Shown in pieces: positions 1 through 60,896 of a DNA stretch of 60,896 nucleotides. Both the position numbers and the translations under genes were made by a program. How positions within the stretch are numbered: the first letter of the stretch is position 1; the number at the start of each line of letters is the position of its first letter. The notes below the pieces were generated by a model. That model ran no database searches. It was not told where the DNA came from and was given only the letters and a program-made list of their open reading frames with translations. This DNA comes from a virus (lineage: Duplodnaviria; Caudoviricetes), in IMG/VR virus record IMGVR_UViG_3300034106_006066, positions 1 to 60,896 of that record, one strand, 5' to 3'.

Positions 1-170
1 TGAGTAATAGAAGTTTATTCGGAGTTTGTGGAGGATTAGCGAACTATACCGGAATTGATGTTAGCTTAATAAGGATCTTATTTGTTTTTGGTGCAATTTT
101 TACTGGTAGTATTGTGCTATGGATTTATTTGTTAATGGCTCTTGTGTTGCCAAACGACGAAAAAAACTGA
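1..170 (+). CDS. pspC: PspC-domain membrane protein (5'-truncated by window)
   Basis: Frame from nt 3 reads SNRSLFGVCGGLANYTGIDVSLIRILFVFGAIFTGSIVLWIYLLMALVLP, stop TGA 168-170; GVCGGLA motif plus TM helix is the PspC signature. Not in ORF track. Confidence 0.85.
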   Translation, partial: SNRSLFGVCGGLANYTGIDVSLIRILFVFGAIFTGSIVLWIYLLMALVLPNDEKN

Positions 171-199
171 CAGCGTTCAAAAAAAATCAAGTTTGGGTA

Positions 200-227
200 T
201 TGACAACGCCGATACAAAGGATACAAT
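200..227 (+). promoter_or_regulatory. sigma70-type early promoter
   Basis: TTGACA(200-205)-N16-TACAAT(222-227); CCGATA in spacer; AAAAATCAAGT upstream. Confidence 0.65.
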
Positions 228-305
228 AAGGATACAAAGCAGGAATGATTGGTCGCGTGACCAAATCTTGCTGAGTAAGTTTGGATATTGAATTGGAGGT
301 TGATT

Positions 306-587
306 ATGGCTGATGTAACTACTATTGATAAGCAGAAGCGTGTTCGTTGCTCTGATGAGCAGTTTCTTGAAGCGGTATTTTCTTCTAAGACTTATGCTGA
401 AATTGCGGCTAAGACTGGTCAGAAGATTGCTAGTACGATGGCTCGTTATGCTCGTACAAAGGCGGCTCTGGCTAAGAAGGGTATGGAACTTCCTAGCATG
501 GAACGTGCAAAGCCAACCAAGACAGTTGATAATGTCGAGGCTATGGCAGAGGTTGTTCGTCGCCTCAAGGCTCACGCCAACGGTTGA
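306..587 (+). CDS. small basic HTH-like DNA-binding protein
   Basis: GGAGG RBS at 295-299 before ATG 306; KTYAEIAAKTGQKIAST is HTH-like. Confidence 0.6.
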   Translation: MADVTTIDKQKRVRCSDEQFLEAVFSSKTYAEIAAKTGQKIASTMARYARTKAALAKKGMELPSMERAKPTKTVDNVEAMAEVVRRLKAHANG

Positions 588-685
588 TTTTAAAAACCTA
601 AAGCAACAGACCATATCATTTAAACTAGTGAGGCACACAATCTAATCAACCTCATGATTTTACTTGATATGGTTTTGTTGTTTAT

Positions 686-964
686 GGGAGCATAGCCCAA
701 TTAGGCAGAGGCAATGGACTTTTTTCGTTAATTTGAGTGCTTAGGAGGAAACCCCTAAAGTAGAATCGCTTAAATTCGGTGAAGGCTTAACTGCTAATAC
801 CGAGCCAAATCTGAGTAATCAGAAAGGTGTAGAGACTAAACAGGCGATACCTAAAACTAATTAGTAATGGTAAAGATATAGTCCAGACCACAAACAGTAA
901 TGGTAGTGAAAACTATAGTGGTACGAAAATCCATCAAGTGAGGGTTCGATCCCCTCTGCTCCTA
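686..964 (+). tRNA. trnL: tRNA-Leu(UAA), intron-split (exons 686-721 and 926-964), short variable loop, no encoded CCA
   Basis: Acceptor GGGAGCA/TGCTCCT + A; anticodon stem ATGGA/TCCAT with loop CTT^AAAA; T arm GAGGG-TTCGATC-CCCTC. Confidence 0.9.
722..925 (+). ncRNA. group I self-splicing intron (IC3/trnL-like), no ORF
   Basis: P AAATTCGGTGAA (772), Q AATACCGAGC (796), R TGTAGAGACTA (828), S AAGATATAGTCC (873), terminal G925; IGS GAGT (735-738) pairs exon ACTT with U.G at the splice site. Confidence 0.92.
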
Positions 965-991
965 TTATTTTTAATTTAAGGATAATGAACT

Positions 992-1327
992 ATGAACCCC
1001 AACTCAAATCCGTTAGACTATCTTATTCAGTGTTGTGAGGATGCTTCTAATACTGGGTATTGGAAATTGACTAAGTTTAATATTCTTAATGCTAAAGACG
1101 AACTGAAAAGATTGCGTCAAAAATTAGCAGACTCTTATCAGGAACTATTTAATTGTAACCAAGACTATGTAGAAGAACTTAATAAAAATCTCGACTATAA
1201 AGAAGTTGCCTGGGCCAGAATTAATGAAAGAGGCGACCTTTTTGATCTGAGACTACAAAAAAATCCACATCTTGATCCTAACACAATTATTCCTCTCTAT
1301 AGGTTAGACAATGGTAGCAATGCCTAA
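992..1327 (+). CDS. hypothetical phage protein
   Basis: ORF with AAGGA RBS; no recognised motif. Confidence 0.7.
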   Translation: MNPNSNPLDYLIQCCEDASNTGYWKLTKFNILNAKDELKRLRQKLADSYQELFNCNQDYVEELNKNLDYKEVAWARINERGDLFDLRLQKNPHLDPNTIIPLYRLDNGSNA

Positions 1328-1646
1328 TAGGTTTTATAGAGGCATCGTTGAAAGTAAGCCAGATTTCCCACATCCTAATTTTAGATTTATTCTAGTTGAT
1401 ACTGTAAAAGAAATTCAGGATGAAAACGGAAATTGGTATACTGATTCTTTTGAGTTCTATGAAGATTATCTGCTTCATAATTATGAACTTAGCGATGTAT
1501 TTTATGGGGTATATGCTTCGTATCATATTGACGATGTAAGGTCTGGATTAAAAATTACAGAAACAGAAAGTTTATCTCAAGCAATAAATATTGCTCAAGA
1601 AATTATGGGTAATACCATAGAAGAAGCCAAAGTAAATTTGTCATGA
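1311..1646 (+). CDS. hypothetical phage protein
   Basis: ORF overlapping both neighbours; alternative start at 1320. Confidence 0.7.
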   Translation: MVAMPNRFYRGIVESKPDFPHPNFRFILVDTVKEIQDENGNWYTDSFEFYEDYLLHNYELSDVFYGVYASYHIDDVRSGLKITETESLSQAINIAQEIMGNTIEEAKVNLS

Positions 1647-2173
1647 TAAATAAAACTTATCAGATAGATTATAGTGATTGGTTTGATGAGGGTGGATATT
1701 GTCAAGTTTATCCCATTAAAAATAATCCTAAGTTAGTTTTTAAAGAATTTTATAACAAAAAACGAGCAATCAAAGCACTAAGCAATCAAAAGAAATTAGC
1801 AAAGTTTGATTTGGCTCCAGAAGTTTATACTTCAGTTTGTAAACTAAAGTTTGCCAAAGATGAAAATGTGCTATATCATCCTGTTAGCGATTGGGGATAT
1901 GTTACAGAGTTTGCTAAAACTTTTAAGGCAAATACTGGTATTAGTATGATGCAGATTCAGCGTCTAGTTGATGATATTCTTAATAAAACCGGTCTTAAAT
2001 TTTGGGATTGTCATTGGTATAATATCGGTATGGTTAAGAGAAATAATAAAAAGCACATTGTTTGTATAGATACTGGGAGTGAAAGTTTTGAGGGTCACTC
2101 TAATGCCTGGGGATATTCTACTCCTGGGCCGAAATGTTGCTATTGTTATAAATACGAATGTAAGTGTGGCTAA
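1643..2173 (+). CDS. minimal protein-kinase-like (PKL fold) protein with C-terminal Cys cluster
   Basis: EGGYCQVY Gly-loop, VFK lysine, WDCHWYN catalytic loop, CIDTG, tail CCYCYKYECKC. Confidence 0.7.
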   Translation: MINKTYQIDYSDWFDEGGYCQVYPIKNNPKLVFKEFYNKKRAIKALSNQKKLAKFDLAPEVYTSVCKLKFAKDENVLYHPVSDWGYVTEFAKTFKANTGISMMQIQRLVDDILNKTGLKFWDCHWYNIGMVKRNNKKHIVCIDTGSESFEGHSNAWGYSTPGPKCCYCYKYECKCG

Positions 2174-2185
2174 CATTATCTTTAT

Positions 2186-2200
2186 GGTGTATATTTAAAT
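2186..2200 (+). promoter_or_regulatory. putative phage-specific promoter motif GGTGTAT (recurs at 12712, 13055, 34431, 40671, 47283, 51337 and on - strand at 11873-11879)
   Basis: RGTGTAT followed by an AT-rich tract, 28-77 nt upstream of start codons, on the gene's own strand. Confidence 0.55.
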
Positions 2201-2238
2201 GAGATAATATTGACTTATACTATAAAAGGAGACTATCT

Positions 2239-2580
2239 ATGTCACGAGATTTTGATGATATTTACAAAAAAATAGATCAATCTCACAAAGAATTATATAA
2301 GCAAGATAGTGCTATATCAAGAGATATTTCTAATATAGATAAAAATCAAGAAAAAATTCTATCAGAAATTAAGGACTTAAAAAAAGAAGTAAAAAACATA
2401 GGATTCAAAGTAGATATGATGCTAGAAATACTAAATAATTTTACTATTATGCTAGCAGAAGAGGGCGAAGAAGATGAAGATACTTATGAATTTGATAGCG
2501 GTGATACTTGGGTTCCTAAAGATAGTGAAGATGAAGAAGATGCAGAAGACGATTGGAGTAATAGAGAGGATGAAAGTTAA
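2239..2580 (+). CDS. coiled-coil protein with acidic tail
   Basis: AAGGAG RBS; heptad pattern then D/E-rich C-terminus. Confidence 0.75.
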   Translation: MSRDFDDIYKKIDQSHKELYKQDSAISRDISNIDKNQEKILSEIKDLKKEVKNIGFKVDMMLEILNNFTIMLAEEGEEDEDTYEFDSGDTWVPKDSEDEEDAEDDWSNREDES

Positions 2581-2831
2581 TGGCTGGTTTAGCATTAATT
2601 GCTTCATTAGTAGTTTTATCAACAATATTAATTGGGCCACTAGCATATCTTTTATCTAGATTAAATTTTCCAGCATCTATAGTATATGTTTTATCTATAT
2701 TATCTATTATTAACGGAATATGGTTTATTGCTATAGGATTACCAATATGGTACATTGGGATGGTTCCAATATATTTTGGATATATCAGCATACAGAGAGT
2801 TAATAGACGACGCTCAGAAAAATTCAAGTAA
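2580..2831 (+). CDS. small multi-pass membrane protein
   Basis: TAATG coupling; about three hydrophobic segments, basic tail. Confidence 0.7.
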   Translation: MAGLALIASLVVLSTILIGPLAYLLSRLNFPASIVYVLSILSIINGIWFIAIGLPIWYIGMVPIYFGYISIQRVNRRRSEKFK

Positions 2832-2837
2832 CCGACG

Positions 2838-2865
2838 TTGACAACCGATAAACGTATGGTATGAT
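2838..2865 (+). promoter_or_regulatory. sigma70-type early promoter for rIIA
   Basis: TTGACA-N16-TATGAT with TG extension; CCGATA in spacer; AAAATTCAAGT upstream. Confidence 0.7.
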
Positions 2866-2909
2866 GGAGTAACACAGGGAACGATTCACAGGACTTTTGG
2901 AGAAATATA

Positions 2910-5582
2910 ATGAAATTGGCAGATAGGACGGTTGAGGTTCATAGTGCTGGGATTAACAGCACTAATCAGTTTAGTATTGCTCAGACCAGCAAAATGTTTA
3001 AGATTCTTTCGGATTCTCTATATTCCGACAAGGTGATGGCTGTTATTAGAGAACTAGCCACAAATGCTTATGATAGTCATATTAGTGCTGGCAATAAGAA
3101 TCCTTTCTTGGTAAAGTTGCCCACATCTGCTGATCCTAATTTTACCGTGCGTGATTATGGCACTGGTCTTAGTCAGGTCGATATGGAGAGTCTGTATACT
3201 ACCTATGGTGCTAGTAACAAGAATAATAGTAATGACTTTGTGGGTTGTCTTGGTCTAGGCTCTAAGAGTCCTTTTGCTTATACTAAGAGTTTTACCACAA
3301 CATCGTATTTTGATGGTAAGCAGTATACTTATATTGCCGCTATTGATGATAGTGGTGTTCCTACCCTAAACCTTATTCATAGTTGTGATACCAGTGAGCC
3401 TAATGGTCTAGAAATTAGTTTTGCTGTTAAGCAGCACGATTTCCATGAGTTTAGTCAAAAGGCTGTTAGAATTTTCCACTACTTTAAGATGAAGCCTATT
3501 ATTAGTGGAGGCGTTAATTGGAATTTTGAGCAAGAATATAGTAGTCGAAATGTTGTTATTGATGGTGAAGGTTGGAGGGTTTGTCGTCTAAACAACCAAC
3601 TATTCCCTAATCAACATCATCGTATTAATAGTGGCGTTGTTGCTATCATGGGTAATATCGCCTACCCTGTTCAAACAGAACATTTGATTGGGGAAGAAAA
3701 GGCCGAAACCCCGGATCATATTGCTAAGTGGAACCGAGCCTTTAATAAGGCGGATATTGCCTCTTGGAAGAGTTTTGTTGGAGAAATTATTCATCAAAAT
3801 CTTTATCTAGAACTAGATTTTGGTATTGGTGAACTTGAGATGGATGTTAGTCGTGAGGGTCTACAGTATACTAAGGGTGTAATTAAGGCTCTTAGAGACA
3901 AGACCCAGGATATTTTCCTAGAACTCAAACAGAATTTTAGCGATAAGATTGCTACTGCTAAAACTAAAGTAGAAGCAATTATGACATATTACCAGATGAA
4001 TGATCTGGCTGGCGGATGGGGAGTTGGTGCTTCGTGGACTGATTCTAATAATAAGGTTCACAGTATCAATTCTGGTAATGATCTTGAATATAAACTCAAG
4101 AAGAGCAAGAATCTGTATGTGTTTAATTATCGTACAGCGGGCTATCGTTCTCGCAGGATGGTTTATCTAACAGATAAAATTCATCATGAAACTCTTACTG
4201 GTAAAGGCCAAAATTATTGGAACAATGCTAGAAAGAATGGAAACATGGCTTTTTTCTGGTGTGATATTGCAGCAACAGAAACAGCAAAGAAAATTGTAAC
4301 TAAGTATTGCAATGAGAATGATTGTTTTGCATACTTGATGGTTGATACTGAAGATCATAAGGATGTTATTAATGGATTTGATAGTCTAGTCGAAGATGTT
4401 GGGGACTCTAGTATCCTTAATGTGTCAGACTATCGTGATCTTATCAAGTCAAGTCCTAAAAAGAGAAACTCTGTTGATAGTAAAGGTAGCGTGAGCGATC
4501 AAGATGTATTTCTGATTATTGGAGACAATAAGAATACAGATCCTCTTACTATTGAGTATAACGATGCTGTTTATATGCGTAGTCTAAAAACTGATAGACT
4601 AGATGAGTTTGTTGAAGAGGATGAGATTGTATATATTCCTATTCTAAGGTATAAGGCTACAGATAACTATCCAAGTATTAGTGCTTTGAATCGTTGGTCA
4701 AATAATGATACATACAAGGGTCTAATTAAGGATTTGTTTGAGGGTGTCAATATCTATGCGATCAAGCAATCCTCAATTAAGAATCTTGAGAAGGACGGTC
4801 TAAATTTGGTAGACTTTAATACTTTTATGAAGCGTAGACTCCAGCATCTTAATCAGAACAAGTTTGGCGACTTGACCAAATATAATGATATGGTAGAGAA
4901 AGCTCGCAAAGAGTATAGTACTGACGATGGTATGGATCATCATTATAATACAGGCTTTATCGACCGCCAGTTTCTATTCCATATTTTGAATATGTTTGGT
5001 CTTGAATACAAGAAGTATATCAACAATCAAAATGTAGTAGATGTTGTAGACAAACTGTTGGTATTAGAATTCTTTGTAGATACTATGCACAGAGATTCTT
5101 TTGATATTACCAGATTCAAAGCAACAGACTATTTTGGTCTTATGACTCAACTATTAAGTAATATGGGTATTAATGGTCTAGATAGTAAAAAGATCAAAGA
5201 GACTAATGTGATGTATAACAATGTTCTAATAATGCTCAATCAACTATATAACGGTACTGATGAGCATGGTAGGGCTGTCAATAATAGTGATGAATATTCT
5301 AAACTACTCAAGCAAGAAAATGGCAAGGGTGTAGAGTTGGTTAGTATCAAGACATTAAGAGAAAATATTAAGACGGAACTTGACAAGAACCCCTTGTTCA
5401 AGTATATTATGGGAGTTGCTCCGGTGCAGGGTAATTTGAGACATCTTCATGCTAACACCAACCCTCTAAGGGAATTAGATTCTAACCATAGTTATAGGTA
5501 TGGTAGTACTAAGAGTAAATGGTTGACTAGTCTAAATGATGTGGAGTCATTTAGAATTCAAATGGGTAATGTAATTGGTTGA
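2910..5582 (+). CDS. rIIA: RIIA-like protein (N-terminal GHKL/Hsp90-type ATPase)
   Basis: KMFKILSDSLYSDK..IRELATNAYDSH, RDYGTGL, GCLGLGSKSPFAY, SREGL; followed by an rIIB-like gene. Confidence 0.88.
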   Translation: MKLADRTVEVHSAGINSTNQFSIAQTSKMFKILSDSLYSDKVMAVIRELATNAYDSHISAGNKNPFLVKLPTSADPNFTVRDYGTGLSQVDMESLYTTYGASNKNNSNDFVGCLGLGSKSPFAYTKSFTTTSYFDGKQYTYIAAIDDSGVPTLNLIHSCDTSEPNGLEISFAVKQHDFHEFSQKAVRIFHYFKMKPIISGGVNWNFEQEYSSRNVVIDGEGWRVCRLNNQLFPNQHHRINSGVVAIMGNIAYPVQTEHLIGEEKAETPDHIAKWNRAFNKADIASWKSFVGEIIHQNLYLELDFGIGELEMDVSREGLQYTKGVIKALRDKTQDIFLELKQNFSDKIATAKTKVEAIMTYYQMNDLAGGWGVGASWTDSNNKVHSINSGNDLEYKLKKSKNLYVFNYRTAGYRSRRMVYLTDKIHHETLTGKGQNYWNNARKNGNMAFFWCDIAATETAKKIVTKYCNENDCFAYLMVDTEDHKDVINGFDSLVEDVGDSSILNVSDYRDLIKSSPKKRNSVDSKGSVSDQDVFLIIGDNKNTDPLTIEYNDAVYMRSLKTDRLDEFVEEDEIVYIPILRYKATDNYPSISALNRWSNNDTYKGLIKDLFEGVNIYAIKQSSIKNLEKDGLNLVDFNTFMKRRLQHLNQNKFGDLTKYNDMVEKARKEYSTDDGMDHHYNTGFIDRQFLFHILNMFGLEYKKYINNQNVVDVVDKLLVLEFFVDTMHRDSFDITRFKATDYFGLMTQLLSNMGINGLDSKKIKETNVMYNNVLIMLNQLYNGTDEHGRAVNNSDEYSKLLKQENGKGVELVSIKTLRENIKTELDKNPLFKYIMGVAPVQGNLRHLHANTNPLRELDSNHSYRYGSTKSKWLTSLNDVESFRIQMGNVIG

Positions 5583-5609
5583 TTTCACAGGTAAACAAGG
5601 AGATAGATA

Positions 5610-6470
5610 ATGAGTGTTCCTTTTATGTGGGTTGATGGAAATCTGACACTGGTTCTTAATAATAGAACCTATCAGGTTCTTCCAGATCATATTAACTACA
5701 AGATGATTCTTGAGGCATTGCCTAGTGCGACTGCTGATGAACTTCTTGAAATTGTAGATGTCGAAAAGGCTGTTAGCACTTTTAGTGATGGTCTTGTAGA
5801 GATTAAGAATGGTAAGGTTATGTACGAGGGCGAGGAGGTTCATGGAAGTATCAGTAAGAGGATTCTTGAGTTTATGAGCAAGGGTCTACCTTTCCAGCCT
5901 CTTGTTAATTTCCTTAATAATCTGATGGAAAATCCTAGTATGCAGAGTCAAAAGGAATTGTATGATTTCCTTGAGCATGAGCATCTGCCTATTACTGAGG
6001 ATGGTCATTTTCTAGCCTATAAGGCTGTTAGGAATGATTTTAAGGATAAGTATCGTGGAACTTTTGACAATAGTGTTGGTCAAATTGTTAAAATGCAGCG
6101 AGCCAAGGTTGACGATGATAGAGCCAGAGGATGTTCTGATGGTCTTCATGCTGGTGCATTGAATTATGTTGCTGGTTATGGTAGTCTTGAGAATGGTGAT
6201 AAGATTGTGATCGTTAAGATTAATCCTAGTGATGTTGTTAGTGTTCCAAGTGATTGTAATTGTGAGAAACTTCGCACTTGCCGATATGAAGTAGTCGGAG
6301 AGTATCAAGGCGAACTTCTCAAGCCTCTTTATTCAGCCTCTTTTACTGAGGATGAGTATAGTGAAGATGATGAAGATGATTATAATACCCTTGACGAAAG
6401 TTATTGGGATCAGTTTGACGAGGAAGATGAAGAAGAGGATTTTGAGGAGGATTATGACGATCAGTATTGA
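5610..6470 (+). CDS. rIIB: RIIB-like protein
   Basis: LYDFLEH..PITEDGHFLAYKAV, CSDGLH, KINPSDVVSVP.D...KLRTCRYEVV. Confidence 0.88.
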   Translation: MSVPFMWVDGNLTLVLNNRTYQVLPDHINYKMILEALPSATADELLEIVDVEKAVSTFSDGLVEIKNGKVMYEGEEVHGSISKRILEFMSKGLPFQPLVNFLNNLMENPSMQSQKELYDFLEHEHLPITEDGHFLAYKAVRNDFKDKYRGTFDNSVGQIVKMQRAKVDDDRARGCSDGLHAGALNYVAGYGSLENGDKIVIVKINPSDVVSVPSDCNCEKLRTCRYEVVGEYQGELLKPLYSASFTEDEYSEDDEDDYNTLDESYWDQFDEEDEEEDFEEDYDDQY

Positions 6471-6475
6471 TCGTT

Positions 6476-6538
6476 AAAGTGAAAGTCTGGTGACTCAATA
6501 GAATACTATTGTGATGGTTCGATTCCATCACCACTTTT
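6476..6538 (+). ncRNA. tRNA-like cloverleaf lacking a 7-nt anticodon loop
   Basis: AAAGTG/CACTTT; AGTC-TGGT-GACT; AATAG-AATA-CTATT; GTGATGG-TTCGATT-CCATCAC; all four stems Watson-Crick perfect. Confidence 0.55.
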
Positions 6539-6606
6539 ATATTGATAATGATAGCAGAGGTTGCTGTCCCAATATTTAGGAATAATTGAAAGAAACAGGA
6601 CATATT

Positions 6607-7821
6607 ATGTTTAGCGATAATTTAGGATTCAATCCGTTTGATCATAAACTTTCCCCTCACGGCAAAATGTATGTTAGGCCAAGAGAAAAGTTTTTAGACT
6701 CTTTTGGTATCAAACACATCTTTTGCTATAATGGAGATCCTAGAAAAAAGATTAGTAGTATGAATCATACTAATCGACTAGTTGAGGCTACAGAAGCAAA
6801 TGTGAAGAAAAATTCTGATGTTTATTTTTATGTTAATGGTGGGCGAAAACTATATGCCATTAACAACTTTACCTGTTGCTTCTGTGATATGGATGCTGGG
6901 CGAGACAATGAGGGCAAGTATTTTAAGCCTAGCGTTGTAATGCAAAAGAAGAAGGGTTTTCTAAAAACTATCAACGAGTTTCCAGTAGCACCTAGTTGGG
7001 TTGTAGATACTCGTAATGGTTATCAGTGCTATTGGCTTTTTGATGAACAATCAGTAAAAATGATTGGTAAAAATAAAACGTTCTGGAACGGTCTACAGAA
7101 GAAACTTGTCAACTATTTTGGTGGTGATCCAAGAGCGATTAAAGCCAATCAGATTTATCGAGTTCCTTATACTTGGTGGAGGAAAGGTTGGGAAGGTAAG
7201 CAACCTTATTTTACTAGTATTCTTAGTGGCTCAACTGGTAATCCAATTAATGTTGCTGATCTAAAGAGTGCCTTAACGGGTCAACCAGCAAACATTAGTA
7301 TTGTTCCAGAGAAATGCAGCGACGAATGGTATAAGGGCTATGCGACTGCGTATAAGCAATCTGATGAAACTGGCATCCCAGTATCGACCGAGGTTGCTAA
7401 ACAGATTCTAAATGATCTTCAAAACAAAAAGAGTTATGGAGTCATAGATCAAGCCAAGTATTTACTCAATAATATTATGGGTTGTGGTCAGAAGAATAGT
7501 CAACAAAATATTAAATATGATCTAGTTGATGATTCCGAAGAAGAGGATATTCTTTGTTCCGAACTTGCTCAGAATGAGGTAGACGACGAGACTGATTCAA
7601 TCGACACTACCTTGCCCCACGAAGGATCGTGTCACAAGCGTCAGGAAGCGTCAGGCGATGATGTTTTAAGTCTAGACGGTGAGCAGACTAGACTTTTAAA
7701 AACCGTCGTGGAGTTCCTTAATCAAGTAAGCACCCCACTCTATTTTAGTAACAACAGATTCCTATCTTCGTCCGCTAAAGAGTTGGCGAATAAACTTAGC
7801 GATCATTTTTGTATTGGTTAA
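6607..7821 (+). CDS. RepB-like DNA primase/primpol-domain protein
   Basis: DVYFYVN, FCDMD, PSWVVDTRNGYQCYW, D....IYRVP motifs; ATG 6607 preferred. Confidence 0.65.
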   Translation: MFSDNLGFNPFDHKLSPHGKMYVRPREKFLDSFGIKHIFCYNGDPRKKISSMNHTNRLVEATEANVKKNSDVYFYVNGGRKLYAINNFTCCFCDMDAGRDNEGKYFKPSVVMQKKKGFLKTINEFPVAPSWVVDTRNGYQCYWLFDEQSVKMIGKNKTFWNGLQKKLVNYFGGDPRAIKANQIYRVPYTWWRKGWEGKQPYFTSILSGSTGNPINVADLKSALTGQPANISIVPEKCSDEWYKGYATAYKQSDETGIPVSTEVAKQILNDLQNKKSYGVIDQAKYLLNNIMGCGQKNSQQNIKYDLVDDSEEEDILCSELAQNEVDDETDSIDTTLPHEGSCHKRQEASGDDVLSLDGEQTRLLKTVVEFLNQVSTPLYFSNNRFLSSSAKELANKLSDHFCIG

Positions 7822-7823
7822 AA

Positions 7824-8243
7824 ATGCACGAATCATACGATGATAACGAAGAGGATTATGATGACTATAACTATGATGATGTGCCAAAAGATCCATACAA
7901 ATGGTATTATAAATTCGACGTTGGGCCAGACAATCCTGTTTCTAAATGGCTTGATGATCTAATTAATGATTTTATTAAGAATCCTCCTAGTGACTATAAC
8001 ATAGTTAGTATTCCCGGTTTTTATGAGAAGAAGTTTCCTGTGAATAGTTGGAATCCCAATACTGATAAGGGTAATTCCTTACAGTATTTGGGGTCCAATT
8101 ATCAAAACTCTCCTATCTGGAAAAAGAAATATTTTGTAGTTGACAAAATTAATAATGAGTATAAGCTACACTTACAGGATCATGTTATGCACTTTGTTAT
8201 GCAGCCTTACTACTACAAAGGGTTGTTTGATATACTTAACTAA
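7824..8243 (+). CDS. hypothetical protein, acidic N-terminus
   Basis: ORF; ATG 7824 immediately after upstream stop. Confidence 0.7.
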   Translation: MHESYDDNEEDYDDYNYDDVPKDPYKWYYKFDVGPDNPVSKWLDDLINDFIKNPPSDYNIVSIPGFYEKKFPVNSWNPNTDKGNSLQYLGSNYQNSPIWKKKYFVVDKINNEYKLHLQDHVMHFVMQPYYYKGLFDILN

Positions 8244-8255
8244 ATAGGATATTAT

Positions 8256-8681
8256 ATGAAAAAAAAGGACTGGTTTGTAATAAATAATTTGGAGGAATTT
8301 ATTAATACTACTAGATCTTTAGTATTTAATAATTTTGGTAAATCTAATGAGTCTTCTATAGATCTTTTGATGGAAGAAGTTCCGACGGAAGAGTTGGACG
8401 AATTCAATTCTGTTTTATCATATGATGAGTCTCTCACTATAGCCAAAGAGATTTTAAAGACACAAATAAATAAAAAGACCTCAGAAAAAAGATATTTAGT
8501 TTCTGATTCTTCATATATGACATTAGTAGAGTCTTTAAATGCAAGAATGGTTGGCAATATACTTAACAATTTAGTAAACAAAGGGCTGGTTGAAACAGCG
8601 TTTGATGAACAATCTAATGACTTTATTTTTTGGTGTGTAGAAAATGAATCAGACAAAAATCAAAATCCAGAAACCGATTGA
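8256..8681 (+). CDS. hypothetical protein (winged-helix-like C-terminus)
   Basis: ILNNLVNKGLVETAFD pattern; AGGA RBS. Confidence 0.7.
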   Translation: MKKKDWFVINNLEEFINTTRSLVFNNFGKSNESSIDLLMEEVPTEELDEFNSVLSYDESLTIAKEILKTQINKKTSEKRYLVSDSSYMTLVESLNARMVGNILNNLVNKGLVETAFDEQSNDFIFWCVENESDKNQNPETD

Positions 8682-9081
8682 AATAGATGCTCATCTAAAA
8701 TATAGATGTCATAAATGTGGTTGGGATCATTGGGTTTCTTTGAATCAATCAAAAACAAAAAATTACAAGGTGGTGTGTGATTGTGGGACTGTATTTAGTC
8801 CTAAAAGAATAAAAAATTTAACTATAAATTATAGAATCCGCAAAAAGAAAATAGAAAGCATCAGTCAAAATACAGAAACTATTATTGTAGATCAAGTCCA
8901 GCACATAAAACATTCGATCAATTCAGAAACTCTAGAAAAATGCTCTTTGCTATTAATAAAATACGGATTTACAAAAGCAGAAGCAAAGAATTTGATTACA
9001 GATAGTTACAATAAAATTGGATCAGATAATATTAGCGTATTATTTAAAGATATTTTACAGTCTATTGGAGATAAAAAATGA
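8644..9081 (+). CDS. Zn-ribbon protein fused to RuvA C-terminal (domain III)-like helix bundle
   Basis: CHKC...CDC N-terminal Zn ribbon; C-terminal LLIKYGFTKAEAKNLI...ISVLFKDILQ resembles RuvA-CTD; ATGA overlap with ruvB. Confidence 0.6.
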   Translation: MNQTKIKIQKPIEIDAHLKYRCHKCGWDHWVSLNQSKTKNYKVVCDCGTVFSPKRIKNLTINYRIRKKKIESISQNTETIIVDQVQHIKHSINSETLEKCSLLLIKYGFTKAEAKNLITDSYNKIGSDNISVLFKDILQSIGDKK

Positions 9082-9962
9082 GCAATATTCGTCCGTCTTC
9101 TTTTCAAGATATTATTGGTCAGTCAGACGTTGTGAATCGTTTAAAGGTCACTGTAGCCGGTTGTAAAAGTACAGAGAGTGCCATGCCTCATACTTTAATT
9201 GACGGGCCTCCTGGCCTTGGTAAAACGACTATGGCGGGTGCTATTGCTAACGAATTAGGAGTAAACCTATACACAACAAATGCGGCAAACATCAGAAGCG
9301 TTAAAACAATTTTACCCTACCTTATTGGTATGCCAAGACAATCAGTATTATTTATTGATGAGATTCATAGACTTCCGAAATTAGTAGAAGAATTTTTATA
9401 TCCTGTGATGGAAGACTTTACAATCAATATAATCTTAGAGAAAGAACCAGAAAAAATCGATCTCCCACCATTTACCATTGTTGGTGCAACAACTAGTGGA
9501 GGCAGTCTTAGTCAACCATTTTATGATCGTTTTGTTATTAAAGAACACCTATCATTCTATACTGATATTGAACTAGCTAAACTAGCCAGATCGAATTCTG
9601 CTAAACTAGGAATAGTCATAGAAGATGCAGATCTTTTGGCTATTGCACAAAGAAGTAAAGGTACTCCTAGGATTCTTAATGCTAGACTACAATGGTATAA
9701 GAATTACAAAATTTGTCATCCTAATGAAGACAATATTGATAAAATATTTGAAATTCAAGGAATAGATAGTAATGGTTTAGATATGTACGATAGACAATAT
9801 CTAGAAGTACTTAAAAAGTCCAAAGGCAATCCACTAGGACTAAAAGCAATATCCTCTATGACGGGCATTGCTATAGAAACTATTGAAAATAGTATCGAGC
9901 CATATCTAGTGAGAAAAGGAATAGTAGTCAGAACTCAAAAAGGTAGGATTATAGGAAAATAA
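9078..9962 (+). CDS. ruvB: Holliday junction branch migration ATPase RuvB
   Basis: IRPSSFQDIIGQ, GPPGLGKTT, FIDEIHRL, GATT, GTPRI, IEPYL..G...RTQKGR. Confidence 0.95.
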   Translation: MSNIRPSSFQDIIGQSDVVNRLKVTVAGCKSTESAMPHTLIDGPPGLGKTTMAGAIANELGVNLYTTNAANIRSVKTILPYLIGMPRQSVLFIDEIHRLPKLVEEFLYPVMEDFTINIILEKEPEKIDLPPFTIVGATTSGGSLSQPFYDRFVIKEHLSFYTDIELAKLARSNSAKLGIVIEDADLLAIAQRSKGTPRILNARLQWYKNYKICHPNEDNIDKIFEIQGIDSNGLDMYDRQYLEVLKKSKGNPLGLKAISSMTGIAIETIENSIEPYLVRKGIVVRTQKGRIIGK

Positions 9963-9967
9963 AAGAT

Positions 9968-10606
9968 ATGGATAAAAAAATCCTAGTCATAGGTGGAACT
10001 CAAATGGTTGGTAGAGACTTTGTTGAGTTTTGTTTGGATAATAAATTTGATTATGAAATACATATAGCCAATAGAGGTATAACCAATCCAAATCTTTTTC
10101 CTAGTATAAAACATATCTCAATAGATAGAAATATAAAAAGTAGTTGTATAGTTCTTAGTCAAAATAGTTATGATTTTGTTATAGATTTTAGCTGCTATAA
10201 TATTCAACAATTGTTAAATATAATAGAGTATATAAATACTAAAAAATATTTTATAATGAGTACATTGTCTGTACTAGATAGTTCAGCACTAGCACAAGTC
10301 GATCACTGGCTACACAAATATGCATCTGATAAAAAATCTTTAGAAGATTATATATTAAATAATAATTTACCATTAAATATTATTAGAACTGGAGCACTTT
10401 ATGGTAAAAATGACTATACAAACAGATATTATGAATTAAATAATAAATTCTATAATAGGCAAGATAATACAGAAATATTCGAGAATAAGTATCTGATGAA
10501 TGTTAGAACTTTTACTAAATATTTATATCAATATATATCTATTCAAAATATCAAAAGTCAAAATATTATTCAAATTGATCTAGATGGAATAACTAAAATT
10601 TTATAA
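9968..10606 (+). CDS. NAD-dependent epimerase/dehydratase-like SDR
   Basis: ILVIGGTQMVG Rossmann motif, NRG, YASDK. Confidence 0.75.
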   Translation: MDKKILVIGGTQMVGRDFVEFCLDNKFDYEIHIANRGITNPNLFPSIKHISIDRNIKSSCIVLSQNSYDFVIDFSCYNIQQLLNIIEYINTKKYFIMSTLSVLDSSALAQVDHWLHKYASDKKSLEDYILNNNLPLNIIRTGALYGKNDYTNRYYELNNKFYNRQDNTEIFENKYLMNVRTFTKYLYQYISIQNIKSQNIIQIDLDGITKIL

Positions 10607-11515
10607 ATGTCAAATAATACTCTTGTTCATTATGGACATACTCAAATAGAAGAACTAAACCTAGTTAAACAACTAGCTAAAGACTTAAATTTAAAGTTTA
10701 TACATGACGGTATACAACAAGTTAGTATTAATAATCCTAAATTCCCGATAGCCTCTTATTGGGATTTTATTAGTCATGCAAAATATGCTAGTTTTATAGT
10801 GATATGGAATGGTATGCAATGTTATGGCCCATTAATAACCTCCGTGTGTAAAAATATGAATATACCAAGATGTTATATGGAATGGGGACTATTGCCTCAG
10901 TCATCAAATTTTCTTATAGATCCTGTTGGGTTCTGCGGCAATTCTGTATTGAATTACGATCTATCATGGATAGATGATAACGATATGAATTTTTTATATC
11001 AGAAAAGAGATGAGCTACAACAAGAATACAAAATATCTGATGAGGATTATATCCTAGTTCCTTTGCAAATAGAAAATGATAGTCAGGTATTATACTACAG
11101 TCAGTATAAAAATATGCATGATTTTATTTTAGACATAAGTAATAAATATTTTGATAGAAAAATATTTGTAAAATTACATCCTAAAAATAATCAAGACAAA
11201 TATATGAAGTCATGGAACATAGAGGATTGTGTAAAATTTGATTCTAAAAGAATATTTTTTATACAAGATAAAAATATAAATTTTTTAACTTTAGCATCAA
11301 AAGCTTCATTTATTGTTGGCTTAACTTCTACTGCCTTGTATGAAGCTGCTATTCTAGGTAAACATATTGTTTCTTTTGGGGATCATCCTCTACGAAATCA
11401 ATCAAATAATATAGATCGTGTGTGTGCTGGAATTCTTGCTCTTAATATAGATAGAAAAATAGGAAAAATACGACCTATACTAGATAGATTTAGTCCTAAG
11501 TATTATCAATTCTAA
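10607..11515 (+). CDS. capsular polysaccharide biosynthesis protein (KpsS/KpsC-like GT)
   Basis: IWNG, MEWGLLP, DPVG..GNS, VPLQIENDSQV, VKLHP, STALYEA. Confidence 0.75.
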   Translation: MSNNTLVHYGHTQIEELNLVKQLAKDLNLKFIHDGIQQVSINNPKFPIASYWDFISHAKYASFIVIWNGMQCYGPLITSVCKNMNIPRCYMEWGLLPQSSNFLIDPVGFCGNSVLNYDLSWIDDNDMNFLYQKRDELQQEYKISDEDYILVPLQIENDSQVLYYSQYKNMHDFILDISNKYFDRKIFVKLHPKNNQDKYMKSWNIEDCVKFDSKRIFFIQDKNINFLTLASKASFIVGLTSTALYEAAILGKHIVSFGDHPLRNQSNNIDRVCAGILALNIDRKIGKIRPILDRFSPKYYQF

Positions 11516-11828
11516 TAATATCATTATTTTCTAATTTAGTATAATAAATTTCATAAACAATACTATCTTCTATTGCTTCAAATTGATGCCAAACTCTTGG
11601 AGATATAACCAGACTCTCTTCCTCTTTTAATACGGAACTAATAATAGTATCTTCCTCCCATCTGTGTACTATTATCTTGCCGGTCTCCACAAAAAACATA
11701 TTATATTTATATTCATGAAAGTGCTTAGAGCATTTTTGTTCTTTTATTATTTCTATTCTATGTATAGATACTGAGTCATTGGTAAAAATTTCAGAGGTTA
11801 CACCCCAGAGCTTTATTGTTTTATTCAT
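11496..11828 (-). CDS. cupin (mannose-6-phosphate isomerase-like)
   Basis: CSKHFH..K.N.F.V..G and ISPRVWHQFEA cupin motifs. Confidence 0.8.
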   Translation of the reverse strand: MNKTIKLWGVTSEIFTNDSVSIHRIEIIKEQKCSKHFHEYKYNMFFVETGKIIVHRWEEDTIISSVLKEEESLVISPRVWHQFEAIEDSIVYEIYYTKLENNDIIRIDNT

Positions 11829-11860
11829 AAAAATTCTATCCAATCATTAGTGAGATACAA

Positions 11861-12691
11861 ATGTCATATATTATACACCCCTATGAGTCCAAGTATGTAT
11901 CTGTACAAAAATTTAATTACCCATTTAATTATATTATAATAGATAATTTATTTAGTCAAAGTATTTATAGTTCTATCTGTAGTAAATTTTCATCATTTAT
12001 TTCTAGAACAGTACCATATAAAGATCAGCCTGGAGCAACCAGTGATTATGAAGGATATATAGCTGGACTAGGATTAGAAGATCTTAATAAGGGATACGAT
12101 TTTTTTGCTTCAAAGGAACTGCAAAGTTTCATTGAAAAGCAATTTAATATTAAAACTTCAAAATACATATCTCCATCTGCTCATTTTCATAAAGCCCCAT
12201 CTAAAAGTGGATTTATACATAGAGATATGAATATATGCTCATTTGATCCTAATAGACAAAATACAGATTTTGTTACTACTGGTGGAGTAGCATATACTGA
12301 TGATAGTAATACTAATTCTAATAGTATTAAAATGATCAGAAGTATTGCATTATTATATTACTTAAATAATACTGATACTCTAGGGGCTAAAGGTGGTGGT
12401 ACGGGTATATATGATGGTTATGATGGAAATTTAATTTATACTGTTGAGCCAAAAAATAATAGATTATTTATGTTCGAAATTTGTCACAATAGTTATCATG
12501 CTTTTATTGGAGCAAATTTTGATAGGTCAGCAATAGTAAGTTGGTTTCACTCTTCTCCAGCATATATAGTTCATAGACATTTAGATTATTATAAAAATAA
12601 TTCTAATTTTATAGAAAGATGGTCAAAAAGACCAATTAATGAGTATTGGCTTATAGAAAATGATCCTGAGTATCATAACTATTTTAGTTAG
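11861..12691 (+). CDS. 2OG-Fe(II) oxygenase (prolyl-hydroxylase-like fold)
   Basis: IHRD (HxD), LLYYLN, GGGT, PKNNRLFMFE..SYH, R.AIVSWFH. Confidence 0.85.
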   Translation: MSYIIHPYESKYVSVQKFNYPFNYIIIDNLFSQSIYSSICSKFSSFISRTVPYKDQPGATSDYEGYIAGLGLEDLNKGYDFFASKELQSFIEKQFNIKTSKYISPSAHFHKAPSKSGFIHRDMNICSFDPNRQNTDFVTTGGVAYTDDSNTNSNSIKMIRSIALLYYLNNTDTLGAKGGGTGIYDGYDGNLIYTVEPKNNRLFMFEICHNSYHAFIGANFDRSAIVSWFHSSPAYIVHRHLDYYKNNSNFIERWSKRPINEYWLIENDPEYHNYFS

Positions 12692-12752
12692 TATTATATA
12701 AACTAACTATTAGTGTATTAGCTTTAGTCTAATATGCTTATATAGGTAGTTT

Positions 12753-13097
12753 ATGGATATTTTTTTTTCTATATTAGGTTTTAATTCTTTTTATCCTAAA
12801 AAAGTAAGACTAGCCTCCAGATCTCCTAGATGGAGCAGCGTGAGAGCGGATCATCTATCTAGGCATCCTTGCTGTGCTGCTTGTGGACGATCTTTAAAGT
12901 TAGAGGTTCACCACATAGAGCCTGTACATTTAAATCCAAAAAAGGAATTAGATCTTTCTAATTTAATTACTCTATGTTCTAATCCGTGTCATATATTATT
13001 TGGTCATTTTATGGATTGGAAAAGTTGGAATAAGGATGTGGTGCAGGATTGTAAGGTGTATTATAATAAGTACAAAAATAGACCATATAAGTCTTAA
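12753..13097 (+). CDS. HNH endonuclease
   Basis: CAACG..LEVHHI.P....NLITLC..CH...GH. Confidence 0.88.
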   Translation: MDIFFSILGFNSFYPKKVRLASRSPRWSSVRADHLSRHPCCAACGRSLKLEVHHIEPVHLNPKKELDLSNLITLCSNPCHILFGHFMDWKSWNKDVVQDCKVYYNKYKNRPYKS

Positions 13098-13099
13098 TT

Positions 13100-13402
13100 A
13101 TGGATAATATTATTTTATATATTTTATTAGTTCTAAATTTATTTAGTTTTTTATTGGGATATTTATATGGCTATTTTAGAAATTTGTCAAGTAATAAATC
13201 TTGGATTGCATATTCAAAAAGTGATAAAAAACAAAAACATAATACTGTAGAAAGTAATGACATTAGTATTGATGATAAAAAAGTTATTTTAAATATTGAT
13301 ACTAAAGGATTAGAAAAGAAATATGAAGAATTGGGAGATAAAAAAATTACAGAGGATAATATTTCTAGTTCAGTAAATAAGCTTAAAAATTTAAAGAGGT
13401 AA
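13100..13402 (+). CDS. N-terminally membrane-anchored protein
   Basis: Hydrophobic residues about 4-26, charged tail; 4 nt from actin-like gene. Confidence 0.7.
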   Translation: MDNIILYILLVLNLFSFLLGYLYGYFRNLSSNKSWIAYSKSDKKQKHNTVESNDISIDDKKVILNIDTKGLEKKYEELGDKKITEDNISSSVNKLKNLKR

Positions 13403-13406
13403 TATT

Positions 13407-14408
13407 ATGGCAAAAGGGTTAGATGTAGGTACAAGTTTTATAGTACTATCTCAAGAAAAAAATGAACAAATAGAATATAAAGATTTCAGAGATGCTTTTT
13501 ATATAATTAAACCAACAACTCCAGTAGCTACTAAAATGATAGAAAAAGGTTTGGCTGGAAAGGTTTTCATTAAAGATACTGATGGTTCATTTATTTTATT
13601 AGGTAGGGATGCGATAGAAAAAGCAGTAGAAAGAAATGATAATGCTAAAAGACCTATGAGCAAAGGAGTGGTTTCGGCAAAGGAAAAAGACGCTAAAAGA
13701 GTATTAGCTTTTATATTAAAAGAAGTAGTCGGCCAACCTGATGAGCCCCTTGAAAAGTTAGTCTTTTGTGTTCCTGCACAACCTATTGATCAAGAAGATG
13801 ATGATTTTGATGTAGGATATCATGAAGATACTATTAAAGCTATTTTAAATGAGGTAGGTTATGATGCTAAAGCTATTAATGAAGCTGAAGCACTATGTTA
13901 TGCCGAATTGGAAAGCGAAGACTACACAGGAATTTCTGTATCAGCAGGAAGTGGTATGCATAATATTTGCGTTATGTTAAATGGTGAACCAACTATTTTA
14001 TTTAGCACCACGAAAAGTGGAGATTGGATAGATAAAATGAGTTCTGTAGCAACAGGAGAACCAGAAACTGTTGTGCAAGCAGAAAAAGAGAGTGGACAAT
14101 TTGAGATTGGAAAAGAAAACACGAATCCGGTATTGTCTGCTGTAAGTTCTTATTATGAACGATTAATAGATTATACTACCAAACAACTTAGCTTAGCATT
14201 AAGAAACCATAATAGTCTGCCAAAATTCAAGACCCCGTTAACTATTGTTATTTCTGGTGGAACTTCTTTGGCAAAAGGATATATAGAAGCATTTGAAAAG
14301 AAACTGCAAGAAAATAATTTTCCTTTACCAATAAAAGTAGTCAAACACGCTAAAGACCCTTTACATTCTGTATCTAAAGGGTGTTTAATAGCATCTAAGA
14401 TTTTATAG
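13407..14408 (+). CDS. actin-like ATPase (MreB/MamK/ParM superfamily)
   Basis: GLDVGT phosphate-1, INEAEA connect-1, SAGSGMHN phosphate-2, ISGGTSLAKG adenosine motif, DPLHSVSKG. Confidence 0.85.
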   Translation: MAKGLDVGTSFIVLSQEKNEQIEYKDFRDAFYIIKPTTPVATKMIEKGLAGKVFIKDTDGSFILLGRDAIEKAVERNDNAKRPMSKGVVSAKEKDAKRVLAFILKEVVGQPDEPLEKLVFCVPAQPIDQEDDDFDVGYHEDTIKAILNEVGYDAKAINEAEALCYAELESEDYTGISVSAGSGMHNICVMLNGEPTILFSTTKSGDWIDKMSSVATGEPETVVQAEKESGQFEIGKENTNPVLSAVSSYYERLIDYTTKQLSLALRNHNSLPKFKTPLTIVISGGTSLAKGYIEAFEKKLQENNFPLPIKVVKHAKDPLHSVSKGCLIASKIL

Positions 14409-14415
14409 GAAATAT

Positions 14416-16431
14416 ATGGCTATATTTGATCCAGTACTAACGTGTCCTAATTCTGGAACAACACAACAAATAGGAGTATATAATCCTAATGCTTTTTTAG
14501 TCATAGTTTATATACAGCAAAATATAACAAAAACCCAAGGAGAAGAATATTGGCAAGATTTAATGAATTCTGGATTACAAGGATTAATACAAGCACCATT
14601 TCTTATATCAACAAATCCTAATTATTGGTATAGAGTTAGGCTTGTTGCTGGTAATGGAACTGGTGAGATTAGTGATTGGATTTACTGTCCAGTATCTGCT
14701 GGGGTTCCTGATAGTCCGACGCCAACTCCTACTAAAACACTAACTCCTACTCCTACTAAAACACCTTCTATAAATCAAACAGATATAATTAAACCAGATA
14801 TATCAGTATGTGATGTAAATTCTAGTATTAATGCTAAAAATAATAATTCTTTTTTAGTAAAATTATATATGGATTACCGATATATTGGATTACCAAGTAA
14901 TGACATGAATGTTAATGGTTGCTTATCAGGATATAATTTAAATAATCAGCAATGGAGAATTATTAGTTCTCCTTTAGGATATACTGATCAATCTAATCCA
15001 CAATCTATCGTATATCCTAATGCATATACTGAAAATATACTATTATCTATAATTCGTGGATTGTTTCATTGTGGCGGAACCAATATGTTGGACTATCAAT
15101 ATAGAATTCGATTTGGTAATTTAGCAAATACAGCTTTTAGCGATTATTCATATTGTCCTGTAAATTTAGAACCAACACCAACACCAAGTAAATCTGTTAA
15201 TATTCCTACAGCAACGCCAACTTTAACCACAACTGGCTCTAGTAATCTGCTACAAATTACTCCAACCCCTTCATCTAGTATACTACAAATTACTCCAACT
15301 CCTAGCAAAATAGAATCTAATAGAAATACAAAATTTATTCAACATAGAAACTGTATTTGTCCTAGCGCTACTCCAACAGCAACTCCAACAAAAACTCCAA
15401 CAGCTAGTCCAACAAAAACTCCAGCTAGCACAACAACACCACAACCATCATCTAGTCCACCACCAGGCCCACCAAGTCCTCCTAGTCCACCACCCGGTCC
15501 TCCTGGCCCACCAAGTCCTCCAAGTCCTCCTGGCCCACCAAGTCCTCCAAGTCCTCCTAGCCCACCAAGTCCTCCCAGCCCGCCTCCTCCCGGACCTCCT
15601 GGCCCACCAAGTCCACCAAGTCCTCCCAGTCCTCCAAGTCCTCCTAGCCCACCAAGTCCTCCTAGTCCTCCTAGTCCACCACCAGGCCCACCAGGCCCAC
15701 CAAGTCCTCCTAGTCCTCCTAGTCCACCACCAGGCCCACCAGGCCCACCAGGCGGCGGTGGTGGCGGTGGCGGTGGCGGTGGTGGCGGAGATAATTGTCC
15801 AGAATGTACTTATACTGGATCTCGATTAGGGCTTCTAAATGGTTATACTGGAGTTCAATGTAATGATGGAGAATTATGTAGCGATTGTAGTGGAGGAATA
15901 CTAATATGTGATGGAATAGCATACTGTTGTTGTGCTGGTCCAGGAGTTATGAGTGCTGATACTAATGGAGCACCATTTTGTTGCGAGCCAGATCCAGACT
16001 CTACAGCATGGCACAAACGTAAACCTGTACCTTGCGAAAAAAAGCCATGTAATCCTCCTGATCCTAATAGAGATCCTAATGCTGTTCCTGAAGACCCTAA
16101 GAGAGAAGGGTATTATGATGGATCACTCTATGAATGCGAAAACAATCCTAATATGTATACTATTACTAATGAATTAGAATCAACAGCTGAACTAAGTGTT
16201 ATTGGTCTTGCCGCAGATGAGGTTATAATTAATGGAGAAATATATGAAGAAGGACAACATATATTTTCATGGCCTTTTGATCCTTGTGGAATCGGATTAC
16301 CTATGAATGGAAATCATTCTTACTCATTTAGTACGATCCTTCTTCCAGGAGAATCTGTTACCTTTGGAGGAAGAGATAATGGTTTTGGCGGTGGTATAAC
16401 TGTTAATTGGACTTTATGTGAATTAGGTTAA
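14416..16431 (+). CDS. Pro/Thr/Cys-rich structural or adhesin-like protein
   Basis: Two related N-terminal modules ending YCPV, TP linkers, (PPS/PPG)n rod, poly-Gly, Cys-rich region. Confidence 0.75.
   Translation: MAIFDPVLTCPNSGTTQQIGVYNPNAFLVIVYIQQNITKTQGEEYWQDLMNSGLQGLIQAPFLISTNPNYWYRVRLVAGNGTGEISDWIYCPVSAGVPDSPTPTPTKTLTPTPTKTPSINQTDIIKPDISVCDVNSSINAKNNNSFLVKLYMDYRYIGLPSNDMNVNGCLSGYNLNNQQWRIISSPLGYTDQSNPQSIVYPNAYTENILLSIIRGLFHCGGTNMLDYQYRIRFGNLANTAFSDYSYCPVNLEPTPTPSKSVNIPTATPTLTTTGSSNLLQITPTPSSSILQITPTPSKIESNRNTKFIQHRNCICPSATPTATPTKTPTASPTKTPASTTTPQPSSSPPPGPPSPPSPPPGPPGPPSPPSPPGPPSPPSPPSPPSPPSPPPPGPPGPPSPPSPPSPPSPPSPPSPPSPPSPPPGPPGPPSPPSPPSPPPGPPGPPGGGGGGGGGGGGGDNCPECTYTGSRLGLLNGYTGVQCNDGELCSDCSGGILICDGIAYCCCAGPGVMSADTNGAPFCCEPDPDSTAWHKRKPVPCEKKPCNPPDPNRDPNAVPEDPKREGYYDGSLYECENNPNMYTITNELESTAELSVIGLAADEVIINGEIYEEGQHIFSWPFDPCGIGLPMNGNHSYSFSTILLPGESVTFGGRDNGFGGGITVNWTLCELG
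15454..15789 (+). repeat. coding (PPS)n/(PPG)n tripeptide repeat plus poly-Gly
   Basis: ccaagtcct/ccaggccca units followed by ggc/ggt run. Confidence 0.9.
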
Positions 16432-16438
16432 AAATAAA

Positions 16439-17362
16439 ATGAAAAAAAAACAATCAAATAATATATCCTTACTTCCTTATATAAGAGAAGATATTTACGG
16501 GATGAGTCCTAATACTCCTTGTGTAAGAGGATGGGAAATAAATAGCTTCAATATACCAGACTATTGGAAAGAAAGTAGGGGAGAAAATGTAAAAATAGCA
16601 GTTATAGACACTGGTGTAGATTTTAATCATGAAGATTTAAAAGATAATATTCTAACTGGTAAAAATTTTGTAGAGCCGAATAAAGATCCTATGGATGTTG
16701 CCGGTCATGGTACTCATGTAAGTTCAACTATAGCTGCTAGTGATAATTATTATGGTATTGTTGGAGTTGCTAATAAAGCTAAAATAATACCAGTAAAAGC
16801 TTTAGGAGATAATGGCAATGGTAATATAAATAATATCTCAGAAGCAGTCAGATGGAGCGCTGATGCTAATGTAGATTTTATAACTATGAGTTTAGGATCA
16901 ACAAATTCCAATAGCCAATTAAAGTCTGCGTTAGATTATGCAGAAAGCCGTGGTGTTGTGGTTTTTTGTGCTGCCGGTAATAGCGGTCCTGAAGTAGATA
17001 TAATGTATCCAGCAAAATATGATAATGTAATTGCTATTGGTGCTATTGACAGAAATTTTAAAAGAACAGATTTTACTTGTAGTGGTGATAGTTTAGATTT
17101 TCTAGCTCCTGGTCATGAAATTATAGGTTGTGTGCCAGGAGATAAGTATGCTATGATGAGTGGTACTAGTATGAGTAATCCTTTTGCTGTTGGATTAGCA
17201 GCATTACTTTGTTCATATAATAAAAGAGAAAAAAGACATAAATTAGAAAGTTATCAAGATTATATAGATATTTTTAAAAAGACAGCTAAGAAACTAAATG
17301 ATAGTCGATATCAAGGACAGGCTAAATACGAAGGTTATGGTATTATTCAACCAACACTATAA
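16439..17362 (+). CDS. S8 subtilisin-like serine protease
   Basis: IDTG, HGTHV, AAGN, SGTSMS triad motifs. Confidence 0.95.
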   Translation: MKKKQSNNISLLPYIREDIYGMSPNTPCVRGWEINSFNIPDYWKESRGENVKIAVIDTGVDFNHEDLKDNILTGKNFVEPNKDPMDVAGHGTHVSSTIAASDNYYGIVGVANKAKIIPVKALGDNGNGNINNISEAVRWSADANVDFITMSLGSTNSNSQLKSALDYAESRGVVVFCAAGNSGPEVDIMYPAKYDNVIAIGAIDRNFKRTDFTCSGDSLDFLAPGHEIIGCVPGDKYAMMSGTSMSNPFAVGLAALLCSYNKREKRHKLESYQDYIDIFKKTAKKLNDSRYQGQAKYEGYGIIQPTL

Positions 17363-17363
17363 A

Positions 17364-18299
17364 CTAATCTAGTATAGTTAAGTCAGACAAAAAACTAGAA
17401 ATGATGTTGAATTGACTGTCAGGCAAACAATTAGTTGCATACCATGTATATGCATTTTCTATAATTTCTTGATATTTTTGAGAAGTTAAAATATCTTCTA
17501 GTAATTGAGTTTTTTCTTTTATTTGTTCATCAATATCATAATTTTGTAATATATTTTGTATAAATTGATTATCTATAAAATTAATATAATGAACATTAGA
17601 TTCTAAAGGATTAAAAGTTTTAGAATATAAGGAGTCTCTCAGATTTAAAACTCCCAAACCAAAAATTTCTATATCTCTATAACAAATATTAGCAGCTCCA
17701 TTCAAACTTAAGCCGTATAAATGTTTAGATAATTCATTATAATATTCTTCTTTAGGTTTAACTTTTTGTGATTTTGTAAATATATTAAAAATATCATAAT
17801 TTTTTAGCCTATTTAAAATATTTTGTCTAATCCCGTGATCAAGACCAGCAAAATATATTTTTTTAATTTTATCTTGATTAGTAATTTTTATTTCTTTAAT
17901 TTTATCATGATCAGACCAATTTTCTAAGCAATATACCGAAGGTTGAACAAAAGAATATTTATCTATTAATGTTTGATCTATGTTAGATACTGCTGAAAAT
18001 TTAACTATATTTAGCTGATTACGAACACACCATTCTACTGTAGCATTAGCATAGTCATACCAACTATGAACAAAGAATTTTTCTGTATCTTTATTATATA
18101 TAATTAGGTTAAACCAATTAAATAAACTATCAGAATGATTATCTAGCTCATAATTAAATCTTTTGGCGAAAATAGATATTGGTTCATACTCTAAATGAGT
18201 ATTTAGTTTATCTTCTAATTTTTTATGAAAATATTTATAAAATTCACTAACATACCAATTATAATATCCTTGCTCATAAGATATAATATAATTAGACAT
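17364..18299 (-). CDS. putative GT-B glycosyltransferase
   Basis: KIYFAG...R..IL, EEYYNEL...GLSLNG...CYRDIE. Confidence 0.65.
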   Translation of the reverse strand: MSNYIISYEQGYYNWYVSEFYKYFHKKLEDKLNTHLEYEPISIFAKRFNYELDNHSDSLFNWFNLIIYNKDTEKFFVHSWYDYANATVEWCVRNQLNIVKFSAVSNIDQTLIDKYSFVQPSVYCLENWSDHDKIKEIKITNQDKIKKIYFAGLDHGIRQNILNRLKNYDIFNIFTKSQKVKPKEEYYNELSKHLYGLSLNGAANICYRDIEIFGLGVLNLRDSLYSKTFNPLESNVHYINFIDNQFIQNILQNYDIDEQIKEKTQLLEDILTSQKYQEIIENAYTWYATNCLPDSQFNIISSFLSDLTILD

Positions 18300-18301
18300 A
18301 A

Positions 18302-19162
18302 CTATTGTTCCGTTCCATGAACTATACCGCCCCTAGGTCCAGTTTTATAACCATTTGGAGTAAAAATTTTATTCCATATAGGATGAGTAAATGAAATATC
18401 ATAGCTATTAAATCCTGCTAGATAAGCAGAAATACCTATTTCAAATCCTTCAGCCCAAGTTCCGTATGAATAATCTCTATTTACTAAATAATCATGAAAA
18501 AATTTCCATTGTTCAACCATTTTTCTAAGTTTATTATTTGTATTATAAAACAATAGTAGATATTCGGCGGGAAGACCGGCTCCTCCCCAGGGATGGTTTG
18601 GATATTGTTTGATAGTTTTATTATCAAAATCTAACATATCATAATTAAATAATTTATGCCAAAAGATTGTACATCTATCATAGTCTGGTTCCACTTCTCC
18701 TAAATTAGTAATACAATTCTTATAAAATTTATCGAGCACCACATTTAATCTTAAGTCTGTTCTTGGCCCAAAAAAATCAAAATTATTAGCTAATTGTTGC
18801 GTAATAAAATGTTCAACAATTGTTTTGTCCCACCAATCAAAAGAATTATCACAATCAGTAAAAATAATTAATGTATCTTGTATATCTTGAACATGCTCAA
18901 GGCACAAATATCTCATATTAAAATTAAAATCATTAGCAGCTTTATTTGGTCCTATTGGAATTCTGACAGTCAAATCATTTTTGTTAACTATTTTTAATTT
19001 AATCCTATCATTCTCTCCGAATTTTTCATTAATAAGATGAGGATGATCTGTTGTAATATAAATAATCATATCACTCATATTTAGAACATCTTCAATCATT
19101 CTTAAACAATAGTCTTTAGTGTAATTATATCCTAAACTAAGCGTTGTTATAATAATATTCAT
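18302..19162 (-). CDS. putative GT-A glycosyltransferase
   Basis: YITTD, FTDCD (DxD); start 19162 gives ATGA overlap. Confidence 0.6.
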   Translation of the reverse strand: MNIIITTLSLGYNYTKDYCLRMIEDVLNMSDMIIYITTDHPHLINEKFGENDRIKLKIVNKNDLTVRIPIGPNKAANDFNFNMRYLCLEHVQDIQDTLIIFTDCDNSFDWWDKTIVEHFITQQLANNFDFFGPRTDLRLNVVLDKFYKNCITNLGEVEPDYDRCTIFWHKLFNYDMLDFDNKTIKQYPNHPWGGAGLPAEYLLLFYNTNNKLRKMVEQWKFFHDYLVNRDYSYGTWAEGFEIGISAYLAGFNSYDISFTHPIWNKIFTPNGYKTGPRGGIVHGTEQ

Positions 19163-20046
19163 AAGGGTATACTCGTTAATTGTGTTTTTTTTATATTTAT
19201 TGCGTACCAATTAAATAAACTTATATTAGAAACATCTCCAGAATATAGTATATTAGAAGACTCGCCTAGAATAATCATTTCTGTCATAGGAAAAATAGCA
19301 TCTTCTATAGTTTGACCATACATAGTAAAACCGTTAGGAATATGATTCATACTATGATTATCTAAATCTCTATAAAATACTACATTTATTCCAGAATCTT
19401 TTACCATTTTTTTAATTAGTGCTGAATTTGAACACATAAAATATGTGTTATTTAAATCGACTAAATTTTTTAGTTTATATATAAATGTATTTAAATTTGT
19501 ATAATTTATTGGATTCAAAGCCCTATAATAAATAGATTCAAAATTATTATTATTAAAATGTTGTTTAATAAAATCTTTAGATTGTTTAATTAAATTTTGA
19601 CTAAATACTGGAAAATATTTTACTCTATCATCAATATCATTAAAAGTAAAATTTATAAATGGTATATTTAAATTTATTATTTCATTCAAAAATAACTCAT
19701 TGGCATAAACATCAAATATACCAGGAATATTATTTTTTACATTATTATTTCTACCAGAATATATTCTTATATAATTAATATTATCATATACTCCTATTCC
19801 ATTAACTGCTATAAAAGCATTTTGTTTATTTAATATATAAAATTCATCCGCTATGCTTTTAATATAGTCTATATCTAATACCAAAGATAAAGTATTAACA
19901 TTATGAATATCATTAATTAAAAATATTACATATATATCTAAATATTTTTCTTTAATATATTTTATACAATTAACAATATCAAAGACACTAAGAAAAGTAT
20001 CCCCCCATCCATTTTGAAAATCAAATTTTAAAATTAATTTTTTCAT
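19159..20046 (-). CDS. putative fucosyltransferase-like GT-B (NodZ/GT11/23-like)
   Basis: NGWGD N-terminus, SIYYR, FMCSNS, EMIILGES..I....S.F. Confidence 0.55.
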   Translation of the reverse strand: MKKLILKFDFQNGWGDTFLSVFDIVNCIKYIKEKYLDIYVIFLINDIHNVNTLSLVLDIDYIKSIADEFYILNKQNAFIAVNGIGVYDNINYIRIYSGRNNNVKNNIPGIFDVYANELFLNEIINLNIPFINFTFNDIDDRVKYFPVFSQNLIKQSKDFIKQHFNNNNFESIYYRALNPINYTNLNTFIYKLKNLVDLNNTYFMCSNSALIKKMVKDSGINVVFYRDLDNHSMNHIPNGFTMYGQTIEDAIFPMTEMIILGESSNILYSGDVSNISLFNWYAINIKKTQLTSIPL

Positions 20047-20594
20047 TATGATTGTTTCTTTTTAAATGCACAATAATAATAATAATGACTACCCATATCT
20101 ATTGGAATTTTTAATTCTTTATTTTCTAATTTAATAAGCTCAAGCATAGGATAATATTCGCTCATTATACTATCATCTAAATCTGGTTGTAAATGTATTT
20201 CATATTTGTTTCCAAAAACTTCTCCTTGAGGCAAATAGTAAGGAACCACAACTATTAATTCTTGACATTTATCTTTAATTTTATTTAATAAATTTTGAGC
20301 TTCGATTCTGTCTAAATGTTCTAATATGTCTCCCATAATAATAATATCATAATATTCAAATTCAAAATCTAAAATATTTACATTATATATATTATCGTAC
20401 ATTTGTTCTAAGTTATATTCTTGGATATATGGAGACCATATCTCTACGGCGTCAAATTTATTAAAATGATCCGATAATAGTTTATAATAAAATCCATGAC
20501 CACAACCAATATCTAATATAGAAGAATTTTTACTAAAATTTTCTGTAAGATATCTTTTTACATCTGGTCCTAAGTATCCCCAATTTCCTGGCAT
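20046..20594 (-). CDS. class I SAM methyltransferase
   Basis: ILDIGCGHG, DAVEI, GDILEH. Confidence 0.9.
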   Translation of the reverse strand: MPGNWGYLGPDVKRYLTENFSKNSSILDIGCGHGFYYKLLSDHFNKFDAVEIWSPYIQEYNLEQMYDNIYNVNILDFEFEYYDIIIMGDILEHLDRIEAQNLLNKIKDKCQELIVVVPYYLPQGEVFGNKYEIHLQPDLDDSIMSEYYPMLELIKLENKELKIPIDMGSHYYYYCAFKKKQS

Positions 20595-20607
20595 AATATT
20601 CTCCTTT

Positions 20608-21483
20608 TTAATAAAAATATTGTAACTTATTATTTATTTCTGGCATAGATAATAGTATTTTATCTAATATTAATTTTGAATTAACATTATAATTTATAAA
20701 CTTACCATGTCTAACTATTTCTATATAGTCAATAACAAAATAATCATCATTTATAGATTTTTCATCAACATGATAACTTAGTGGTGGATAATGATAACAA
20801 TAATTTTTAAAATTATAATCAAAAAAATTATTTTTTTCTTCATAAAAAGCAAAATTATGTTTTGAATCTAATTGTCTTTTTTGTCCTTTTTTATTTAGTA
20901 TATCTGTATTATCCAATTGATGTAAACTAATATATGGATTATAGTTTAATAATTCTATTAGTGATATTTTTTTCCAAATACATGGTTGTACAGAATACAT
21001 ATGTCTGGCCGAGTTATCAAATTCATAAAACGAACCATTTGATGGAAAAGTATATTTTTGATATTCGATATTAGGTTTATTCCAGTTCGGCAAAAAATAT
21101 TCTAGGTGTTTCTGCGTTCCCAAAGCTAAATAATCTGCTTGTAAATCTTCTAAAAGATTAATTAAATCATTGAATATATGTTTTTTAATTACAGACTTTA
21201 TTAGATAATCATCGCATAAAAATACAATATACTTTTCTTTAATTTTTGGTAAACAATTTAATAAAACTTGACCAAAATGACCCCCATCATTACTAAAAGA
21301 TACATTAGCATCTATATATGTAACATTATTATCAATGTAACTAAAACTATTAGGTATTTTATTAGATACAACATATATATTTGTATCTAAGTCTTTGGTA
21401 TTTTTTATAGTAAATGGTAATGTTAATTCTAATAAATTAAAATAATTTTCATTTGTAAAAACTATAAAAGCTATATCGTTCAT
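20608..21483 (-). CDS. putative GT-A glycosyltransferase
   Basis: YIVFLCDDY, SVQPCIWK, IVRHGK. Confidence 0.65.
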   Translation of the reverse strand: MNDIAFIVFTNENYFNLLELTLPFTIKNTKDLDTNIYVVSNKIPNSFSYIDNNVTYIDANVSFSNDGGHFGQVLLNCLPKIKEKYIVFLCDDYLIKSVIKKHIFNDLINLLEDLQADYLALGTQKHLEYFLPNWNKPNIEYQKYTFPSNGSFYEFDNSARHMYSVQPCIWKKISLIELLNYNPYISLHQLDNTDILNKKGQKRQLDSKHNFAFYEEKNNFFDYNFKNYCYHYPPLSYHVDEKSINDDYFVIDYIEIVRHGKFINYNVNSKLILDKILLSMPEINNKLQYFY

Positions 21484-22856
21484 AATATTTTAGTTTTTTG
21501 TTTTAAGAAAATTTCTAAGTCTTCAGGGGTTCCTAAACCATACATTTTTTCTATATTAAATATTTTAATTTTTTTATTGTCGGAGATTGCTTCATTAAAT
21601 ACTGGACAAACATAAAATTCATTATTTACTCTTATATTTTTCTTTATCATTTCTTCAGAATATTTTACATAATCTGATCCATGCTTCCAATAGTATATTC
21701 CAACAGTAGCTATGTCTGATATCGGTTTTTTCTCCGCTACTTCTGTAACAAATCCAGAATCATTAATCTTAACAAAAGACCATTTTGGATGAATAGATTT
21801 AAATGTTAATATTCCAGCATCACAATTGCTTTCATTCATATGATACATAAATTCGTTTGAATCCCATTCTACAAATTGATCAGAATTGGCAATTATTAAT
21901 GGGTTGTTATTATTTATAAGATCTTTAGCTAATAATGTTGTACAAGCGGCCCCTTCAGTTATGCCATCTACTTCTACTATTTTAGAGTTTGGGGTTATTA
22001 TATTTAATAAAGTGTCCAAATTATATTTTTCTCTATGAGATTTTTGCACTATAAATATAAAATTAGCATCAATATTAATATTTTCTACAACTGTTTGTAT
22101 CATTGGTCTACCATTTACATCTATGAGTGGTTTAGGAAAGGTATACCCAGCTTTTTCAAATCTGCTACCAGCACCAGCCATTGGAATAAGAACATTAAGA
22201 GTTTTGTCTATCCACTTTGGAGATTTAATATTGTCTGTATTAATAGTATTAATTTTATTCATAATATTGCTATAATTAACTTGAGATGGATCTTCTATTC
22301 TTAGAATATGAGCACTACTTCTACTAGCAGCCAATAATCCATTTGGAGAATCTTCAAGAATTAGGGTTTCCTCTGGTAAAGATTTCATTGTAGACATACC
22401 TCTCCAAAAAATCTCTGGATGAGGTTTACTACTATCAATATCTTCATTAGATATAATAAGATCAAAATATTTAATAATTCCTAATTTACATAAAATAATA
22501 AAAACTGTTTTTCTTATACTATTACTACAACATACGATATTATATTTTTTATTTTTGAGTAAAGATAAACAATTTATTAGTTCATTTGATACAGAAATTT
22601 CCTCCAAAGATTCTACTGTTAGTTCTTGTTTTAATCTCCATATTCTATCAAATGAATCTTTTGGTAAATTTTTATTTTTACTTAATAGTTCTAATTTTTG
22701 TTTTGTTTTTAAACCGTCATAAATATTAATATGATCATCCCAGTTAATAACGAACTCAGATCCTTCTTTTAATAAAGCTTTATTTAAAGTATCATAGTGG
22801 ATTTTTTTTGTTCTAACCAGAACACCATCCAAATCAAAGATAATTGTTTTTATCAT
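21480..22856 (-). CDS. HAD phosphatase fused to sugar nucleotidyltransferase
   Basis: FDLDGV, KPHPE, EDS; then IPMAGAGSRF, PKPLIDV, EKKPIS, GLGTPEDL. Confidence 0.9.
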   Translation of the reverse strand: MIKTIIFDLDGVLVRTKKIHYDTLNKALLKEGSEFVINWDDHINIYDGLKTKQKLELLSKNKNLPKDSFDRIWRLKQELTVESLEEISVSNELINCLSLLKNKKYNIVCCSNSIRKTVFIILCKLGIIKYFDLIISNEDIDSSKPHPEIFWRGMSTMKSLPEETLILEDSPNGLLAASRSSAHILRIEDPSQVNYSNIMNKINTINTDNIKSPKWIDKTLNVLIPMAGAGSRFEKAGYTFPKPLIDVNGRPMIQTVVENINIDANFIFIVQKSHREKYNLDTLLNIITPNSKIVEVDGITEGAACTTLLAKDLINNNNPLIIANSDQFVEWDSNEFMYHMNESNCDAGILTFKSIHPKWSFVKINDSGFVTEVAEKKPISDIATVGIYYWKHGSDYVKYSEEMIKKNIRVNNEFYVCPVFNEAISDNKKIKIFNIEKMYGLGTPEDLEIFLKQKTKIL

Positions 22857-23301
22857 AATACGAATCTCTGTATTTACTTATCTCATCTGAGCATATTCCT
22901 ATACATTCTTTTATTTTGTCATTGTGTAGCTCTGGTAGGACAGCTATGCTGTTAGGAATAGGTTGTTTTCCAGGATATGCCCAGATATAACCTATAGAAG
23001 TCAAAGAGATAGTATCATTTTCATGCCAAAAAAAATTAAAAGAATTATTTTGAAGTTTTAAAAATAGTAAACTATCTATATTCTTACAATGAATCCAAAT
23101 ATATTTTATTCTAGATTCTAGCCAATCTAAATCTATATGATATTTGGGATGGTCATGACCTGTCCATAATTCATTATTGATATACCAAATATCTAATTCT
23201 ACATCATAGCCATTTTTTATCGCACTATCTAAATAGATTGGATTATTTTCTAATGATTTTATAGAACCATTAATATTTCCTCTGTGTGAAATAAGTATCA
23301 T
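22834..23301 (-). CDS. glycerophosphodiester phosphodiesterase-like protein
   Basis: ISHRGN, EN, DVELD, GHD, GICSD. Confidence 0.8.
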   Translation of the reverse strand: MILISHRGNINGSIKSLENNPIYLDSAIKNGYDVELDIWYINNELWTGHDHPKYHIDLDWLESRIKYIWIHCKNIDSLLFLKLQNNSFNFFWHENDTISLTSIGYIWAYPGKQPIPNSIAVLPELHNDKIKECIGICSDEISKYRDSYYDKNNYL

Positions 23302-24566
23302 TACAGGCTTCCAGTAATAGGATCACTCCAACCCTTACTAATACTATGGGGCCATACTATCCAACTGTGTGGTTTTTTAGGAGTTTGAAATTCTCTCCAA
23401 ACCTTGCAATATCCATCAGGATCATTTTTCATTCTTAAAATTTCATCTTTATCAGCATCTTGTCTATGTATGTCCTGCCCATTTTCGTCTTTAAATGCAA
23501 CAGCCCAAAAATCATAATCGTCAAAAGGAACTTGACTATATTGAATATCAATACAATGTTTAAAAATAGTCATCAAATGAGTTTGAAATTCTTCATAAGT
23601 TAGATTGGAAGTGTCTGGGTCTGGCGGAGGTTTGTGATCTTTTACTCTTTGAGTTATCGCTCGTTTCTTAAAACATAGACCGCTGTATTTTTCATAATCT
23701 TCCAGTGTTCTTACTTTTCCAAATCCATACTGTCCAAAATCTATATCTCTTTTTTCTCCGTCCATTTCGAATAGTTTTCTATTTCTTAAATGACAAGCAT
23801 TGTTTCTGGTTACCCAAATTTTATCATCATCCCATTGTTTTGTTCTTCCTTTTCTGGTATATTCATGCCAACATACAACCTTATGAGGATGGAAGATATC
23901 GTACCCATGAGTATAAGCTCTAACAGCTATACTAATTTCTTCTCCATGAAAATAATAATTAGGATCATGAGGAACTTCTGTACAAAAATCTCCAACACTA
24001 AAAGCAAAGTGAGCACTATAAAATCTTCCTGGTAATGGATCATTAGGATTATCCCATGAATCAAATGTTGCAGGAAGGAAGAATACTGCTCCTTCTGGTA
24101 TGAATCTATCAAAATTCATTTTCCAAGGGGTCATTACTCTGGCTGATGGATCATTCTCAGGATCAAAACTTGGAATATATGATGTAATTAATGGTTTTTT
24201 ATGTCCTTGTTTTTGCAAATCTTTTAACATTGCTATTAAAGTAGAGTCCCAGTTTTTTTCAAATCTATGATGACTATCTAATTGTAGAGTATATTTTTCT
24301 CCTTGATACAAGGATTGCACTTTATTTCTTGCCCAGCATACTCCTTGACTTTCTTCATATGGAATATCTAGTATTCTAAATCTTTCATCATCTTTGTAGT
24401 CATCAAGAGTATCCCAACTATCATCTGGGTGATGTTGCCATGATATTCCTACTCTTAGATTTTCTGGATATTCTGCTTTTTCAAGCATATCCTTAAGTGT
24501 TGGCAGTAATTGGGGATCTCTATACGAAGCTATTTGAACAAATATAGTGTTTTTCTGTTTAGGCAT
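23301..24566 (-). CDS. Skp1/mucin-type polypeptide GlcNAc-transferase (GT60-like)
   Basis: IFVQIASYRDP, GVCWAR, LQLDSHHRF, VPHDP..YFHGEE..AVRAYTHGYD. Confidence 0.85.
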   Translation of the reverse strand: MPKQKNTIFVQIASYRDPQLLPTLKDMLEKAEYPENLRVGISWQHHPDDSWDTLDDYKDDERFRILDIPYEESQGVCWARNKVQSLYQGEKYTLQLDSHHRFEKNWDSTLIAMLKDLQKQGHKKPLITSYIPSFDPENDPSARVMTPWKMNFDRFIPEGAVFFLPATFDSWDNPNDPLPGRFYSAHFAFSVGDFCTEVPHDPNYYFHGEEISIAVRAYTHGYDIFHPHKVVCWHEYTRKGRTKQWDDDKIWVTRNNACHLRNRKLFEMDGEKRDIDFGQYGFGKVRTLEDYEKYSGLCFKKRAITQRVKDHKPPPDPDTSNLTYEEFQTHLMTIFKHCIDIQYSQVPFDDYDFWAVAFKDENGQDIHRQDADKDEILRMKNDPDGYCKVWREFQTPKKPHSWIVWPHSISKGWSDPITGSL

Positions 24567-24568
24567 GA

Positions 24569-26233
24569 TTAACTTTCTTTTCTTTCGTCTTTATGGTAAA
24601 AATGTACTCTATTGTGTGTTATTGGACTAGCTAATAATATTGCGGATCTTATTTTATTTTCTTTAGTGAGATTATATATATGACTCATCCATGTTTGTTC
24701 AAAAGGACGATCCCATTTTGTATCTAGAAAGCATTTTTTATTACCTTCTTGATCTATAATATGAGGCCAATTACTGTAGTAAATCTCTCCTTCTATATAC
24801 GGAGTATTGTTTATGCTTTTTATATGAGTAAAATTAGTCAAAGGTCTTTTATTAACTCTGCCGAAGTATTTTAATCTATTGGAACTAGGAACATTATGCC
24901 AGCTCCATTGCTCTCCATTATGTCCATAGAATTCACTAAAGCTTAATTTTAAAAAATCATATTCTTCTGTATTCATAATTTTTAAAAGAGTATCAAATAA
25001 AGTATTTACTTTTTTATTAAAACCAAAATTACAATTACCAGATAAATCTAAAAGCATATCGTCTTCAAAAAATAACATATATTTTGAACCAAGACCATCA
25101 AAATGTTCTGCTGCAAACTGCCTTCCTCCACAAACCCCCATGTTTCCATTTTTTATCTGTTCGCTAAAATTATATTTTGTTACAATAGAATCATATTGAG
25201 CGAAATATTGATCATCTGTTGAATTATTGATAAGTATTTTATTAGTTTTATTTATAAATTTATTATCATTTTTTTCAAAACTATCTAATACCATCTGTAA
25301 CTGATCAGGAGAGTTAAAAGTATTAATATATAATACAATATCATTATTTGAATATGATTTTCTAGGATTTTTAGCGGCAACCTCAGCCATCTCTGTATTA
25401 TTATTCTTTAGATTTTCAAAAAAAGTAGAAATTAATCCATCTCCATTTATTTTTTCAAATTTATAAATATCAGGATCTAAATATGTCATCAATGTAAAGA
25501 TACTCTCCTCAGTACCCATATAGCCATTATTTAGTGAACTACTTAAAAGTTCATAATATTTATTATTAGCTTCTGATATATAATCTATATGACCACCAAA
25601 AAAACCACCACGAGCTACTCTATCAACCTTTTCTCCAGCCATATTGTTCATTTCATTAATACTAAAACCATGAACCTCACTATTTGTTTCATAAGGAAAA
25701 CAGATAAAAAGCATTTTTTTAACTATTTTTTCTAGCTTATTGAGAATCTTATCATGACTAAAATAGCCTGGATGTACAGTATTTGTTATTCCACCATCTA
25801 ACCAAAACATATACTCTGTACTAAATGGATTAAATATTTTAGCATTATGCAGCAGGAACATCTTGCTCATTACCATAGGATTGTAGTATTCTAGTCTGGC
25901 TTGTGTGCTATCTTTTAGCCATCCAACTTGATTTAACCAACTATCTTTATTTCTTATCTCTTGAACTTTATCGAAAAATGGAAAAAAACTACCACTAAAC
26001 TGATTTTTTGTGTGATGATATACTCTGGTATTTTCTTTTGATCTATATTTATATACTAATTCTTCATTATCGGGATCTATAAAAACTATGAGAGGAACAT
26101 CCTCTGGCAAAGACTCTAGTAATTTAGAGAAATTATTCAGATAATGGTGGAATGATCTGCCCCAACCATCAGATAGAGAATCTCTACTAAGATCCCATAT
26201 GCCAGTAACAATAGTAGAGTTAATTAATTGCAT
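24569..26233 (-). CDS. HtrL/YibB-like domain fused to GT2-like domain
   Basis: TIVTGIWD, SKMFLL, NPF..YMFWLDGG, GGFFGG, GTEES; C-terminal FFEDD. Confidence 0.75.
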   Translation of the reverse strand: MQLINSTIVTGIWDLSRDSLSDGWGRSFHHYLNNFSKLLESLPEDVPLIVFIDPDNEELVYKYRSKENTRVYHHTKNQFSGSFFPFFDKVQEIRNKDSWLNQVGWLKDSTQARLEYYNPMVMSKMFLLHNAKIFNPFSTEYMFWLDGGITNTVHPGYFSHDKILNKLEKIVKKMLFICFPYETNSEVHGFSINEMNNMAGEKVDRVARGGFFGGHIDYISEANNKYYELLSSSLNNGYMGTEESIFTLMTYLDPDIYKFEKINGDGLISTFFENLKNNNTEMAEVAAKNPRKSYSNNDIVLYINTFNSPDQLQMVLDSFEKNDNKFINKTNKILINNSTDDQYFAQYDSIVTKYNFSEQIKNGNMGVCGGRQFAAEHFDGLGSKYMLFFEDDMLLDLSGNCNFGFNKKVNTLFDTLLKIMNTEEYDFLKLSFSEFYGHNGEQWSWHNVPSSNRLKYFGRVNKRPLTNFTHIKSINNTPYIEGEIYYSNWPHIIDQEGNKKCFLDTKWDRPFEQTWMSHIYNLTKENKIRSAILLASPITHNRVHFYHKDERKES

Positions 26234-26354
26234 GACTCAGGATTGATTTGTGGTGGGTTATAGGTTATAACTCTAAGAGAGTAATATCCACAGCGCTGCT
26301 AAATAATATGTAGCTAGACTATTACAGTCAAGATCTAATAATTTTATTTTGGGG

Positions 26355-26382
26355 TTGACACAGCAAATCTTTGAAGTATTAT
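26355..26382 (+). promoter_or_regulatory. sigma70-type promoter at strand switch
   Basis: TTGACA-N16-TATTAT. Confidence 0.6.
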
Positions 26383-26413
26383 CATTTTGTATATCCTTTC
26401 GAGAGGCTTGAAA

Positions 26414-26608
26414 ATGAAAGATGATGATTTTGTTGATCGTAAAAATGATAGAAGAAAAAATATAAAACAGAAATCTGTTAAAAAAATCTTTGTTGATGAA
26501 AATGATGATAAAATTATTCATAAAAAAATTAAAAATCAAATAAAACAACAAAAACAAGAAATAGATAACGAAGAGTGGGAAGATTGGGATAGGTATTACA
26601 ATCACTAA
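26414..26608 (+). CDS. small charged hypothetical protein
   Basis: GAGG RBS, ATG 26414. Confidence 0.65.
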   Translation: MKDDDFVDRKNDRRKNIKQKSVKKIFVDENDDKIIHKKIKNQIKQQKQEIDNEEWEDWDRYYNH

Positions 26609-26609
26609 T

Positions 26610-26846
26610 ATGAAATATTTAGAAGAAATTCAACCAGGGGATTGTTTTGAATATAAGAATAAACCTTACTTACTTACTCAAGACTTTAAAAAGAATGGGA
26701 ATAGATTATGTATAAGTTTGATTGATGGATTCCCAAGTTGGGTACCTCAAGATTCTATTATAGAAAGTTTTGATTTATTTAGAATGGATAAAGATAATAA
26801 TATTATAGCAATTAAAGAAAGAAAAAAGACAGATGTTGCTAGTTAG
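26610..26846 (+). CDS. hypothetical protein
   Basis: Tightly packed ORF. Confidence 0.7.
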   Translation: MKYLEEIQPGDCFEYKNKPYLLTQDFKKNGNRLCISLIDGFPSWVPQDSIIESFDLFRMDKDNNIIAIKERKKTDVAS

Positions 26847-27084
26847 GATACAAACCTTTTTAAGATCATTATTTTGGCATATCTACTCCGGTTCCCCAAA
26901 AAGTACGAAAGAAGAAATTAATAGTAGATATCTAATATGTATCGGGTGTGAGCAGTTTGATAAAGTTAAATCTCAATGTGATATATGTGGATGTTTGGTA
27001 AAAAATAAAAAAGTATTTCTGAATAAATTAGCTTGGGCAGATCAAGAGTGTCCTTTAGGAAAATGGAAGAAGACAATAAGGTAA
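26833..27084 (+). CDS. Cys-rich small protein (CxxC..CxxCGC..CPLGKW)
   Basis: Metal-binding Cys pattern common in phages. Confidence 0.75.
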   Translation: MLLVRIQTFLRSLFWHIYSGSPKSTKEEINSRYLICIGCEQFDKVKSQCDICGCLVKNKKVFLNKLAWADQECPLGKWKKTIR

Positions 27085-27088
27085 AGCT

Positions 27089-27676
27089 ATGAAAACATTT
27101 ATTAACTCAAAGAGTAATTCAAATATAACATTATCAAATAGAAATATTTTTGATACGATTATTAGCAGAATAACTGCTGAACAAAATGGATGCTCAGTAT
27201 TTGTTCCTCACGTATGTAATAATATCGATATTTTCGGAGCAGGATTCGCCGCTCAAGTAGCTGAAAAATTTCCCTCCGTAAAAGCAGATTATCATTTATT
27301 AGGAAAAAAGTTTTTACAAAGCAATTTTGGTTATGCTCAGATACTAAAAGTAGCAGAGGATCCTAAATATAGACATAGGTTATTTTTCATTAATATGATC
27401 GCTCAAAACGGAACAATAGGACCAAATAATCCTAGGCCAATTAATTATTTTGCTTTAGCTAAATCTATGAGCTTATTATCTAATTATATAGTAAATAATA
27501 CTGGTTTTTTGAATGGGCAAGAAAAAGTTGAAATTCATTGCCCTAAATTTGGTAGTGGTTTAGCTGGAGGTAATTGGGACTTTATATCTAACTTAATAGA
27601 AGATATCTGGAGTAAGTATCATGTGACAGTTTATAACTATAATAAGAAAAATAATTATGTTAAAAAGACAAATTAA
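27089..27676 (+). CDS. macrodomain (ADP-ribose processing) protein
   Basis: HVCNN...GAGFA, NMIAQ, PKFGSGLAGGNW. Confidence 0.85.
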   Translation: MKTFINSKSNSNITLSNRNIFDTIISRITAEQNGCSVFVPHVCNNIDIFGAGFAAQVAEKFPSVKADYHLLGKKFLQSNFGYAQILKVAEDPKYRHRLFFINMIAQNGTIGPNNPRPINYFALAKSMSLLSNYIVNNTGFLNGQEKVEIHCPKFGSGLAGGNWDFISNLIEDIWSKYHVTVYNYNKKNNYVKKTN

Positions 27677-27950
27677 TCCCGAAGGCTTGCTTTATTGGAC
27701 TATTAATAGATTAAAATATAAACATAAAGAAGATCAAAAAATACTACTGGAATTATCTAGAGTATTAGAAAATTATAAACTATTTCCTAGGAAACTTCCA
27801 CTAGAATTTATAGATTCTATTTGTAAAAAACATTATCCTGATTTTGATTTAGAAAAAACCCCAGACATGAATATAGGTTATACAGATAAAGAAAGAATGC
27901 AGATTAGAAATCTTATTGTTGAAATAATAAAGGACATATCTCAACAATGA
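27657..27950 (+). CDS. hypothetical protein
   Basis: Overlapping ORF in operon. Confidence 0.65.
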   Translation: MLKRQINPEGLLYWTINRLKYKHKEDQKILLELSRVLENYKLFPRKLPLEFIDSICKKHYPDFDLEKTPDMNIGYTDKERMQIRNLIVEIIKDISQQ

Positions 27951-28795
27951 AATTATCTGTACTTGGACTATGGAGAGACTCAGAATCTATAATAAATAGA
28001 ACATTATCTACCTTAGATAATATTTCTAAAGAAAATAATACATCTTTTTATTTTTATGAGAATGATTCTATAGATAATACAAAAGAATCTCTCCAAAAAT
28101 GGATAGACACAAAAAATGGTTTCTTATTAAGCGAAAACATAAAAGCACCAAAATTTGGCTCTGTTCCTGATATACAAAGACTTATATTACTATCTTATTA
28201 CAGGAATAAAGCAAAAACATTATTATTAAATTCAGATTCTGAATATACATTACTGATTGATACAGATATTAATTTTGATATTAATCACTTAAATATTTTG
28301 TATGAATCAATAATTAGATTAAATTGTGCTATGGTTATAGCTAATACGAGGCAGCATCAGATAGCGGACTTGATGAATAATCAAACCATAGATAGCTTTT
28401 ATGATGTTTTTGCTCTAAGAGATGTTTTCAATAATAATGGATTATATTTTACTGATTGTCCTTTTATTCTTAATCATAACAGAGAAGCTTGGATAAATAA
28501 TCAACCAATTAGAATACTATCTGGATTTAGTGGTTTTGCATTAATTCGTACAGATATTTTAAAACAACAAAATTGTTTTTGGTCTACTTGTGGACATTCT
28601 GAACATGTAAATTTTTGTTATAATATTAACAGATATGGTGAGATATTTATTATTCCAGAATGTAAACCTACAACAGATATAAATCTATCTAGTATAAATT
28701 TAGAAGCGTGTAAAAATATAGCTATAAATCAAAAAGAAAAAATTAATCAAATTAATCATATATTTAATCTATCAATATCTACTAAACTAATATGA
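27947..28795 (+). CDS. GT-A glycosyltransferase (CAP59/Anp1-like)
   Basis: YENDSIDNT, LSYYRN, IDTD, FYDVFALRD, SGFSGFAL, SEHVNF. Confidence 0.75.
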   Translation: MKLSVLGLWRDSESIINRTLSTLDNISKENNTSFYFYENDSIDNTKESLQKWIDTKNGFLLSENIKAPKFGSVPDIQRLILLSYYRNKAKTLLLNSDSEYTLLIDTDINFDINHLNILYESIIRLNCAMVIANTRQHQIADLMNNQTIDSFYDVFALRDVFNNNGLYFTDCPFILNHNREAWINNQPIRILSGFSGFALIRTDILKQQNCFWSTCGHSEHVNFCYNINRYGEIFIIPECKPTTDINLSSINLEACKNIAINQKEKINQINHIFNLSISTKLI

Positions 28796-29559
28796 TATCT
28801 ATTTATTCTTCAGCATTTAACTTAATTAAAAATAATTTTGATTTTGTATTTAGTATTAATAATTTTTGCAATTTTGCTAACGAAGTTGTTATAGCAGTTA
28901 ATACTAGCGAAGATGATACATTATCGTCTCTTATAAATCTAACAAATACATATAAAAATCTTAAAATAATAAGTACTAATTTTTCTTATGAAGATCCTTT
29001 ATTAGACGGTAAAATAAAAAACGAATCATTACAAAATACAACACAATCTATTAAAATTGGATTAGACATGGATGAATATATTCCATTACGCCAAAAATCT
29101 ATATGGCTACAATTAGCTCAACAGTTAAAAAATGATGATTGTTATTGTTATATGATTCCATCTATTAATCTATATAAAGATTATGATCATTATTTTTCGA
29201 TAACTCCAAAATGGTATATTCATAAGTCTGGATTATTTAGAGGTCCAGTAAATTTTGCTAGAAAAAATAATGGAACTATAGATACTAGTAAGAGTGATAG
29301 TTGCGAACTAATAGATGATAATGGTAATTTGGTCAGTTCAAAAATAGCTCCATATCATATAGATGATTTAAGAACAGGATTATTTCCTTTTGTTGTTCAT
29401 ACTGGATATCTTAGTTTAGAAAATAGACTATTAAGAAATAAAAACTTTTGGAGTGATCATTGGTTAAAAGAATCAGGAGGTGAAAAACCGCCTCATAAAA
29501 TTCATGAAAAACTAGAAGATTTTGACTATAATATTCAACAACATGCGTTAAAAATATGA
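28792..29559 (+). CDS. GT2-like glycosyltransferase
   Basis: EVVIAV..SEDDT, LDMDE, VVHTGY. Confidence 0.75.
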   Translation: MISIYSSAFNLIKNNFDFVFSINNFCNFANEVVIAVNTSEDDTLSSLINLTNTYKNLKIISTNFSYEDPLLDGKIKNESLQNTTQSIKIGLDMDEYIPLRQKSIWLQLAQQLKNDDCYCYMIPSINLYKDYDHYFSITPKWYIHKSGLFRGPVNFARKNNGTIDTSKSDSCELIDDNGNLVSSKIAPYHIDDLRTGLFPFVVHTGYLSLENRLLRNKNFWSDHWLKESGGEKPPHKIHEKLEDFDYNIQQHALKI

Positions 29560-30185
29560 TACAAACTTATTGCCTACATCATATCCCAGCCACAGACAGA
29601 AAGGAATATCTGCTTAAAAATTTCGACACAAACAACTGGCATTGGATTACCGATTATTTACCAACAGACGAACAAATAGTCAATCATCGAAGAGTCTCTT
29701 GCGAACACTCTGCTAATAAACAAAACTTTTTAAATGCAGCAGAATTATCTTTATTTTATAAACATAAATTAGCAATAGAGATTATTAACCAAAAACAAGA
29801 ATTTTCTTTGATCGTTGAAGACGATATCGAACGTCCTAATTTTGATTTACAAGATACAATAAATATTTTTCTTAGAATGATGCTAGAACACTCAACAGAT
29901 ATACTATTTGTGGGATCATACGGCAATTGTGATTTAAATTTACAATCTCCAAATATTTTATGTAATAATTACACACTAAGTAGATGTACTCATGCATACA
30001 TACTCAATCCTAAATGTTCTAAAATGTTATCAAAATACTTAGCTGATGTCAAAGCTCCTATAGATTGGCAGCTTAATTATGCTATAAATGATTTAAATCT
30101 TAAAAGTTGTTGGAGTTCACCACATTTATACCAAAGAACTGAAAAAATGCACATAGCATCTCTAATTAGAAAGAACATATCATAA
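29556..30185 (+). CDS. GT25 family glycosyltransferase
   Basis: DRK, ELSL..KH, LIVEDD, THAYIL, PIDW. Confidence 0.8.
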   Translation: MIQTYCLHHIPATDRKEYLLKNFDTNNWHWITDYLPTDEQIVNHRRVSCEHSANKQNFLNAAELSLFYKHKLAIEIINQKQEFSLIVEDDIERPNFDLQDTINIFLRMMLEHSTDILFVGSYGNCDLNLQSPNILCNNYTLSRCTHAYILNPKCSKMLSKYLADVKAPIDWQLNYAINDLNLKSCWSSPHLYQRTEKMHIASLIRKNIS

Positions 30186-30187
30186 AT

Positions 30188-30769
30188 ATGATAACTATAA
30201 ATAATAAGGGTTATTGGGAATCAGATACAAATCAAGGACATATGAACGATCCAGTTTTACGCGAAAGTTTATTAGAGTTTTTACAAGACAATAACATAAA
30301 AACATTATTGGATCTTGGATGCGGAACCGGATACTATGTATCTCGATTTTTAGAAAATAATATAGAATGTAAAGCATATGATGGTAATCCAAATACTCCC
30401 ACCCTATCTAACGGCCTAGGAGCTGTATTAGATTTATCAGTTGATACTAATTTAAATCATAAATATGAATGTGTGTTATCATTAGAGGTTGGAGAGCATA
30501 TCCCAAAACAATACGAAGATATTTTTATAAATAATATATGTAAACACAGTAATAAATTGATTATTATTAGTTGGGCAATTATAGGACAGGCTGGAGACGG
30601 ACATGTGAACTGTCAAAATAACGATTATATTATATCAAAAATAACAGAACAGAAATTTGAGTATTGTCCAACACATACAAATTTTTTAAGACATAATTCT
30701 TCTTTATTTTGGTTTAAAAATACTATTATGGTCTTTAAATACATAGGAGATAATAATGAAACATACTAA
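30188..30769 (+). CDS. SAM methyltransferase
   Basis: LDLGCGTG, SLEVGEHIP, GHVNC. Confidence 0.88.
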   Translation: MITINNKGYWESDTNQGHMNDPVLRESLLEFLQDNNIKTLLDLGCGTGYYVSRFLENNIECKAYDGNPNTPTLSNGLGAVLDLSVDTNLNHKYECVLSLEVGEHIPKQYEDIFINNICKHSNKLIIISWAIIGQAGDGHVNCQNNDYIISKITEQKFEYCPTHTNFLRHNSSLFWFKNTIMVFKYIGDNNETY

Positions 30770-31289
30770 TGAAATATACGGATGGTTTAATTATAGCAAG
30801 CTATATGATAAGCTTGTACAATCAATTCCAGATAATGGAATATTCGTCGAATGCGGAGCATGGCTAGGCAAAAGTTCATCTTATCTGTGTGATATTGCAC
30901 AAGACAGAATACAAATATATATAGTAGATCATTGGCAAGGATCTCCAGAAGAAACGAACAGTATGCATAAGCTGGCACAAGAAACAGATGTTTACAAGCT
31001 CTTTTTAGATAATATGGGAAATAGAAATTTTATTCCATTAAAAATGAATTCTATCGAAGCATCAAAACAATTTCAAGATAATAGTTGTGATGTTGTATAC
31101 ATAGATATGGATCATTCATATGAAGCTGTCAAACAGGATATACTTCATTGGTTACCTAAAGTTAAAAATAATGGATTTTTAGCTGGACATGATTATGATT
31201 GGCCTGGAGTCAAAAGAGCTGTTGATGAATTATTTGAAAGTAATATTCTTATTGAAGGGACTTCCTGGATAGTTAGAAAGATAAACTAA
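30756..31289 (+). CDS. SAM methyltransferase (Methyltransf_24-like)
   Basis: VECGAWLGKS, VYIDMDHSYE, GHDY. Confidence 0.88.
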   Translation: MKHTNEIYGWFNYSKLYDKLVQSIPDNGIFVECGAWLGKSSSYLCDIAQDRIQIYIVDHWQGSPEETNSMHKLAQETDVYKLFLDNMGNRNFIPLKMNSIEASKQFQDNSCDVVYIDMDHSYEAVKQDILHWLPKVKNNGFLAGHDYDWPGVKRAVDELFESNILIEGTSWIVRKIN

Positions 31290-31308
31290 CTCCGACAAAA
31301 ACTTATAT

Positions 31309-31336
31309 TTGTCAACCCGGACACACTCTCTATAAT
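31309..31336 (+). promoter_or_regulatory. sigma70-type promoter
   Basis: TTGTCA-N16-TATAAT in intergenic gap. Confidence 0.6.
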
Positions 31337-31369
31337 ATAGAGAAGGATGAGTGTTATTTGGGAGTATAT

Positions 31370-31522
31370 ATGAATTATATATTGAGTATTTTTTTTATTA
31401 TGTCGTTAATTATTGGTATTATAAATGGTTTTGGCCAAATGGCTAGAGTTAGAAGAAATCCCGATGTAGGATATAAACCATCTAAAAATATTTTTGCATT
31501 TCTTTTTACTGATCCATACTAA
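31370..31522 (+). CDS. 50-aa membrane peptide (below ORF-track cutoff)
   Basis: GGAG RBS; MNYILSIFFIMSLIIGIINGFGQ...; TAATG-coupled to next gene. Confidence 0.65.
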   Translation: MNYILSIFFIMSLIIGIINGFGQMARVRRNPDVGYKPSKNIFAFLFTDPY

Positions 31523-32052
31523 TGAATAGACTTAGAAATCAAAGAGTTTATCTTGCTGGTGCTATGGACAGAGTTGCTGATAGAGGTTCTACATGGAGAG
31601 ATAATATAACTCCATTTCTTGAAAATCTAAATGTGGTAGTTTTTAATCCTATTAAAAAACCAAGTACCGAAGGTTCTGAAGATGCTGAAACTCATGCTAT
31701 TAAAGTAAAATTAAAGAAAGAACAAAGATATGATGAATTAAGTAGTATGATGAAAACTATTAGAGCTGTTGATTTGCGACTTGTTGATATTAGTGATTTT
31801 CTTATAGTAAATCTCAATCTCGAACACTATGCTTGTGGAACATGGGAGGAGCTGTCTCTTGCTAACAGAAGTAAAAAACCAATACTAGTACATATAGAGC
31901 AAGGTAAGCAGCACACTCCAGACTGGCTATTCGGTACTCTTCCTCATCAATGGTTCTTCTCTGAATGGTCAGATTTAAAAAATTATTTACTGCATGTAAA
32001 TACTGATGAGAATATAGAACATTATAATAGGTGGAGATTTTTTGATTTATGA
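31522..32052 (+). CDS. nucleoside 2-deoxyribosyltransferase-like protein
   Basis: VYLAGAM, WR, FNP, DL..V..SD, GTWEE. Confidence 0.8.
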   Translation: MNRLRNQRVYLAGAMDRVADRGSTWRDNITPFLENLNVVVFNPIKKPSTEGSEDAETHAIKVKLKKEQRYDELSSMMKTIRAVDLRLVDISDFLIVNLNLEHYACGTWEELSLANRSKKPILVHIEQGKQHTPDWLFGTLPHQWFFSEWSDLKNYLLHVNTDENIEHYNRWRFFDL

Positions 32053-32061
32053 GAAATTATT

Positions 32062-32265
32062 GTGCCAAAATATTATATCAAATCTGGTGAAATAAAATAC
32101 ATAGTTGATACCACGGATGAGACATCAGCCATTTTATCTGCTCTATATCATTATAAAAAAAAATCTGTTATGACAGGTCCGAAGATATGCGTAAGCGAAA
32201 AAGGATTTGAGAGCTTTAAAGACTGGAACTGCTATGATATTGATTATTACTTAAAGAAAGTATAG
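32062..32265 (+). CDS. hypothetical protein
   Basis: GTG start, fills gap. Confidence 0.65.
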   Translation: MPKYYIKSGEIKYIVDTTDETSAILSALYHYKKKSVMTGPKICVSEKGFESFKDWNCYDIDYYLKKV

Positions 32266-32266
32266 T

Positions 32267-33391
32267 ATGCAAAAAATTATTGATGAAGTAAAATTAGATT
32301 TTAATGATGTGTTGATTGTGCCTCAAAGATCAACACTAACTAGCAGATCAGAAATTAATTTAGAGAGAACATTTCAGTTTTATCACTCTTCGAGAAGTTG
32401 GACTGGTGTTCCTATAATGTGTGCTAATATGAGCTTTTGTAGTTTCGATATGGCAAAAGCATTAGCAAAACACAAGATGATAGCTTGTTTACATAAATAT
32501 CATAGTGTTCAGGAATTATATGATTATTTCACGCAAAATCCAGAAAATATAGATTATACATTTGTATCTATAGGATATAAAAAAAGCGACCTTAATCATT
32601 TATTAGAGCTAAAAAATAAACTAGGAAAACAACCTAATATTTGTATTGATGTTCCTAATGGACATATGGATGTTTTTGTAAAGTATTGTAAAAAAGTTAG
32701 AGAAAATTTTCAAGAGTCGATAATTGTAGCTGGAAACGTAACCAATACCTCGTCTACTCAAGAATTATTGATTTATGGTGGAGTAGATTTGGCCAAAATT
32801 GGAATTGGTGGAGGAAGCGCCTGTACAACTCGCTTTCTTACTGGTTGTGGCTTTCCCCAGTTGTCAGCTTGTTTAGAAAACTCATATGTTGCTCACGGTC
32901 TTCAAAACGGACCCAAGAAACTCGGTTTGATAGCGTCTGATGGTGGACATAAAACAGTTGGGGATGTTTGCAAGGCATTATGTGCTGGAAGCGATTTTGT
33001 AATGTTGGGAGGATATTTCGCTGGTTCTGAAGAATCAGATGGAGAATGGACATATGAGTATCTAGCAAATCATGGAGCTTTTTGGCAACCAAACAATCCA
33101 GGATATGATACAGAAAAAAGAAAAATTAAATTCTCATACTACGGTATGAGTACCCACTATGCACAAGAAAAATATGAGGATCATATTAAAAATTATAGAG
33201 CCAGTGAAGGAACCAAAATAACAGTAAAATATAAAGGATCACTAGATAAAGTTGTGCAAGAATTATTGGGAGGCATACGATCCTGTTGTTGTTATATTGG
33301 AGCTTCTAGTATAAAACATATGGCAAAATGTAGTCAATTTTGTAAAGTAAATCAAATTCATAACAATACCAATCCTGCACTTGGAGTCTAA
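32267..33391 (+). CDS. guaC: GMP reductase
   Basis: KLDFNDVLIVP.RS, ICIDVPNG, KIGIGGGSACTTR, SDGG, YGMS, YRASEG. Confidence 0.93.
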   Translation: MQKIIDEVKLDFNDVLIVPQRSTLTSRSEINLERTFQFYHSSRSWTGVPIMCANMSFCSFDMAKALAKHKMIACLHKYHSVQELYDYFTQNPENIDYTFVSIGYKKSDLNHLLELKNKLGKQPNICIDVPNGHMDVFVKYCKKVRENFQESIIVAGNVTNTSSTQELLIYGGVDLAKIGIGGGSACTTRFLTGCGFPQLSACLENSYVAHGLQNGPKKLGLIASDGGHKTVGDVCKALCAGSDFVMLGGYFAGSEESDGEWTYEYLANHGAFWQPNNPGYDTEKRKIKFSYYGMSTHYAQEKYEDHIKNYRASEGTKITVKYKGSLDKVVQELLGGIRSCCCYIGASSIKHMAKCSQFCKVNQIHNNTNPALGV

Positions 33392-34447
33392 ATGAATATA
33401 AATATATCTGCGCCGGTTAATAATACTGGTTATGGAGTAGCATCTTATAATATTATTAAAGAGCTTAGTAAAAAAAATAATATTGGATATTTTCCTATTG
33501 GAAATACTTTATTTCAAAATGAAGAAGATAAAGAATTTTTATCTAAAATCTATCAAAATGGTTTATCTTTAGACGCAAATGCTCCTTTCTTAAAAATTTG
33601 GCATCAGTTTGATTTATCTCAAAGAGTAGGCAAAGGTAAGTATTATGCATTATCATTTTTTGAGCTGGATACTTTTAATAGTCAAGAATTAATTCACTTA
33701 AATATTCCAGATGTTTTGTTCGTAACAAGTCTCTGGGGAAAAAATATATTAGAAAAGCATAATATCAAAACCCCTATCAAAGTAATACCACTAGGAGTAG
33801 ATAGAAGTATATTTCATGAAAACTTAAATATTACTAAAGATAATAAATATATTTTTCTTAATATTGGTAAATGGGAAGTTAGAAAAGGTCATGATATATT
33901 ACTAGAATTATTTCTAAAAGCTTTTCCAAATGAATCTGATGTTGAATTATGGATATGTGCAGCAGAGAATACCAACTCTTATTCATCAGCAGAGGAACTT
34001 AAAAAATGGAAAAGTATGTACAATCATCCTAGAATAAGAATTATTCCTGGATTAGAAACTCAACACGATCTAGCTAAACTAATAGGATTGAGTGATTGCG
34101 GTATATATCCCACAAGAGCAGAAGGATGGAATTTAGAATTATTGGAAACTATGAGTATGAATAGGCCAGTTATTACTAGTAATTATTCGTCTCAAACAGA
34201 ATTTTGTAATAAAGATAATTCATTCTTAGTAAGCGTTGATAGTTTAGAAAGTGCATTTGATAATAAAGCTTTTAGAAATCAAGGAAGTTGGGCTAAAATT
34301 AGCCATAAAGAAAAAGACAACTTTATTGATTTTATGAGATTTGTTTATAAAAATAGAATCAATACTAATGCTGAAGGAATTAAAACGGCTCAAACTTATA
34401 CCTGGAGTCATACGGCAGAATTAATAGAGAGGTGTATGCTAGAGTAA
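33392..34447 (+). CDS. GT4 glycosyltransferase
   Basis: TGYG, GKWEVRKG.D, PTRAEGWNL..LE.M. Confidence 0.88.
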   Translation: MNINISAPVNNTGYGVASYNIIKELSKKNNIGYFPIGNTLFQNEEDKEFLSKIYQNGLSLDANAPFLKIWHQFDLSQRVGKGKYYALSFFELDTFNSQELIHLNIPDVLFVTSLWGKNILEKHNIKTPIKVIPLGVDRSIFHENLNITKDNKYIFLNIGKWEVRKGHDILLELFLKAFPNESDVELWICAAENTNSYSSAEELKKWKSMYNHPRIRIIPGLETQHDLAKLIGLSDCGIYPTRAEGWNLELLETMSMNRPVITSNYSSQTEFCNKDNSFLVSVDSLESAFDNKAFRNQGSWAKISHKEKDNFIDFMRFVYKNRINTNAEGIKTAQTYTWSHTAELIERCMLE

Positions 34448-34458
34448 GGAGATTAAAT

Positions 34459-35097
34459 ATGCCGATTCCAAAACCAAATAAAGATGAATCTAACAAAGAT
34501 TTTATGAGTCGTTGTATGAGTAATCCTACAATGAATAAAGAATATCCAAGTAATGGTCAAAGATATACTATATGCACAAATCAGACCAAAAGTTCGTTAC
34601 TAGAAAAAGCTTGTGATATCTTAGCAGATAGAATTAAAGAAGAAGATGAGGAAGAAGAATTAACAGAAGATAATCTGGTTATTCCAAATGATGATGATTA
34701 TGAAGAATGCGATGAACCATCAGAAGATTATAACTTAGAGAGTTTATCAAAATTCGAATACAAACACCCTGTTACAAACGAGATTTATACTTATGACCGT
34801 AAAGGAGTTTATGAGAAGGATGGAAGAACTTTACTATATGTAGGAAAAGCTGCTAAATATCAAGGAAGAACTGTAAAACTAAACAAGCCCTTTAGAACAC
34901 CAGATGGTCCTAAAAAGTTTAGTGTTTATGTCAAGAACGACAAAGGAAATGTTGTTAAAGTAAATTTTGGTGATCCAAACATGAAAATTAAGAAAAATAT
35001 TCCAGAGAGAAGAAAAAGTTTTAGGGCTCGCCACAACTGTGATAACCCTGGACCAAAGCATAAGGCTCGATACTGGTCGTGCCAGTGGAGTTGGTAA
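34459..35097 (+). CDS. modular phage protein (PIPKP..FMSRCM module plus VNFGDP..RRKSFRARH..YWSC module)
   Basis: AAGGAG RBS before ATG 34459; modules recurrent in large phages, function unknown. Confidence 0.75.
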   Translation: MPIPKPNKDESNKDFMSRCMSNPTMNKEYPSNGQRYTICTNQTKSSLLEKACDILADRIKEEDEEEELTEDNLVIPNDDDYEECDEPSEDYNLESLSKFEYKHPVTNEIYTYDRKGVYEKDGRTLLYVGKAAKYQGRTVKLNKPFRTPDGPKKFSVYVKNDKGNVVKVNFGDPNMKIKKNIPERRKSFRARHNCDNPGPKHKARYWSCQWSW

Positions 35098-35118
35098 TAA
35101 TACAAAAGGAGAACAATA

Positions 35119-35721
35119 ATGACAGACCATAAGACTATTGAAGAACTATTACAAGACGAGACAGAAGCCAACACACAAATAATTACAGAAGAATCAACTG
35201 TGGAATCTGTACAGGAGTCAGTACCAGAAACCTCCGAATCTCAAGAAGTGACCGGCTACTCATCAGAAACTGTTATCGAATTGCTTAAAAAGTCCCTCAA
35301 CATTCACTGGAAACAAACAACAACACTCTCTGCTCAAGCTATTCATTTGGAAAGATGGGGATATAAAAAATTAGCAGATGTACTAAAAGCTGATGCTGAA
35401 GAAGAGCATAAGCATGCTATAATTAATATTAAAAGATTAGAATTTTTTGATATTGATTATCAACCTCTAATTGTAGCCCCTCCAACTTGGACAAGGCACG
35501 ATATGGTAGCATTAATTAAATATAATCTCGACTCAGTAAGAGAAGCTGCTGATACAGAAAGGGCAACTATAACTGCTGCTAGAAATGTTGGAGATGAATT
35601 AACTGCTAATGCTATGATTCCTTTACTTCAAGGTAGTGAAGACGGTATTGAACTCTATGAAGGCTATCTAAAACTTATTGAACAAATGGGATTAGATAAT
35701 TTCTTAAGTATACAAGTATGA
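35119..35721 (+). CDS. bacterioferritin-like protein, degenerate ferroxidase centre
   Basis: HLERWGYKKLA...EEEHKHA..IKRLEF, QMGLDNFL. Confidence 0.8.
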   Translation: MTDHKTIEELLQDETEANTQIITEESTVESVQESVPETSESQEVTGYSSETVIELLKKSLNIHWKQTTTLSAQAIHLERWGYKKLADVLKADAEEEHKHAIINIKRLEFFDIDYQPLIVAPPTWTRHDMVALIKYNLDSVREAADTERATITAARNVGDELTANAMIPLLQGSEDGIELYEGYLKLIEQMGLDNFLSIQV

Positions 35722-36362
35722 GTAATCTAAATTCTCTATTACAATTTTCAAAAATAGAGTCCTTGGGATATGATACTATATATTTAGAAAAACCAGTATC
35801 TAATATTATAGATTTTGATTGGAAAAAAATATTAGATGCTCCATTCTCTAATACTAGTTCTTCCACAATTAATGAATTAAGATTAATATCTTCAGAAACA
35901 CAGAAAAGAACAGAATCAGATATTGAATTAGTCCATTTAATAGATGAAGATTTAGACTATTATTTTATACAATTAATGAGGTCTTATAATTTAGAATATC
36001 CAGAAGAATTAATAAATAATTTTTATAGTATAGTTAGGCCATTAATCTTAAATGTTAAAATGCTATTTAATAGACCAAGACCAGTTCAATTAGCTAAATT
36101 TTATAATATCAATATAGACATTATACAAACTGATACTCACCATACAGCATCTTATCCATCCGGACACACGGTGTATAGTAGTTTGGTATCTAATATTATT
36201 AAGGATAAATATCCAAAAATAAATCGTCAAAAATTAGACAATATAGTAAATTTAACAGCTAAGGCTAGAGTTTTACAAGGAGTTCATTTTCCATCAGATA
36301 ATAAAGCATCTATTAAATTTAGTAATTATGTTTATAATAAACTGAAAGATAAAATATTATGA
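35718..36362 (+). CDS. PAP2-family phosphatase
   Basis: K..FNRPRP, SYPSGH, ARVLQGVHFPSD. Confidence 0.9.
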   Translation: MSNLNSLLQFSKIESLGYDTIYLEKPVSNIIDFDWKKILDAPFSNTSSSTINELRLISSETQKRTESDIELVHLIDEDLDYYFIQLMRSYNLEYPEELINNFYSIVRPLILNVKMLFNRPRPVQLAKFYNINIDIIQTDTHHTASYPSGHTVYSSLVSNIIKDKYPKINRQKLDNIVNLTAKARVLQGVHFPSDNKASIKFSNYVYNKLKDKIL

Positions 36363-36829
36363 AATACGATAAAATTTTAAATGATCTACAAAAAAGTCTT
36401 AGTGAAGATTTTAAAAATGTAGAAAAAATGGAAGTTGAAAGTCCCGATATTGAATTGATGGAATATAAAAAAGATTTTTATGATATGAGTGTTGGGTCAT
36501 TACGTTCCATAATGGAAAATGTAAACAGAATACTAAATAGTCTTGATAATCCAAACGTAAGCGAAAACTTGACAGAAAGCTGGCTACAGGGTAAAATCGC
36601 CATAACCGAGGACTATGTACGAACTATTCATGATTTTGTCATGTATGTCTCGGAGGATGACGATACTTCCGAGGGAGGATCAAGACCTGGATTATGGGAA
36701 AATATTCGCAAAAAAAAGGAAAGAGAAGGTAAAAATTATAGACCAGCTAAACCAGGAGATAAGGACAGGCCAGACAGTGACCAATGGAAAAAACTAACAA
36801 AAACAAAAGATCAAAAAAAGAAAAACTAA
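36359..36829 (+). CDS. modular hypothetical phage protein
   Basis: SWLQGKI...DY and PGLWENIRKK modules. Confidence 0.7.
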   Translation: MKYDKILNDLQKSLSEDFKNVEKMEVESPDIELMEYKKDFYDMSVGSLRSIMENVNRILNSLDNPNVSENLTESWLQGKIAITEDYVRTIHDFVMYVSEDDDTSEGGSRPGLWENIRKKKEREGKNYRPAKPGDKDRPDSDQWKKLTKTKDQKKKN

Positions 36830-36879
36830 GACAACGTAAGTCTGTAGTTAAGAAGATTAGGACAAAACAAGGAAAAAAT

Positions 36880-37479
36880 ATGGACAACAGAGAATATTTG
36901 TCGATGGGTGATTATATATCTTTGGCTAAAAAAACAGTAAATAAATTTGCTCCAAAGTTTTATAATGGATTAAATAAAGAGATACTCAGTAGCGAAGATG
37001 CTATTAGTGATATAGCTAGTGCTATAATGTATGCTGATTGGAGATTTGACCCTAATAGAGAAGGGTCGTCTGGAATGAAGAAAACACTATATTCTTATAG
37101 AAATCAATGTGCTATTTGGGCTATACAAACATATATTACTAATAAATATAAAAAGAAACCAAAAGAAGGAATGAGTCTAGATTACAATGATGCATCAGAT
37201 CAAAATGCATCAGCTTATCATGAATCTATTACAGATAAAAAACAAAGGAATCCTTTAGATATTCTTATACAAAAAGAAGAAGAAGATAATCTTGGACTAG
37301 ATTTAGATACCATATTAAATTCTGATATGATTAATGATAAACAAAAACAACAGTTACAAATGTATTATATGGAAGATATGACTTTATCTGAAATTGGAAA
37401 AGAGTTTGGAGTATCTAGAGAAGCGGTTAGACAAAGTCTTAAAAGAGCTATAGATAATATTAGAACTTATGCAAGCTAA
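36880..37479 (+). CDS. phage sigma factor (regions 2 and 4)
   Basis: ADWRFDP, YSY...AIWAI; MTLSEIGKEFGVSREAVRQ HTH. Confidence 0.85.
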   Translation: MDNREYLSMGDYISLAKKTVNKFAPKFYNGLNKEILSSEDAISDIASAIMYADWRFDPNREGSSGMKKTLYSYRNQCAIWAIQTYITNKYKKKPKEGMSLDYNDASDQNASAYHESITDKKQRNPLDILIQKEEEDNLGLDLDTILNSDMINDKQKQQLQMYYMEDMTLSEIGKEFGVSREAVRQSLKRAIDNIRTYAS

Positions 37480-37816
37480 GATAATACTATATATACTTAT
37501 TGCTAATAAAGAAACTATGTCATATGATATCATATCAGAACATCCTGATAGGTATGAAGAGTGCTCAGTAGATATAGTATCAGAGTCTGATTTAGATTTT
37601 CAAGTAGTTTCTTTATATAGCAAATACTTAGATTTAGATAGTAGCTATATAAGATTTATTAATTTAAGACCATTCATAGAGTCCAAAATTCTAAAAATCC
37701 CGTATTACTGCTTAATTCCATATAATAGTTATGAATTTAAAAATTCCTACAAAATACCAGTCCAAAAATATGTTCAATCTGTTCCAAATTTACGACAAAT
37801 TCTTAATATCATTTAA
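37469..37816 (+). CDS. hypothetical protein
   Basis: ORF in operon. Confidence 0.65.
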   Translation: MQAKIILYILIANKETMSYDIISEHPDRYEECSVDIVSESDLDFQVVSLYSKYLDLDSSYIRFINLRPFIESKILKIPYYCLIPYNSYEFKNSYKIPVQKYVQSVPNLRQILNII

Positions 37817-38213
37817 ATCCTTTTTTAGTAAAAAAGAACAAAATAATCTTAATAAAGAAATGTATTTAGCTTCTTTGTCTTTAGCTATTGTTGACCATGA
37901 TAAAGATTTGTTAGATATAAGATGTTTGCTACCAGATGTTAAAAATAAAAGTATAGAAGAAATTATGGTTATAGCCGAAAGATATGCTGAAATGCTAACA
38001 TATGTCAATACTGAAAAATTTAATAAATATATTGATCAAATTCTACAAGAAAGCAAAACTAAAAATAGTGATGATTTTAAACAGACTATGCTTATAGATA
38101 ATATTTTTCATTTTTGGGATATATACTATAACTTAGAAAATAAGAGACAATATCAAAAATATAAAAAAGACCAACCACTAATAAAGCCATCCCAGGCGTT
38201 TTTAGTAAAATAA
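37770..38213 (+). CDS. hypothetical protein
   Basis: ORF; start uncertain (37731 or 37770). Confidence 0.65.
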   Translation: MFNLFQIYDKFLISFKSFFSKKEQNNLNKEMYLASLSLAIVDHDKDLLDIRCLLPDVKNKSIEEIMVIAERYAEMLTYVNTEKFNKYIDQILQESKTKNSDDFKQTMLIDNIFHFWDIYYNLENKRQYQKYKKDQPLIKPSQAFLVK

Positions 38214-38290
38214 TAAATATTTACTTTTGTATATACATAAGTTATAATATTAAGTAAATAAATTTTTTATCTTCTTCGAGTTACAGCCAT

Positions 38291-38737
38291 ATGTCAAAAT
38301 CATCTTTAGAAAAAGTCATTATATGGCAAAAGTGGAAGGATCCATTTGGAGAAAAAGATGACGACATAGATGTTGATGATGAATATTCTAATTTTTATAC
38401 AGAAGAAGGTGATGATCTAGATGAAGAAATACATAAAAGTAAATTACAAAATAAACATATTAAGGTAATTGCTACTCCAATGGGTATTGTTCCTATTAAT
38501 GAAAATACTGCTAGTGGTAAAATTTTTAATTTTTGGATAGGACACACAAACTTTAATATTACAAAATATATAGCAGATATTATTGAAAAAACAGACGGAG
38601 TAGAAACACTAGATATTTTTACAAGATATCGTTTTAGAATAGCTATAGGTAAAGCTTTTACAGACTCTAGCGTTATGAAAGATATTCAAGAGTCAATTTA
38701 TTCATTTATGGATACTTATGATGATCAAAAAAGCTAA
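38291..38737 (+). CDS. conserved hypothetical phage protein
   Basis: WQKWKDPFG, FWIGHTNF, GVE.L...TRYRFRIAIGK. Confidence 0.75.
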   Translation: MSKSSLEKVIIWQKWKDPFGEKDDDIDVDDEYSNFYTEEGDDLDEEIHKSKLQNKHIKVIATPMGIVPINENTASGKIFNFWIGHTNFNITKYIADIIEKTDGVETLDIFTRYRFRIAIGKAFTDSSVMKDIQESIYSFMDTYDDQKS

Positions 38738-39401
38738 AGAATCAATAGAGCAAGATTTTACAAATCTTCATGATTATTATATAGATATTCCAAATAGAGA
38801 AATATATCTACACTCATATCTCCACGACGGAGAAGAAGCCGGAGTAGATTATAGATCTGCTATAATTTTTGAAAAAAATCTTAGATATCTTAATACACTA
38901 TCATTAGATCCTATATTAGTACATATGCATTTACCTGGTGGAGATTGGCAAGATTGTTTAGGTATTTATGACAATATAAAAATTAGTAAAAGCAAAGTTA
39001 TTATTGTTGCGTATGCCAAAGTAGAATCAAGCAGCACAGTACTATTACAAGCGGCCGACCTGAGAATATTAAGTGCTAATACTAATTTTTTAATGCATTA
39101 TGGATCCATCAGTGTGGATAATGAACATAAAGCGGCATTAAGCATGGTTCAATGGAGCGAAAAAGAAAGCGAAAAGATGATTGATATATTCACTGAAAAG
39201 TGTATGAATAGTAAGATATGTCAAGAAAAAAAATGGAAAAGAATGATGGTTAAAAAACATATTGTTACACAGTTGGCAACAAAAAGAGATTGGATATTAA
39301 CATCAGACGAAGCTGTTAATTATGGTTTTGCTGATGGTGTTTTGGGTACTAAAAAATTTCCTAATATAGACTACATTAAAAACTATGCAAAAAAATTATG
39401 A
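38718..39401 (+). CDS. clpP: ClpP-family protease subunit
   Basis: REIYL, PGG, VESSS (Ser), LMHYG (His), RDWIL..EAVNYGFAD (Asp). Confidence 0.8.
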   Translation: MMIKKAKESIEQDFTNLHDYYIDIPNREIYLHSYLHDGEEAGVDYRSAIIFEKNLRYLNTLSLDPILVHMHLPGGDWQDCLGIYDNIKISKSKVIIVAYAKVESSSTVLLQAADLRILSANTNFLMHYGSISVDNEHKAALSMVQWSEKESEKMIDIFTEKCMNSKICQEKKWKRMMVKKHIVTQLATKRDWILTSDEAVNYGFADGVLGTKKFPNIDYIKNYAKKL

Positions 39402-40069
39402 AAATTATAGAATATGCTAGCTATGATTACTCTATCAACGAAACAGAAACTCTAACTAATCTTACCAAATCAATCGAGCTTGGGGCAAATAGCATATCGG
39501 TATTACCATATAGTTTAAATACTATTAAAAATCTAGAAGAAAAAATAAAAGAAAAAAATATAGCAGTATCTTGTGTTATAGATTTTCCTTATGGATTAAG
39601 TGATCCAAAAAGTAGAATATTTGCTGCTTCTCAAATAGTAAAACAAAAAAACAGTATTCAATATTTGGATATTATGCTGCCAACCAAAATTATTAGTAAT
39701 AGGAAGTATGATAAATTTAGAGAAGAAATAAAGAATCTTGTTGAGCTTTGTAATGAAAATTATATAGAAATTAGATACATATTAGAATATAGGGTATTTA
39801 GTCACGAAGTATTAGCCAAAGTTTGTCAAATATTAAAAGAGTCTGGACTAAAAACTATACTACCATCTAGTGGCATGATGATAGATAATATTGACGATAA
39901 TCTAATAGCATGTAATTTTTTAACAACAAAAAGTAATATTAATACCATATGCACAGCCAATATATATACTGAAAAACAGGTCAAATCAGTGAAGAGAAAT
40001 TCAGAATTATATGGAATTAGATTATTTTATTTACCATCATTGGAACTATTTAATAAAATTTCTATATAA
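39398..40069 (+). CDS. DeoC (deoxyribose-phosphate aldolase)-like, probably inactive
   Basis: CVIDFPYG, LDIM, RYILE, LPSSG in place of VKTSTG. Confidence 0.7.
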   Translation: MKIIEYASYDYSINETETLTNLTKSIELGANSISVLPYSLNTIKNLEEKIKEKNIAVSCVIDFPYGLSDPKSRIFAASQIVKQKNSIQYLDIMLPTKIISNRKYDKFREEIKNLVELCNENYIEIRYILEYRVFSHEVLAKVCQILKESGLKTILPSSGMMIDNIDDNLIACNFLTTKSNINTICTANIYTEKQVKSVKRNSELYGIRLFYLPSLELFNKISI

Positions 40070-40121
40070 ATCAATTTTTGGGGTAATATTTATATAGTCC
40101 CCTCATAATATGGAGAAAAAA

Positions 40122-40649
40122 ATGGCAACTACAAAATCTATTAGTGCTAATAGTGTAAAAAATCGTGGAGGAGTAGGAGTAAATTTAGGCTCAACCTCAA
40201 CAGTGTTAAATAATTCAGGCTTAGGACTTAAAAGTGCTGCAACAGGCTCAATAGTTATAGATGGTACAGATACTGATACTGCTTTAAGTGGTGGAGTATT
40301 TGCTTATAATAATCAAAAACCAGTTGCTAAAAGAGTTACTACTTCTTTAGCCACAGTTGTTAAAACTACTTTAGTTAGTGGAGCTAGTGTTCCATCATTA
40401 AATAGATCAGTACATAAAATTGAAAGTGTTGTAACCAGAAGAACAAGTACAGCTTTTAGAGCCGGTCAATTTAATATTTATACTGGTTCATTCTCTGTTG
40501 CTCCAACAGTTGCTACCGATACTTTCCACAAGAGTGTTGTTGGTACAACATATGTTGATAGTGTTGCTAATGTTAGCAGAGATAATCCAGGAAAGGCCGT
40601 ATATCGTAGTGGTTCTAAAGTTCCAACAACTAATAGTTACGGTAACTGA
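40122..40649 (+). CDS. putative virion structural protein
   Basis: GGAG RBS; small-residue-rich; followed by terminator. Confidence 0.65.
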   Translation: MATTKSISANSVKNRGGVGVNLGSTSTVLNNSGLGLKSAATGSIVIDGTDTDTALSGGVFAYNNQKPVAKRVTTSLATVVKTTLVSGASVPSLNRSVHKIESVVTRRTSTAFRAGQFNIYTGSFSVAPTVATDTFHKSVVGTTYVDSVANVSRDNPGKAVYRSGSKVPTTNSYGN

Positions 40650-40677
40650 ATTTTACATCCATACTAAATTAGTGTAT

Positions 40678-40710
40678 AATAAGCTAGCGGAAACGCTAGC
40701 TTATTTTTTT
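40678..40710 (+). terminator. Rho-independent terminator
   Basis: AATAAGCTAGCG-GAAA-CGCTAGCTTATT followed by T run. Confidence 0.88.
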
Positions 40711-40742
40711 ATCTTTACTTACTATATAGGATATATTCTTAT

Positions 40743-41060
40743 ATGAATGATACTATTATTCATTTTTGGGAAAGTATTGCTACAACAAGCATAGGAATTA
40801 TCATTACTATGATGGGTTTTTGGGTAGCTATTGGCCGAAATATAGCTACAAAAAGCGAAGTCATAGAAATGATAGAAACTAAAAGTCCGTATGTTCATGA
40901 TAGACAATTTATTATGGAAAGATTAAATGTCAATAAGGAAACTCAAGCTCAATTTTCATTAGCTTTACAACGAAATACCGAAGTTATGAACGAATTAAAA
41001 ATTCAATTAGCAACTCTAGGAAAAACACTTGAAGCTCTTGAGGATAGAATAGAAAAATAA
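40743..41060 (+). CDS. single-TM coiled-coil protein (holin-like?)
   Basis: N-terminal TM helix, C-terminal heptads. Confidence 0.6.
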   Translation: MNDTIIHFWESIATTSIGIIITMMGFWVAIGRNIATKSEVIEMIETKSPYVHDRQFIMERLNVNKETQAQFSLALQRNTEVMNELKIQLATLGKTLEALEDRIEK

Positions 41061-41084
41061 AATAATAATTTTTTAAGGATCACC

Positions 41085-44000
41085 ATGCCAGACTGCGATA
41101 TTTTATTAAAAATGAATATGGATGGTATTGATGGTTCTTCTTCTTTTATAGATGAATCTTCATATAATAGATCTTTATCTATTATAGGATCATCTCCGAT
41201 AATAAAAACAAATAATAAAAAATTTGGATCAGGAAGTGCATATTTTCCTAACTCCAACCTCTCATCTGCTATAAGAATAAATGATTTAGGAATTATAGCT
41301 AATATTAATGAAGATTTTACTATAGAATTCTGGGTCTATTTTGACTATCCGTATAGTGGTGCGATTCTAGGAAATTGGGCATTTAGTACGGGGTCGAATC
41401 AAGATTGGATGATTAATCTATCGGATGCTTCTGGTTATAATTATATTGATATAGTTTTGGGAACTCAGGCACTTATGACAAATAATACTATAATCAATAT
41501 AAATCAATGGTATCATATTGCATTTGTTCGTAAAAATAATATTTCTAAATTATACGTTAATGGATCATCTGAATTAAATAATAATTCTTTAAATAATCAA
41601 TCATATATTTTAGGTAAAATTAATACTCCTACAGATATAGGATTTGTTAATCCTAATTATTTTAAAGGATATATAGATGAAATAAAAATTATTAAAGGAT
41701 TAGCTTTATATGAATCAGATTTTCAAGTTCCCACAGAAAGAGTACCAGATTGTCAAGCATTAACAATAACTAATACTCCTACTCCAACCAGCACATTAAC
41801 TCCAACGGTAACCACAACTAGTACAGCTACTCCCGCTAGCACAACTACTCCAACTAGCACAGCTACTCCAACTAACAGTGTTACTCCAACAGCAACCTCG
41901 TCAGACATAATCTATGGTTTTCTTTATGGCTGGGGCAGGAATCAATATGGTCAACTTGGAAATGGAACAATTACTAATAAATCTTCTCCAGTTCAGATAG
42001 GAAATGATATTTGGAAACAAGTACATGCTGGAAAAAACTATACAATAGGTATACGATATGATGATACTTTATGGAGCTGGGGTAATAATACAGGCGGTCA
42101 ACTTGGGGATGGAACCACAACCAACAGACTTTTTCCAGTTCAAATAGGAAATGATACTTGGAAAAGCGTATCATCATACAATGATCAGATATTAGCTATT
42201 AAAAACGATAATACTCTTTGGCGATGGGGCCGTTGGACAGATACTAATGCCGTGCCTACTGGATCAACTACTCCAGTTCAAATAGGTAATAATTTTTGGA
42301 AAAAAGTATATGGTAATATGATTATTAAAAACGATGATACTCTTTGGATTTTGAATCTAAAAGATAGTAGTCCTACTCAAAGCAATGACACAGGAGGAAT
42401 GGTATATACGTGGCCTTCTAATGATACTTGGAAAAGCATAGCTTTTGGAAGTTCATATTTAGGAATTAAAAACGATAATACTCTTTGGGCTTGGGGACCT
42501 AATTGGAATGGTCAACTTGGAGATGGATCAACTATTGGTAGGTCTTCACCAGTTCAAATAGGAAATGATACTTGGAAAAGTGTAACTATTGGTTTAGGAT
42601 CATACCCAACAAGTTACGGTATCAAAAGTGATAATACTTTATGGGCTTGGGGTGTTGGTTATTCGTTGGTTCCAGAACAGATAAATAATGATAGTTGGAA
42701 AAGTGTGCATGTAGGATTTGACTATACACTTTTTATTAAAAACGATAATACTCTTTGGGGTTTGGGAAATAATAATCATAATCAATTTGGAGACGGAACA
42801 AATACAAATAGACTATCTATATCTCAAATAGGATCAGATGCTACTTGGCAAACAGTGTCTATAGGATATGAAGAATTTAGTTTTGGAGGTTCAGTATCAG
42901 ATCTAAACTATAATTTAGCTATTAAAACTTCTGCAATAACTCCAACCCCAACTAATACAGTAACTCCAACCAATACAACAACTCCAACTAATACGGTCAC
43001 TACAACTAGTAGTATTACTCCTACGGCCACTCCAACTAATACGACTACTCCAACCAGCACATTAACTCCAACGGTCACCACAACTAGTACGGCTACTCCA
43101 GCTAGCACAACTACTCCAACAAGAACGGCCACTCCAGCTAGTACAACTACTCCAACTAACAGCATTACTTTGACCAGAACACCAAATATAACACCCACCA
43201 ATAGTCAAACTCCAACAAGAACAGCCACCTCAACAGTTACTCCAACCAACACAGTCACTCCAATCACTAGTAAAAATTGCTTATCTTCTATTTTTCCTCA
43301 AAGTTTAGAATTTATAGCTACAAATAATGATATAATTTTTCATTCTCATATATCTGATTGTTATACTAAATGTTTTATAGAATTAGTTTTTAATAATTTA
43401 AATAATAGTCAAATTTTAACTGAAAACTTTATAGTGCCAGATGTTTCTTCTTGTTTAGGTGATTGTTCTGATGATCAAGGATATAAAACTCAAAAAGATT
43501 TTTATACAACATATAGGACTACTAATTTAGTATCTGGACATAAGTATTTATTAACTGCATCTATTAATTGTATGGAATCGATTATTCAAGAGAAAATTTT
43601 AGATTTTAATGATAGAGATATATATGATTGCTGTGAGTTACCAACTCCAGAACCTTCTACTACTAGTACAGCTACACCTACTATTAGTCCAACAAAAAGC
43701 GTTACTCCAACGCCCACAAAAACACCAGTCAATAGCGTTACTCCAACTAGCACCAGCACAACAACGCCCACAAAAACACCAGTCAATAGCGTTACTCCAA
43801 CTAGCACCAGCACAACAACGCCCACAAAAACACCAGTCAATAGCGTTACTCCAACCAGCACAACTACTCCAACAAGAACGGCTACTCCAACAGCTACTCC
43901 TATGCAAACATCCGCATGTTTATTAAATAATGGAGATTTTGAACAAGGGGCTCCTGGAAATGAGGGTGGAGGAGGAACAATTACTTCTTGGACTCAAAAT

Positions 44001-46421
44001 AGTGTAGATATTCATTCGTTGTCTTATGATAACTCCTTATCTCCTTTACAACCTCTAAATAGATGGATTGATCTAAATACTTGCGCACCTGGATATATTC
44101 AACAATCAATTAATACTATTATAGGACAATCTTATTCTATTAGTTTTAAATTAGCAGCCAATAATAAAGACGCAAGAAATATTATTAAAACTTGTAGACT
44201 ATCTATTATAGGATCATCTACTATAACACAAGATTATACTTTCGACCCATCTGCTACAACATACGAATCGTATGAAAGTATGGGATGGATTGATCAAAAT
44301 TATATATTTACGGCTGATAGTTCCACAACAACTATAAAATTTGAAAGTACGTGTCCCGATTGTGGATGTTTTGGACCAGCAATAGATAATGTTTGTTTGA
44401 TTCAGACAAGTGCTAATTATAATAATTGTGCAAATTGGAATGGATCTACCAACGGTAATGTTACCACAGTAGGAAGTAATGGTGCTCCTAGTTATTATGG
44501 GACTTATGATCAAAGCGGAAATGTTTATGAGTGGAATGATCTAGATGGTACTCCTGGCTCGCTTCGTGGGCTTCGGGGCGGCTACTGGGGCAGCGACGCG
44601 CTCCCCTTGTCGTCCTCCTACAGTCTCAGCTTGTGGTACGCCCCGTCGAACTATATCAACGGCGTCGGTTTTCGTCTCGCATGTTCCCTTAACTCTTTAA
44701 ATCTTTCTAACTTTGTAAATATAGGAAATATTAACAATAGTAACGATAGTACTGGTTATGGGAGTGTAAGCTACAATTATCAAATAAATCAATACTTGGT
44801 CACCAACTGTGAGTATGTTGAGTTTTTAAATGCGGTTGCTAAGACGGACACTTATAATCTTCATAATACGATTGATAATGACTATGCTGGCATAACACAA
44901 ACCGGAACCATCGGCAATTTTGTCTACTTTGTCAAGACAAATATGGATAACAAACCCGTAGTTTTTGTAAGCTGGTTTAACGCGGCAAGATATTGCAACT
45001 GGTTACATAATGGTAAACCCTCTGGACCTCAAAATAATAGCACAACCGAAACTGGAGCATACTCTCTTAACGGAGTAACTAGCGGTAACGCTGTAGCAAA
45101 AAACAGCGGAGCTAAATATTATATCCCCACCGAAAACGAATGGTATAAAGCGGCTTTTTATAGTCCCAATAAAAATGGATCACCAGGATATTATCAGTAT
45201 GCTACTCAAAGCGATACTGCTCCAACGTGTGTAACAGCAAGCAGTACTGGAGATGGGCCAGTAAGTTCTAATTACTACGCTTGTCCATTACCGTCGCTTA
45301 GTCCAACACCAACCAGCACAACAACGCCCACAAAAACACCAGCCAATAGTGTTACTCCAACCAGCACAACAACGCCCACAAAAACACCAGCCAATAGTGT
45401 TACTCCAACCAGCACAACAACGCCCACAAAAACACCAGCCAATAGTGTTACCCCAACTAGCACAACTACTCCAACAACAACGGCTACTCCAACAGCTACT
45501 ACAGTTAGTTTAAATAGTGCTAATTTTAATGAGTGCGCCGATTGGAATAGTCAAAATGGTAATGTTACTACAGTAGGAAGTAATGGTGGGCCGAGTTATT
45601 ATGGGACTTATGATCAAAGCGGAAATGTTTATGAGTGGAATGATCTAGCTGGTACTCCTGGCTCGTCTCGTGGGTTTCGGGGCGGCTTCTGCCTCAGCCT
45701 AAACGCGAGTTCCTTGTCATCCTCCACCGGGTTCTCTAACGCCACGTCGTACGCTGGTAATATCGGAGAATTAATCGGTTTGCGTCTATCATCATCATCT
45801 TCTACTCCTAATTCTTCTAATGACTTTGTTACTGTAGCAAATACTGGTAATAGTAATGACTCTACCGGTTATGGAAATATAAACTATACTTATCAAATAG
45901 CTAAATATCCTGTAACTAACTGTGAGTATGCTAAGTTCTTAACTGCGGTAGCAAGTACCGACACATATAATCTTTATAGAGATAGCGAAGCAATAGGAAT
46001 GGATAGTGATGCTAGAAGTGGCATAAATCGAAGCGGCTCCAGCGGTAATTTCACCTACACTGTTAAAACTAACATGGGTAACAAGCCTGTAATTTATATG
46101 ACTTGGTTTAATGCTGCAAGATACTGCAACTGGTTACACAATAATAAGCCTACCGGACCTCAAAACTCCAGCACAACCGAAGACGGAGCATACTCTCTTA
46201 GCGGAAGAATTAGCGGTAACTCTGTAGCAAAAAATAGCGGAGCTAAATATTATATCCCCACCGAGAATGAATGGTATAAAGCAGCTTATTATAGTCCCAA
46301 TAAAAATGGATCACCAGGATATTATACATATGCTACACAAAGTGATAACCCTCCAGTATGTGTAACAGCAGATAGTTTTGGAAACGGGCCAAGAATCTCG
46401 GATTATATCTGTCCAACTTAA
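41085..46421 (+). CDS. giant adhesin/fibre protein: LamG - RCC1 propeller - DUF642-like - two permuted FGE/CLec domains, Thr/Pro linkers
   Basis: DFTIEFW/WYHIAFVR/GYIDE; WG.N..GQLG repeats; NGDFE..IDLN..GPAIDNV; two DQSGNVYEW..GFR + ENEWYKAA units. Confidence 0.88.
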   Translation: MPDCDILLKMNMDGIDGSSSFIDESSYNRSLSIIGSSPIIKTNNKKFGSGSAYFPNSNLSSAIRINDLGIIANINEDFTIEFWVYFDYPYSGAILGNWAFSTGSNQDWMINLSDASGYNYIDIVLGTQALMTNNTIININQWYHIAFVRKNNISKLYVNGSSELNNNSLNNQSYILGKINTPTDIGFVNPNYFKGYIDEIKIIKGLALYESDFQVPTERVPDCQALTITNTPTPTSTLTPTVTTTSTATPASTTTPTSTATPTNSVTPTATSSDIIYGFLYGWGRNQYGQLGNGTITNKSSPVQIGNDIWKQVHAGKNYTIGIRYDDTLWSWGNNTGGQLGDGTTTNRLFPVQIGNDTWKSVSSYNDQILAIKNDNTLWRWGRWTDTNAVPTGSTTPVQIGNNFWKKVYGNMIIKNDDTLWILNLKDSSPTQSNDTGGMVYTWPSNDTWKSIAFGSSYLGIKNDNTLWAWGPNWNGQLGDGSTIGRSSPVQIGNDTWKSVTIGLGSYPTSYGIKSDNTLWAWGVGYSLVPEQINNDSWKSVHVGFDYTLFIKNDNTLWGLGNNNHNQFGDGTNTNRLSISQIGSDATWQTVSIGYEEFSFGGSVSDLNYNLAIKTSAITPTPTNTVTPTNTTTPTNTVTTTSSITPTATPTNTTTPTSTLTPTVTTTSTATPASTTTPTRTATPASTTTPTNSITLTRTPNITPTNSQTPTRTATSTVTPTNTVTPITSKNCLSSIFPQSLEFIATNNDIIFHSHISDCYTKCFIELVFNNLNNSQILTENFIVPDVSSCLGDCSDDQGYKTQKDFYTTYRTTNLVSGHKYLLTASINCMESIIQEKILDFNDRDIYDCCELPTPEPSTTSTATPTISPTKSVTPTPTKTPVNSVTPTSTSTTTPTKTPVNSVTPTSTSTTTPTKTPVNSVTPTSTTTPTRTATPTATPMQTSACLLNNGDFEQGAPGNEGGGGTITSWTQNSVDIHSLSYDNSLSPLQPLNRWIDLNTCAPGYIQQSINTIIGQSYSISFKLAANNKDARNIIKTCRLSIIGSSTITQDYTFDPSATTYESYESMGWIDQNYIFTADSSTTTIKFESTCPDCGCFGPAIDNVCLIQTSANYNNCANWNGSTNGNVTTVGSNGAPSYYGTYDQSGNVYEWNDLDGTPGSLRGLRGGYWGSDALPLSSSYSLSLWYAPSNYINGVGFRLACSLNSLNLSNFVNIGNINNSNDSTGYGSVSYNYQINQYLVTNCEYVEFLNAVAKTDTYNLHNTIDNDYAGITQTGTIGNFVYFVKTNMDNKPVVFVSWFNAARYCNWLHNGKPSGPQNNSTTETGAYSLNGVTSGNAVAKNSGAKYYIPTENEWYKAAFYSPNKNGSPGYYQYATQSDTAPTCVTASSTGDGPVSSNYYACPLPSLSPTPTSTTTPTKTPANSVTPTSTTTPTKTPANSVTPTSTTTPTKTPANSVTPTSTTTPTTTATPTATTVSLNSANFNECADWNSQNGNVTTVGSNGGPSYYGTYDQSGNVYEWNDLAGTPGSSRGFRGGFCLSLNASSLSSSTGFSNATSYAGNIGELIGLRLSSSSSTPNSSNDFVTVANTGNSNDSTGYGNINYTYQIAKYPVTNCEYAKFLTAVASTDTYNLYRDSEAIGMDSDARSGINRSGSSGNFTYTVKTNMGNKPVIYMTWFNAARYCNWLHNNKPTGPQNSSTTEDGAYSLSGRISGNSVAKNSGAKYYIPTENEWYKAAYYSPNKNGSPGYYTYATQSDNPPVCVTADSFGNGPRISDYICPT
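43709..43856 (+). repeat. 54-nt coding tandem repeat, about 2.7 copies
   Basis: aacgcccacaaaaacaccagtcaatagcgttactccaac starts at 43709, 43763, 43817. Confidence 0.9.
44551..44681 (+). repeat. putative DGR variable repeat VR1
   Basis: 83/130 GC and 13 A over 44551-44680 (hand count); encodes RGG.W...SS...PS....GFR with NNC codons at variable positions. Confidence 0.65.
45309..45457 (+). repeat. 48-nt coding tandem repeat, 3 copies
   Basis: ccaaccagcacaacaacgcccacaaaaacaccagccaatagtgttact. Confidence 0.9.
45655..45787 (+). repeat. putative DGR variable repeat VR2
   Basis: 60/100 GC over 45661-45760 (hand count); shares invariant codons with VR1 and differs mostly at positions 1-2 of NNC codons. 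Confidence 0.6.
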
Positions 46422-46462
46422 TAAAAACTTAAATGGTAAATTTTTTGAAAGATTATTAATTT

Positions 46463-47215
46463 ATGCCACTATCATACAGAATACCAAAAGTAGACAATAA
46501 AATAGCACAATGCTGTCCTGCACCTTCTTTACCGCCAAGTTCGGTTACTCCATCTCCTACCAGAACAATAACACCTACTATTACTCCTACAAATACGTTT
46601 ACTCCAACACCAACAGTATCACCTACTAATAGCGTTACTCCAACTATTACGGCAACGCCAACTAATAGCGCTACTCCAACTAATACGGCAACGCCAACCA
46701 ATAGCATTACGCCAACTAATACGGCAACGCCTACCAATAGCGTTACTCCAACCCGCACGGCTAGTGCTACACCAACTAATAGTGTTACTCCAACTCGCAC
46801 GACAACGCCAACTAATACCTTAACGCCAACCAATAGCATTACGCCAACGAATACGACAACCCCAACTAACACAATTACCCCAACCAATACCAAACCCTGT
46901 TCAGTAATTGATTATTGTGGTCAATGCGACGAAAACGGAGACAGTCAAGAAGATAGAACTGGTATTGTTGCTACCTGGACAGTAACTATACCTAACGAGT
47001 ATACTCTTCCTCTACAGATTACATTTAGTGGTGGTGTGAATGATCAATTAATTGTAAATGGAGATGTCGTGGGCGACGGTGGTGACTTTACATATGTTTA
47101 TACAGCAACTCAAAGATCATTTGTGATGAGTATTAATAATACAGGCTTTGGTGCTAATGCTACTTTCCAAATATGTCCAAGATTAGAAATTGGTCCAATA
47201 GATACTGGTCTTTAA
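46463..47215 (+). CDS. Thr/Pro-rich mucin-like protein with C-terminal beta domain
   Basis: (TPTNxx)n stalk. Confidence 0.8.
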
Positions 47216-47334
47216 TACTGGAGTCAGTGATGATTGATCAAATATAGATCTAAGGAATAATAGATGGATTGCAATTCGCCTAGGTGTATCCTAAATTAGG
47301 GCGCATACAGAAATACCTGTAAAATCAAAATAAT

Positions 47335-50300
47335 ATGATCATATATTCTTTAAAAACGTCTTTTACTTATAAAAATAACGAATCATTAGATTTGTTAACT
47401 ATTCCAGAAAATAGTTTTGATAATAATTTATATATTGATTATAATAATTTTATAAATTCAGTATCATTTATTTATGGTGATCAAAAACTTGATGGATCTA
47501 TTCCTGTCTTTTGGACCAGAATAAAAGACAATAATACTCTAGAAAGAGAAGCTGATCCGAATAGTACTCTTCGAAGTTTACAAAGTAATCATCATTATTA
47601 TATAGTATTATTAGATAATTCTAAATTACCAGTTAAAATTCCAACCCCAATAGATAGTTCTAAATTCTTAGGAAAAAATAATTATTCTAATATAAAATGT
47701 GACGATATAGATTGTGATAATCAATTAACAATAAACTCTACCGCTCATAGATCATTATTATTGAATAATGATACCGGACACTCAGCAGATATTCATATAG
47801 AGCTATCTGGCTTAAAGCCCAATTCATCATATCTCTATACTATAGAGCCTATAATTTCTAATTGGCCATATAAATTAAGTCAATACTCAGGAGAAATCTT
47901 AAGAAATAGTCCATTAACAAATTTGGGACTAGTAAATTCCGCCATAGATACCAAATTTATATATCTGCCAGATATATCTAGTTCTGGATCTGGCCCCTTA
48001 ATAGATATTACCAATACTGATTATAAAAATAATATTTTTTCATTACTCTCTTTAAAAATTTTTAATGAATCTAATAGTTTGGTTGCTAAAGACACCATAA
48101 GTATTCTGTGCGACAACTGCATAACATCATCTATTACTGATAAATGCGCCAGAATAGATATTTTAAGTAAAAATATTGTATTATCTAGTGGAGATTCGTC
48201 TGTCAAACTAATAGGTAGCTGTTATAATTTAAATCCTAATAGTAAATATATATATAATTTTTATAGTAATAATTCTAATTGGCCGTGCTTTATTTCTCCA
48301 GTTTCTGGAATAGTATCTATTGATTCACTATATGCTCAAGATACTATTATTTATGGTTCTGGAAATATAGAGGCAGTATTACAATTTAATAATAATCTAC
48401 AAGAAACTTCTAATTTAGCATATAATATACCAGAATATACTAGCGAAGTTTTTTTTGATAAAAATATATATACTAATTTAGGCTTATATATTAGTTCAGA
48501 ATCTGAAGATTGTGATACTGCTTTCGACAATACGAATATATTGTGTAATTCATGTTTATCTAGTAAAAGCTTAGGTAATTGTTTAAATTCAATCAGTATA
48601 AATATTAATAATTCTAATTTACAATATCCTATTCTTTCTTCAGTTTCGAGGCCAGGAGCAGAAATATTAGTACCAGAAGATTGTTGTAATAAAACTCAAA
48701 CTTTAACAACTACTATTAGTGGATTATGTGCTAATCATCAATATACTTATGAGTGGACTAGCTATCCAGATATTAGAATTATACCTACCAGCGGATATTT
48801 AAGTATAAATGATGATTCAACAATTTTACAAAGCTTATATAATTTAAACAACAATCAAATTAGTAGTATTAAATTAAAAATTTTTGATGGAGACAAATAT
48901 GTTGAAGATAATGTATTGATAAGATGTAATAATGGTTGTTTTAAACCAAGTCCTACACCTACTCCAACTAATACCACTACCCCAACAGTTACTCCTACAA
49001 ATACTATTACTCGCACAGCTACTCCAACTAATACCGTTACTCGCACAACTACTCCAACTAATACCGTTACTCGCACAACTACTCCAACTAATACCGTTAC
49101 TCGCACAGCTACTCCAACAAATACGGTGACTCCAACAAATACAGCTACTCCATATGCAACCCCAACCACAACTGTGGCTATAACACCCACACCAACACTC
49201 ACTGACCTTTATTATTCTTTATATCCTATCTTGTCGGCTCCTAACGTAGATTGGACAGTATTATCTTTATCTAATAATGGAGAAAAAATAGTTGGAGCAT
49301 CTTCTACTAGACAAAATCCAGGACAATCTCCTGCTATTTACCAAGATAAAATATATATTAGTTCGAATAGCGGTTCTACTTTTAATGATAGTACACCTCT
49401 CGGTTTAGATTTTTATAACGTAGATATTGATTCCTCAGAAGATGGAACAAAATTAATAGTTAGTGTTATAAATGGTGTTTATGTTTCTGCTAATGGCGGA
49501 TTGAATTGGACATATATTAATATTCCTAAAAATCCAAATGATGTAAATAATAGTTATTTTGAGGGAGTGGCAATATCCAATGATGGTACAAAAATGATTG
49601 CGGCCCGTGCAAGCGGTATGATTTATAGTTCCTCTAATGGGGGAGTTTCCTGGACATCAGGCTCCATTCTTCCAGAAGACTTACTAATTGGAGGCAATAT
49701 TAGAAGTTGGAATTCGGTAGTAATGTCTGGAGATGGCGAAACATTTATAGCGTCTGATATTTTCGGTGTTTATATTTCTAAAGACTATGGAGTTACTTGG
49801 GATAAATCTTTCTATAATTCAGGAATACTGGCATGCTCAAATAACGGTAACGAGATATTCTGTTTAAGAAATGATTACTTTTCATCACCAAATACTCCAG
49901 CTGGTTATAAATCTATTAATGGAGGTGCGACATGGACTCTATTAAATATTAGAGACAACAATGGTGATTTGTTTCCGCTAGTTTCGGGACTCTTTAAAAG
50001 CGTCTCCTGTTCTGCTGATGGTTCAAAAATTATTGTTGCCGACTATGGTATGAATAATTATCTAGGAGTTACTAGTAACGGTAATCTATATTTATCTGTT
50101 GATTATGGAACAACATGGAGAAAACTAAATTTTAATCAACCTTATGGTGGAATCTTTAATCCAATTTTAAATTGGCATACTGTAGATATTTCCTCTGATG
50201 GTTCAAAAATTATTGCTTCCTGCAAGGCGACATCAGTACAAAACTGGCCAGCGACTTATGAACAAACTAATTTATATTATGATCAAAAAATATTTTATGC

Positions 50301-51288
50301 TTTAATTCCATCAAATACTAATACTCTGACACCTACGCCAACTAATAGTACTACTCCAACTCCAACAAAAACTAGCACAACACCTACCCCAACAACCAGC
50401 ATAACACCTACTCCAACAAAAACTACAGGATTAATATATTCCAATATGCTATTTAATAATAGCTCATGGAACTCTATAGACGATGCTTACTGGAGAAATA
50501 CTTTAACTAATGCGGCAAATAGATGGTCAACATATTTAAGATATGGTGAAGAGGCTATTAATTACATAAAATCTTTATATCCTAATTGGTCAGGATTAGA
50601 ATTAAAGATAACTCCAGAAACGTTTAGCATATATAATGATTCTAATAGTACGACCATAGCATCATGCGGGCCTGTTAATTTTATTACTGGAGCGAATACA
50701 AATACTAGTAATATTCCATTATTTAATTCTATTAATTTTCAATTACATATTAATGAATATTATCGTAATAGTTACTCTAATAATGATTGGTTAAATATAT
50801 TAACTCATGAACTAGGACACGCATTAGGAATAGGTATATACTGGGATCCATTCTTTTCAAGCTATGGAGCAGTTGTTCCAGCGGATAATTTTATTAATAA
50901 TGAAAACTATAATATAACACAACAAGGTTATAATAATATAACCTCTTTAAATAGGAGTAAAACTCCAATAGAAGATTCAGGATCGGCTGGTACAGTTAAT
51001 TCTCACTGGGAAAATAATTATAGAGATACAAATTATTCTGGAGGGAATGGGGTAGCTTATCCTGGATTATCTAATGAATTAATGGTTGGTACTATTAGTC
51101 CAGGAAATAGTAGAGTATTATCATTATTAAGTATAAAAAATTTGGTTGGATATGGATACGAAGAGAAAAATCCAAATACTTCAGAAGGAATTCCAACTAT
51201 TATAGATTCACCAAGCATGTCTACACAAAATATACATCTTGGATGCTCTTGTTTAAAAGATATCATAAAGAATATGAAACCCGTATAA
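47335..51288 (+). CDS. large adhesin: repeated Ig-like modules, TP stalk, BNR/Asp-box propeller, leishmanolysin (M8)-like metalloprotease
   Basis: S.DYG.TW/S.NGG..W repeats; HELGHALG...SHWE...NELM. Confidence 0.85.
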   Translation: MIIYSLKTSFTYKNNESLDLLTIPENSFDNNLYIDYNNFINSVSFIYGDQKLDGSIPVFWTRIKDNNTLEREADPNSTLRSLQSNHHYYIVLLDNSKLPVKIPTPIDSSKFLGKNNYSNIKCDDIDCDNQLTINSTAHRSLLLNNDTGHSADIHIELSGLKPNSSYLYTIEPIISNWPYKLSQYSGEILRNSPLTNLGLVNSAIDTKFIYLPDISSSGSGPLIDITNTDYKNNIFSLLSLKIFNESNSLVAKDTISILCDNCITSSITDKCARIDILSKNIVLSSGDSSVKLIGSCYNLNPNSKYIYNFYSNNSNWPCFISPVSGIVSIDSLYAQDTIIYGSGNIEAVLQFNNNLQETSNLAYNIPEYTSEVFFDKNIYTNLGLYISSESEDCDTAFDNTNILCNSCLSSKSLGNCLNSISININNSNLQYPILSSVSRPGAEILVPEDCCNKTQTLTTTISGLCANHQYTYEWTSYPDIRIIPTSGYLSINDDSTILQSLYNLNNNQISSIKLKIFDGDKYVEDNVLIRCNNGCFKPSPTPTPTNTTTPTVTPTNTITRTATPTNTVTRTTTPTNTVTRTTTPTNTVTRTATPTNTVTPTNTATPYATPTTTVAITPTPTLTDLYYSLYPILSAPNVDWTVLSLSNNGEKIVGASSTRQNPGQSPAIYQDKIYISSNSGSTFNDSTPLGLDFYNVDIDSSEDGTKLIVSVINGVYVSANGGLNWTYINIPKNPNDVNNSYFEGVAISNDGTKMIAARASGMIYSSSNGGVSWTSGSILPEDLLIGGNIRSWNSVVMSGDGETFIASDIFGVYISKDYGVTWDKSFYNSGILACSNNGNEIFCLRNDYFSSPNTPAGYKSINGGATWTLLNIRDNNGDLFPLVSGLFKSVSCSADGSKIIVADYGMNNYLGVTSNGNLYLSVDYGTTWRKLNFNQPYGGIFNPILNWHTVDISSDGSKIIASCKATSVQNWPATYEQTNLYYDQKIFYALIPSNTNTLTPTPTNSTTPTPTKTSTTPTPTTSITPTPTKTTGLIYSNMLFNNSSWNSIDDAYWRNTLTNAANRWSTYLRYGEEAINYIKSLYPNWSGLELKITPETFSIYNDSNSTTIASCGPVNFITGANTNTSNIPLFNSINFQLHINEYYRNSYSNNDWLNILTHELGHALGIGIYWDPFFSSYGAVVPADNFINNENYNITQQGYNNITSLNRSKTPIEDSGSAGTVNSHWENNYRDTNYSGGNGVAYPGLSNELMVGTISPGNSRVLSLLSIKNLVGYGYEEKNPNTSEGIPTIIDSPSMSTQNIHLGCSCLKDIIKNMKPV
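49001..49120 (+). repeat. 30-nt coding tandem repeat
   Basis: actccaactaataccgttactcgcaca(a/g)ct units. Confidence 0.85.
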
Positions 51289-51413
51289 AAAATTAAAATA
51301 TGACTTATTTTCTAATATACCTATAATTATTTATAAGGTGTATTCAGATTATATCTTAGTACAACAGGATATTAAATATTGGACCAAATCTTTAATATAT
51401 GAACAAATAAATT

Positions 51414-54400
51414 ATGAGTAATAGTGCCAATTATAAAAACTCAGCAATATGGAATAATGTTGTAGGAAATATTACAACAAACGGAACTAATGGAATTTCT
51501 AGTTTCTATAATACTAGAGATCAAAGCGGAAACGTTTGGGAATGGATAGAAAATTCAAACAGTAATGATAATTTATTAAAGAACAGAAGAGGAGGGGCGT
51601 GGAACAGCTCATCCGAAAAGTCTATTTCTGTATCAGGACTAGCTACAGGATCATTAGCAACAAAAAGTCATAATACTGGTTTTAGAATTGGCCAATCTTT
51701 CCAAGAGAATAATTATAGTTTTGCTCACTTTGTTGATATTATTAATCCTAATAATCCACCAGATACTGGAAATAATACAAACTTAGGATCAGTGTCATAT
51801 TCTTTTAAAATTATGCAGAATACTGTTACTAATTCTCAGTACGCATATTTTCTTAATGTTGTTGACCCTAGCGGCCTAAATAGTCATAATTTATATTCTA
51901 CTTTAATGACTAAAGATAATGATTTAAATAATCCTCGTGGAGGCATAAATTATTCTAGTTCTAGAAATATAGGATCAAAATATACAGTAAAACCTTATTT
52001 TGAGAATAAACCAGTTAATTATGTTAGCTGGACCAACGCCGCCATGCTATGCAATTGGCTCCATAATGGAGCATCATCCAATAGTAGTGTAGCAACAGGG
52101 GTTTATGACCTAAGTAACCCGAGTACTACTTCAAGATCAATAGATGCTAAATATTTTATTCCTAATGATAATGAATGGTACAAAGCAGCTTTTTATTCAG
52201 ATTCTATTTCTGGTTACTATTTATATGCGACTCAAAGCAATCAGGCGCCTTGCTCCATAGGATCAAATAGTTGTGGTAGTATTAATTCTATTAATGGAGA
52301 TGGTTCAGTAATTACTAATGCTCCAACTCCATCTATTACTCCATCTGTTACTTTTAGTCCAACTCCAACACTATCTATTAGTCCTACTAAAAGCTTAACT
52401 CCAACAATTACTTCAACCAAAACATTAACACCAACTAAAACACCTACTAATACTCCAACTATATCAATTAGTCCTACTGTTACTATCAGTCCATTTACAA
52501 CTTCTACTCCAACAGTTTCTGTTACTAATAGCAATACTCCGACTTTAACAGTAACACGGACTATAACGCCGACCAATACTGCTACTACAACAAGAACACC
52601 ATCTCGCACACCAACAAAAACACCTACACCAACAAAAACAAATACCCCCACAATAACACCTACAACTTCTATTAGTCCGTCAATTACTCCTAGTATCAGC
52701 TTAAGTGCAAGTATAGAGCCTCCTAGTAGACCAGATATTCTAGATAGAAGACACAATATCAAACAGTATATTGGCAAAAATCCTTTAAATCTTATATCGG
52801 CACCAACACCACGACTAATCAATGATACATTAGTTAAAGATTGGTATAATTTTATTTCAAATATAGAACTAATTTATCAAAAAGATATTAATAATAATGG
52901 ATTATATGATAATAGTAGTTTATATTTTAATACCATAGCTAGTGGTGACTCCATAGTCCCAGATTCATCATCAACACTACAACAATTAGAAACGAATCAG
53001 ACATATTATTTTATACTAAAATCATCAGCAAACATTCCTGTCAAAATTCCTTTTGATAATCATAATTATAATTCTATACTAGCTTCCTCTGGTATTATTG
53101 ATTCTATCAGGAAATTAGACCTATCACCAGATTCTTTTATTGGTAAAATCAATTCTAATAATGAATTAAATCACTTAACTATTATAGATGCTTTGTATAA
53201 AGATATAGATAATCTTAAAAAAGATAAAAAATATCCAGATAAAATACAACAAGCAGAAAATATATTAGATGTTGTATATACTGATTATATTAATAACAAT
53301 CCTTGCTCATCATTAGTAGAATATGAAGAGAATTGTGATTCTCATTATAATTTTAATCCATCTATTAATTTACCTTCTGGATTATCAAATAATTTAACTA
53401 ATATTAATATTGAAAATATAGACACTTATATTGCTAGAATTAATATTCCAATTAACAATTTACCAGAATTAACAAACAATGAAGAAATTTTGTATGAATT
53501 TAATTTTATAGATACTGATGGTAAAACATACCAAATATACCCATATAGCGGATCTATTCTACCCAATAATAATTTATCAAATATTTCTGCGATAGTAAAT
53601 ATGTTCCCTTCGTCTACTCCAACAGTTACTCCAACTATAACTCCAACAAATACTGTTACTCCTACAAGCACTGTTACTCCAACCAATAGTATTACTCCTA
53701 CCAATAGCATTACTCCTACTTTAACTCCAACAACAACAATTACCCCAACAAGAACAACCACTCCAACAAATACCATTACTCCGACTAATACTATTACGCC
53801 GACTAATACTATTACTCCGACTGTTACTCCAACCAACACCATTACTCCAACCAATACTATCACTCCAACTATCACTCCAACTACTACTATAACTCCTAGT
53901 ACTACCAGACCATCTTATAATAGTGCAAACTATAATGAATCAGCCAACTGGAATGGGTCTTCTGGAGGTAATGTAACGACCGTAGGTAGCAATGGAGGAT
54001 CATCTTATTATGGAACTTATGATCAAAGCGGAAATGTTAAAGAATGGAACGATCTAAATAATAGTATTACTGTAAATAAAGGTTTAAGGGGCGGAGGGTG
54101 GAACGATACTTTAGCAACACTATCGTCTTCTTCCGATTCATTATCTTTTATTCCAGAATATGCTGATGATAGTATAGGATTTCGTATTTGTGCGATGAAT
54201 AATACTTTTGATTATAATTTTGTAAGTGTTGCGGATACTAATAATATTAATAGCTCTAATTCATATGGAAATGTAAATTATATTTATCAAATTGGAAAAT
54301 ATCCAGTTACTAATTGTGAATATGCTCAATTTTTAAACTCAGTTGCATCAGTAGATAAGTATAATTTATATAATGATAATATGGATAGCGCTAGATGCGG

Positions 54401-57400
54401 CATAGTTAAAATACCAGGCTATAGTACTACAAATAATTCAATGCTAAATATTGATTTTGTTCCTGTTCTTAATTCAGGAAATGCCCCCAATCCATTGATT
54501 AGCCCAGATCTGTCTACTGTTAGTAGTAGCGGTTCTGTTAATTATAATTTTCATATAGGAAAGTATGAAATAACTAATGCTCAATACTCTTCGTTCCTTA
54601 ATAGTGTTGCTAAAACAGATACTAATAATTTATATAGAATACTTATGGAGAATGAAATAGTTCGTTCTGGTTCTAATGGAAATTATAGCTATAGCACAAC
54701 AGAAGGAAATGAAAATAAACCAGTTTGTTTTGTTTCGCAATTTGATATTTTTAGATTTGCTAATTGGCTACATAATGGTGGTCCGTCAGGTCTTCAAAAT
54801 GCTTCAACAACAGAAGATGGGGCATATGATATGTCATTGTCTAGACCATTGCGCAAATCTGGAGCAAAATTTTGGATTCCTAGTATAGATGAATGGTATA
54901 AATCTGCTTTCTATAGTCAAGAACTAAATAATGGGTCCGGAGGTTATTATCTGTATCCAACAAGCAGTAATACTTTATCTCCAAGTAATCCTCCCGGAGG
55001 ATCTGATTCAGCTAATTTTAATACTGTTGTTGGAGAAAAAACAGTTGTTGGAAGCTATATTAATGCAACTTCTCCATGTGGTGCATATGATATGGCAGGA
55101 AATATTTCAGAAAGATTGGATACTTTTGTTAGTTTTAATGATCTATACTTACATGCGGTAGGAAATTGGAATTATTCAGGTGAATTTACAAATATTCCTG
55201 GAGAATTATTTAATTCATCATCATCAGAACACACCTTTGCTACTGCTGGACTTACATCAGAAAACGAGAGAGTAGGATTTAGAGTAGCTGGATTTTTCCC
55301 AACCAACTCGTATTCTGTAAAACCCGATTGGAATAATAAGCCAATAGTTTTTGTTAATTGGTTTGATGCTGCCAGATATTGTAATTGGCTACATAACAAC
55401 AAAATCAGAGGACCACAAGATATTACTACAACCGAAGACGGAGCTTACACTCTGAATGGTATTGTTAGTGGTAATGGAGTAATAAAAAATACAAATGCTA
55501 AATATTGGATTCCTAGTGAGAATGAGTGGTATAAAGCAGCATATTATAGTCCTAATAAAAATAATACTGGTAATGTTGGATATTACCTTTATGCTACTCA
55601 AAGTGATGAACCGTTGTACTTTGTTACTGCTGATAGTGCAGGAAATGGCATATTAAACGAACAACTCGCTCAAGCTAGCGATTATTTCTGTGGAGAATTA
55701 CCAACTCCTACTCCAACAAAAACAACCACTCCAACTATTAGTACTACCCCCACAAATACAATTACGCCAACCAATAGCGAGACTCCAACAGCTACTCCAA
55801 CAAATACCTCTACCCCAACAAATACTCCTACTCCAACTAGTACTCTAACTCCATTTTTAAGCCCATCGATTACTCCAACAAGTACTCCAACTAGTAGTGA
55901 GACGCCTACTGCCACACCTACAAATAGTATTACTCCTACTAATACTCTTACTCCAACTAATACCATAACCCCAACACAAACTATTACTCCTACTTCTACC
56001 GATATAGCTATTGGAAATAGAGCTAATTATAACGGATTAGCTAATTGGAACGGATCTACCGGAGGAAATCTTACTTCAGTAGGAAGTAATGGAGGACCAA
56101 GTTATTATGGAACATATGATCAAAGCGGATTAGTTTATGAATGGAATGATTTAAACAATATTGATTCCCCCAATAGAGGGAAAAGAGGGGGCTGGTCTGG
56201 AAATAGCGCATTAGCATTATCTTCTGCTTTCAGAGCTGAGGATCCGATAGCCTCAATAAGATCATCTGTAGGATTTCGTTTGTCTTCTAGTACTAATCCA
56301 TTAAATCTTGATATGTCATTAATTACAGATCCTGGTAATACTTTTGATACTGGTGGAACTAATTATGGTTCTGTAAACTACACATACTATATAGGAAAAT
56401 ATATTATTACTAATTGTGAATATGTAGATTTTCTAAATAGTGTTGATCCTCAAGGAATTAATCCGCAAAATATATATAATACTTCTATGACAACAAGTAT
56501 TCATGGAGGTATTAATTTTAATAGTGGAGCAAATAATGGTAATAAATATACTATAAAAACTAATTGGGGAGATAAACCAGTAGTTTTTGTAAACTGGTTT
56601 AGCTGCTCAAGATACTGCAACTGGTTGCACAACGGTAGGTTTAAATATCTCACCTCAGATAGTTCTGCTAATGCTCCTCAAAATAATGGTGCATATAATA
56701 TAGGGATATCAACAACAGGCAATGCTGTATCAAAAACTAATACAGCATTATATTATATACCTACAGAAAATGAATGGTATAAAGCTGCATATTATAAAGG
56801 AAATGGAACCAACGCTGGATATTGGAGATATGCCACTCGATCCAACGATATTCCATTAGCAATAACTGCTGATAGTTTTGGTGCTGGAACATTAAATGGA
56901 ACTTCAGTAATAACTAATTATAGTTGTCCTCCTTCTCCAAGTTCTATGCCAACACCCACTCCTACTACTACTTCCACTCCAACAAATACTGTTACTCCAA
57001 CCTTAACTATTACCCCAACCAGAACAGCCTCTCCAACAGTTACTCCAACCAGAACAGCCTCTCCAACAGTTACTCCAACCAGAACAGCCTCTCCAACAGT
57101 TACTCCAACCAGAACAGCTACTCCAACAGTTACTCCAACAAGAACATCCACTCCAACAATTACTCCAACCAGAACGGCTACACAAACAACTACTCCAACA
57201 AACACCTCTACTCCAACAAACACCTCTACTCCAACAAGAAGTATAACTCCTACGCGAACACTAACGCCAACTAATACGGTTACTCCGACCCAAACCAAAC
57301 TAATACTACCCTTGACTGCCGGTTCTAATACAGCTAATTTTATTGGATTATGGGGAAACACAACATTAAGTAGTACTTTCAATAGTAATGACAACTACAG

Positions 57401-60400
57401 CAACATTAGAGCTGTAGCAGCAGGATATGGTCGTACCACTCCTGGTCCGATGTTTTCTACAGCTAGAGGCAGTATCAATATTAGATTTATTGATCAGAAT
57501 AATCAGCCTGTTTCTGTTACCGAATTCTCATTAAGCAATATCATACTATATTATGAATTTAGACCAGTATCTTTAAGTGGAGCGACTTTAACTGGTAGTG
57601 GTTCTAGCTATATATTAACTTTACCATCGAATACTAATTCTTTAAATGGAGCCTATCAATTAAAAATTACAGGATTTGACCCAGAAGGTTTATATTCAAT
57701 GATTTGTTGGCAAAAATGGATTCTTGGATCTGAAAACTTAAGATATATTTGGTATAGTACTAATTGGAATGAATCATTAACTAATAATGTTACAACTGTG
57801 GGTAGTAATGGTGGTCCTAGTGCATATGGTACTTATGACCAAAGCGGGAATGTAGAGGAATGGACAGATAACTTTGGTCTTGCTGAAGTTAGTAAAAAAT
57901 TACGAGGAGGATCATATAGATCAGTTATTCATGAAATTAGTAAAATTTATAGATCCGTAGATACAATTCCATCATATAAAGATCCCAGATATGGCTTTAG
58001 AATATGTAGTTTTAATAATTCTAATTCAATACCAAATTTAGTACAAGTAGTTAATTCTAATAATACTCAAGATACAACAGGATTTGGATCTGTTCCTTAT
58101 GCTTATTTTATAAGTAAATATCCTATTACTAATTGTGAATATGTAGAATTTTTGAATAGTATTGATCCTCAAGGTTTGAATCCTCAAGGGATTAGTCCAG
58201 ATGCTGCTGCTAGAAGAGACATAATATCGGGTATACTATTTGATAGTACCTCCTCCAACGGAAATAAGTATTCTACCAAACCTAATATGAGTAATAAGCC
58301 AGTAGTATATATAAATTGGTTTAATGCTGCGAGATATTGCAATTGGTTACATAATAATAGACCAAAACTATTAACAACAAACCTATCAGCAACGGCTCCA
58401 CAAAATGTTGGTGCTTATAATTTAGGATCAACAACAACAGGTAGTACTGTAGCCAAAGAGCCCAATGCTAAGTATCATATTCCAACAGAAAATGAATGGT
58501 ATAAAGCAGCATTTTATAAGAGCAATTCTACCAATGCTGGATATTGGAATTATGCTACTCAACAAGATACTATCCAGTATGTTAGTAGTGATCAATTTGG
58601 AAATGGTATTAATTTTAATCTAAACAATCATCCCGTTGCTAGAAGTAGTGATTTCAATTGTATTCAATATGTTACTCCTACTCCTACTATTACTCCCACC
58701 AAAACCTCAACTCCTACTGCTACTCCAACAAGTACTATGGGTCCAAGAACACCAACTCCAACATCGTCAATTCCATGTGACTTTACATTACAAAAATGGT
58801 TACCACTGATCGACTCACAATTAGATATAGCACCTGCATGGACGTGTCTCGCCTCTAATGAAGATGCAACAAAATTAGCTGCTATTTCCTACAACAATTT
58901 CAATGTTGGGGGCTTTGGTATAGAATACAAGGTTTATGTTAGTAATAATAGTGGAAAAACCTGGACATTAAGTTTTGCGTCTAATGACCCTTTAAATAGT
59001 ATAGCAAGCGATAGCACAGGAAATAAACTAATACTAACAGCAGACAATGGTTCAGGTATCGGAACATTACATACCAGTACTGATGGTGGTCAAACTTGGA
59101 TACCAAGAACTTCTGCTGGCATTAAACCCTGGCAAAAAGTAATTAGTAGTAATAATGGAAATAATTTAGTTGCAATAGAGTTGACTACTTCTATATATAC
59201 TAGTAGCGATAGCGGAATAAGTTGGACAAAAATTGATAACGATCTATTATCAATGTCGGGGTGGTATGATATTGCTATGAATAGCGACGGATCTCAATTA
59301 ATAGGTATATTACCTACTACTACTAGTGGATTGATAGCAAATCTATATGTTAGTAGTGATTATGGAAATAATTGGACAATTATTAATAGTGCTGGGACTA
59401 GATCATGGAGAAGAGTATTACAAAATAATACTGGTTCAATAATAGTAGCTTTAGCAACACGAACTGCTAATGCTAGTCCAGACGAGATACACGATATGTT
59501 TGTGAGTACGAACGGTGGCGTTTCTTGGACTCAAAGAGGATCTGCTGCTTCCAAAGCATGGTGGGATATCTCTATGAACAAAAATGGTAATATTATATTA
59601 GGAATTAATCATGCTAGTACTTCAAGTAATAGCACGCCTGGAGATTTAAGCTCTATTTACCTTAGTAGAGATACTGGTATTTCTTGGAGCGAATTAGCTT
59701 ATAATAATGGTTCGGTTGGGAATGGGATGACTAAAGTTTGGAGTAAAATATCAACCGACTACTCAGGAAATAAATTCATAGCTTCCGCATCTAATAATAG
59801 TGTCTATACAATGGATTGTAGCATTCCTTCAAAAGGAATTCTGTTTGACAGCTCTTCCTGGATAAACAGGTCGGATGTTCCATCTTTATATCAATCTTTA
59901 TTAAATACTGCTTCTAACAGATGGTCTAATTATATCAAATTAAGTGACATTACTTTAAATCAACATCCAGGACTCATTAGTTCACAAGGATTACAACTAA
60001 AATCATTCTCCTTATATAACGATGGATCAGACTGGTCAGCTGCTAGATGTGAACCAAATAATGATTATACTGGATTTAATTTGTCTATTAATACATATTA
60101 TAATCCAGGGCTTACCAACTTATGGAGTAATATTATTGTACATGCATTGGGTCATGGTCTAGGTATCGGAACCAATTGGACTGTTACAGGAGGTTTCGTT
60201 GGAGGCGTATCTGATACTTCTCTTAGACTAGATGGAATATCATATCCTATGACTTTGGCCGCTTGGAGACTTATTTCCGCAAACCGACTCATGCCATATA
60301 CGCCGGTACTTGAAGAAAATCAAATTGGAGCAGGAACACACTGGACAGATACAGTTATAAATGAGATTATGAGAAGACCTATAACGGAATCCAGAAATAT

Positions 60401-60602
60401 AACAATATTAAGTATTAAAAACCTATTAGACATAAAGCCTCTCGGATTTGAGAGATATGTGGAAATCAAACCAGGAAATTTTGAAAAATGGATTTCACGA
60501 GAACAAGATTCCTTTTTTACTCCACAGATACAACAAAATATAGAAGAAAATATTCTTTATTGCGGAACATGTAATCATATTAATTCACTTAAAACTAACT
60601 AA
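51414..60602 (+). CDS. 3062-aa giant adhesin: four permuted FGE/CLec domains, one nested canonical FGE domain, BNR propeller, inactive M8-like domain
   Basis: Four DQSG..EW..GFR + EWYKAA units, one DMAGNISE unit, Asp-box repeats, HALGH. Confidence 0.88.
57014..57170 (+). repeat. 30-nt coding tandem repeat ([10 protein letters not shown])
   Basis: agaacagcctctccaacagttactccaacc x3 plus degenerate copies. Confidence 0.9.
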
Positions 60603-60607
60603 TTTAA

Positions 60608-60896
60608 ATGTCCTATAAAATATATAACAATAACAGCACTTTTTATATCAGAAAAGTTAATGAAGAATTTTTTCTGAACAATAGTGATATTATAACTCCA
60701 ACACCATCTGTAACGCCTACAAAAACAATTACTAGTACTCCAACAGCTAGTACAACAGTTACTTCGACTCCAACCTCTACAGTTACTAGAACGGTCACCT
60801 CAACAAGTACTCCAACGCCAACACAAACCTCTAATCCGCTACCAGGCCCAACTCCAACGCCAACCTCTACAGTTACTAGAACGGTCACCTCAACAA
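60608..60896 (+). CDS. Thr/Pro-rich protein (3'-truncated by window)
   Basis: ATG 60608 MSYKIYNNNSTFYIRK...TPTPSVTPT, open to end of window; not in ORF track. Confidence 0.8.
   Translation, partial: MSYKIYNNNSTFYIRKVNEEFFLNNSDIITPTPSVTPTKTITSTPTASTTVTSTPTSTVTRTVTSTSTPTPTQTSNPLPGPTPTPTSTVTRTVTST

Follow-up and report, generated by a model that had tools for sequence, protein, structure and literature searches.

A cellular template imprint in lectin-like phage genes suggests that a cell's DGR has written into a virus

A phage lectin-like gene with two permuted modules

The window analysed here, the whole stretch of 60,896 nt (31.8% GC), has a phage context that includes RIIA (E 1e-111) and a clamp loader, and belongs to a genome that is about 44% complete by CheckV, the other 56% being unassembled. 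Every match of RIIA to cultured phages was below 60% identity and gave no host clue. On the forward strand, an ORF at 41085–46421 (36.8% GC) encodes 1778 residues with LamG, RCC1-like repeats, PT-rich linkers, DUF642 and two FGE-sulfatase/C-type-lectin modules, as judged from Pfam matches (FGE-sulfatase at E 1.7e-28, DUF642, Laminin_G_3 and RCC1). We assign the product, from a T4-like phage, a putative role in carbohydrate binding or adhesion.

Both halves of PF03781 are matched in this gene, but not in the canonical order: the C-terminal half of the lectin fold comes before the N-terminal half. In module 1, sequence comparison places the C-terminal half (SANYNNC...GNVYEWNDL...RGG...GFRLA) at 44409–44699, with 59% identity to residues 239–328 of a cellular DGR target. 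The N-terminal half follows at 44676–45269, with the motif Y.I..Y.VTN.EY..FL; residues 1230–1364 of the protein align to Pfam positions 35–129, and this half is 50% identical to cellular target residues 41–235. A Pro/Thr linker of tandem repeats (45291–45497) lies between the modules and varies in length and sequence by lake run, with differences at 45343–45458 and a 6-nt insertion behind 45359. Module 2 consists of a C-terminal half at 45504–45791 (47% identity to cellular target residues 214–337) and an N-terminal half at 45732–46388, reaching the gene end (50% identity to the cellular target, E 4e-57). Membership of the FGE-sulfatase/C-type lectin-like family is accepted on sequence, and the order of the halves identifies the predicted topology as a circular permutant. 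AlphaFold models the permuted unit as a compact structure (pLDDT 82.9, pTM 0.88), and a Foldseek search of that model against the PDB gave no match at E ≤ 0.001. Positions 25–92 of the lectin unit align with the C-terminal part of solved FGE chains and with residues 191–292 of TvpA (2Y3C).

The original prediction, made from the letters alone, was of two GC-rich, A-poor patches over the RGG...GFR segment of the two FGE-type modules, and this description held throughout. Positions 44551–44680 are 63.8% GC and 10.0% A, and positions 45661–45760 are 60.0% GC, in AT-rich surroundings. When all 60,896 nt were scanned, 130-nt windows with GC of at least 0.60 and A of at most 0.13 occurred at 44540–44568 only. 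The near-identical DNA upstream of both patches was also recovered: the AT-rich lead-in at 44470–44553 shares 80 of 84 nt with 45574–45657, and the pair records a recent module duplication. The invariant codons, the NNC-type variable codons and the indels that do not fit were likewise as described. The patches, termed VR1 and VR2 below, sit in the ligand-binding C-terminal segment of the C-type-lectin/FGE fold (Pfam and TvpA alignment), and their mid-gene position, rather than one at the 3' end of the gene, is explained by the circular permutation of the lectin domain together with the tandem arrangement.

The neighbouring gene at 51414–60602 (forward strand, 3062 residues), with six FGE-type stretches, served as an internal control that is not VR. 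The equivalents of the VR segment in four of its paralogous stretches (51528–51689, 54030–54188, 56127–56282 and 57846–58004) are 30–45% GC, which shows that the same fold can be encoded without the GC richness of the patches. That the window has no TR or RT had been seen from the letters and held, and it has no Avd either; a gap-free, adenine-tolerant TR scan of both its strands returned A-rich noise only, at 25–35% identity. Besides the lectin patches, the sole other strongly GC-rich stretch of the window lies at 15416–15835; as a possible TR it was rejected, being a PPSPPGPP/poly-Gly (Pro/Gly low-complexity) linker.

A template in cellular genomes and its match to both patches

A GC-rich TR of AAC codons had been expected outside the window, in the phage or its host, adjoining a DGR Avd and RT, and a matching 124-nt TR with 11–13 AAC codons was found in such a setting in host-like cellular genomes. 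It occurs in at least 12 copies, those listed all in flanks of 66–70% GC, and the contigs that bear it are mostly binned as freshwater Planctomycetota (MAGs). The TR is directly preceded by bAvd (PF22296, E 3e-22; NF033474, 102 bits, cutoff 80) and by RVT_1 (E 1e-22). On contig L326, bAvd spans 118–570, RVT_1 spans 570–1955 and the RT ORF has the TR at its 3' end, a layout also seen in L273, L215/G048:C422 and G066:C87. Cellular contigs L303, L305 and G066:C87 carry VR/TR pairs in cis about 1.9 kb apart, which differ at TR adenines only; the exceptions are two 5'-edge bases of the L305 pair and a single C-to-A change of the G066 pair.

The targets of the cassette are PEP-CTERM lectins, 47–59% identical to the phage modules, and several dispersed PEP-CTERM-anchored lectin proteins are served per cell. 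Each MAG holds 1–4 TR-like copies; in one, they lie at 273, 302.5 and 339 kb of the same 532-kb contig, which indicates that the cellular DGR acts remotely within cells. A Chthoniobacterales chromosome (L200/L360) has a VR of the cassette's backbone that is not beside the RT of that genome, whereas the TR next to that RT is built on another backbone. Movement of VR blocks or genes without their TR is therefore possible as well.

VR1 (44554–44683, forward strand) is homologous to the whole cellular TR (TR query, 77% identity, E 1.5e-23). It is 63% GC, with a GC3 of 0.79 against 0.20 and 0.28 in its flanks. Mismatches in both blocks were counted against seven TR variants, sampled among at least 120 matching metagenome stretches; TR variants beyond these might account for the insertion in VR1. 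In VR1, changes affect 17 of 31 template A sites and 8 of 93 non-A sites (p 2.8e-7), and there is one 6-nt insertion relative to the TR. VR2 (45658–45791, forward strand) is a degenerate copy of the TR block, at 75% identity to the TR query over TR positions 3–93; its GC content is 55% and its GC3 0.61, against 0.17 and 0.10 in the flanks. Here 19 of 31 A sites differ against 15 of 91 non-A sites (p 4.8e-6), with a further 14 nt of indels. Decay of VR2 is visible in a TGC for a TGG codon, a TTG for a TTT codon (GLR for GFR) and an A/T-rich 3' end. The 3' invariant segment is intact in VR1 (...CGTCTCGCA) and damaged in VR2. On this comparison of sequences we regard both as probable DGR variable-repeat blocks. 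The expected TR differing at adenines only was thus matched in part: the A bias is strong in both patches, but VR1 has its eight non-A changes and insertion, and VR2 is degenerate.

Contigs from four lake runs, belonging to four studies (2020–2024), have identical VR1 and VR2, although contigs hide rare variants. In three runs the contigs over VR1 (44515–45187) and VR2 (45619–46318) are the same as the window, and those of the fourth (44490–45054 and 45681–46048) are likewise identical to it. With both patches invariant in these contigs, which can hide rare variants, there is no sign of ongoing diversification, and the proposal that the lectin-like protein is diversified at two sites at present was not borne out. 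The blocks look old in the window's phage, VR1 being fixed and slightly decayed and VR2 decaying. Host-type VR contigs co-occur with the phage in the same lake runs. A search for a host link by short exact matches, of window positions 1–20000 against 401 Planctomycetota genomes, gave low-complexity (Gly-repeat) and clamp-loader matches only.

Template-matching blocks in related phages

The TR query matches 17 of 47 related phage records, ten of which have one full-length copy, with a best identity of 87%. RVT_1 was found in 0 of the 47, nine of which are at least 90% complete, and none of the 47 has a TR (a copy at least 90% identical). Four of the nine most complete records contain a VR-like match with neither RT nor TR. 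In the window's phage too, with its genome about 44% complete, TR/RT and VR are not in the same replicon. A pattern scan across IMG/VR yielded seven stretches, comprising four lone VRs of the phage VR family and three unrelated ones, and no TR. As a positive control, the pattern CGGGGCGGCNNCTGGNNCNNCNNC recovered true VR and TR pairs of other DGR phages (L071, L087, L096 and L166). Among the matches listed, this loose pattern hits mostly unrelated GC-rich DNA in IMG/VR. One provirus record has AT-rich ends, with no host flank to read.

In the phage blocks, homology to the TR stops within a few nucleotides of the 3' motif CGTCTCGCAAG and starts at the 5' motif CCGGCTCG or up to about 20 nt inside it, as in the cis cellular pairs. 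Beyond the TR ends the phage sequence turns to AT-rich codons: GC3 within the block is 0.72–0.85 for 10 of 11 phage copies (0.61 for VR2) and 0.10–0.60 outside. Phage copy L321 differs from a cellular TR at 16 A sites and no non-A site, and copy L060 has 12 A-site and two non-A changes. Thirteen phage copies were compared, and the VR alleles are all distinct between phage lineages. Several cellular TR haplotypes are represented among the phage VRs, namely T-G (5), G-G (3), C-C (1) and C-G (2), indicating that the transfers were repeated.

Phage VRs have a median of 8 non-A mismatches to the TR (range 2–22, n = 13), compared with 2 in cellular VRs (0–12, n = 64). Interior non-A substitutions run from G/C to A/T in 56 of 97 cases in phage VRs versus 80 of 174 in cells. 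The A-site states common to phage and cellular VRs show no excess over the cell-to-cell background (3 phage and 37 cellular in-register copies), which is neutral between homing and recombination. The fold energy of a hairpin downstream of the VR gave no signal, with a mean z of 0.22 in 14 phage copies and 0.29 in 73 cellular copies; the cellular bAvd-RT-TR DGR family may do without a downstream hairpin.

Origin of the blocks and comparison with known systems

The template is present in cells and in none of the phages examined, the phage blocks end at or near the TR ends, their mismatches are biased to adenines, and they carry several haplotypes. This cellular template imprint on phages suggests that a cell's DGR has written into a virus. 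We put the probability at roughly one half that the blocks arose by mutagenic retrohoming in trans from a host DGR, with the TR of the Planctomycetota-type cassette as template. The phage's lectin modules are homologous to the cell's DGR targets and have kept the TR-matching segment. During infection, the cell's DGR would make adenine-mutagenised cDNA from its TR, and this cDNA would replace the homologous segment of the phage gene. A TR-long block of an AT-adapted phage gene would so be rewritten repeatedly, and independently in several phage lineages. In the window's phage such events would not be recent, and VR2, in the duplicated module, is decaying. A retrohoming origin from an external TR had been proposed from the sequence: the TR has been found, with adenine-biased mismatches in both patches, and the retrohoming itself we infer, in preference to short-patch recombination with host VR DNA.

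Several observations count against trans retrohoming. The phage DNA is 32% GC and the proposed hosts 60–70%, and no independent host link was found; the DGR-bearing bacteria are presumed to be the phage's hosts. Homing would have little time within the lytic cycle of a T4-like phage, non-A divergence is larger in phage than in cellular VRs, and neither shows a downstream hairpin signal. The invariance of both patches across the lake runs, their non-A mismatches and indels, and the Chthoniobacterales VR of the cassette's backbone count on the same side. In favour of retrohoming stand, besides the template, block limits, adenine bias and haplotypes, the homologous cellular targets, the remote action of the DGR within cells and the co-occurrence in the lake runs. 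Precedent favours it as well: avd, TR and brt work in trans, the target needs only a 3' IMH region and short 5' homology, and a low-efficiency, hairpin-independent DGR pathway exists (PMC5758913, PMC3240598).

Short-patch homologous recombination would explain the same blocks if, after an old acquisition of the lectin domain, phage recombinases swapped in a block from the cell's VR copies through invariant arms of about 27 nt (5') and 17 nt (3'). The block would stay GC-rich and TR-bounded without a DGR acting on the phage. T4-like phages degrade host DNA and recombine actively, which favours this reading, as do the several donor copies in cells (1–4 TR-like per MAG) and the occurrence of the phage VR haplotypes in cellular VRs too. 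Beyond the block the two DNAs, cellular and phage, diverge too far to recombine, so crossovers would be confined to it, mimicking the TR limits. The arms are very short, however, and the phage VRs share no unusual run of variable-site states with any of 37 in-register cellular VRs, in a tiny sample. The 3' limit is also nearly fixed while the 5' limit varies, which probably fits cDNA integration better. On balance we consider recombination rather unlikely. Lower still is our estimate for a phage-borne relic, in which the 56% of the genome that is unassembled contains an RT-TR cassette, or the lineage recently lost one, leaving the VRs to decay. The incompleteness of the contig, the static VR1 and VR2 with their non-A changes, and the lean of phage interior substitutions from G/C to A/T would fit such a relic. 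Against it stand the absence of RVT_1 from all 47 related records, the four VR-bearing records of at least 90% completeness without RT or TR, the high-GC flanks of the listed TR copies, the IMG/VR pattern scan free of any TR, and the several cellular TR haplotypes among phage VRs, including the zero non-A differences of L321.

It appears very improbable that the complete cellular target gene was transferred horizontally once, long ago, and that its patch was kept by selection on protein or nucleic acid with no later template input. Both module halves are indeed 47–59% identical to the cellular target, and the Chthoniobacterales cell has an orphan VR of the same backbone and a different TR of its own. 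Synonymous-site conservation is nevertheless limited to the TR span, the GC3 step is sharp, TR haplotypes differ among phages, and four paralogous modules on the same contig encode the same fold at 30–45% GC. That cellular VR reads were mis-joined into phage contigs is barely conceivable, even though the samples also contain cellular VR contigs, which have short words in common with the patch. VR1 is spanned, together with AT-rich sequence on both sides, by 673-nt contigs from three runs and a 565-nt contig from the fourth, independent of each other and free of differences; VR2 is likewise spanned from flank to flank without differences, and the patch is in frame, with its own allele in each of the thirteen phage copies.

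The usual view of DGRs confines their targets to the replicon or genome that carries the DGR. The DGR of Bordetella phage BPP-1 (Mtd, bAvd, TR and bRT) likewise targets a receptor-binding-type phage protein with a C-type-lectin fold, through an RGG...GFR-type segment, an AAC-codon TR and adenine-specific mutagenesis, and the cellular cassette has an Avd and RT of the same kinds. In contrast to BPP-1, where the whole cassette lies on the phage beside its target, the window's phage has no RT, Avd or TR and the template is cellular; the VR is internal by domain permutation instead of at the gene's 3' end; and no BPP-1-like hairpin was detected in phage or cellular copies. The FGE-type variable protein also resembles Treponema denticola TvpA, whose structure 2Y3C aligns with the VR-bearing half of the phage unit.

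According to Wu et al. 2018 (PMC5758913), remote DGRs of cells have one TR and several dispersed targets, as is also true of the cellular cassette here; the reported remote targets all lie in the genome of the RT, whereas the remote target here would be on an infecting, DGR-less phage. The same paper argues that remote cellular targets are unexpected for phage-associated DGRs, not being inherited with the phage. According to Guo et al. 2011 (PMC3240598), a DGR in trans can rewrite any DNA with a 3' IMH region and at least 8 bp of 5' homology; that was a lab construct with transplanted IMH and hairpin, whereas the configuration here would be natural and cross-replicon. The report on ICE-borne Bacteroides DGRs (bioRxiv 10.1101/2024.11.15.621889) describes a comparable horizontal spread of adhesin-type protein evolvability, but there RT, TR and target move together on one element, while the mobile genome here carries the target-like block alone. 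Large surveys required an RT-adjacent VR or reasoned against targets crossing the phage/cell boundary (PMC8144416, PMC5758913). A full-text literature search brought up no earlier account of VR blocks in DGR-less phages that match a cellular TR; the supplementary remote-target lists of PMC5758913 could bear on novelty.

More tentatively, and at somewhat less than an even chance, a chromosomal Planctomycetota DGR may write adenine-mutagenised cDNA into infecting DGR-less T4-like phages, whose lectin modules, captured from the DGR targets of the cell, offer a TR-matching landing pad. The phage would then borrow the diversifier of its host for the evolution of its adhesin, or the host would scramble the site by which the phage binds, be it incidentally or in defence. 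Either way the block would be a barcode tying an uncultured phage to the DGR of its host. Even under recombination, a phage adhesin that repeatedly takes up hypervariable blocks from the host would be unusual. If the transfer is retrohoming, DGRs would carry sequence from host to virus in a directed way, which would explain VR-like adhesin segments in phages without an RT and provide a new alignment-based host assignment for uncultured phages. It would also link AT-rich T4-like lake phages to Planctomycetota, to our knowledge a phylum with few known phages.

GC-rich blocks in a phage lectin gene

ORF 41085-46421 encodes a 1778-aa product with LamG, RCC1-like repeats, Pro/Thr linkers, DUF642 and FGE-sulfatase (PF03781, E 1.7e-28). 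The window, at 60,896 nt and 31.8% GC, is one viral contig from IMG/VR with a CheckV completeness of ~44%. It also encodes RIIA (E 1e-111), along with a clamp loader and glycosyltransferases, and these point to a T4-like myovirus; no close cultured relative was found. The composition described in the original prediction was reproduced, with 63.8% GC and 10.0% A at 44551-44680 and 60.0% GC at 45661-45760, and the shared DNA upstream of the two patches was confirmed, the lead-ins matching at 80 of 84 nt. A whole-contig scan found no second window of similar A-poor and GC-rich composition. The neighbouring 3062-aa gene holds four paralogous copies of the patch's protein segment at only 30-45% GC, which shows that the composition is not dictated by the fold.

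The sole other strongly GC-rich stretch in the contig, 15416-15835, was rejected as a Pro/Gly linker. The gene at 14416-16431 encodes a 671-aa protein; a 420-nt part at 62% GC codes for its PPSPPGPP repeats as well as a run of 13 Gly residues, and a Cys-rich domain comes next. Among the Planctomycetota genomes searched, roughly one in two gave spurious matches to the DNA of the Gly run. Downstream of the lectin gene lie ORF 47335-51288 (1317 aa, Sortilin/BNR) and ORF 51414-60602 (3062 aa, six FGE-type stretches), which together with ORF 41085-46421 make up a cluster of giant ORFs for putative surface-binding proteins.

Searching with module 1, the lectin unit around the first block, returned 49 related IMG/VR loci, many of them on long contigs (100-320 kb). 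Composition was bimodal in a motif census of the segment (53 non-redundant copies): core GC was 0.49-0.65 in some 15 copies from AT-rich contigs, where flank GC was 0.33-0.53, and the remainder resembled their own flanks. Those 15 were aligned by codon, L041, L044, L045 and L046 on GC-rich contigs having been dropped beforehand. The backbone was kept even at synonymous sites, codon choice in the flanks differed, and nearly all variable codons were NNC.

The patches belong to a cellular DGR's VR/TR family

The backbone pattern was scanned in IMG/VR, GTDB genome contigs and metagenome contigs. No template repeat (TR) was found in IMG/VR, whose seven matching stretches were four lone variable repeats (VRs) of the family and three unrelated sequences; the genome contigs gave 46 stretches and the metagenome contigs at least 120. 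Across the three collections, at least 77 of at least 173 matches had the full backbone, and at least 12 of these were TR-like with 11-13 AAC codons, all 12 listed lying in flanks of 66-70% GC. The GC-rich TR anticipated outside the window thus exists on cellular contigs, and on one of them, L326, bAvd (PF22296; NF033474 102 bits, cutoff 80) and an RVT_1 reverse transcriptase (RT) adjoin it upstream. VR/TR pairs in cis, ~1.9 kb apart, define a TR of 124 nt that starts with CCGGCTCG, ends with CGTCTCGCAAG and contains 31 adenines. Their mismatches fall at adenines, except that the cellular contig L305 has two at non-A bases of the 5' edge and the Planctomycetota genome G066 has one C-to-A change. 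By this change the cis VR of the latter (L363, 4601-4724 of G066:C87) has an in-frame TAG against TCG in the TR, and the assembled allele of this target may be inactive.

Judged by record titles, 8 of the 11 full-backbone genome matches are Planctomycetota, one on a 92.9-kb contig; the eight include a 'Kuenenia' bin, which we take to belong to this phylum. The others are on a 532-kb Chthoniobacterales contig (one) and on short contigs in actinobacterial bins (two). RVT_1 was present in four of five MAGs tested, which carried 1-4 TR-like copies each, as far as tens of kb from the RT, and a TR match occurred in 11 of 201 genomes of the MAG's order. The RT-adjacent TR of the 532-kb contig (G050:C1; L364/L366) has another backbone and its own VR; a VR of the Planctomycetota-type backbone, with one non-A mismatch, lies 30 kb from this TR and is either an orphan in the cell or the target of a second DGR absent from the MAG. 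On L273 (minus strand, reverse complement 6151-6274) and L276, a VR-like sequence with 15 A-site changes and a single AAC codon stands in the place of the TR, immediately past the RT ORF, and has a TR-type 3' flank; it looks like the TR itself, overwritten or frozen.

The cellular target on L273 is a 360-aa protein with a signal peptide, a canonical FGE domain holding the VR and a PEP-CTERM-like tail, for which NCBIfam matches were weak and below cutoff. Such tails follow most cellular VRs, and several short contigs (loci such as L345, L332, L298, L329 and L273) carry two VR-bearing genes in tandem. The proteins diversified by the cellular DGR appear to form a family of surface lectins associated with exopolysaccharide. 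The N-halves of the L273 target and the phage modules are 50% identical, and the two C-halves 59% and 47%.

The phage modules at 44409-45310 and 45504-46418 are circular permutants of the FGE/C-type-lectin domain. In cells the N-half precedes the VR-bearing C-half; the phage order is C-half (VR1), N-half, PT linker, C-half (VR2), N-half, and this swap places the VRs inside the gene. In a profile of 28 phage units, positions 25-92 match the C-terminal part of solved FGE-type chains, including the Treponema DGR variable protein TvpA (2Y3C, residues 191-292), and positions 122-204 match the N-terminal part of the same chains. The permuted unit is conserved in the 49 related loci. An AlphaFold model of one unit was compact (pLDDT 82.9, pTM 0.88); Foldseek found no PDB match for it at E <= 0.001, a result that a permutant could be expected to give. 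Alternatively, N-half 1, the PT linker and C-half 2 could constitute a canonical domain with a long insertion.

TR-bounded, adenine-biased blocks in phages without DGR machinery

TR homology in the AT-rich phages stops within a few nt of the TR's 3' end and starts at its 5' end or up to ~20 nt inside, with AT-rich codons directly outside the block. GC3 is 0.79 in VR1 (44554-44683) against 0.20 upstream and 0.28 downstream, and 0.61 in VR2 (45658-45791) against 0.17 and 0.10; the cellular VRs listed (n=68) average 0.83, 0.74 and 0.69. Mismatches were counted against the nearest of seven TR variants, among the matches listed. VR1 is changed at 17/31 A sites and 8/93 non-A sites with 6 nt of indels (p 2.8e-7), and VR2 at 19/31 and 15/91 with 14 nt (p 4.8e-6). 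Among copies at related phage loci, L060 has 12 A and 2 non-A changes with 3 nt of indels at the edge (p 4.8e-7), L049 has 15 and 4 with 3 nt (p 8.0e-8), L056 has 18 and 4 without indels (p 9.8e-10), and the partial copy L321 has 16 and none, also without indels. As a group, phage VRs have diverged further from the TR, with a median of 8 non-A mismatches (2-22, n=13) versus 2 in the cellular VRs listed (0-12, n=64), and interior non-A changes run slightly towards A/T in phages (56/97 versus 80/174 in cells).

At two linked polymorphic TR sites the phage VRs carry the haplotypes T-G (5), G-G (3), C-C (1), C-G (2) and A-G (2). The first three are TR variants found in cells and C-G occurs in cellular VRs; several TR haplotypes are thus the source of the phage blocks. 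This argues for repeated, independent transfers, and one old transfer held by selection is correspondingly improbable.

The absence of TR and RT in the window was upheld, since RVT_1, Avd and the TR were all missing by patch BLAST, an adenine-tolerant scan and a search with the TR. Record-level counts cover 47 records of the 49 loci, with L030 and L049 left out. RVT_1 was found in none of the 47, nine of which are at least 90% complete, and the same search was positive in three control genomes; that a phage DGR was lost or left unassembled is accordingly unlikely. The patch matched 10 of the 47 records and the TR 17, at a top identity of 87%; ten of the latter hold a single full-length copy and the others shorter pieces.

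Part of the window occurs in 24 lake or freshwater runs, with at least 55% of sampled words in eight. Logan contigs were compared from four runs (X1-X4) of four studies (2020, 2023, 2024). Identity to the window was complete for 44515-45187 (one 673-nt contig each in X1, X2 and X3), 44490-45054 (565 nt, X4), 45619-46318 (700 nt, X1-X3) and 45681-46048 (X4). For VR1 as for VR2 the dominant allele is therefore fixed, rare variants being invisible in contigs, and an assembly chimera is scarcely credible. The differences listed fall within the PT repeat or within pieces of other contigs; within VR1 they comprise only the indel pair 44601/44605, from GC-rich contigs read as cellular VRs. In the Pro/Thr tandem repeat between the modules (45313-45460), substitutions and a 6-nt insertion behind 45359 distinguish runs, with the VR blocks constant. 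GC-rich loose ends with cellular-type flanks indicate that DGR-bearing organisms share the phage's lakes.

Route of transfer

We put the probability that the blocks arrived by retrohoming in trans during infection at about 0.5. This route is favoured because the cellular DGR already serves dispersed targets, because the 3' limit of the blocks is nearly fixed and the 5' limit variable, and because published work demonstrates DGR action in trans and minimal target requirements (PMC5758913, PMC3240598). The same block limits would be produced by short-patch recombination with host VR DNA via the invariant arms, which we consider possible but doubtful. The original prediction that both patches are retrohoming products of a GC-rich TR elsewhere agrees with the cellular TR and the adenine bias, but the alleles of this phage are static and partly decayed. 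Against retrohoming in trans there also stand the gap of 30-35 GC points between phage and putative host, the orphan same-backbone VR in a Chthoniobacterales chromosome that has a different TR of its own, the failure to find a hairpin signal downstream of the VRs, and the failure to find an independent host link by short exact matches between window 1-20000 and 401 Planctomycetota genomes.

Full-text literature searches, which covered main texts, returned no publication pairing a cellular TR with VR blocks in phages that lack a DGR. In the available text of earlier work, remote DGR targets are reported solely within the RT's own genome (PMC5758913), and the largest DGR survey, as far as its accessible text goes, was unable to detect VRs away from the RT (PMC8144416). 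For ICE-borne DGRs, the accessible part of the report describes a DGR that moves together with its targets (bioRxiv 10.1101/2024.11.15.621889); by retrohoming in trans, in contrast, a host-cell DGR would write into a phage gene during infection.

Follow-up and report, generated by a model that had tools for sequence, protein, structure and literature searches.

Evidence for circularly permuted FGE-sulfatase/C-type-lectin-like domains in the giant proteins gpA and gpD of an uncultured T4-like phage

Two very large proteins, gpA and gpD, encoded by an uncultured T4-like phage very likely carry six self-contained FGE-sulfatase/C-type-lectin-like domains, each of them circularly permuted and one (unit 4) holding an inserted canonical domain. 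We analysed a single window, the whole 60,896-nt stretch of DNA, in which the two proteins occupy the positions given below. In our model of a permuted unit, the chain would start in a loop before the last third of the canonical domain, run through the motifs GNVxEW...RGG...GFR (the C-half) and reach a junction of 8-11 residues at the old termini. It would then run through the canonical first two thirds, marked by FVxV, KYxVTN, NWLHN and EWYKAA (the N-half).

41085-46421, plus strand: gpA, a giant protein of 1778 aa with Laminin_G_3, RCC1 repeats and DUF642, then permuted units 1 and 2
44409-44681, plus strand: unit 1 C-half, equal to the canonical FGE last third (GNVxEW ... RGG ... GFR); Pfam profile 149-254
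44709-45260, plus strand: unit 1 N-half (FVxV..., KYxVTN, NWLHN, EWYKAA), after a 9-residue junction; Pfam profile 35-129
45285-45524, plus strand: Thr/Pro-rich linker between units 1 and 2
45516-45794, plus strand: unit 2 C-half; Pfam and half-model match
45822-46391, plus strand: unit 2 N-half, C-terminal in gpA; Pfam and half-model match
51414-60602, plus strand: gpD, a giant protein of 3062 aa with units 3-6, Sortilin/BNR repeats and an HxxxH-type C-terminal region
51423-51692, plus strand: unit 3 C-half, gpD residues 4-93; half-model match and motifs
51726-52280, plus strand: unit 3 N-half; Pfam match at 51798-52202, profile 35-126
52305-52682, plus strand: Thr/Pro-rich linker after unit 3
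53607-53918, 55701-56006, 56901-57302 and 58674-58775, plus strand: further Thr/Pro-rich linkers of the same kind
53922-54191, plus strand: unit 4, C-half of the outer permuted domain; Pfam profile 149-253
54216-54413, plus strand: unit 4, outer N-half part 1, half-model positions 1-67, as far as the hairpin
54456-55289, plus strand: unit 4, putative inserted canonical-order FGE domain (N-half then C-half), in the hairpin of the unit 4 N-half
55299-55652, plus strand: unit 4, outer N-half part 2, half-model positions 57-185; Pfam profile 78-128
56022-56288, plus strand: unit 5 C-half; half-model match
56313-56891, plus strand: unit 5 N-half; Pfam match at 56382-56807, profile 36-128
57756-58010, plus strand: unit 6 C-half; Pfam profile 158-253
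58035-58610, plus strand: unit 6 N-half; Pfam profile 35-140
23301-24566, minus strand: GlcNAc-transferase-family enzyme (PF11397 family)

In regard to the order of the two halves, the most direct evidence comes from the Pfam profile PF03781, which gave 11 matches in the window and scores of 100.4 bits for gpA and 221.3 bits for gpD against a cut-off of 23.3. Unit 1 matches profile positions 149-254 (44412-44681) and then 35-129 (44772-45176), unit 2 positions 145-188 (45504-45638) and then 36-128 (45888-46304), and unit 6 positions 158-253 (57768-58004) and then 35-140 (58098-58565); the outer part of unit 4 matches 149-253 (53925-54188) and 78-128 (55299-55559). An earlier sequence-only reading of this DNA had proposed six circularly permuted units that should give split PF03781 hits in swapped order. 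The proposal is borne out, with the C-terminal third of the profile preceding its N-terminal part, and the split hits themselves appear in units 1, 2, 4 and 6, while in units 3 and 5 the N-halves alone were matched (51798-52202 and 56382-56807). The C-halves of these two units carry the same motifs as the other units and are matched by a C-half HMM (E 2.5e-26 and 1.7e-31), which was built from an alignment, A1, that includes both units and is thus not independent for them. Taken alone, each of the six units matches PF03781 at E values from 9e-10 to 3.5e-35. Collinear N-to-C order is absent from the permuted units and is found only in the domain nested within unit 4. The old termini, which the same reading had joined by about 8-12 residues, are linked in each of the five simple units (all but unit 4) by a junction of 8-11 residues.

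Alignments with proteins of known structure point the same way. The A1 profile retrieved 25 hits from the PDB at E <= 0.01, every one an FGE-family chain, with swapped order in the three printed alignments. In its sequence alignment with TvpA, unit 1 pairs residues 5-97 with TvpA 187-292 and residues 184-205 with TvpA 93-114. Predicted by AlphaFold2 from 39 aligned sequences, unit 1 alone forms a confident compact fold (pLDDT 92.1, pTM 0.92). We compared this model exhaustively with 48,161 solved chains; 17 reached Z >= 2, and the top 15 of these are FGE or C-type-lectin-fold proteins. Model residues 99-293 correspond to the front of FGE-family structures and residues 2-98 to their ends: residues 102-281 match CarF 2-184 (Z 6.4, 148 aligned, rmsd 3.8), residues 99-293 match TvpA 55-248 (Z 5.5, 151 aligned, rmsd 3.9), residues 2-98 match EgtB-IV 334-442 (Z 5.0, 87 aligned, rmsd 3.0) and residues 5-103 match Mtd 266-380 (Z 3.0, 85 aligned, rmsd 3.8). 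These fold matches were obtained in two pieces, and sequential aligners, at a TM-score of roughly 0.2, gave no single full-length superposition. Foldseek, which is sequential, returned no match to the model at E <= 0.001 in the PDB, where its best hits were FGE-family chains (E 0.3-0.9, about 100-115 columns), and likewise none at that threshold in a viral structure library.

Two other ways of completing the fold must be weighed against closure within each unit. The domains could be canonical if each N-half paired with the C-half of the next unit, the Thr/Pro stretch serving as a long internal loop, and the linker does lie at the spot where canonical relatives have 0-50 residues from N-half to C-half. 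Such pairing would nevertheless leave four orphan halves, the first C-half and the last N-half of both gpA and gpD, and would have to bridge more than 540 residues between units 3 and 4 of gpD. It also fits poorly with the confident fold of unit 1 on its own and with closed ORFs that carry one C-half, then one N-half and nothing more (for example, L009, L020 and L024). In gpD the ATG stands one codon behind an in-frame stop, which makes the C-half of unit 3 the first element of the protein, with no room for an N-half before it; gpA ends 9 residues past the N-half of unit 2. Pairing between adjacent units, which the sequence-only reading had itself thought improbable, is contradicted by this start of gpD, by the single-unit closed ORFs and by the database protein P0146, which has 333 aa and one unit, and we regard it as extremely unlikely. 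Alternatively, the units might form domain-swapped oligomers only, in which a C-half and an N-half from different chains complete each other, so that the giant proteins would polymerise. Co-variation, and hence AlphaFold2, cannot tell intra-chain from inter-chain contacts, and the C-type lectin-like superfamily offers a precedent for segment swapping in the collagen IV NC1 domain, as described in an excerpt of PMC3779223. However, the 8-11-residue junction links strands that lie side by side in the canonical fold, which makes closure within one chain the most straightforward result; all five AlphaFold2 models of unit 1 are also monomeric, with mean pLDDT of 89-92. Oligomers of this kind are thus very unlikely in our estimate, and self-contained permuted units remain the preferred reading.

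Unit 4 departs from the simple plan. What had been taken for one long unit (53921-55690) instead holds a complete canonical-order FGE match inside it, at 54543-55289, spanning profile positions 35-254 (E 2.7e-20). We propose that a second event inserted a canonical-order FGE domain at the tip of the beta-hairpin of the N-half. Canonical bacterial domains were left out of the alignment used to fold unit 4 because mixing them in misplaced the N-halves of permuted units. In the resulting AlphaFold2 model, the outer segments have pLDDT of 85-98 in 10-residue blocks, except for one N-terminal block at 64, and the inserted domain, for which one or two homologues aligned, falls below 50 over residues 346-456; the FGE fold is provisionally assigned to this inner domain from the Pfam match alone. 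The nested arrangement is kept in P0031 and P0157 (65% identity, 97% coverage) and, in the protein databases, also in P0044, and the database protein P0021 carries a complete permuted copy in its N-half hairpin. A scan of viral contigs with nested unit 4 as the query gave 7 pattern matches, of which 0 were confirmed. The boundary of unit 6 also needs revision, as the domain begins near 57756, about 420 nt later than the 57330 previously given, a start that takes in about 140 residues with no Pfam match.

The permuted order recurs in virus-derived DNA. Our survey, of the kind that the sequence-only reading had envisaged across phages, found 47 ORFs with purely C-then-N order at viral loci and 5 classed as 'other'; under a looser 50% cut, four viral ORFs deviate, every one of them cut by the end of its locus. 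Among GenBank phage records (50,697), tblastn with unit 1 gave no match at E <= 1e-5. We also found the permuted order in 98 database proteins, one of which is filed under a metagenome bin named 'bacterium', and the junction measures 5-19 residues in 48 viral loci and in most of the database members. The closest relatives by sequence are canonical PF03781 domains, single or in tandem, in secreted or PEP-CTERM surface proteins of Planctomycetota and Verrucomicrobiota, with 38-54% identity over the best segment in the best 80 loci of at least 600 pattern matches. They have subfamily motifs in common with the units and include tandem forms with a short C-to-N junction. Unlike the phage units, however, they run N-then-C in 76 of 76 classifiable ORFs; with 16 'other' ORFs counted, C-then-N order occurs in 0 of 92, again within the best 80 loci kept from at least 600 matches. 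Most of them are also without the additional cysteines seen in the permuted clade; for example, a cysteine follows within 20 residues of the N-half in 36 of 235 canonical domains and in 100 of 151 permuted ones. The cysteines specific to the clade include two close to the new termini, at unit residues 12 and 296, and others at 201 and 279.

A tree of 418 non-redundant domains, made from re-ordered halves with half-models built from permuted units and rooted at its midpoint, bears on how the permutation arose. As judged from these sequences, permuted units appear to cluster almost completely. Parsimony on the tree requires 6 order changes, compared with a mean of 135.4 and a minimum of 120 for shuffled labels, and one split (support 0.943) has 229 N-then-C and 0 C-then-N domains on one side. 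The clade with all 180 permuted units, in which the five simple units of the window group with the other 175, also includes 9 canonical domains and has weak support (0.53). In canonical tandem proteins such as P0046, P0050, P0060, P0090 and P0141, the C-to-N junctions are already 5-13 residues long. We propose a probably single origin of the permutation, in which a canonical domain was duplicated in tandem and the outer halves of the pair were then lost, and the source domain may have been like those in the surface proteins of Planctomycetota and Verrucomicrobiota.

Circular permutation by duplication has textbook cases in DNA methyltransferases, swaposin and carbohydrate-binding modules. The route we propose is alike, with tandem duplication and loss of the outer halves, and tandem intermediates are extant in relatives. 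Here, however, the fold differs, and the outcome is a large clade in virus-derived DNA that now also hosts nested domains. The case of the carbohydrate-binding modules is named in a reference title within an excerpt of PMC4444583. In the published literature, supplements aside, we found no description of a circularly permuted FGE/C-type-lectin-fold domain. Where an excerpt of a jumbo-phage paper (PMC7824862) mentions permutation, it concerns methylases and not this fold, and in the excerpts of PMC3779223 and PMC4444583 permutation of the C-type lectin-like fold is not the subject.

The FGE/C-type-lectin fold is a scaffold for DGRs, for type IX secretion rings and for sulfatase maturation, and a large natural clade with a rewired chain indicates that it tolerates a new start point. 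With extant tandem intermediates, the clade offers a clean natural case of permutation by duplication. It is also poorly seen by sequential structure searches, as the Foldseek results illustrate for both the PDB and the viral library, and annotation pipelines name its relatives as enzymes, almost surely wrongly. Furthermore, the nested copy suggests that further domains can be inserted into the permuted scaffold, a point relevant to the engineering of display scaffolds.

The enzyme names raise the question of what the units do. Relatives are entered in databases as 'formylglycine-generating enzyme required for sulfatase activity' or 'SUMF1/EgtB/PvdO family nonheme iron enzyme', and active enzymes of the FGE/EgtB/PvdO type would be read from such names. 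The copper-binding catalytic cysteine pair of FGE lies between the RGG and GFR motifs, as is also visible in the SUMF1 alignment. Between these motifs, however, five units have no cysteine and unit 2 has one, so that no FGE catalytic pair is present, and variability within the family is highest in the very segment that would hold the pair. The occurrence of as many as four copies in one protein, set on linkers beside lectin-type modules, also speaks against an enzyme, a reading that we consider highly improbable. Another candidate role is that of DGR targets like TvpA or Mtd, with the retroelement lying outside the window. The most variable family segment (RGG-GFR, about unit residues 51-90, at 44560-44680 in unit 1) is equivalent in position to the variable region of DGR targets, and the record is estimated to be 44% complete. 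Yet the reverse transcriptase RVT_1 (PF00078) has no match in the 60.9-kb record, and self-BLAST of the window showed no template/variable-type repeat and no near-identical repeat of unit segments; the best matches between units are 65-85% identical in DNA, with mismatches of all kinds and not confined to adenines. DGR variable regions usually occupy the 3' end of their gene, beside the template, and that usual site also counts against the units as DGR targets, which we hold to be scarcely probable. The idea that the permutation had moved a DGR-type variable segment to the domain interior thus stands in part: the segment is interior, away from the chain ends and the most variable, but it is not of the DGR type.

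The units can be compared with characterised members of the fold family. Treponema denticola variable protein 1 (TvpA, PDB 2y3c), Mtd (1yu0) and TaqVP (5vf4) have the same fold family as the units, bind without enzymatic activity and contact their ligands through a variable stretch that precedes the last GFR-type strand; in Mtd and TaqVP, the ends holding the variable region align structurally with the front of unit 1 (residues 1-103). The phage units differ in having the two parts in swapped order, in having their variable segment away from the protein C-terminus and in occurring in several copies per protein on Thr/Pro linkers, and for them we found no retroelement, template repeat or adenine-specific variation in the window. 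Human SUMF1 and SUMF2 (PDB 1y1e and 1y4j) and CarF (5aoh) have the fold and the Pfam family in common with the units. The unit 1 model matches CarF best by structure, and the A1 profile matches SUMF2 best by sequence (E 2.3e-10). In contrast to these single-domain enzymes, the units are swapped in order, lack the catalytic cysteine pair and are displayed in multiple copies.

The units are probably non-enzymatic binding heads. Their ligands would most likely be glycans or surface proteins, with the RGG-GFR segment as the binding surface. They would be shown multivalently on Thr/Pro-rich stalks, beside further binding modules (LamG, DUF642, RCC1 and BNR/sortilin propellers), as parts of phage fibres or of some other extracellular protein of the phage. 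The suggestion that permutation is what allows such heads to be strung along stalks is weakened by bacterial relatives that string canonical-order domains in tandem, with spacers of 5 to over 2000 residues. Should the units serve in receptor binding, they would flag the host-recognition proteins of a group of uncultured large phages. A broader proposal, which we offer tentatively and think rather unlikely to hold as a whole, makes the swapped-order FGE domain a receptor-binding module specific to phages. It would have had one origin, in a domain of a bacterial surface protein that was duplicated and truncated; its N-half hairpin would since have turned into a hotspot for nesting, with two-headed units on stalks as the result. 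In this window, gene context does not support a virion location for gpA and gpD, and scans of 22 other ORFs with PHROGs and Pfam returned no match to a tail, baseplate or fibre family. As part of the same tentative proposal, the GlcNAc-transferase-family enzyme encoded by the phage may add sugars to the stalks and so turn them into true mucin-like rods.

Thr/Pro linkers abound in the five plus-strand ORFs that lie between 41 kb and the end of the window, of which gpA and gpD carry the six FGE-sulfatase (PF03781) units (1-2 in gpA, 3-6 in gpD):

41085-46421, + strand: gpA, 1778 aa; Pfam matches to Laminin_G_3, RCC1 repeats, DUF642 and FGE-sulfatase
46463-47215, + strand: 250-aa protein with Thr/Pro linkers, flanking the giant genes; no Pfam match
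47335-51288, + strand: gpC; Pfam matches to Sortilin/BNR repeats
51414-60602, + strand: gpD, 3062 aa; Pfam matches to FGE-sulfatase in six stretches and to Sortilin/BNR repeats
60608-60895, + strand: ORF with Thr/Pro linkers, flanking the giant genes and running past the window end

As the sequence-only reading had claimed, the units run with the C-half (the canonical last third, GNVxEW...RGG...GFR) first and the N-half (the canonical first two thirds, FVxV, KYxVTN, NWLHN and EWYKAA) second. The PF03781 profile gave 11 matches over the window, and in units 1, 2, 4 and 6 these are the split hits in swapped order that the reading had anticipated, a stretch of profile ~145-254 preceding one of profile 35-140. 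For units 3 and 5 PF03781 reported the N-half alone; the same motifs are present in their C-halves, and our C-half model recognises these (E 2.5e-26 and 1.7e-31); both units are in the alignment from which it was built, so that it is not independent for them. Searches of solved structures gave the same order: unit 1 residues 5-97 align with residues 187-292 of TvpA, a variable protein of a diversity-generating retroelement (DGR), and residues 184-205 with TvpA 93-114. With a 39-unit profile, all 25 hits at E <= 0.01 were FGE-family chains; in the three alignments printed, profile 26-89 pairs with the C-terminal part of the chain and profile 120-260 with the N-terminal part. In the five simple units (all except unit 4), a junction of 8-11 residues joins the old termini. 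All six proposed units are present, with two amendments: unit 4 is not a single unit but holds an inserted canonical domain, and the start of unit 6 at 57330 does not stand, the first 138 residues (gpD, 57330-57743, + strand) having no Pfam match at E <= 0.1. The 400 residues of gpD between units 3 and 4 (52701-53900, + strand) also lack a Pfam match at this threshold.

Each unit is very probably a circularly permuted domain in itself. Were the N-half of each unit instead to reach over the Thr/Pro stretch and pair with the C-half that follows it, both giant proteins would be left with unpaired ends: gpD opens with a C-half at residue 4, an in-frame stop lying one codon upstream of its ATG, and gpA stops 9 residues past an N-half. 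Such pairing is also contradicted by 48 related viral-contig loci, in which many stop-closed ORFs contain exactly one C-half and then one N-half (for example L009, 364 aa; L020, 383 aa; L024, 360 aa), and by the database protein P0146, which has one unit in 333 aa. The AlphaFold2 prediction for unit 1 alone, made with 39 aligned sequences, likewise speaks against it (mean pLDDT 92.1, pTM 0.92; all five models at pLDDT 89-92). Circular permutation is thus supported over the cross-unit pairing that the sequence-only reading had set against it; a domain-swapped oligomer of units is a possible but unlikely arrangement.

Structure searches with the unit 1 model point the same way. Foldseek, a sequential aligner, found no match among solved structures at E <= 0.001, its top ranks being FGE-family chains at E 0.3-0.9 over merely ~100-115 columns, and the viral structure library gave no match to the unit model at E <= 0.001. 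When the model was aligned exhaustively to a representative set of 48,161 chains, 17 reached Z >= 2, and the 15 best of these are FGE-family or C-type-lectin-fold proteins in two classes. In one class, model residues 99/102-293 fall on the front two thirds of the chain (CarF 2-184, Z 6.4, 148 aligned, rmsd 3.8; TvpA 55-248, Z 5.5, 151 aligned, rmsd 3.9; SUMF2 27-221, Z 4.8, 130 aligned, rmsd 3.5). In the other, residues 1-103 align with the last part (EgtB-IV 334-442, Z 5.0, 87 aligned, rmsd 3.0; and the DGR variable proteins Mtd 266-380, Z 3.0, 85 aligned, rmsd 3.8, and TaqVP, alignment ending at 381, Z 2.9, 97 aligned, rmsd 3.9). For a predicted model, this pattern is what permutation predicts.

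Unit 4 had been taken for one long unit; Pfam and half-model matches resolve it into a permuted domain with a canonical FGE domain inserted at a hairpin:

gpD residues 837-926, + strand: outer C-half (half-model match)
gpD residues 935-1000, + strand: N-half positions 1-67 (half-model match)
gpD residues 1015-1188, + strand: second N-half, positions 2-172 (half-model match)
gpD residues 1199-1292, + strand: second C-half (half-model match)
gpD residues 1282-1413, + strand: N-half positions 57-185 (half-model match)
54456-55289, + strand: canonical FGE insert, of which 54543-55289 is collinear with PF03781 profile 35-254 (E 2.7e-20)

Compared with the simple units, its ~280 extra residues (by half-model boundaries) form one gap, in the hairpin made by the GI(T/N) and (F/T)YxVK strands (167-170 and 177-180 in the unit 1 model). 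In the AlphaFold2 model of unit 4 (596 residues), the outer permuted domain, residues 1-160 and 471-570, has a 10-residue-block pLDDT of 85-98 (block 11-20 at 64); the inserted N-half lies at 58-89, and residues 346-456, covered by one or two homologues, fall below 50. The nested layout is shared by P0031 and P0157 (65% identity, 97% coverage) and found in P0044. In the tree the inserts fall among canonical domains, on a long branch. The same hairpin is filled by a complete permuted unit in P0021, by inserts of 287-305 residues in P0012 and P0164, and by one of ~125 residues in P0040. By these comparisons the N-half hairpin (half-model positions ~57-83) recurs as an insertion site.

Of 1.84 billion representative proteins, 8,907 matched unit 1 at E <= 0.001, and 2,360 still did at E <= 1e-30. 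We classed architectures with half-models from the unit alignment, counting hits that covered at least 70% of a half-model. Database proteins were purely C-then-N in 98 cases, purely N-then-C in 75 and other in 63; the ORFs of viral loci were C-then-N in 47 cases and other in 5, and at a looser 50% cut the four deviating viral ORFs were all truncated by the locus end. Bacterial ORFs, from the best 80 of at least 595 confirmed loci, mostly in Planctomycetota and Verrucomicrobiota bins, were N-then-C in 76 cases and of another kind (single halves, NNC, NNN) in 16, with C-then-N in none of the 92; as the sample is the best 80 of these loci, it does not prove that bacteria lack the swapped order.

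For a tree, each half was aligned to its own model and the halves were concatenated in one common order. The 471 domain instances were filtered by removing those with >25% gaps or at least 85% identity to a kept domain, and proteins of other architecture were left out save for five nested or neighbouring domains that we put in manually; the final set held 418 domains (180 permuted, 238 canonical). Parsimony required 6 order changes, compared with a mean of 135.4 and a minimum of 120 in 200 label shuffles, and one split (support 0.943) separated 229 canonical and no permuted domains from 180 permuted and 9 canonical ones. Because support for the permuted side as a clade is weak (0.53) and the tree is midpoint-rooted, a single origin of the permuted order is likely rather than shown. 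The permuted domain would have arisen by tandem duplication of a canonical domain and subsequent truncation. Many relatives string canonical domains in tandem, with 5-13 residues at the C-to-N junctions (for example P0046, P0050, P0060, P0090, P0141, L049, L050, L084), and so supply the intermediates that this model calls for. The proposal that permutation was needed for stringing heads along stalks is not supported.

Domains of the permuted clade carry cysteine more often than canonical ones at the RYC position (83% versus 22%), close to the new N-terminus (29% versus 1%) and within 20 residues past the N-half (100 of 151 versus 36 of 235). They may be disulfide staples tying the new termini together.

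The catalytic Cys pair of FGE, which we take to lie between RGG and GFR (as is also visible in the SUMF1 alignment), has no counterpart there in any of the six units. In this segment (unit 1 residues 51-90) column entropy reaches the family's maximum, 2.4-3.2 bits, and structure alignments match it to that end of DGR target proteins which holds their variable region. The segment had been called a DGR-type variable segment, a label that finds no backing in the 60.9-kb window of this ~44% complete record, where neither an RVT_1 (reverse transcriptase) match nor a template-like repeat was found. Given these features, we read the units as putative non-enzymatic binding heads diversified by ordinary evolution, and predict a display in which one protein presents several of them on Thr/Pro stalks, next to its other binding modules. 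We found no relative of the unit among GenBank phages at E <= 1e-5, and in the papers searched we met no account of an FGE or C-type-lectin-like domain in permuted form; source pipelines leave the relatives without a name or call them 'formylglycine-generating enzyme required for sulfatase activity'.

The record (60,896 bases, estimated completeness 44%, window G+C 24-40%) carries adjacent homologues of rIIA (E 1.2e-111) and rIIB (E 1.1e-74) at 2910-6470 (+ strand) and a clamp-loader homologue at 9078-9962, which place it among T4-like phages, as a fragment of a large one. The genes scanned nearby are accessory (sigma-factor-like, ClpP-like protease, ferritin, PAP2, methyltransferase, IMPDH/GMP reductase, glycosyltransferases), and no tail or fibre family was matched among the neighbouring genes scanned in the window. 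After the Sortilin/BNR repeats, the C-terminal regions of gpC (50806-50835) and gpD (60141-60170) have a HELGHxLGIG-type zinc-protease motif; gpC has a weak Pfam match to Leishmanolysin (M8), under the cut-off (E 0.02). In gpD the HELGH-type motif of gpC reads HALGH, a glutamate-to-alanine change that suggests an inactive copy. A sugar-handling block on the minus strand (17364-26233) includes a fused HAD hydrolase and nucleotidyl transferase, an HtrL/YibB-like protein and, at 23301-24566 (- strand), a match to PF11397 'Glycosyltransferase (GlcNAc)' (E 2.1e-73). Since this family presumably includes polypeptide O-GlcNAc transferases, the Thr/Pro linkers could be glycosylated by the putative PF11397-family enzyme. 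Volactin, an actin-like Pfam family, has a full-length match at 13407-14408 (+ strand; E 2.3e-61, profile 1-320 of 321).
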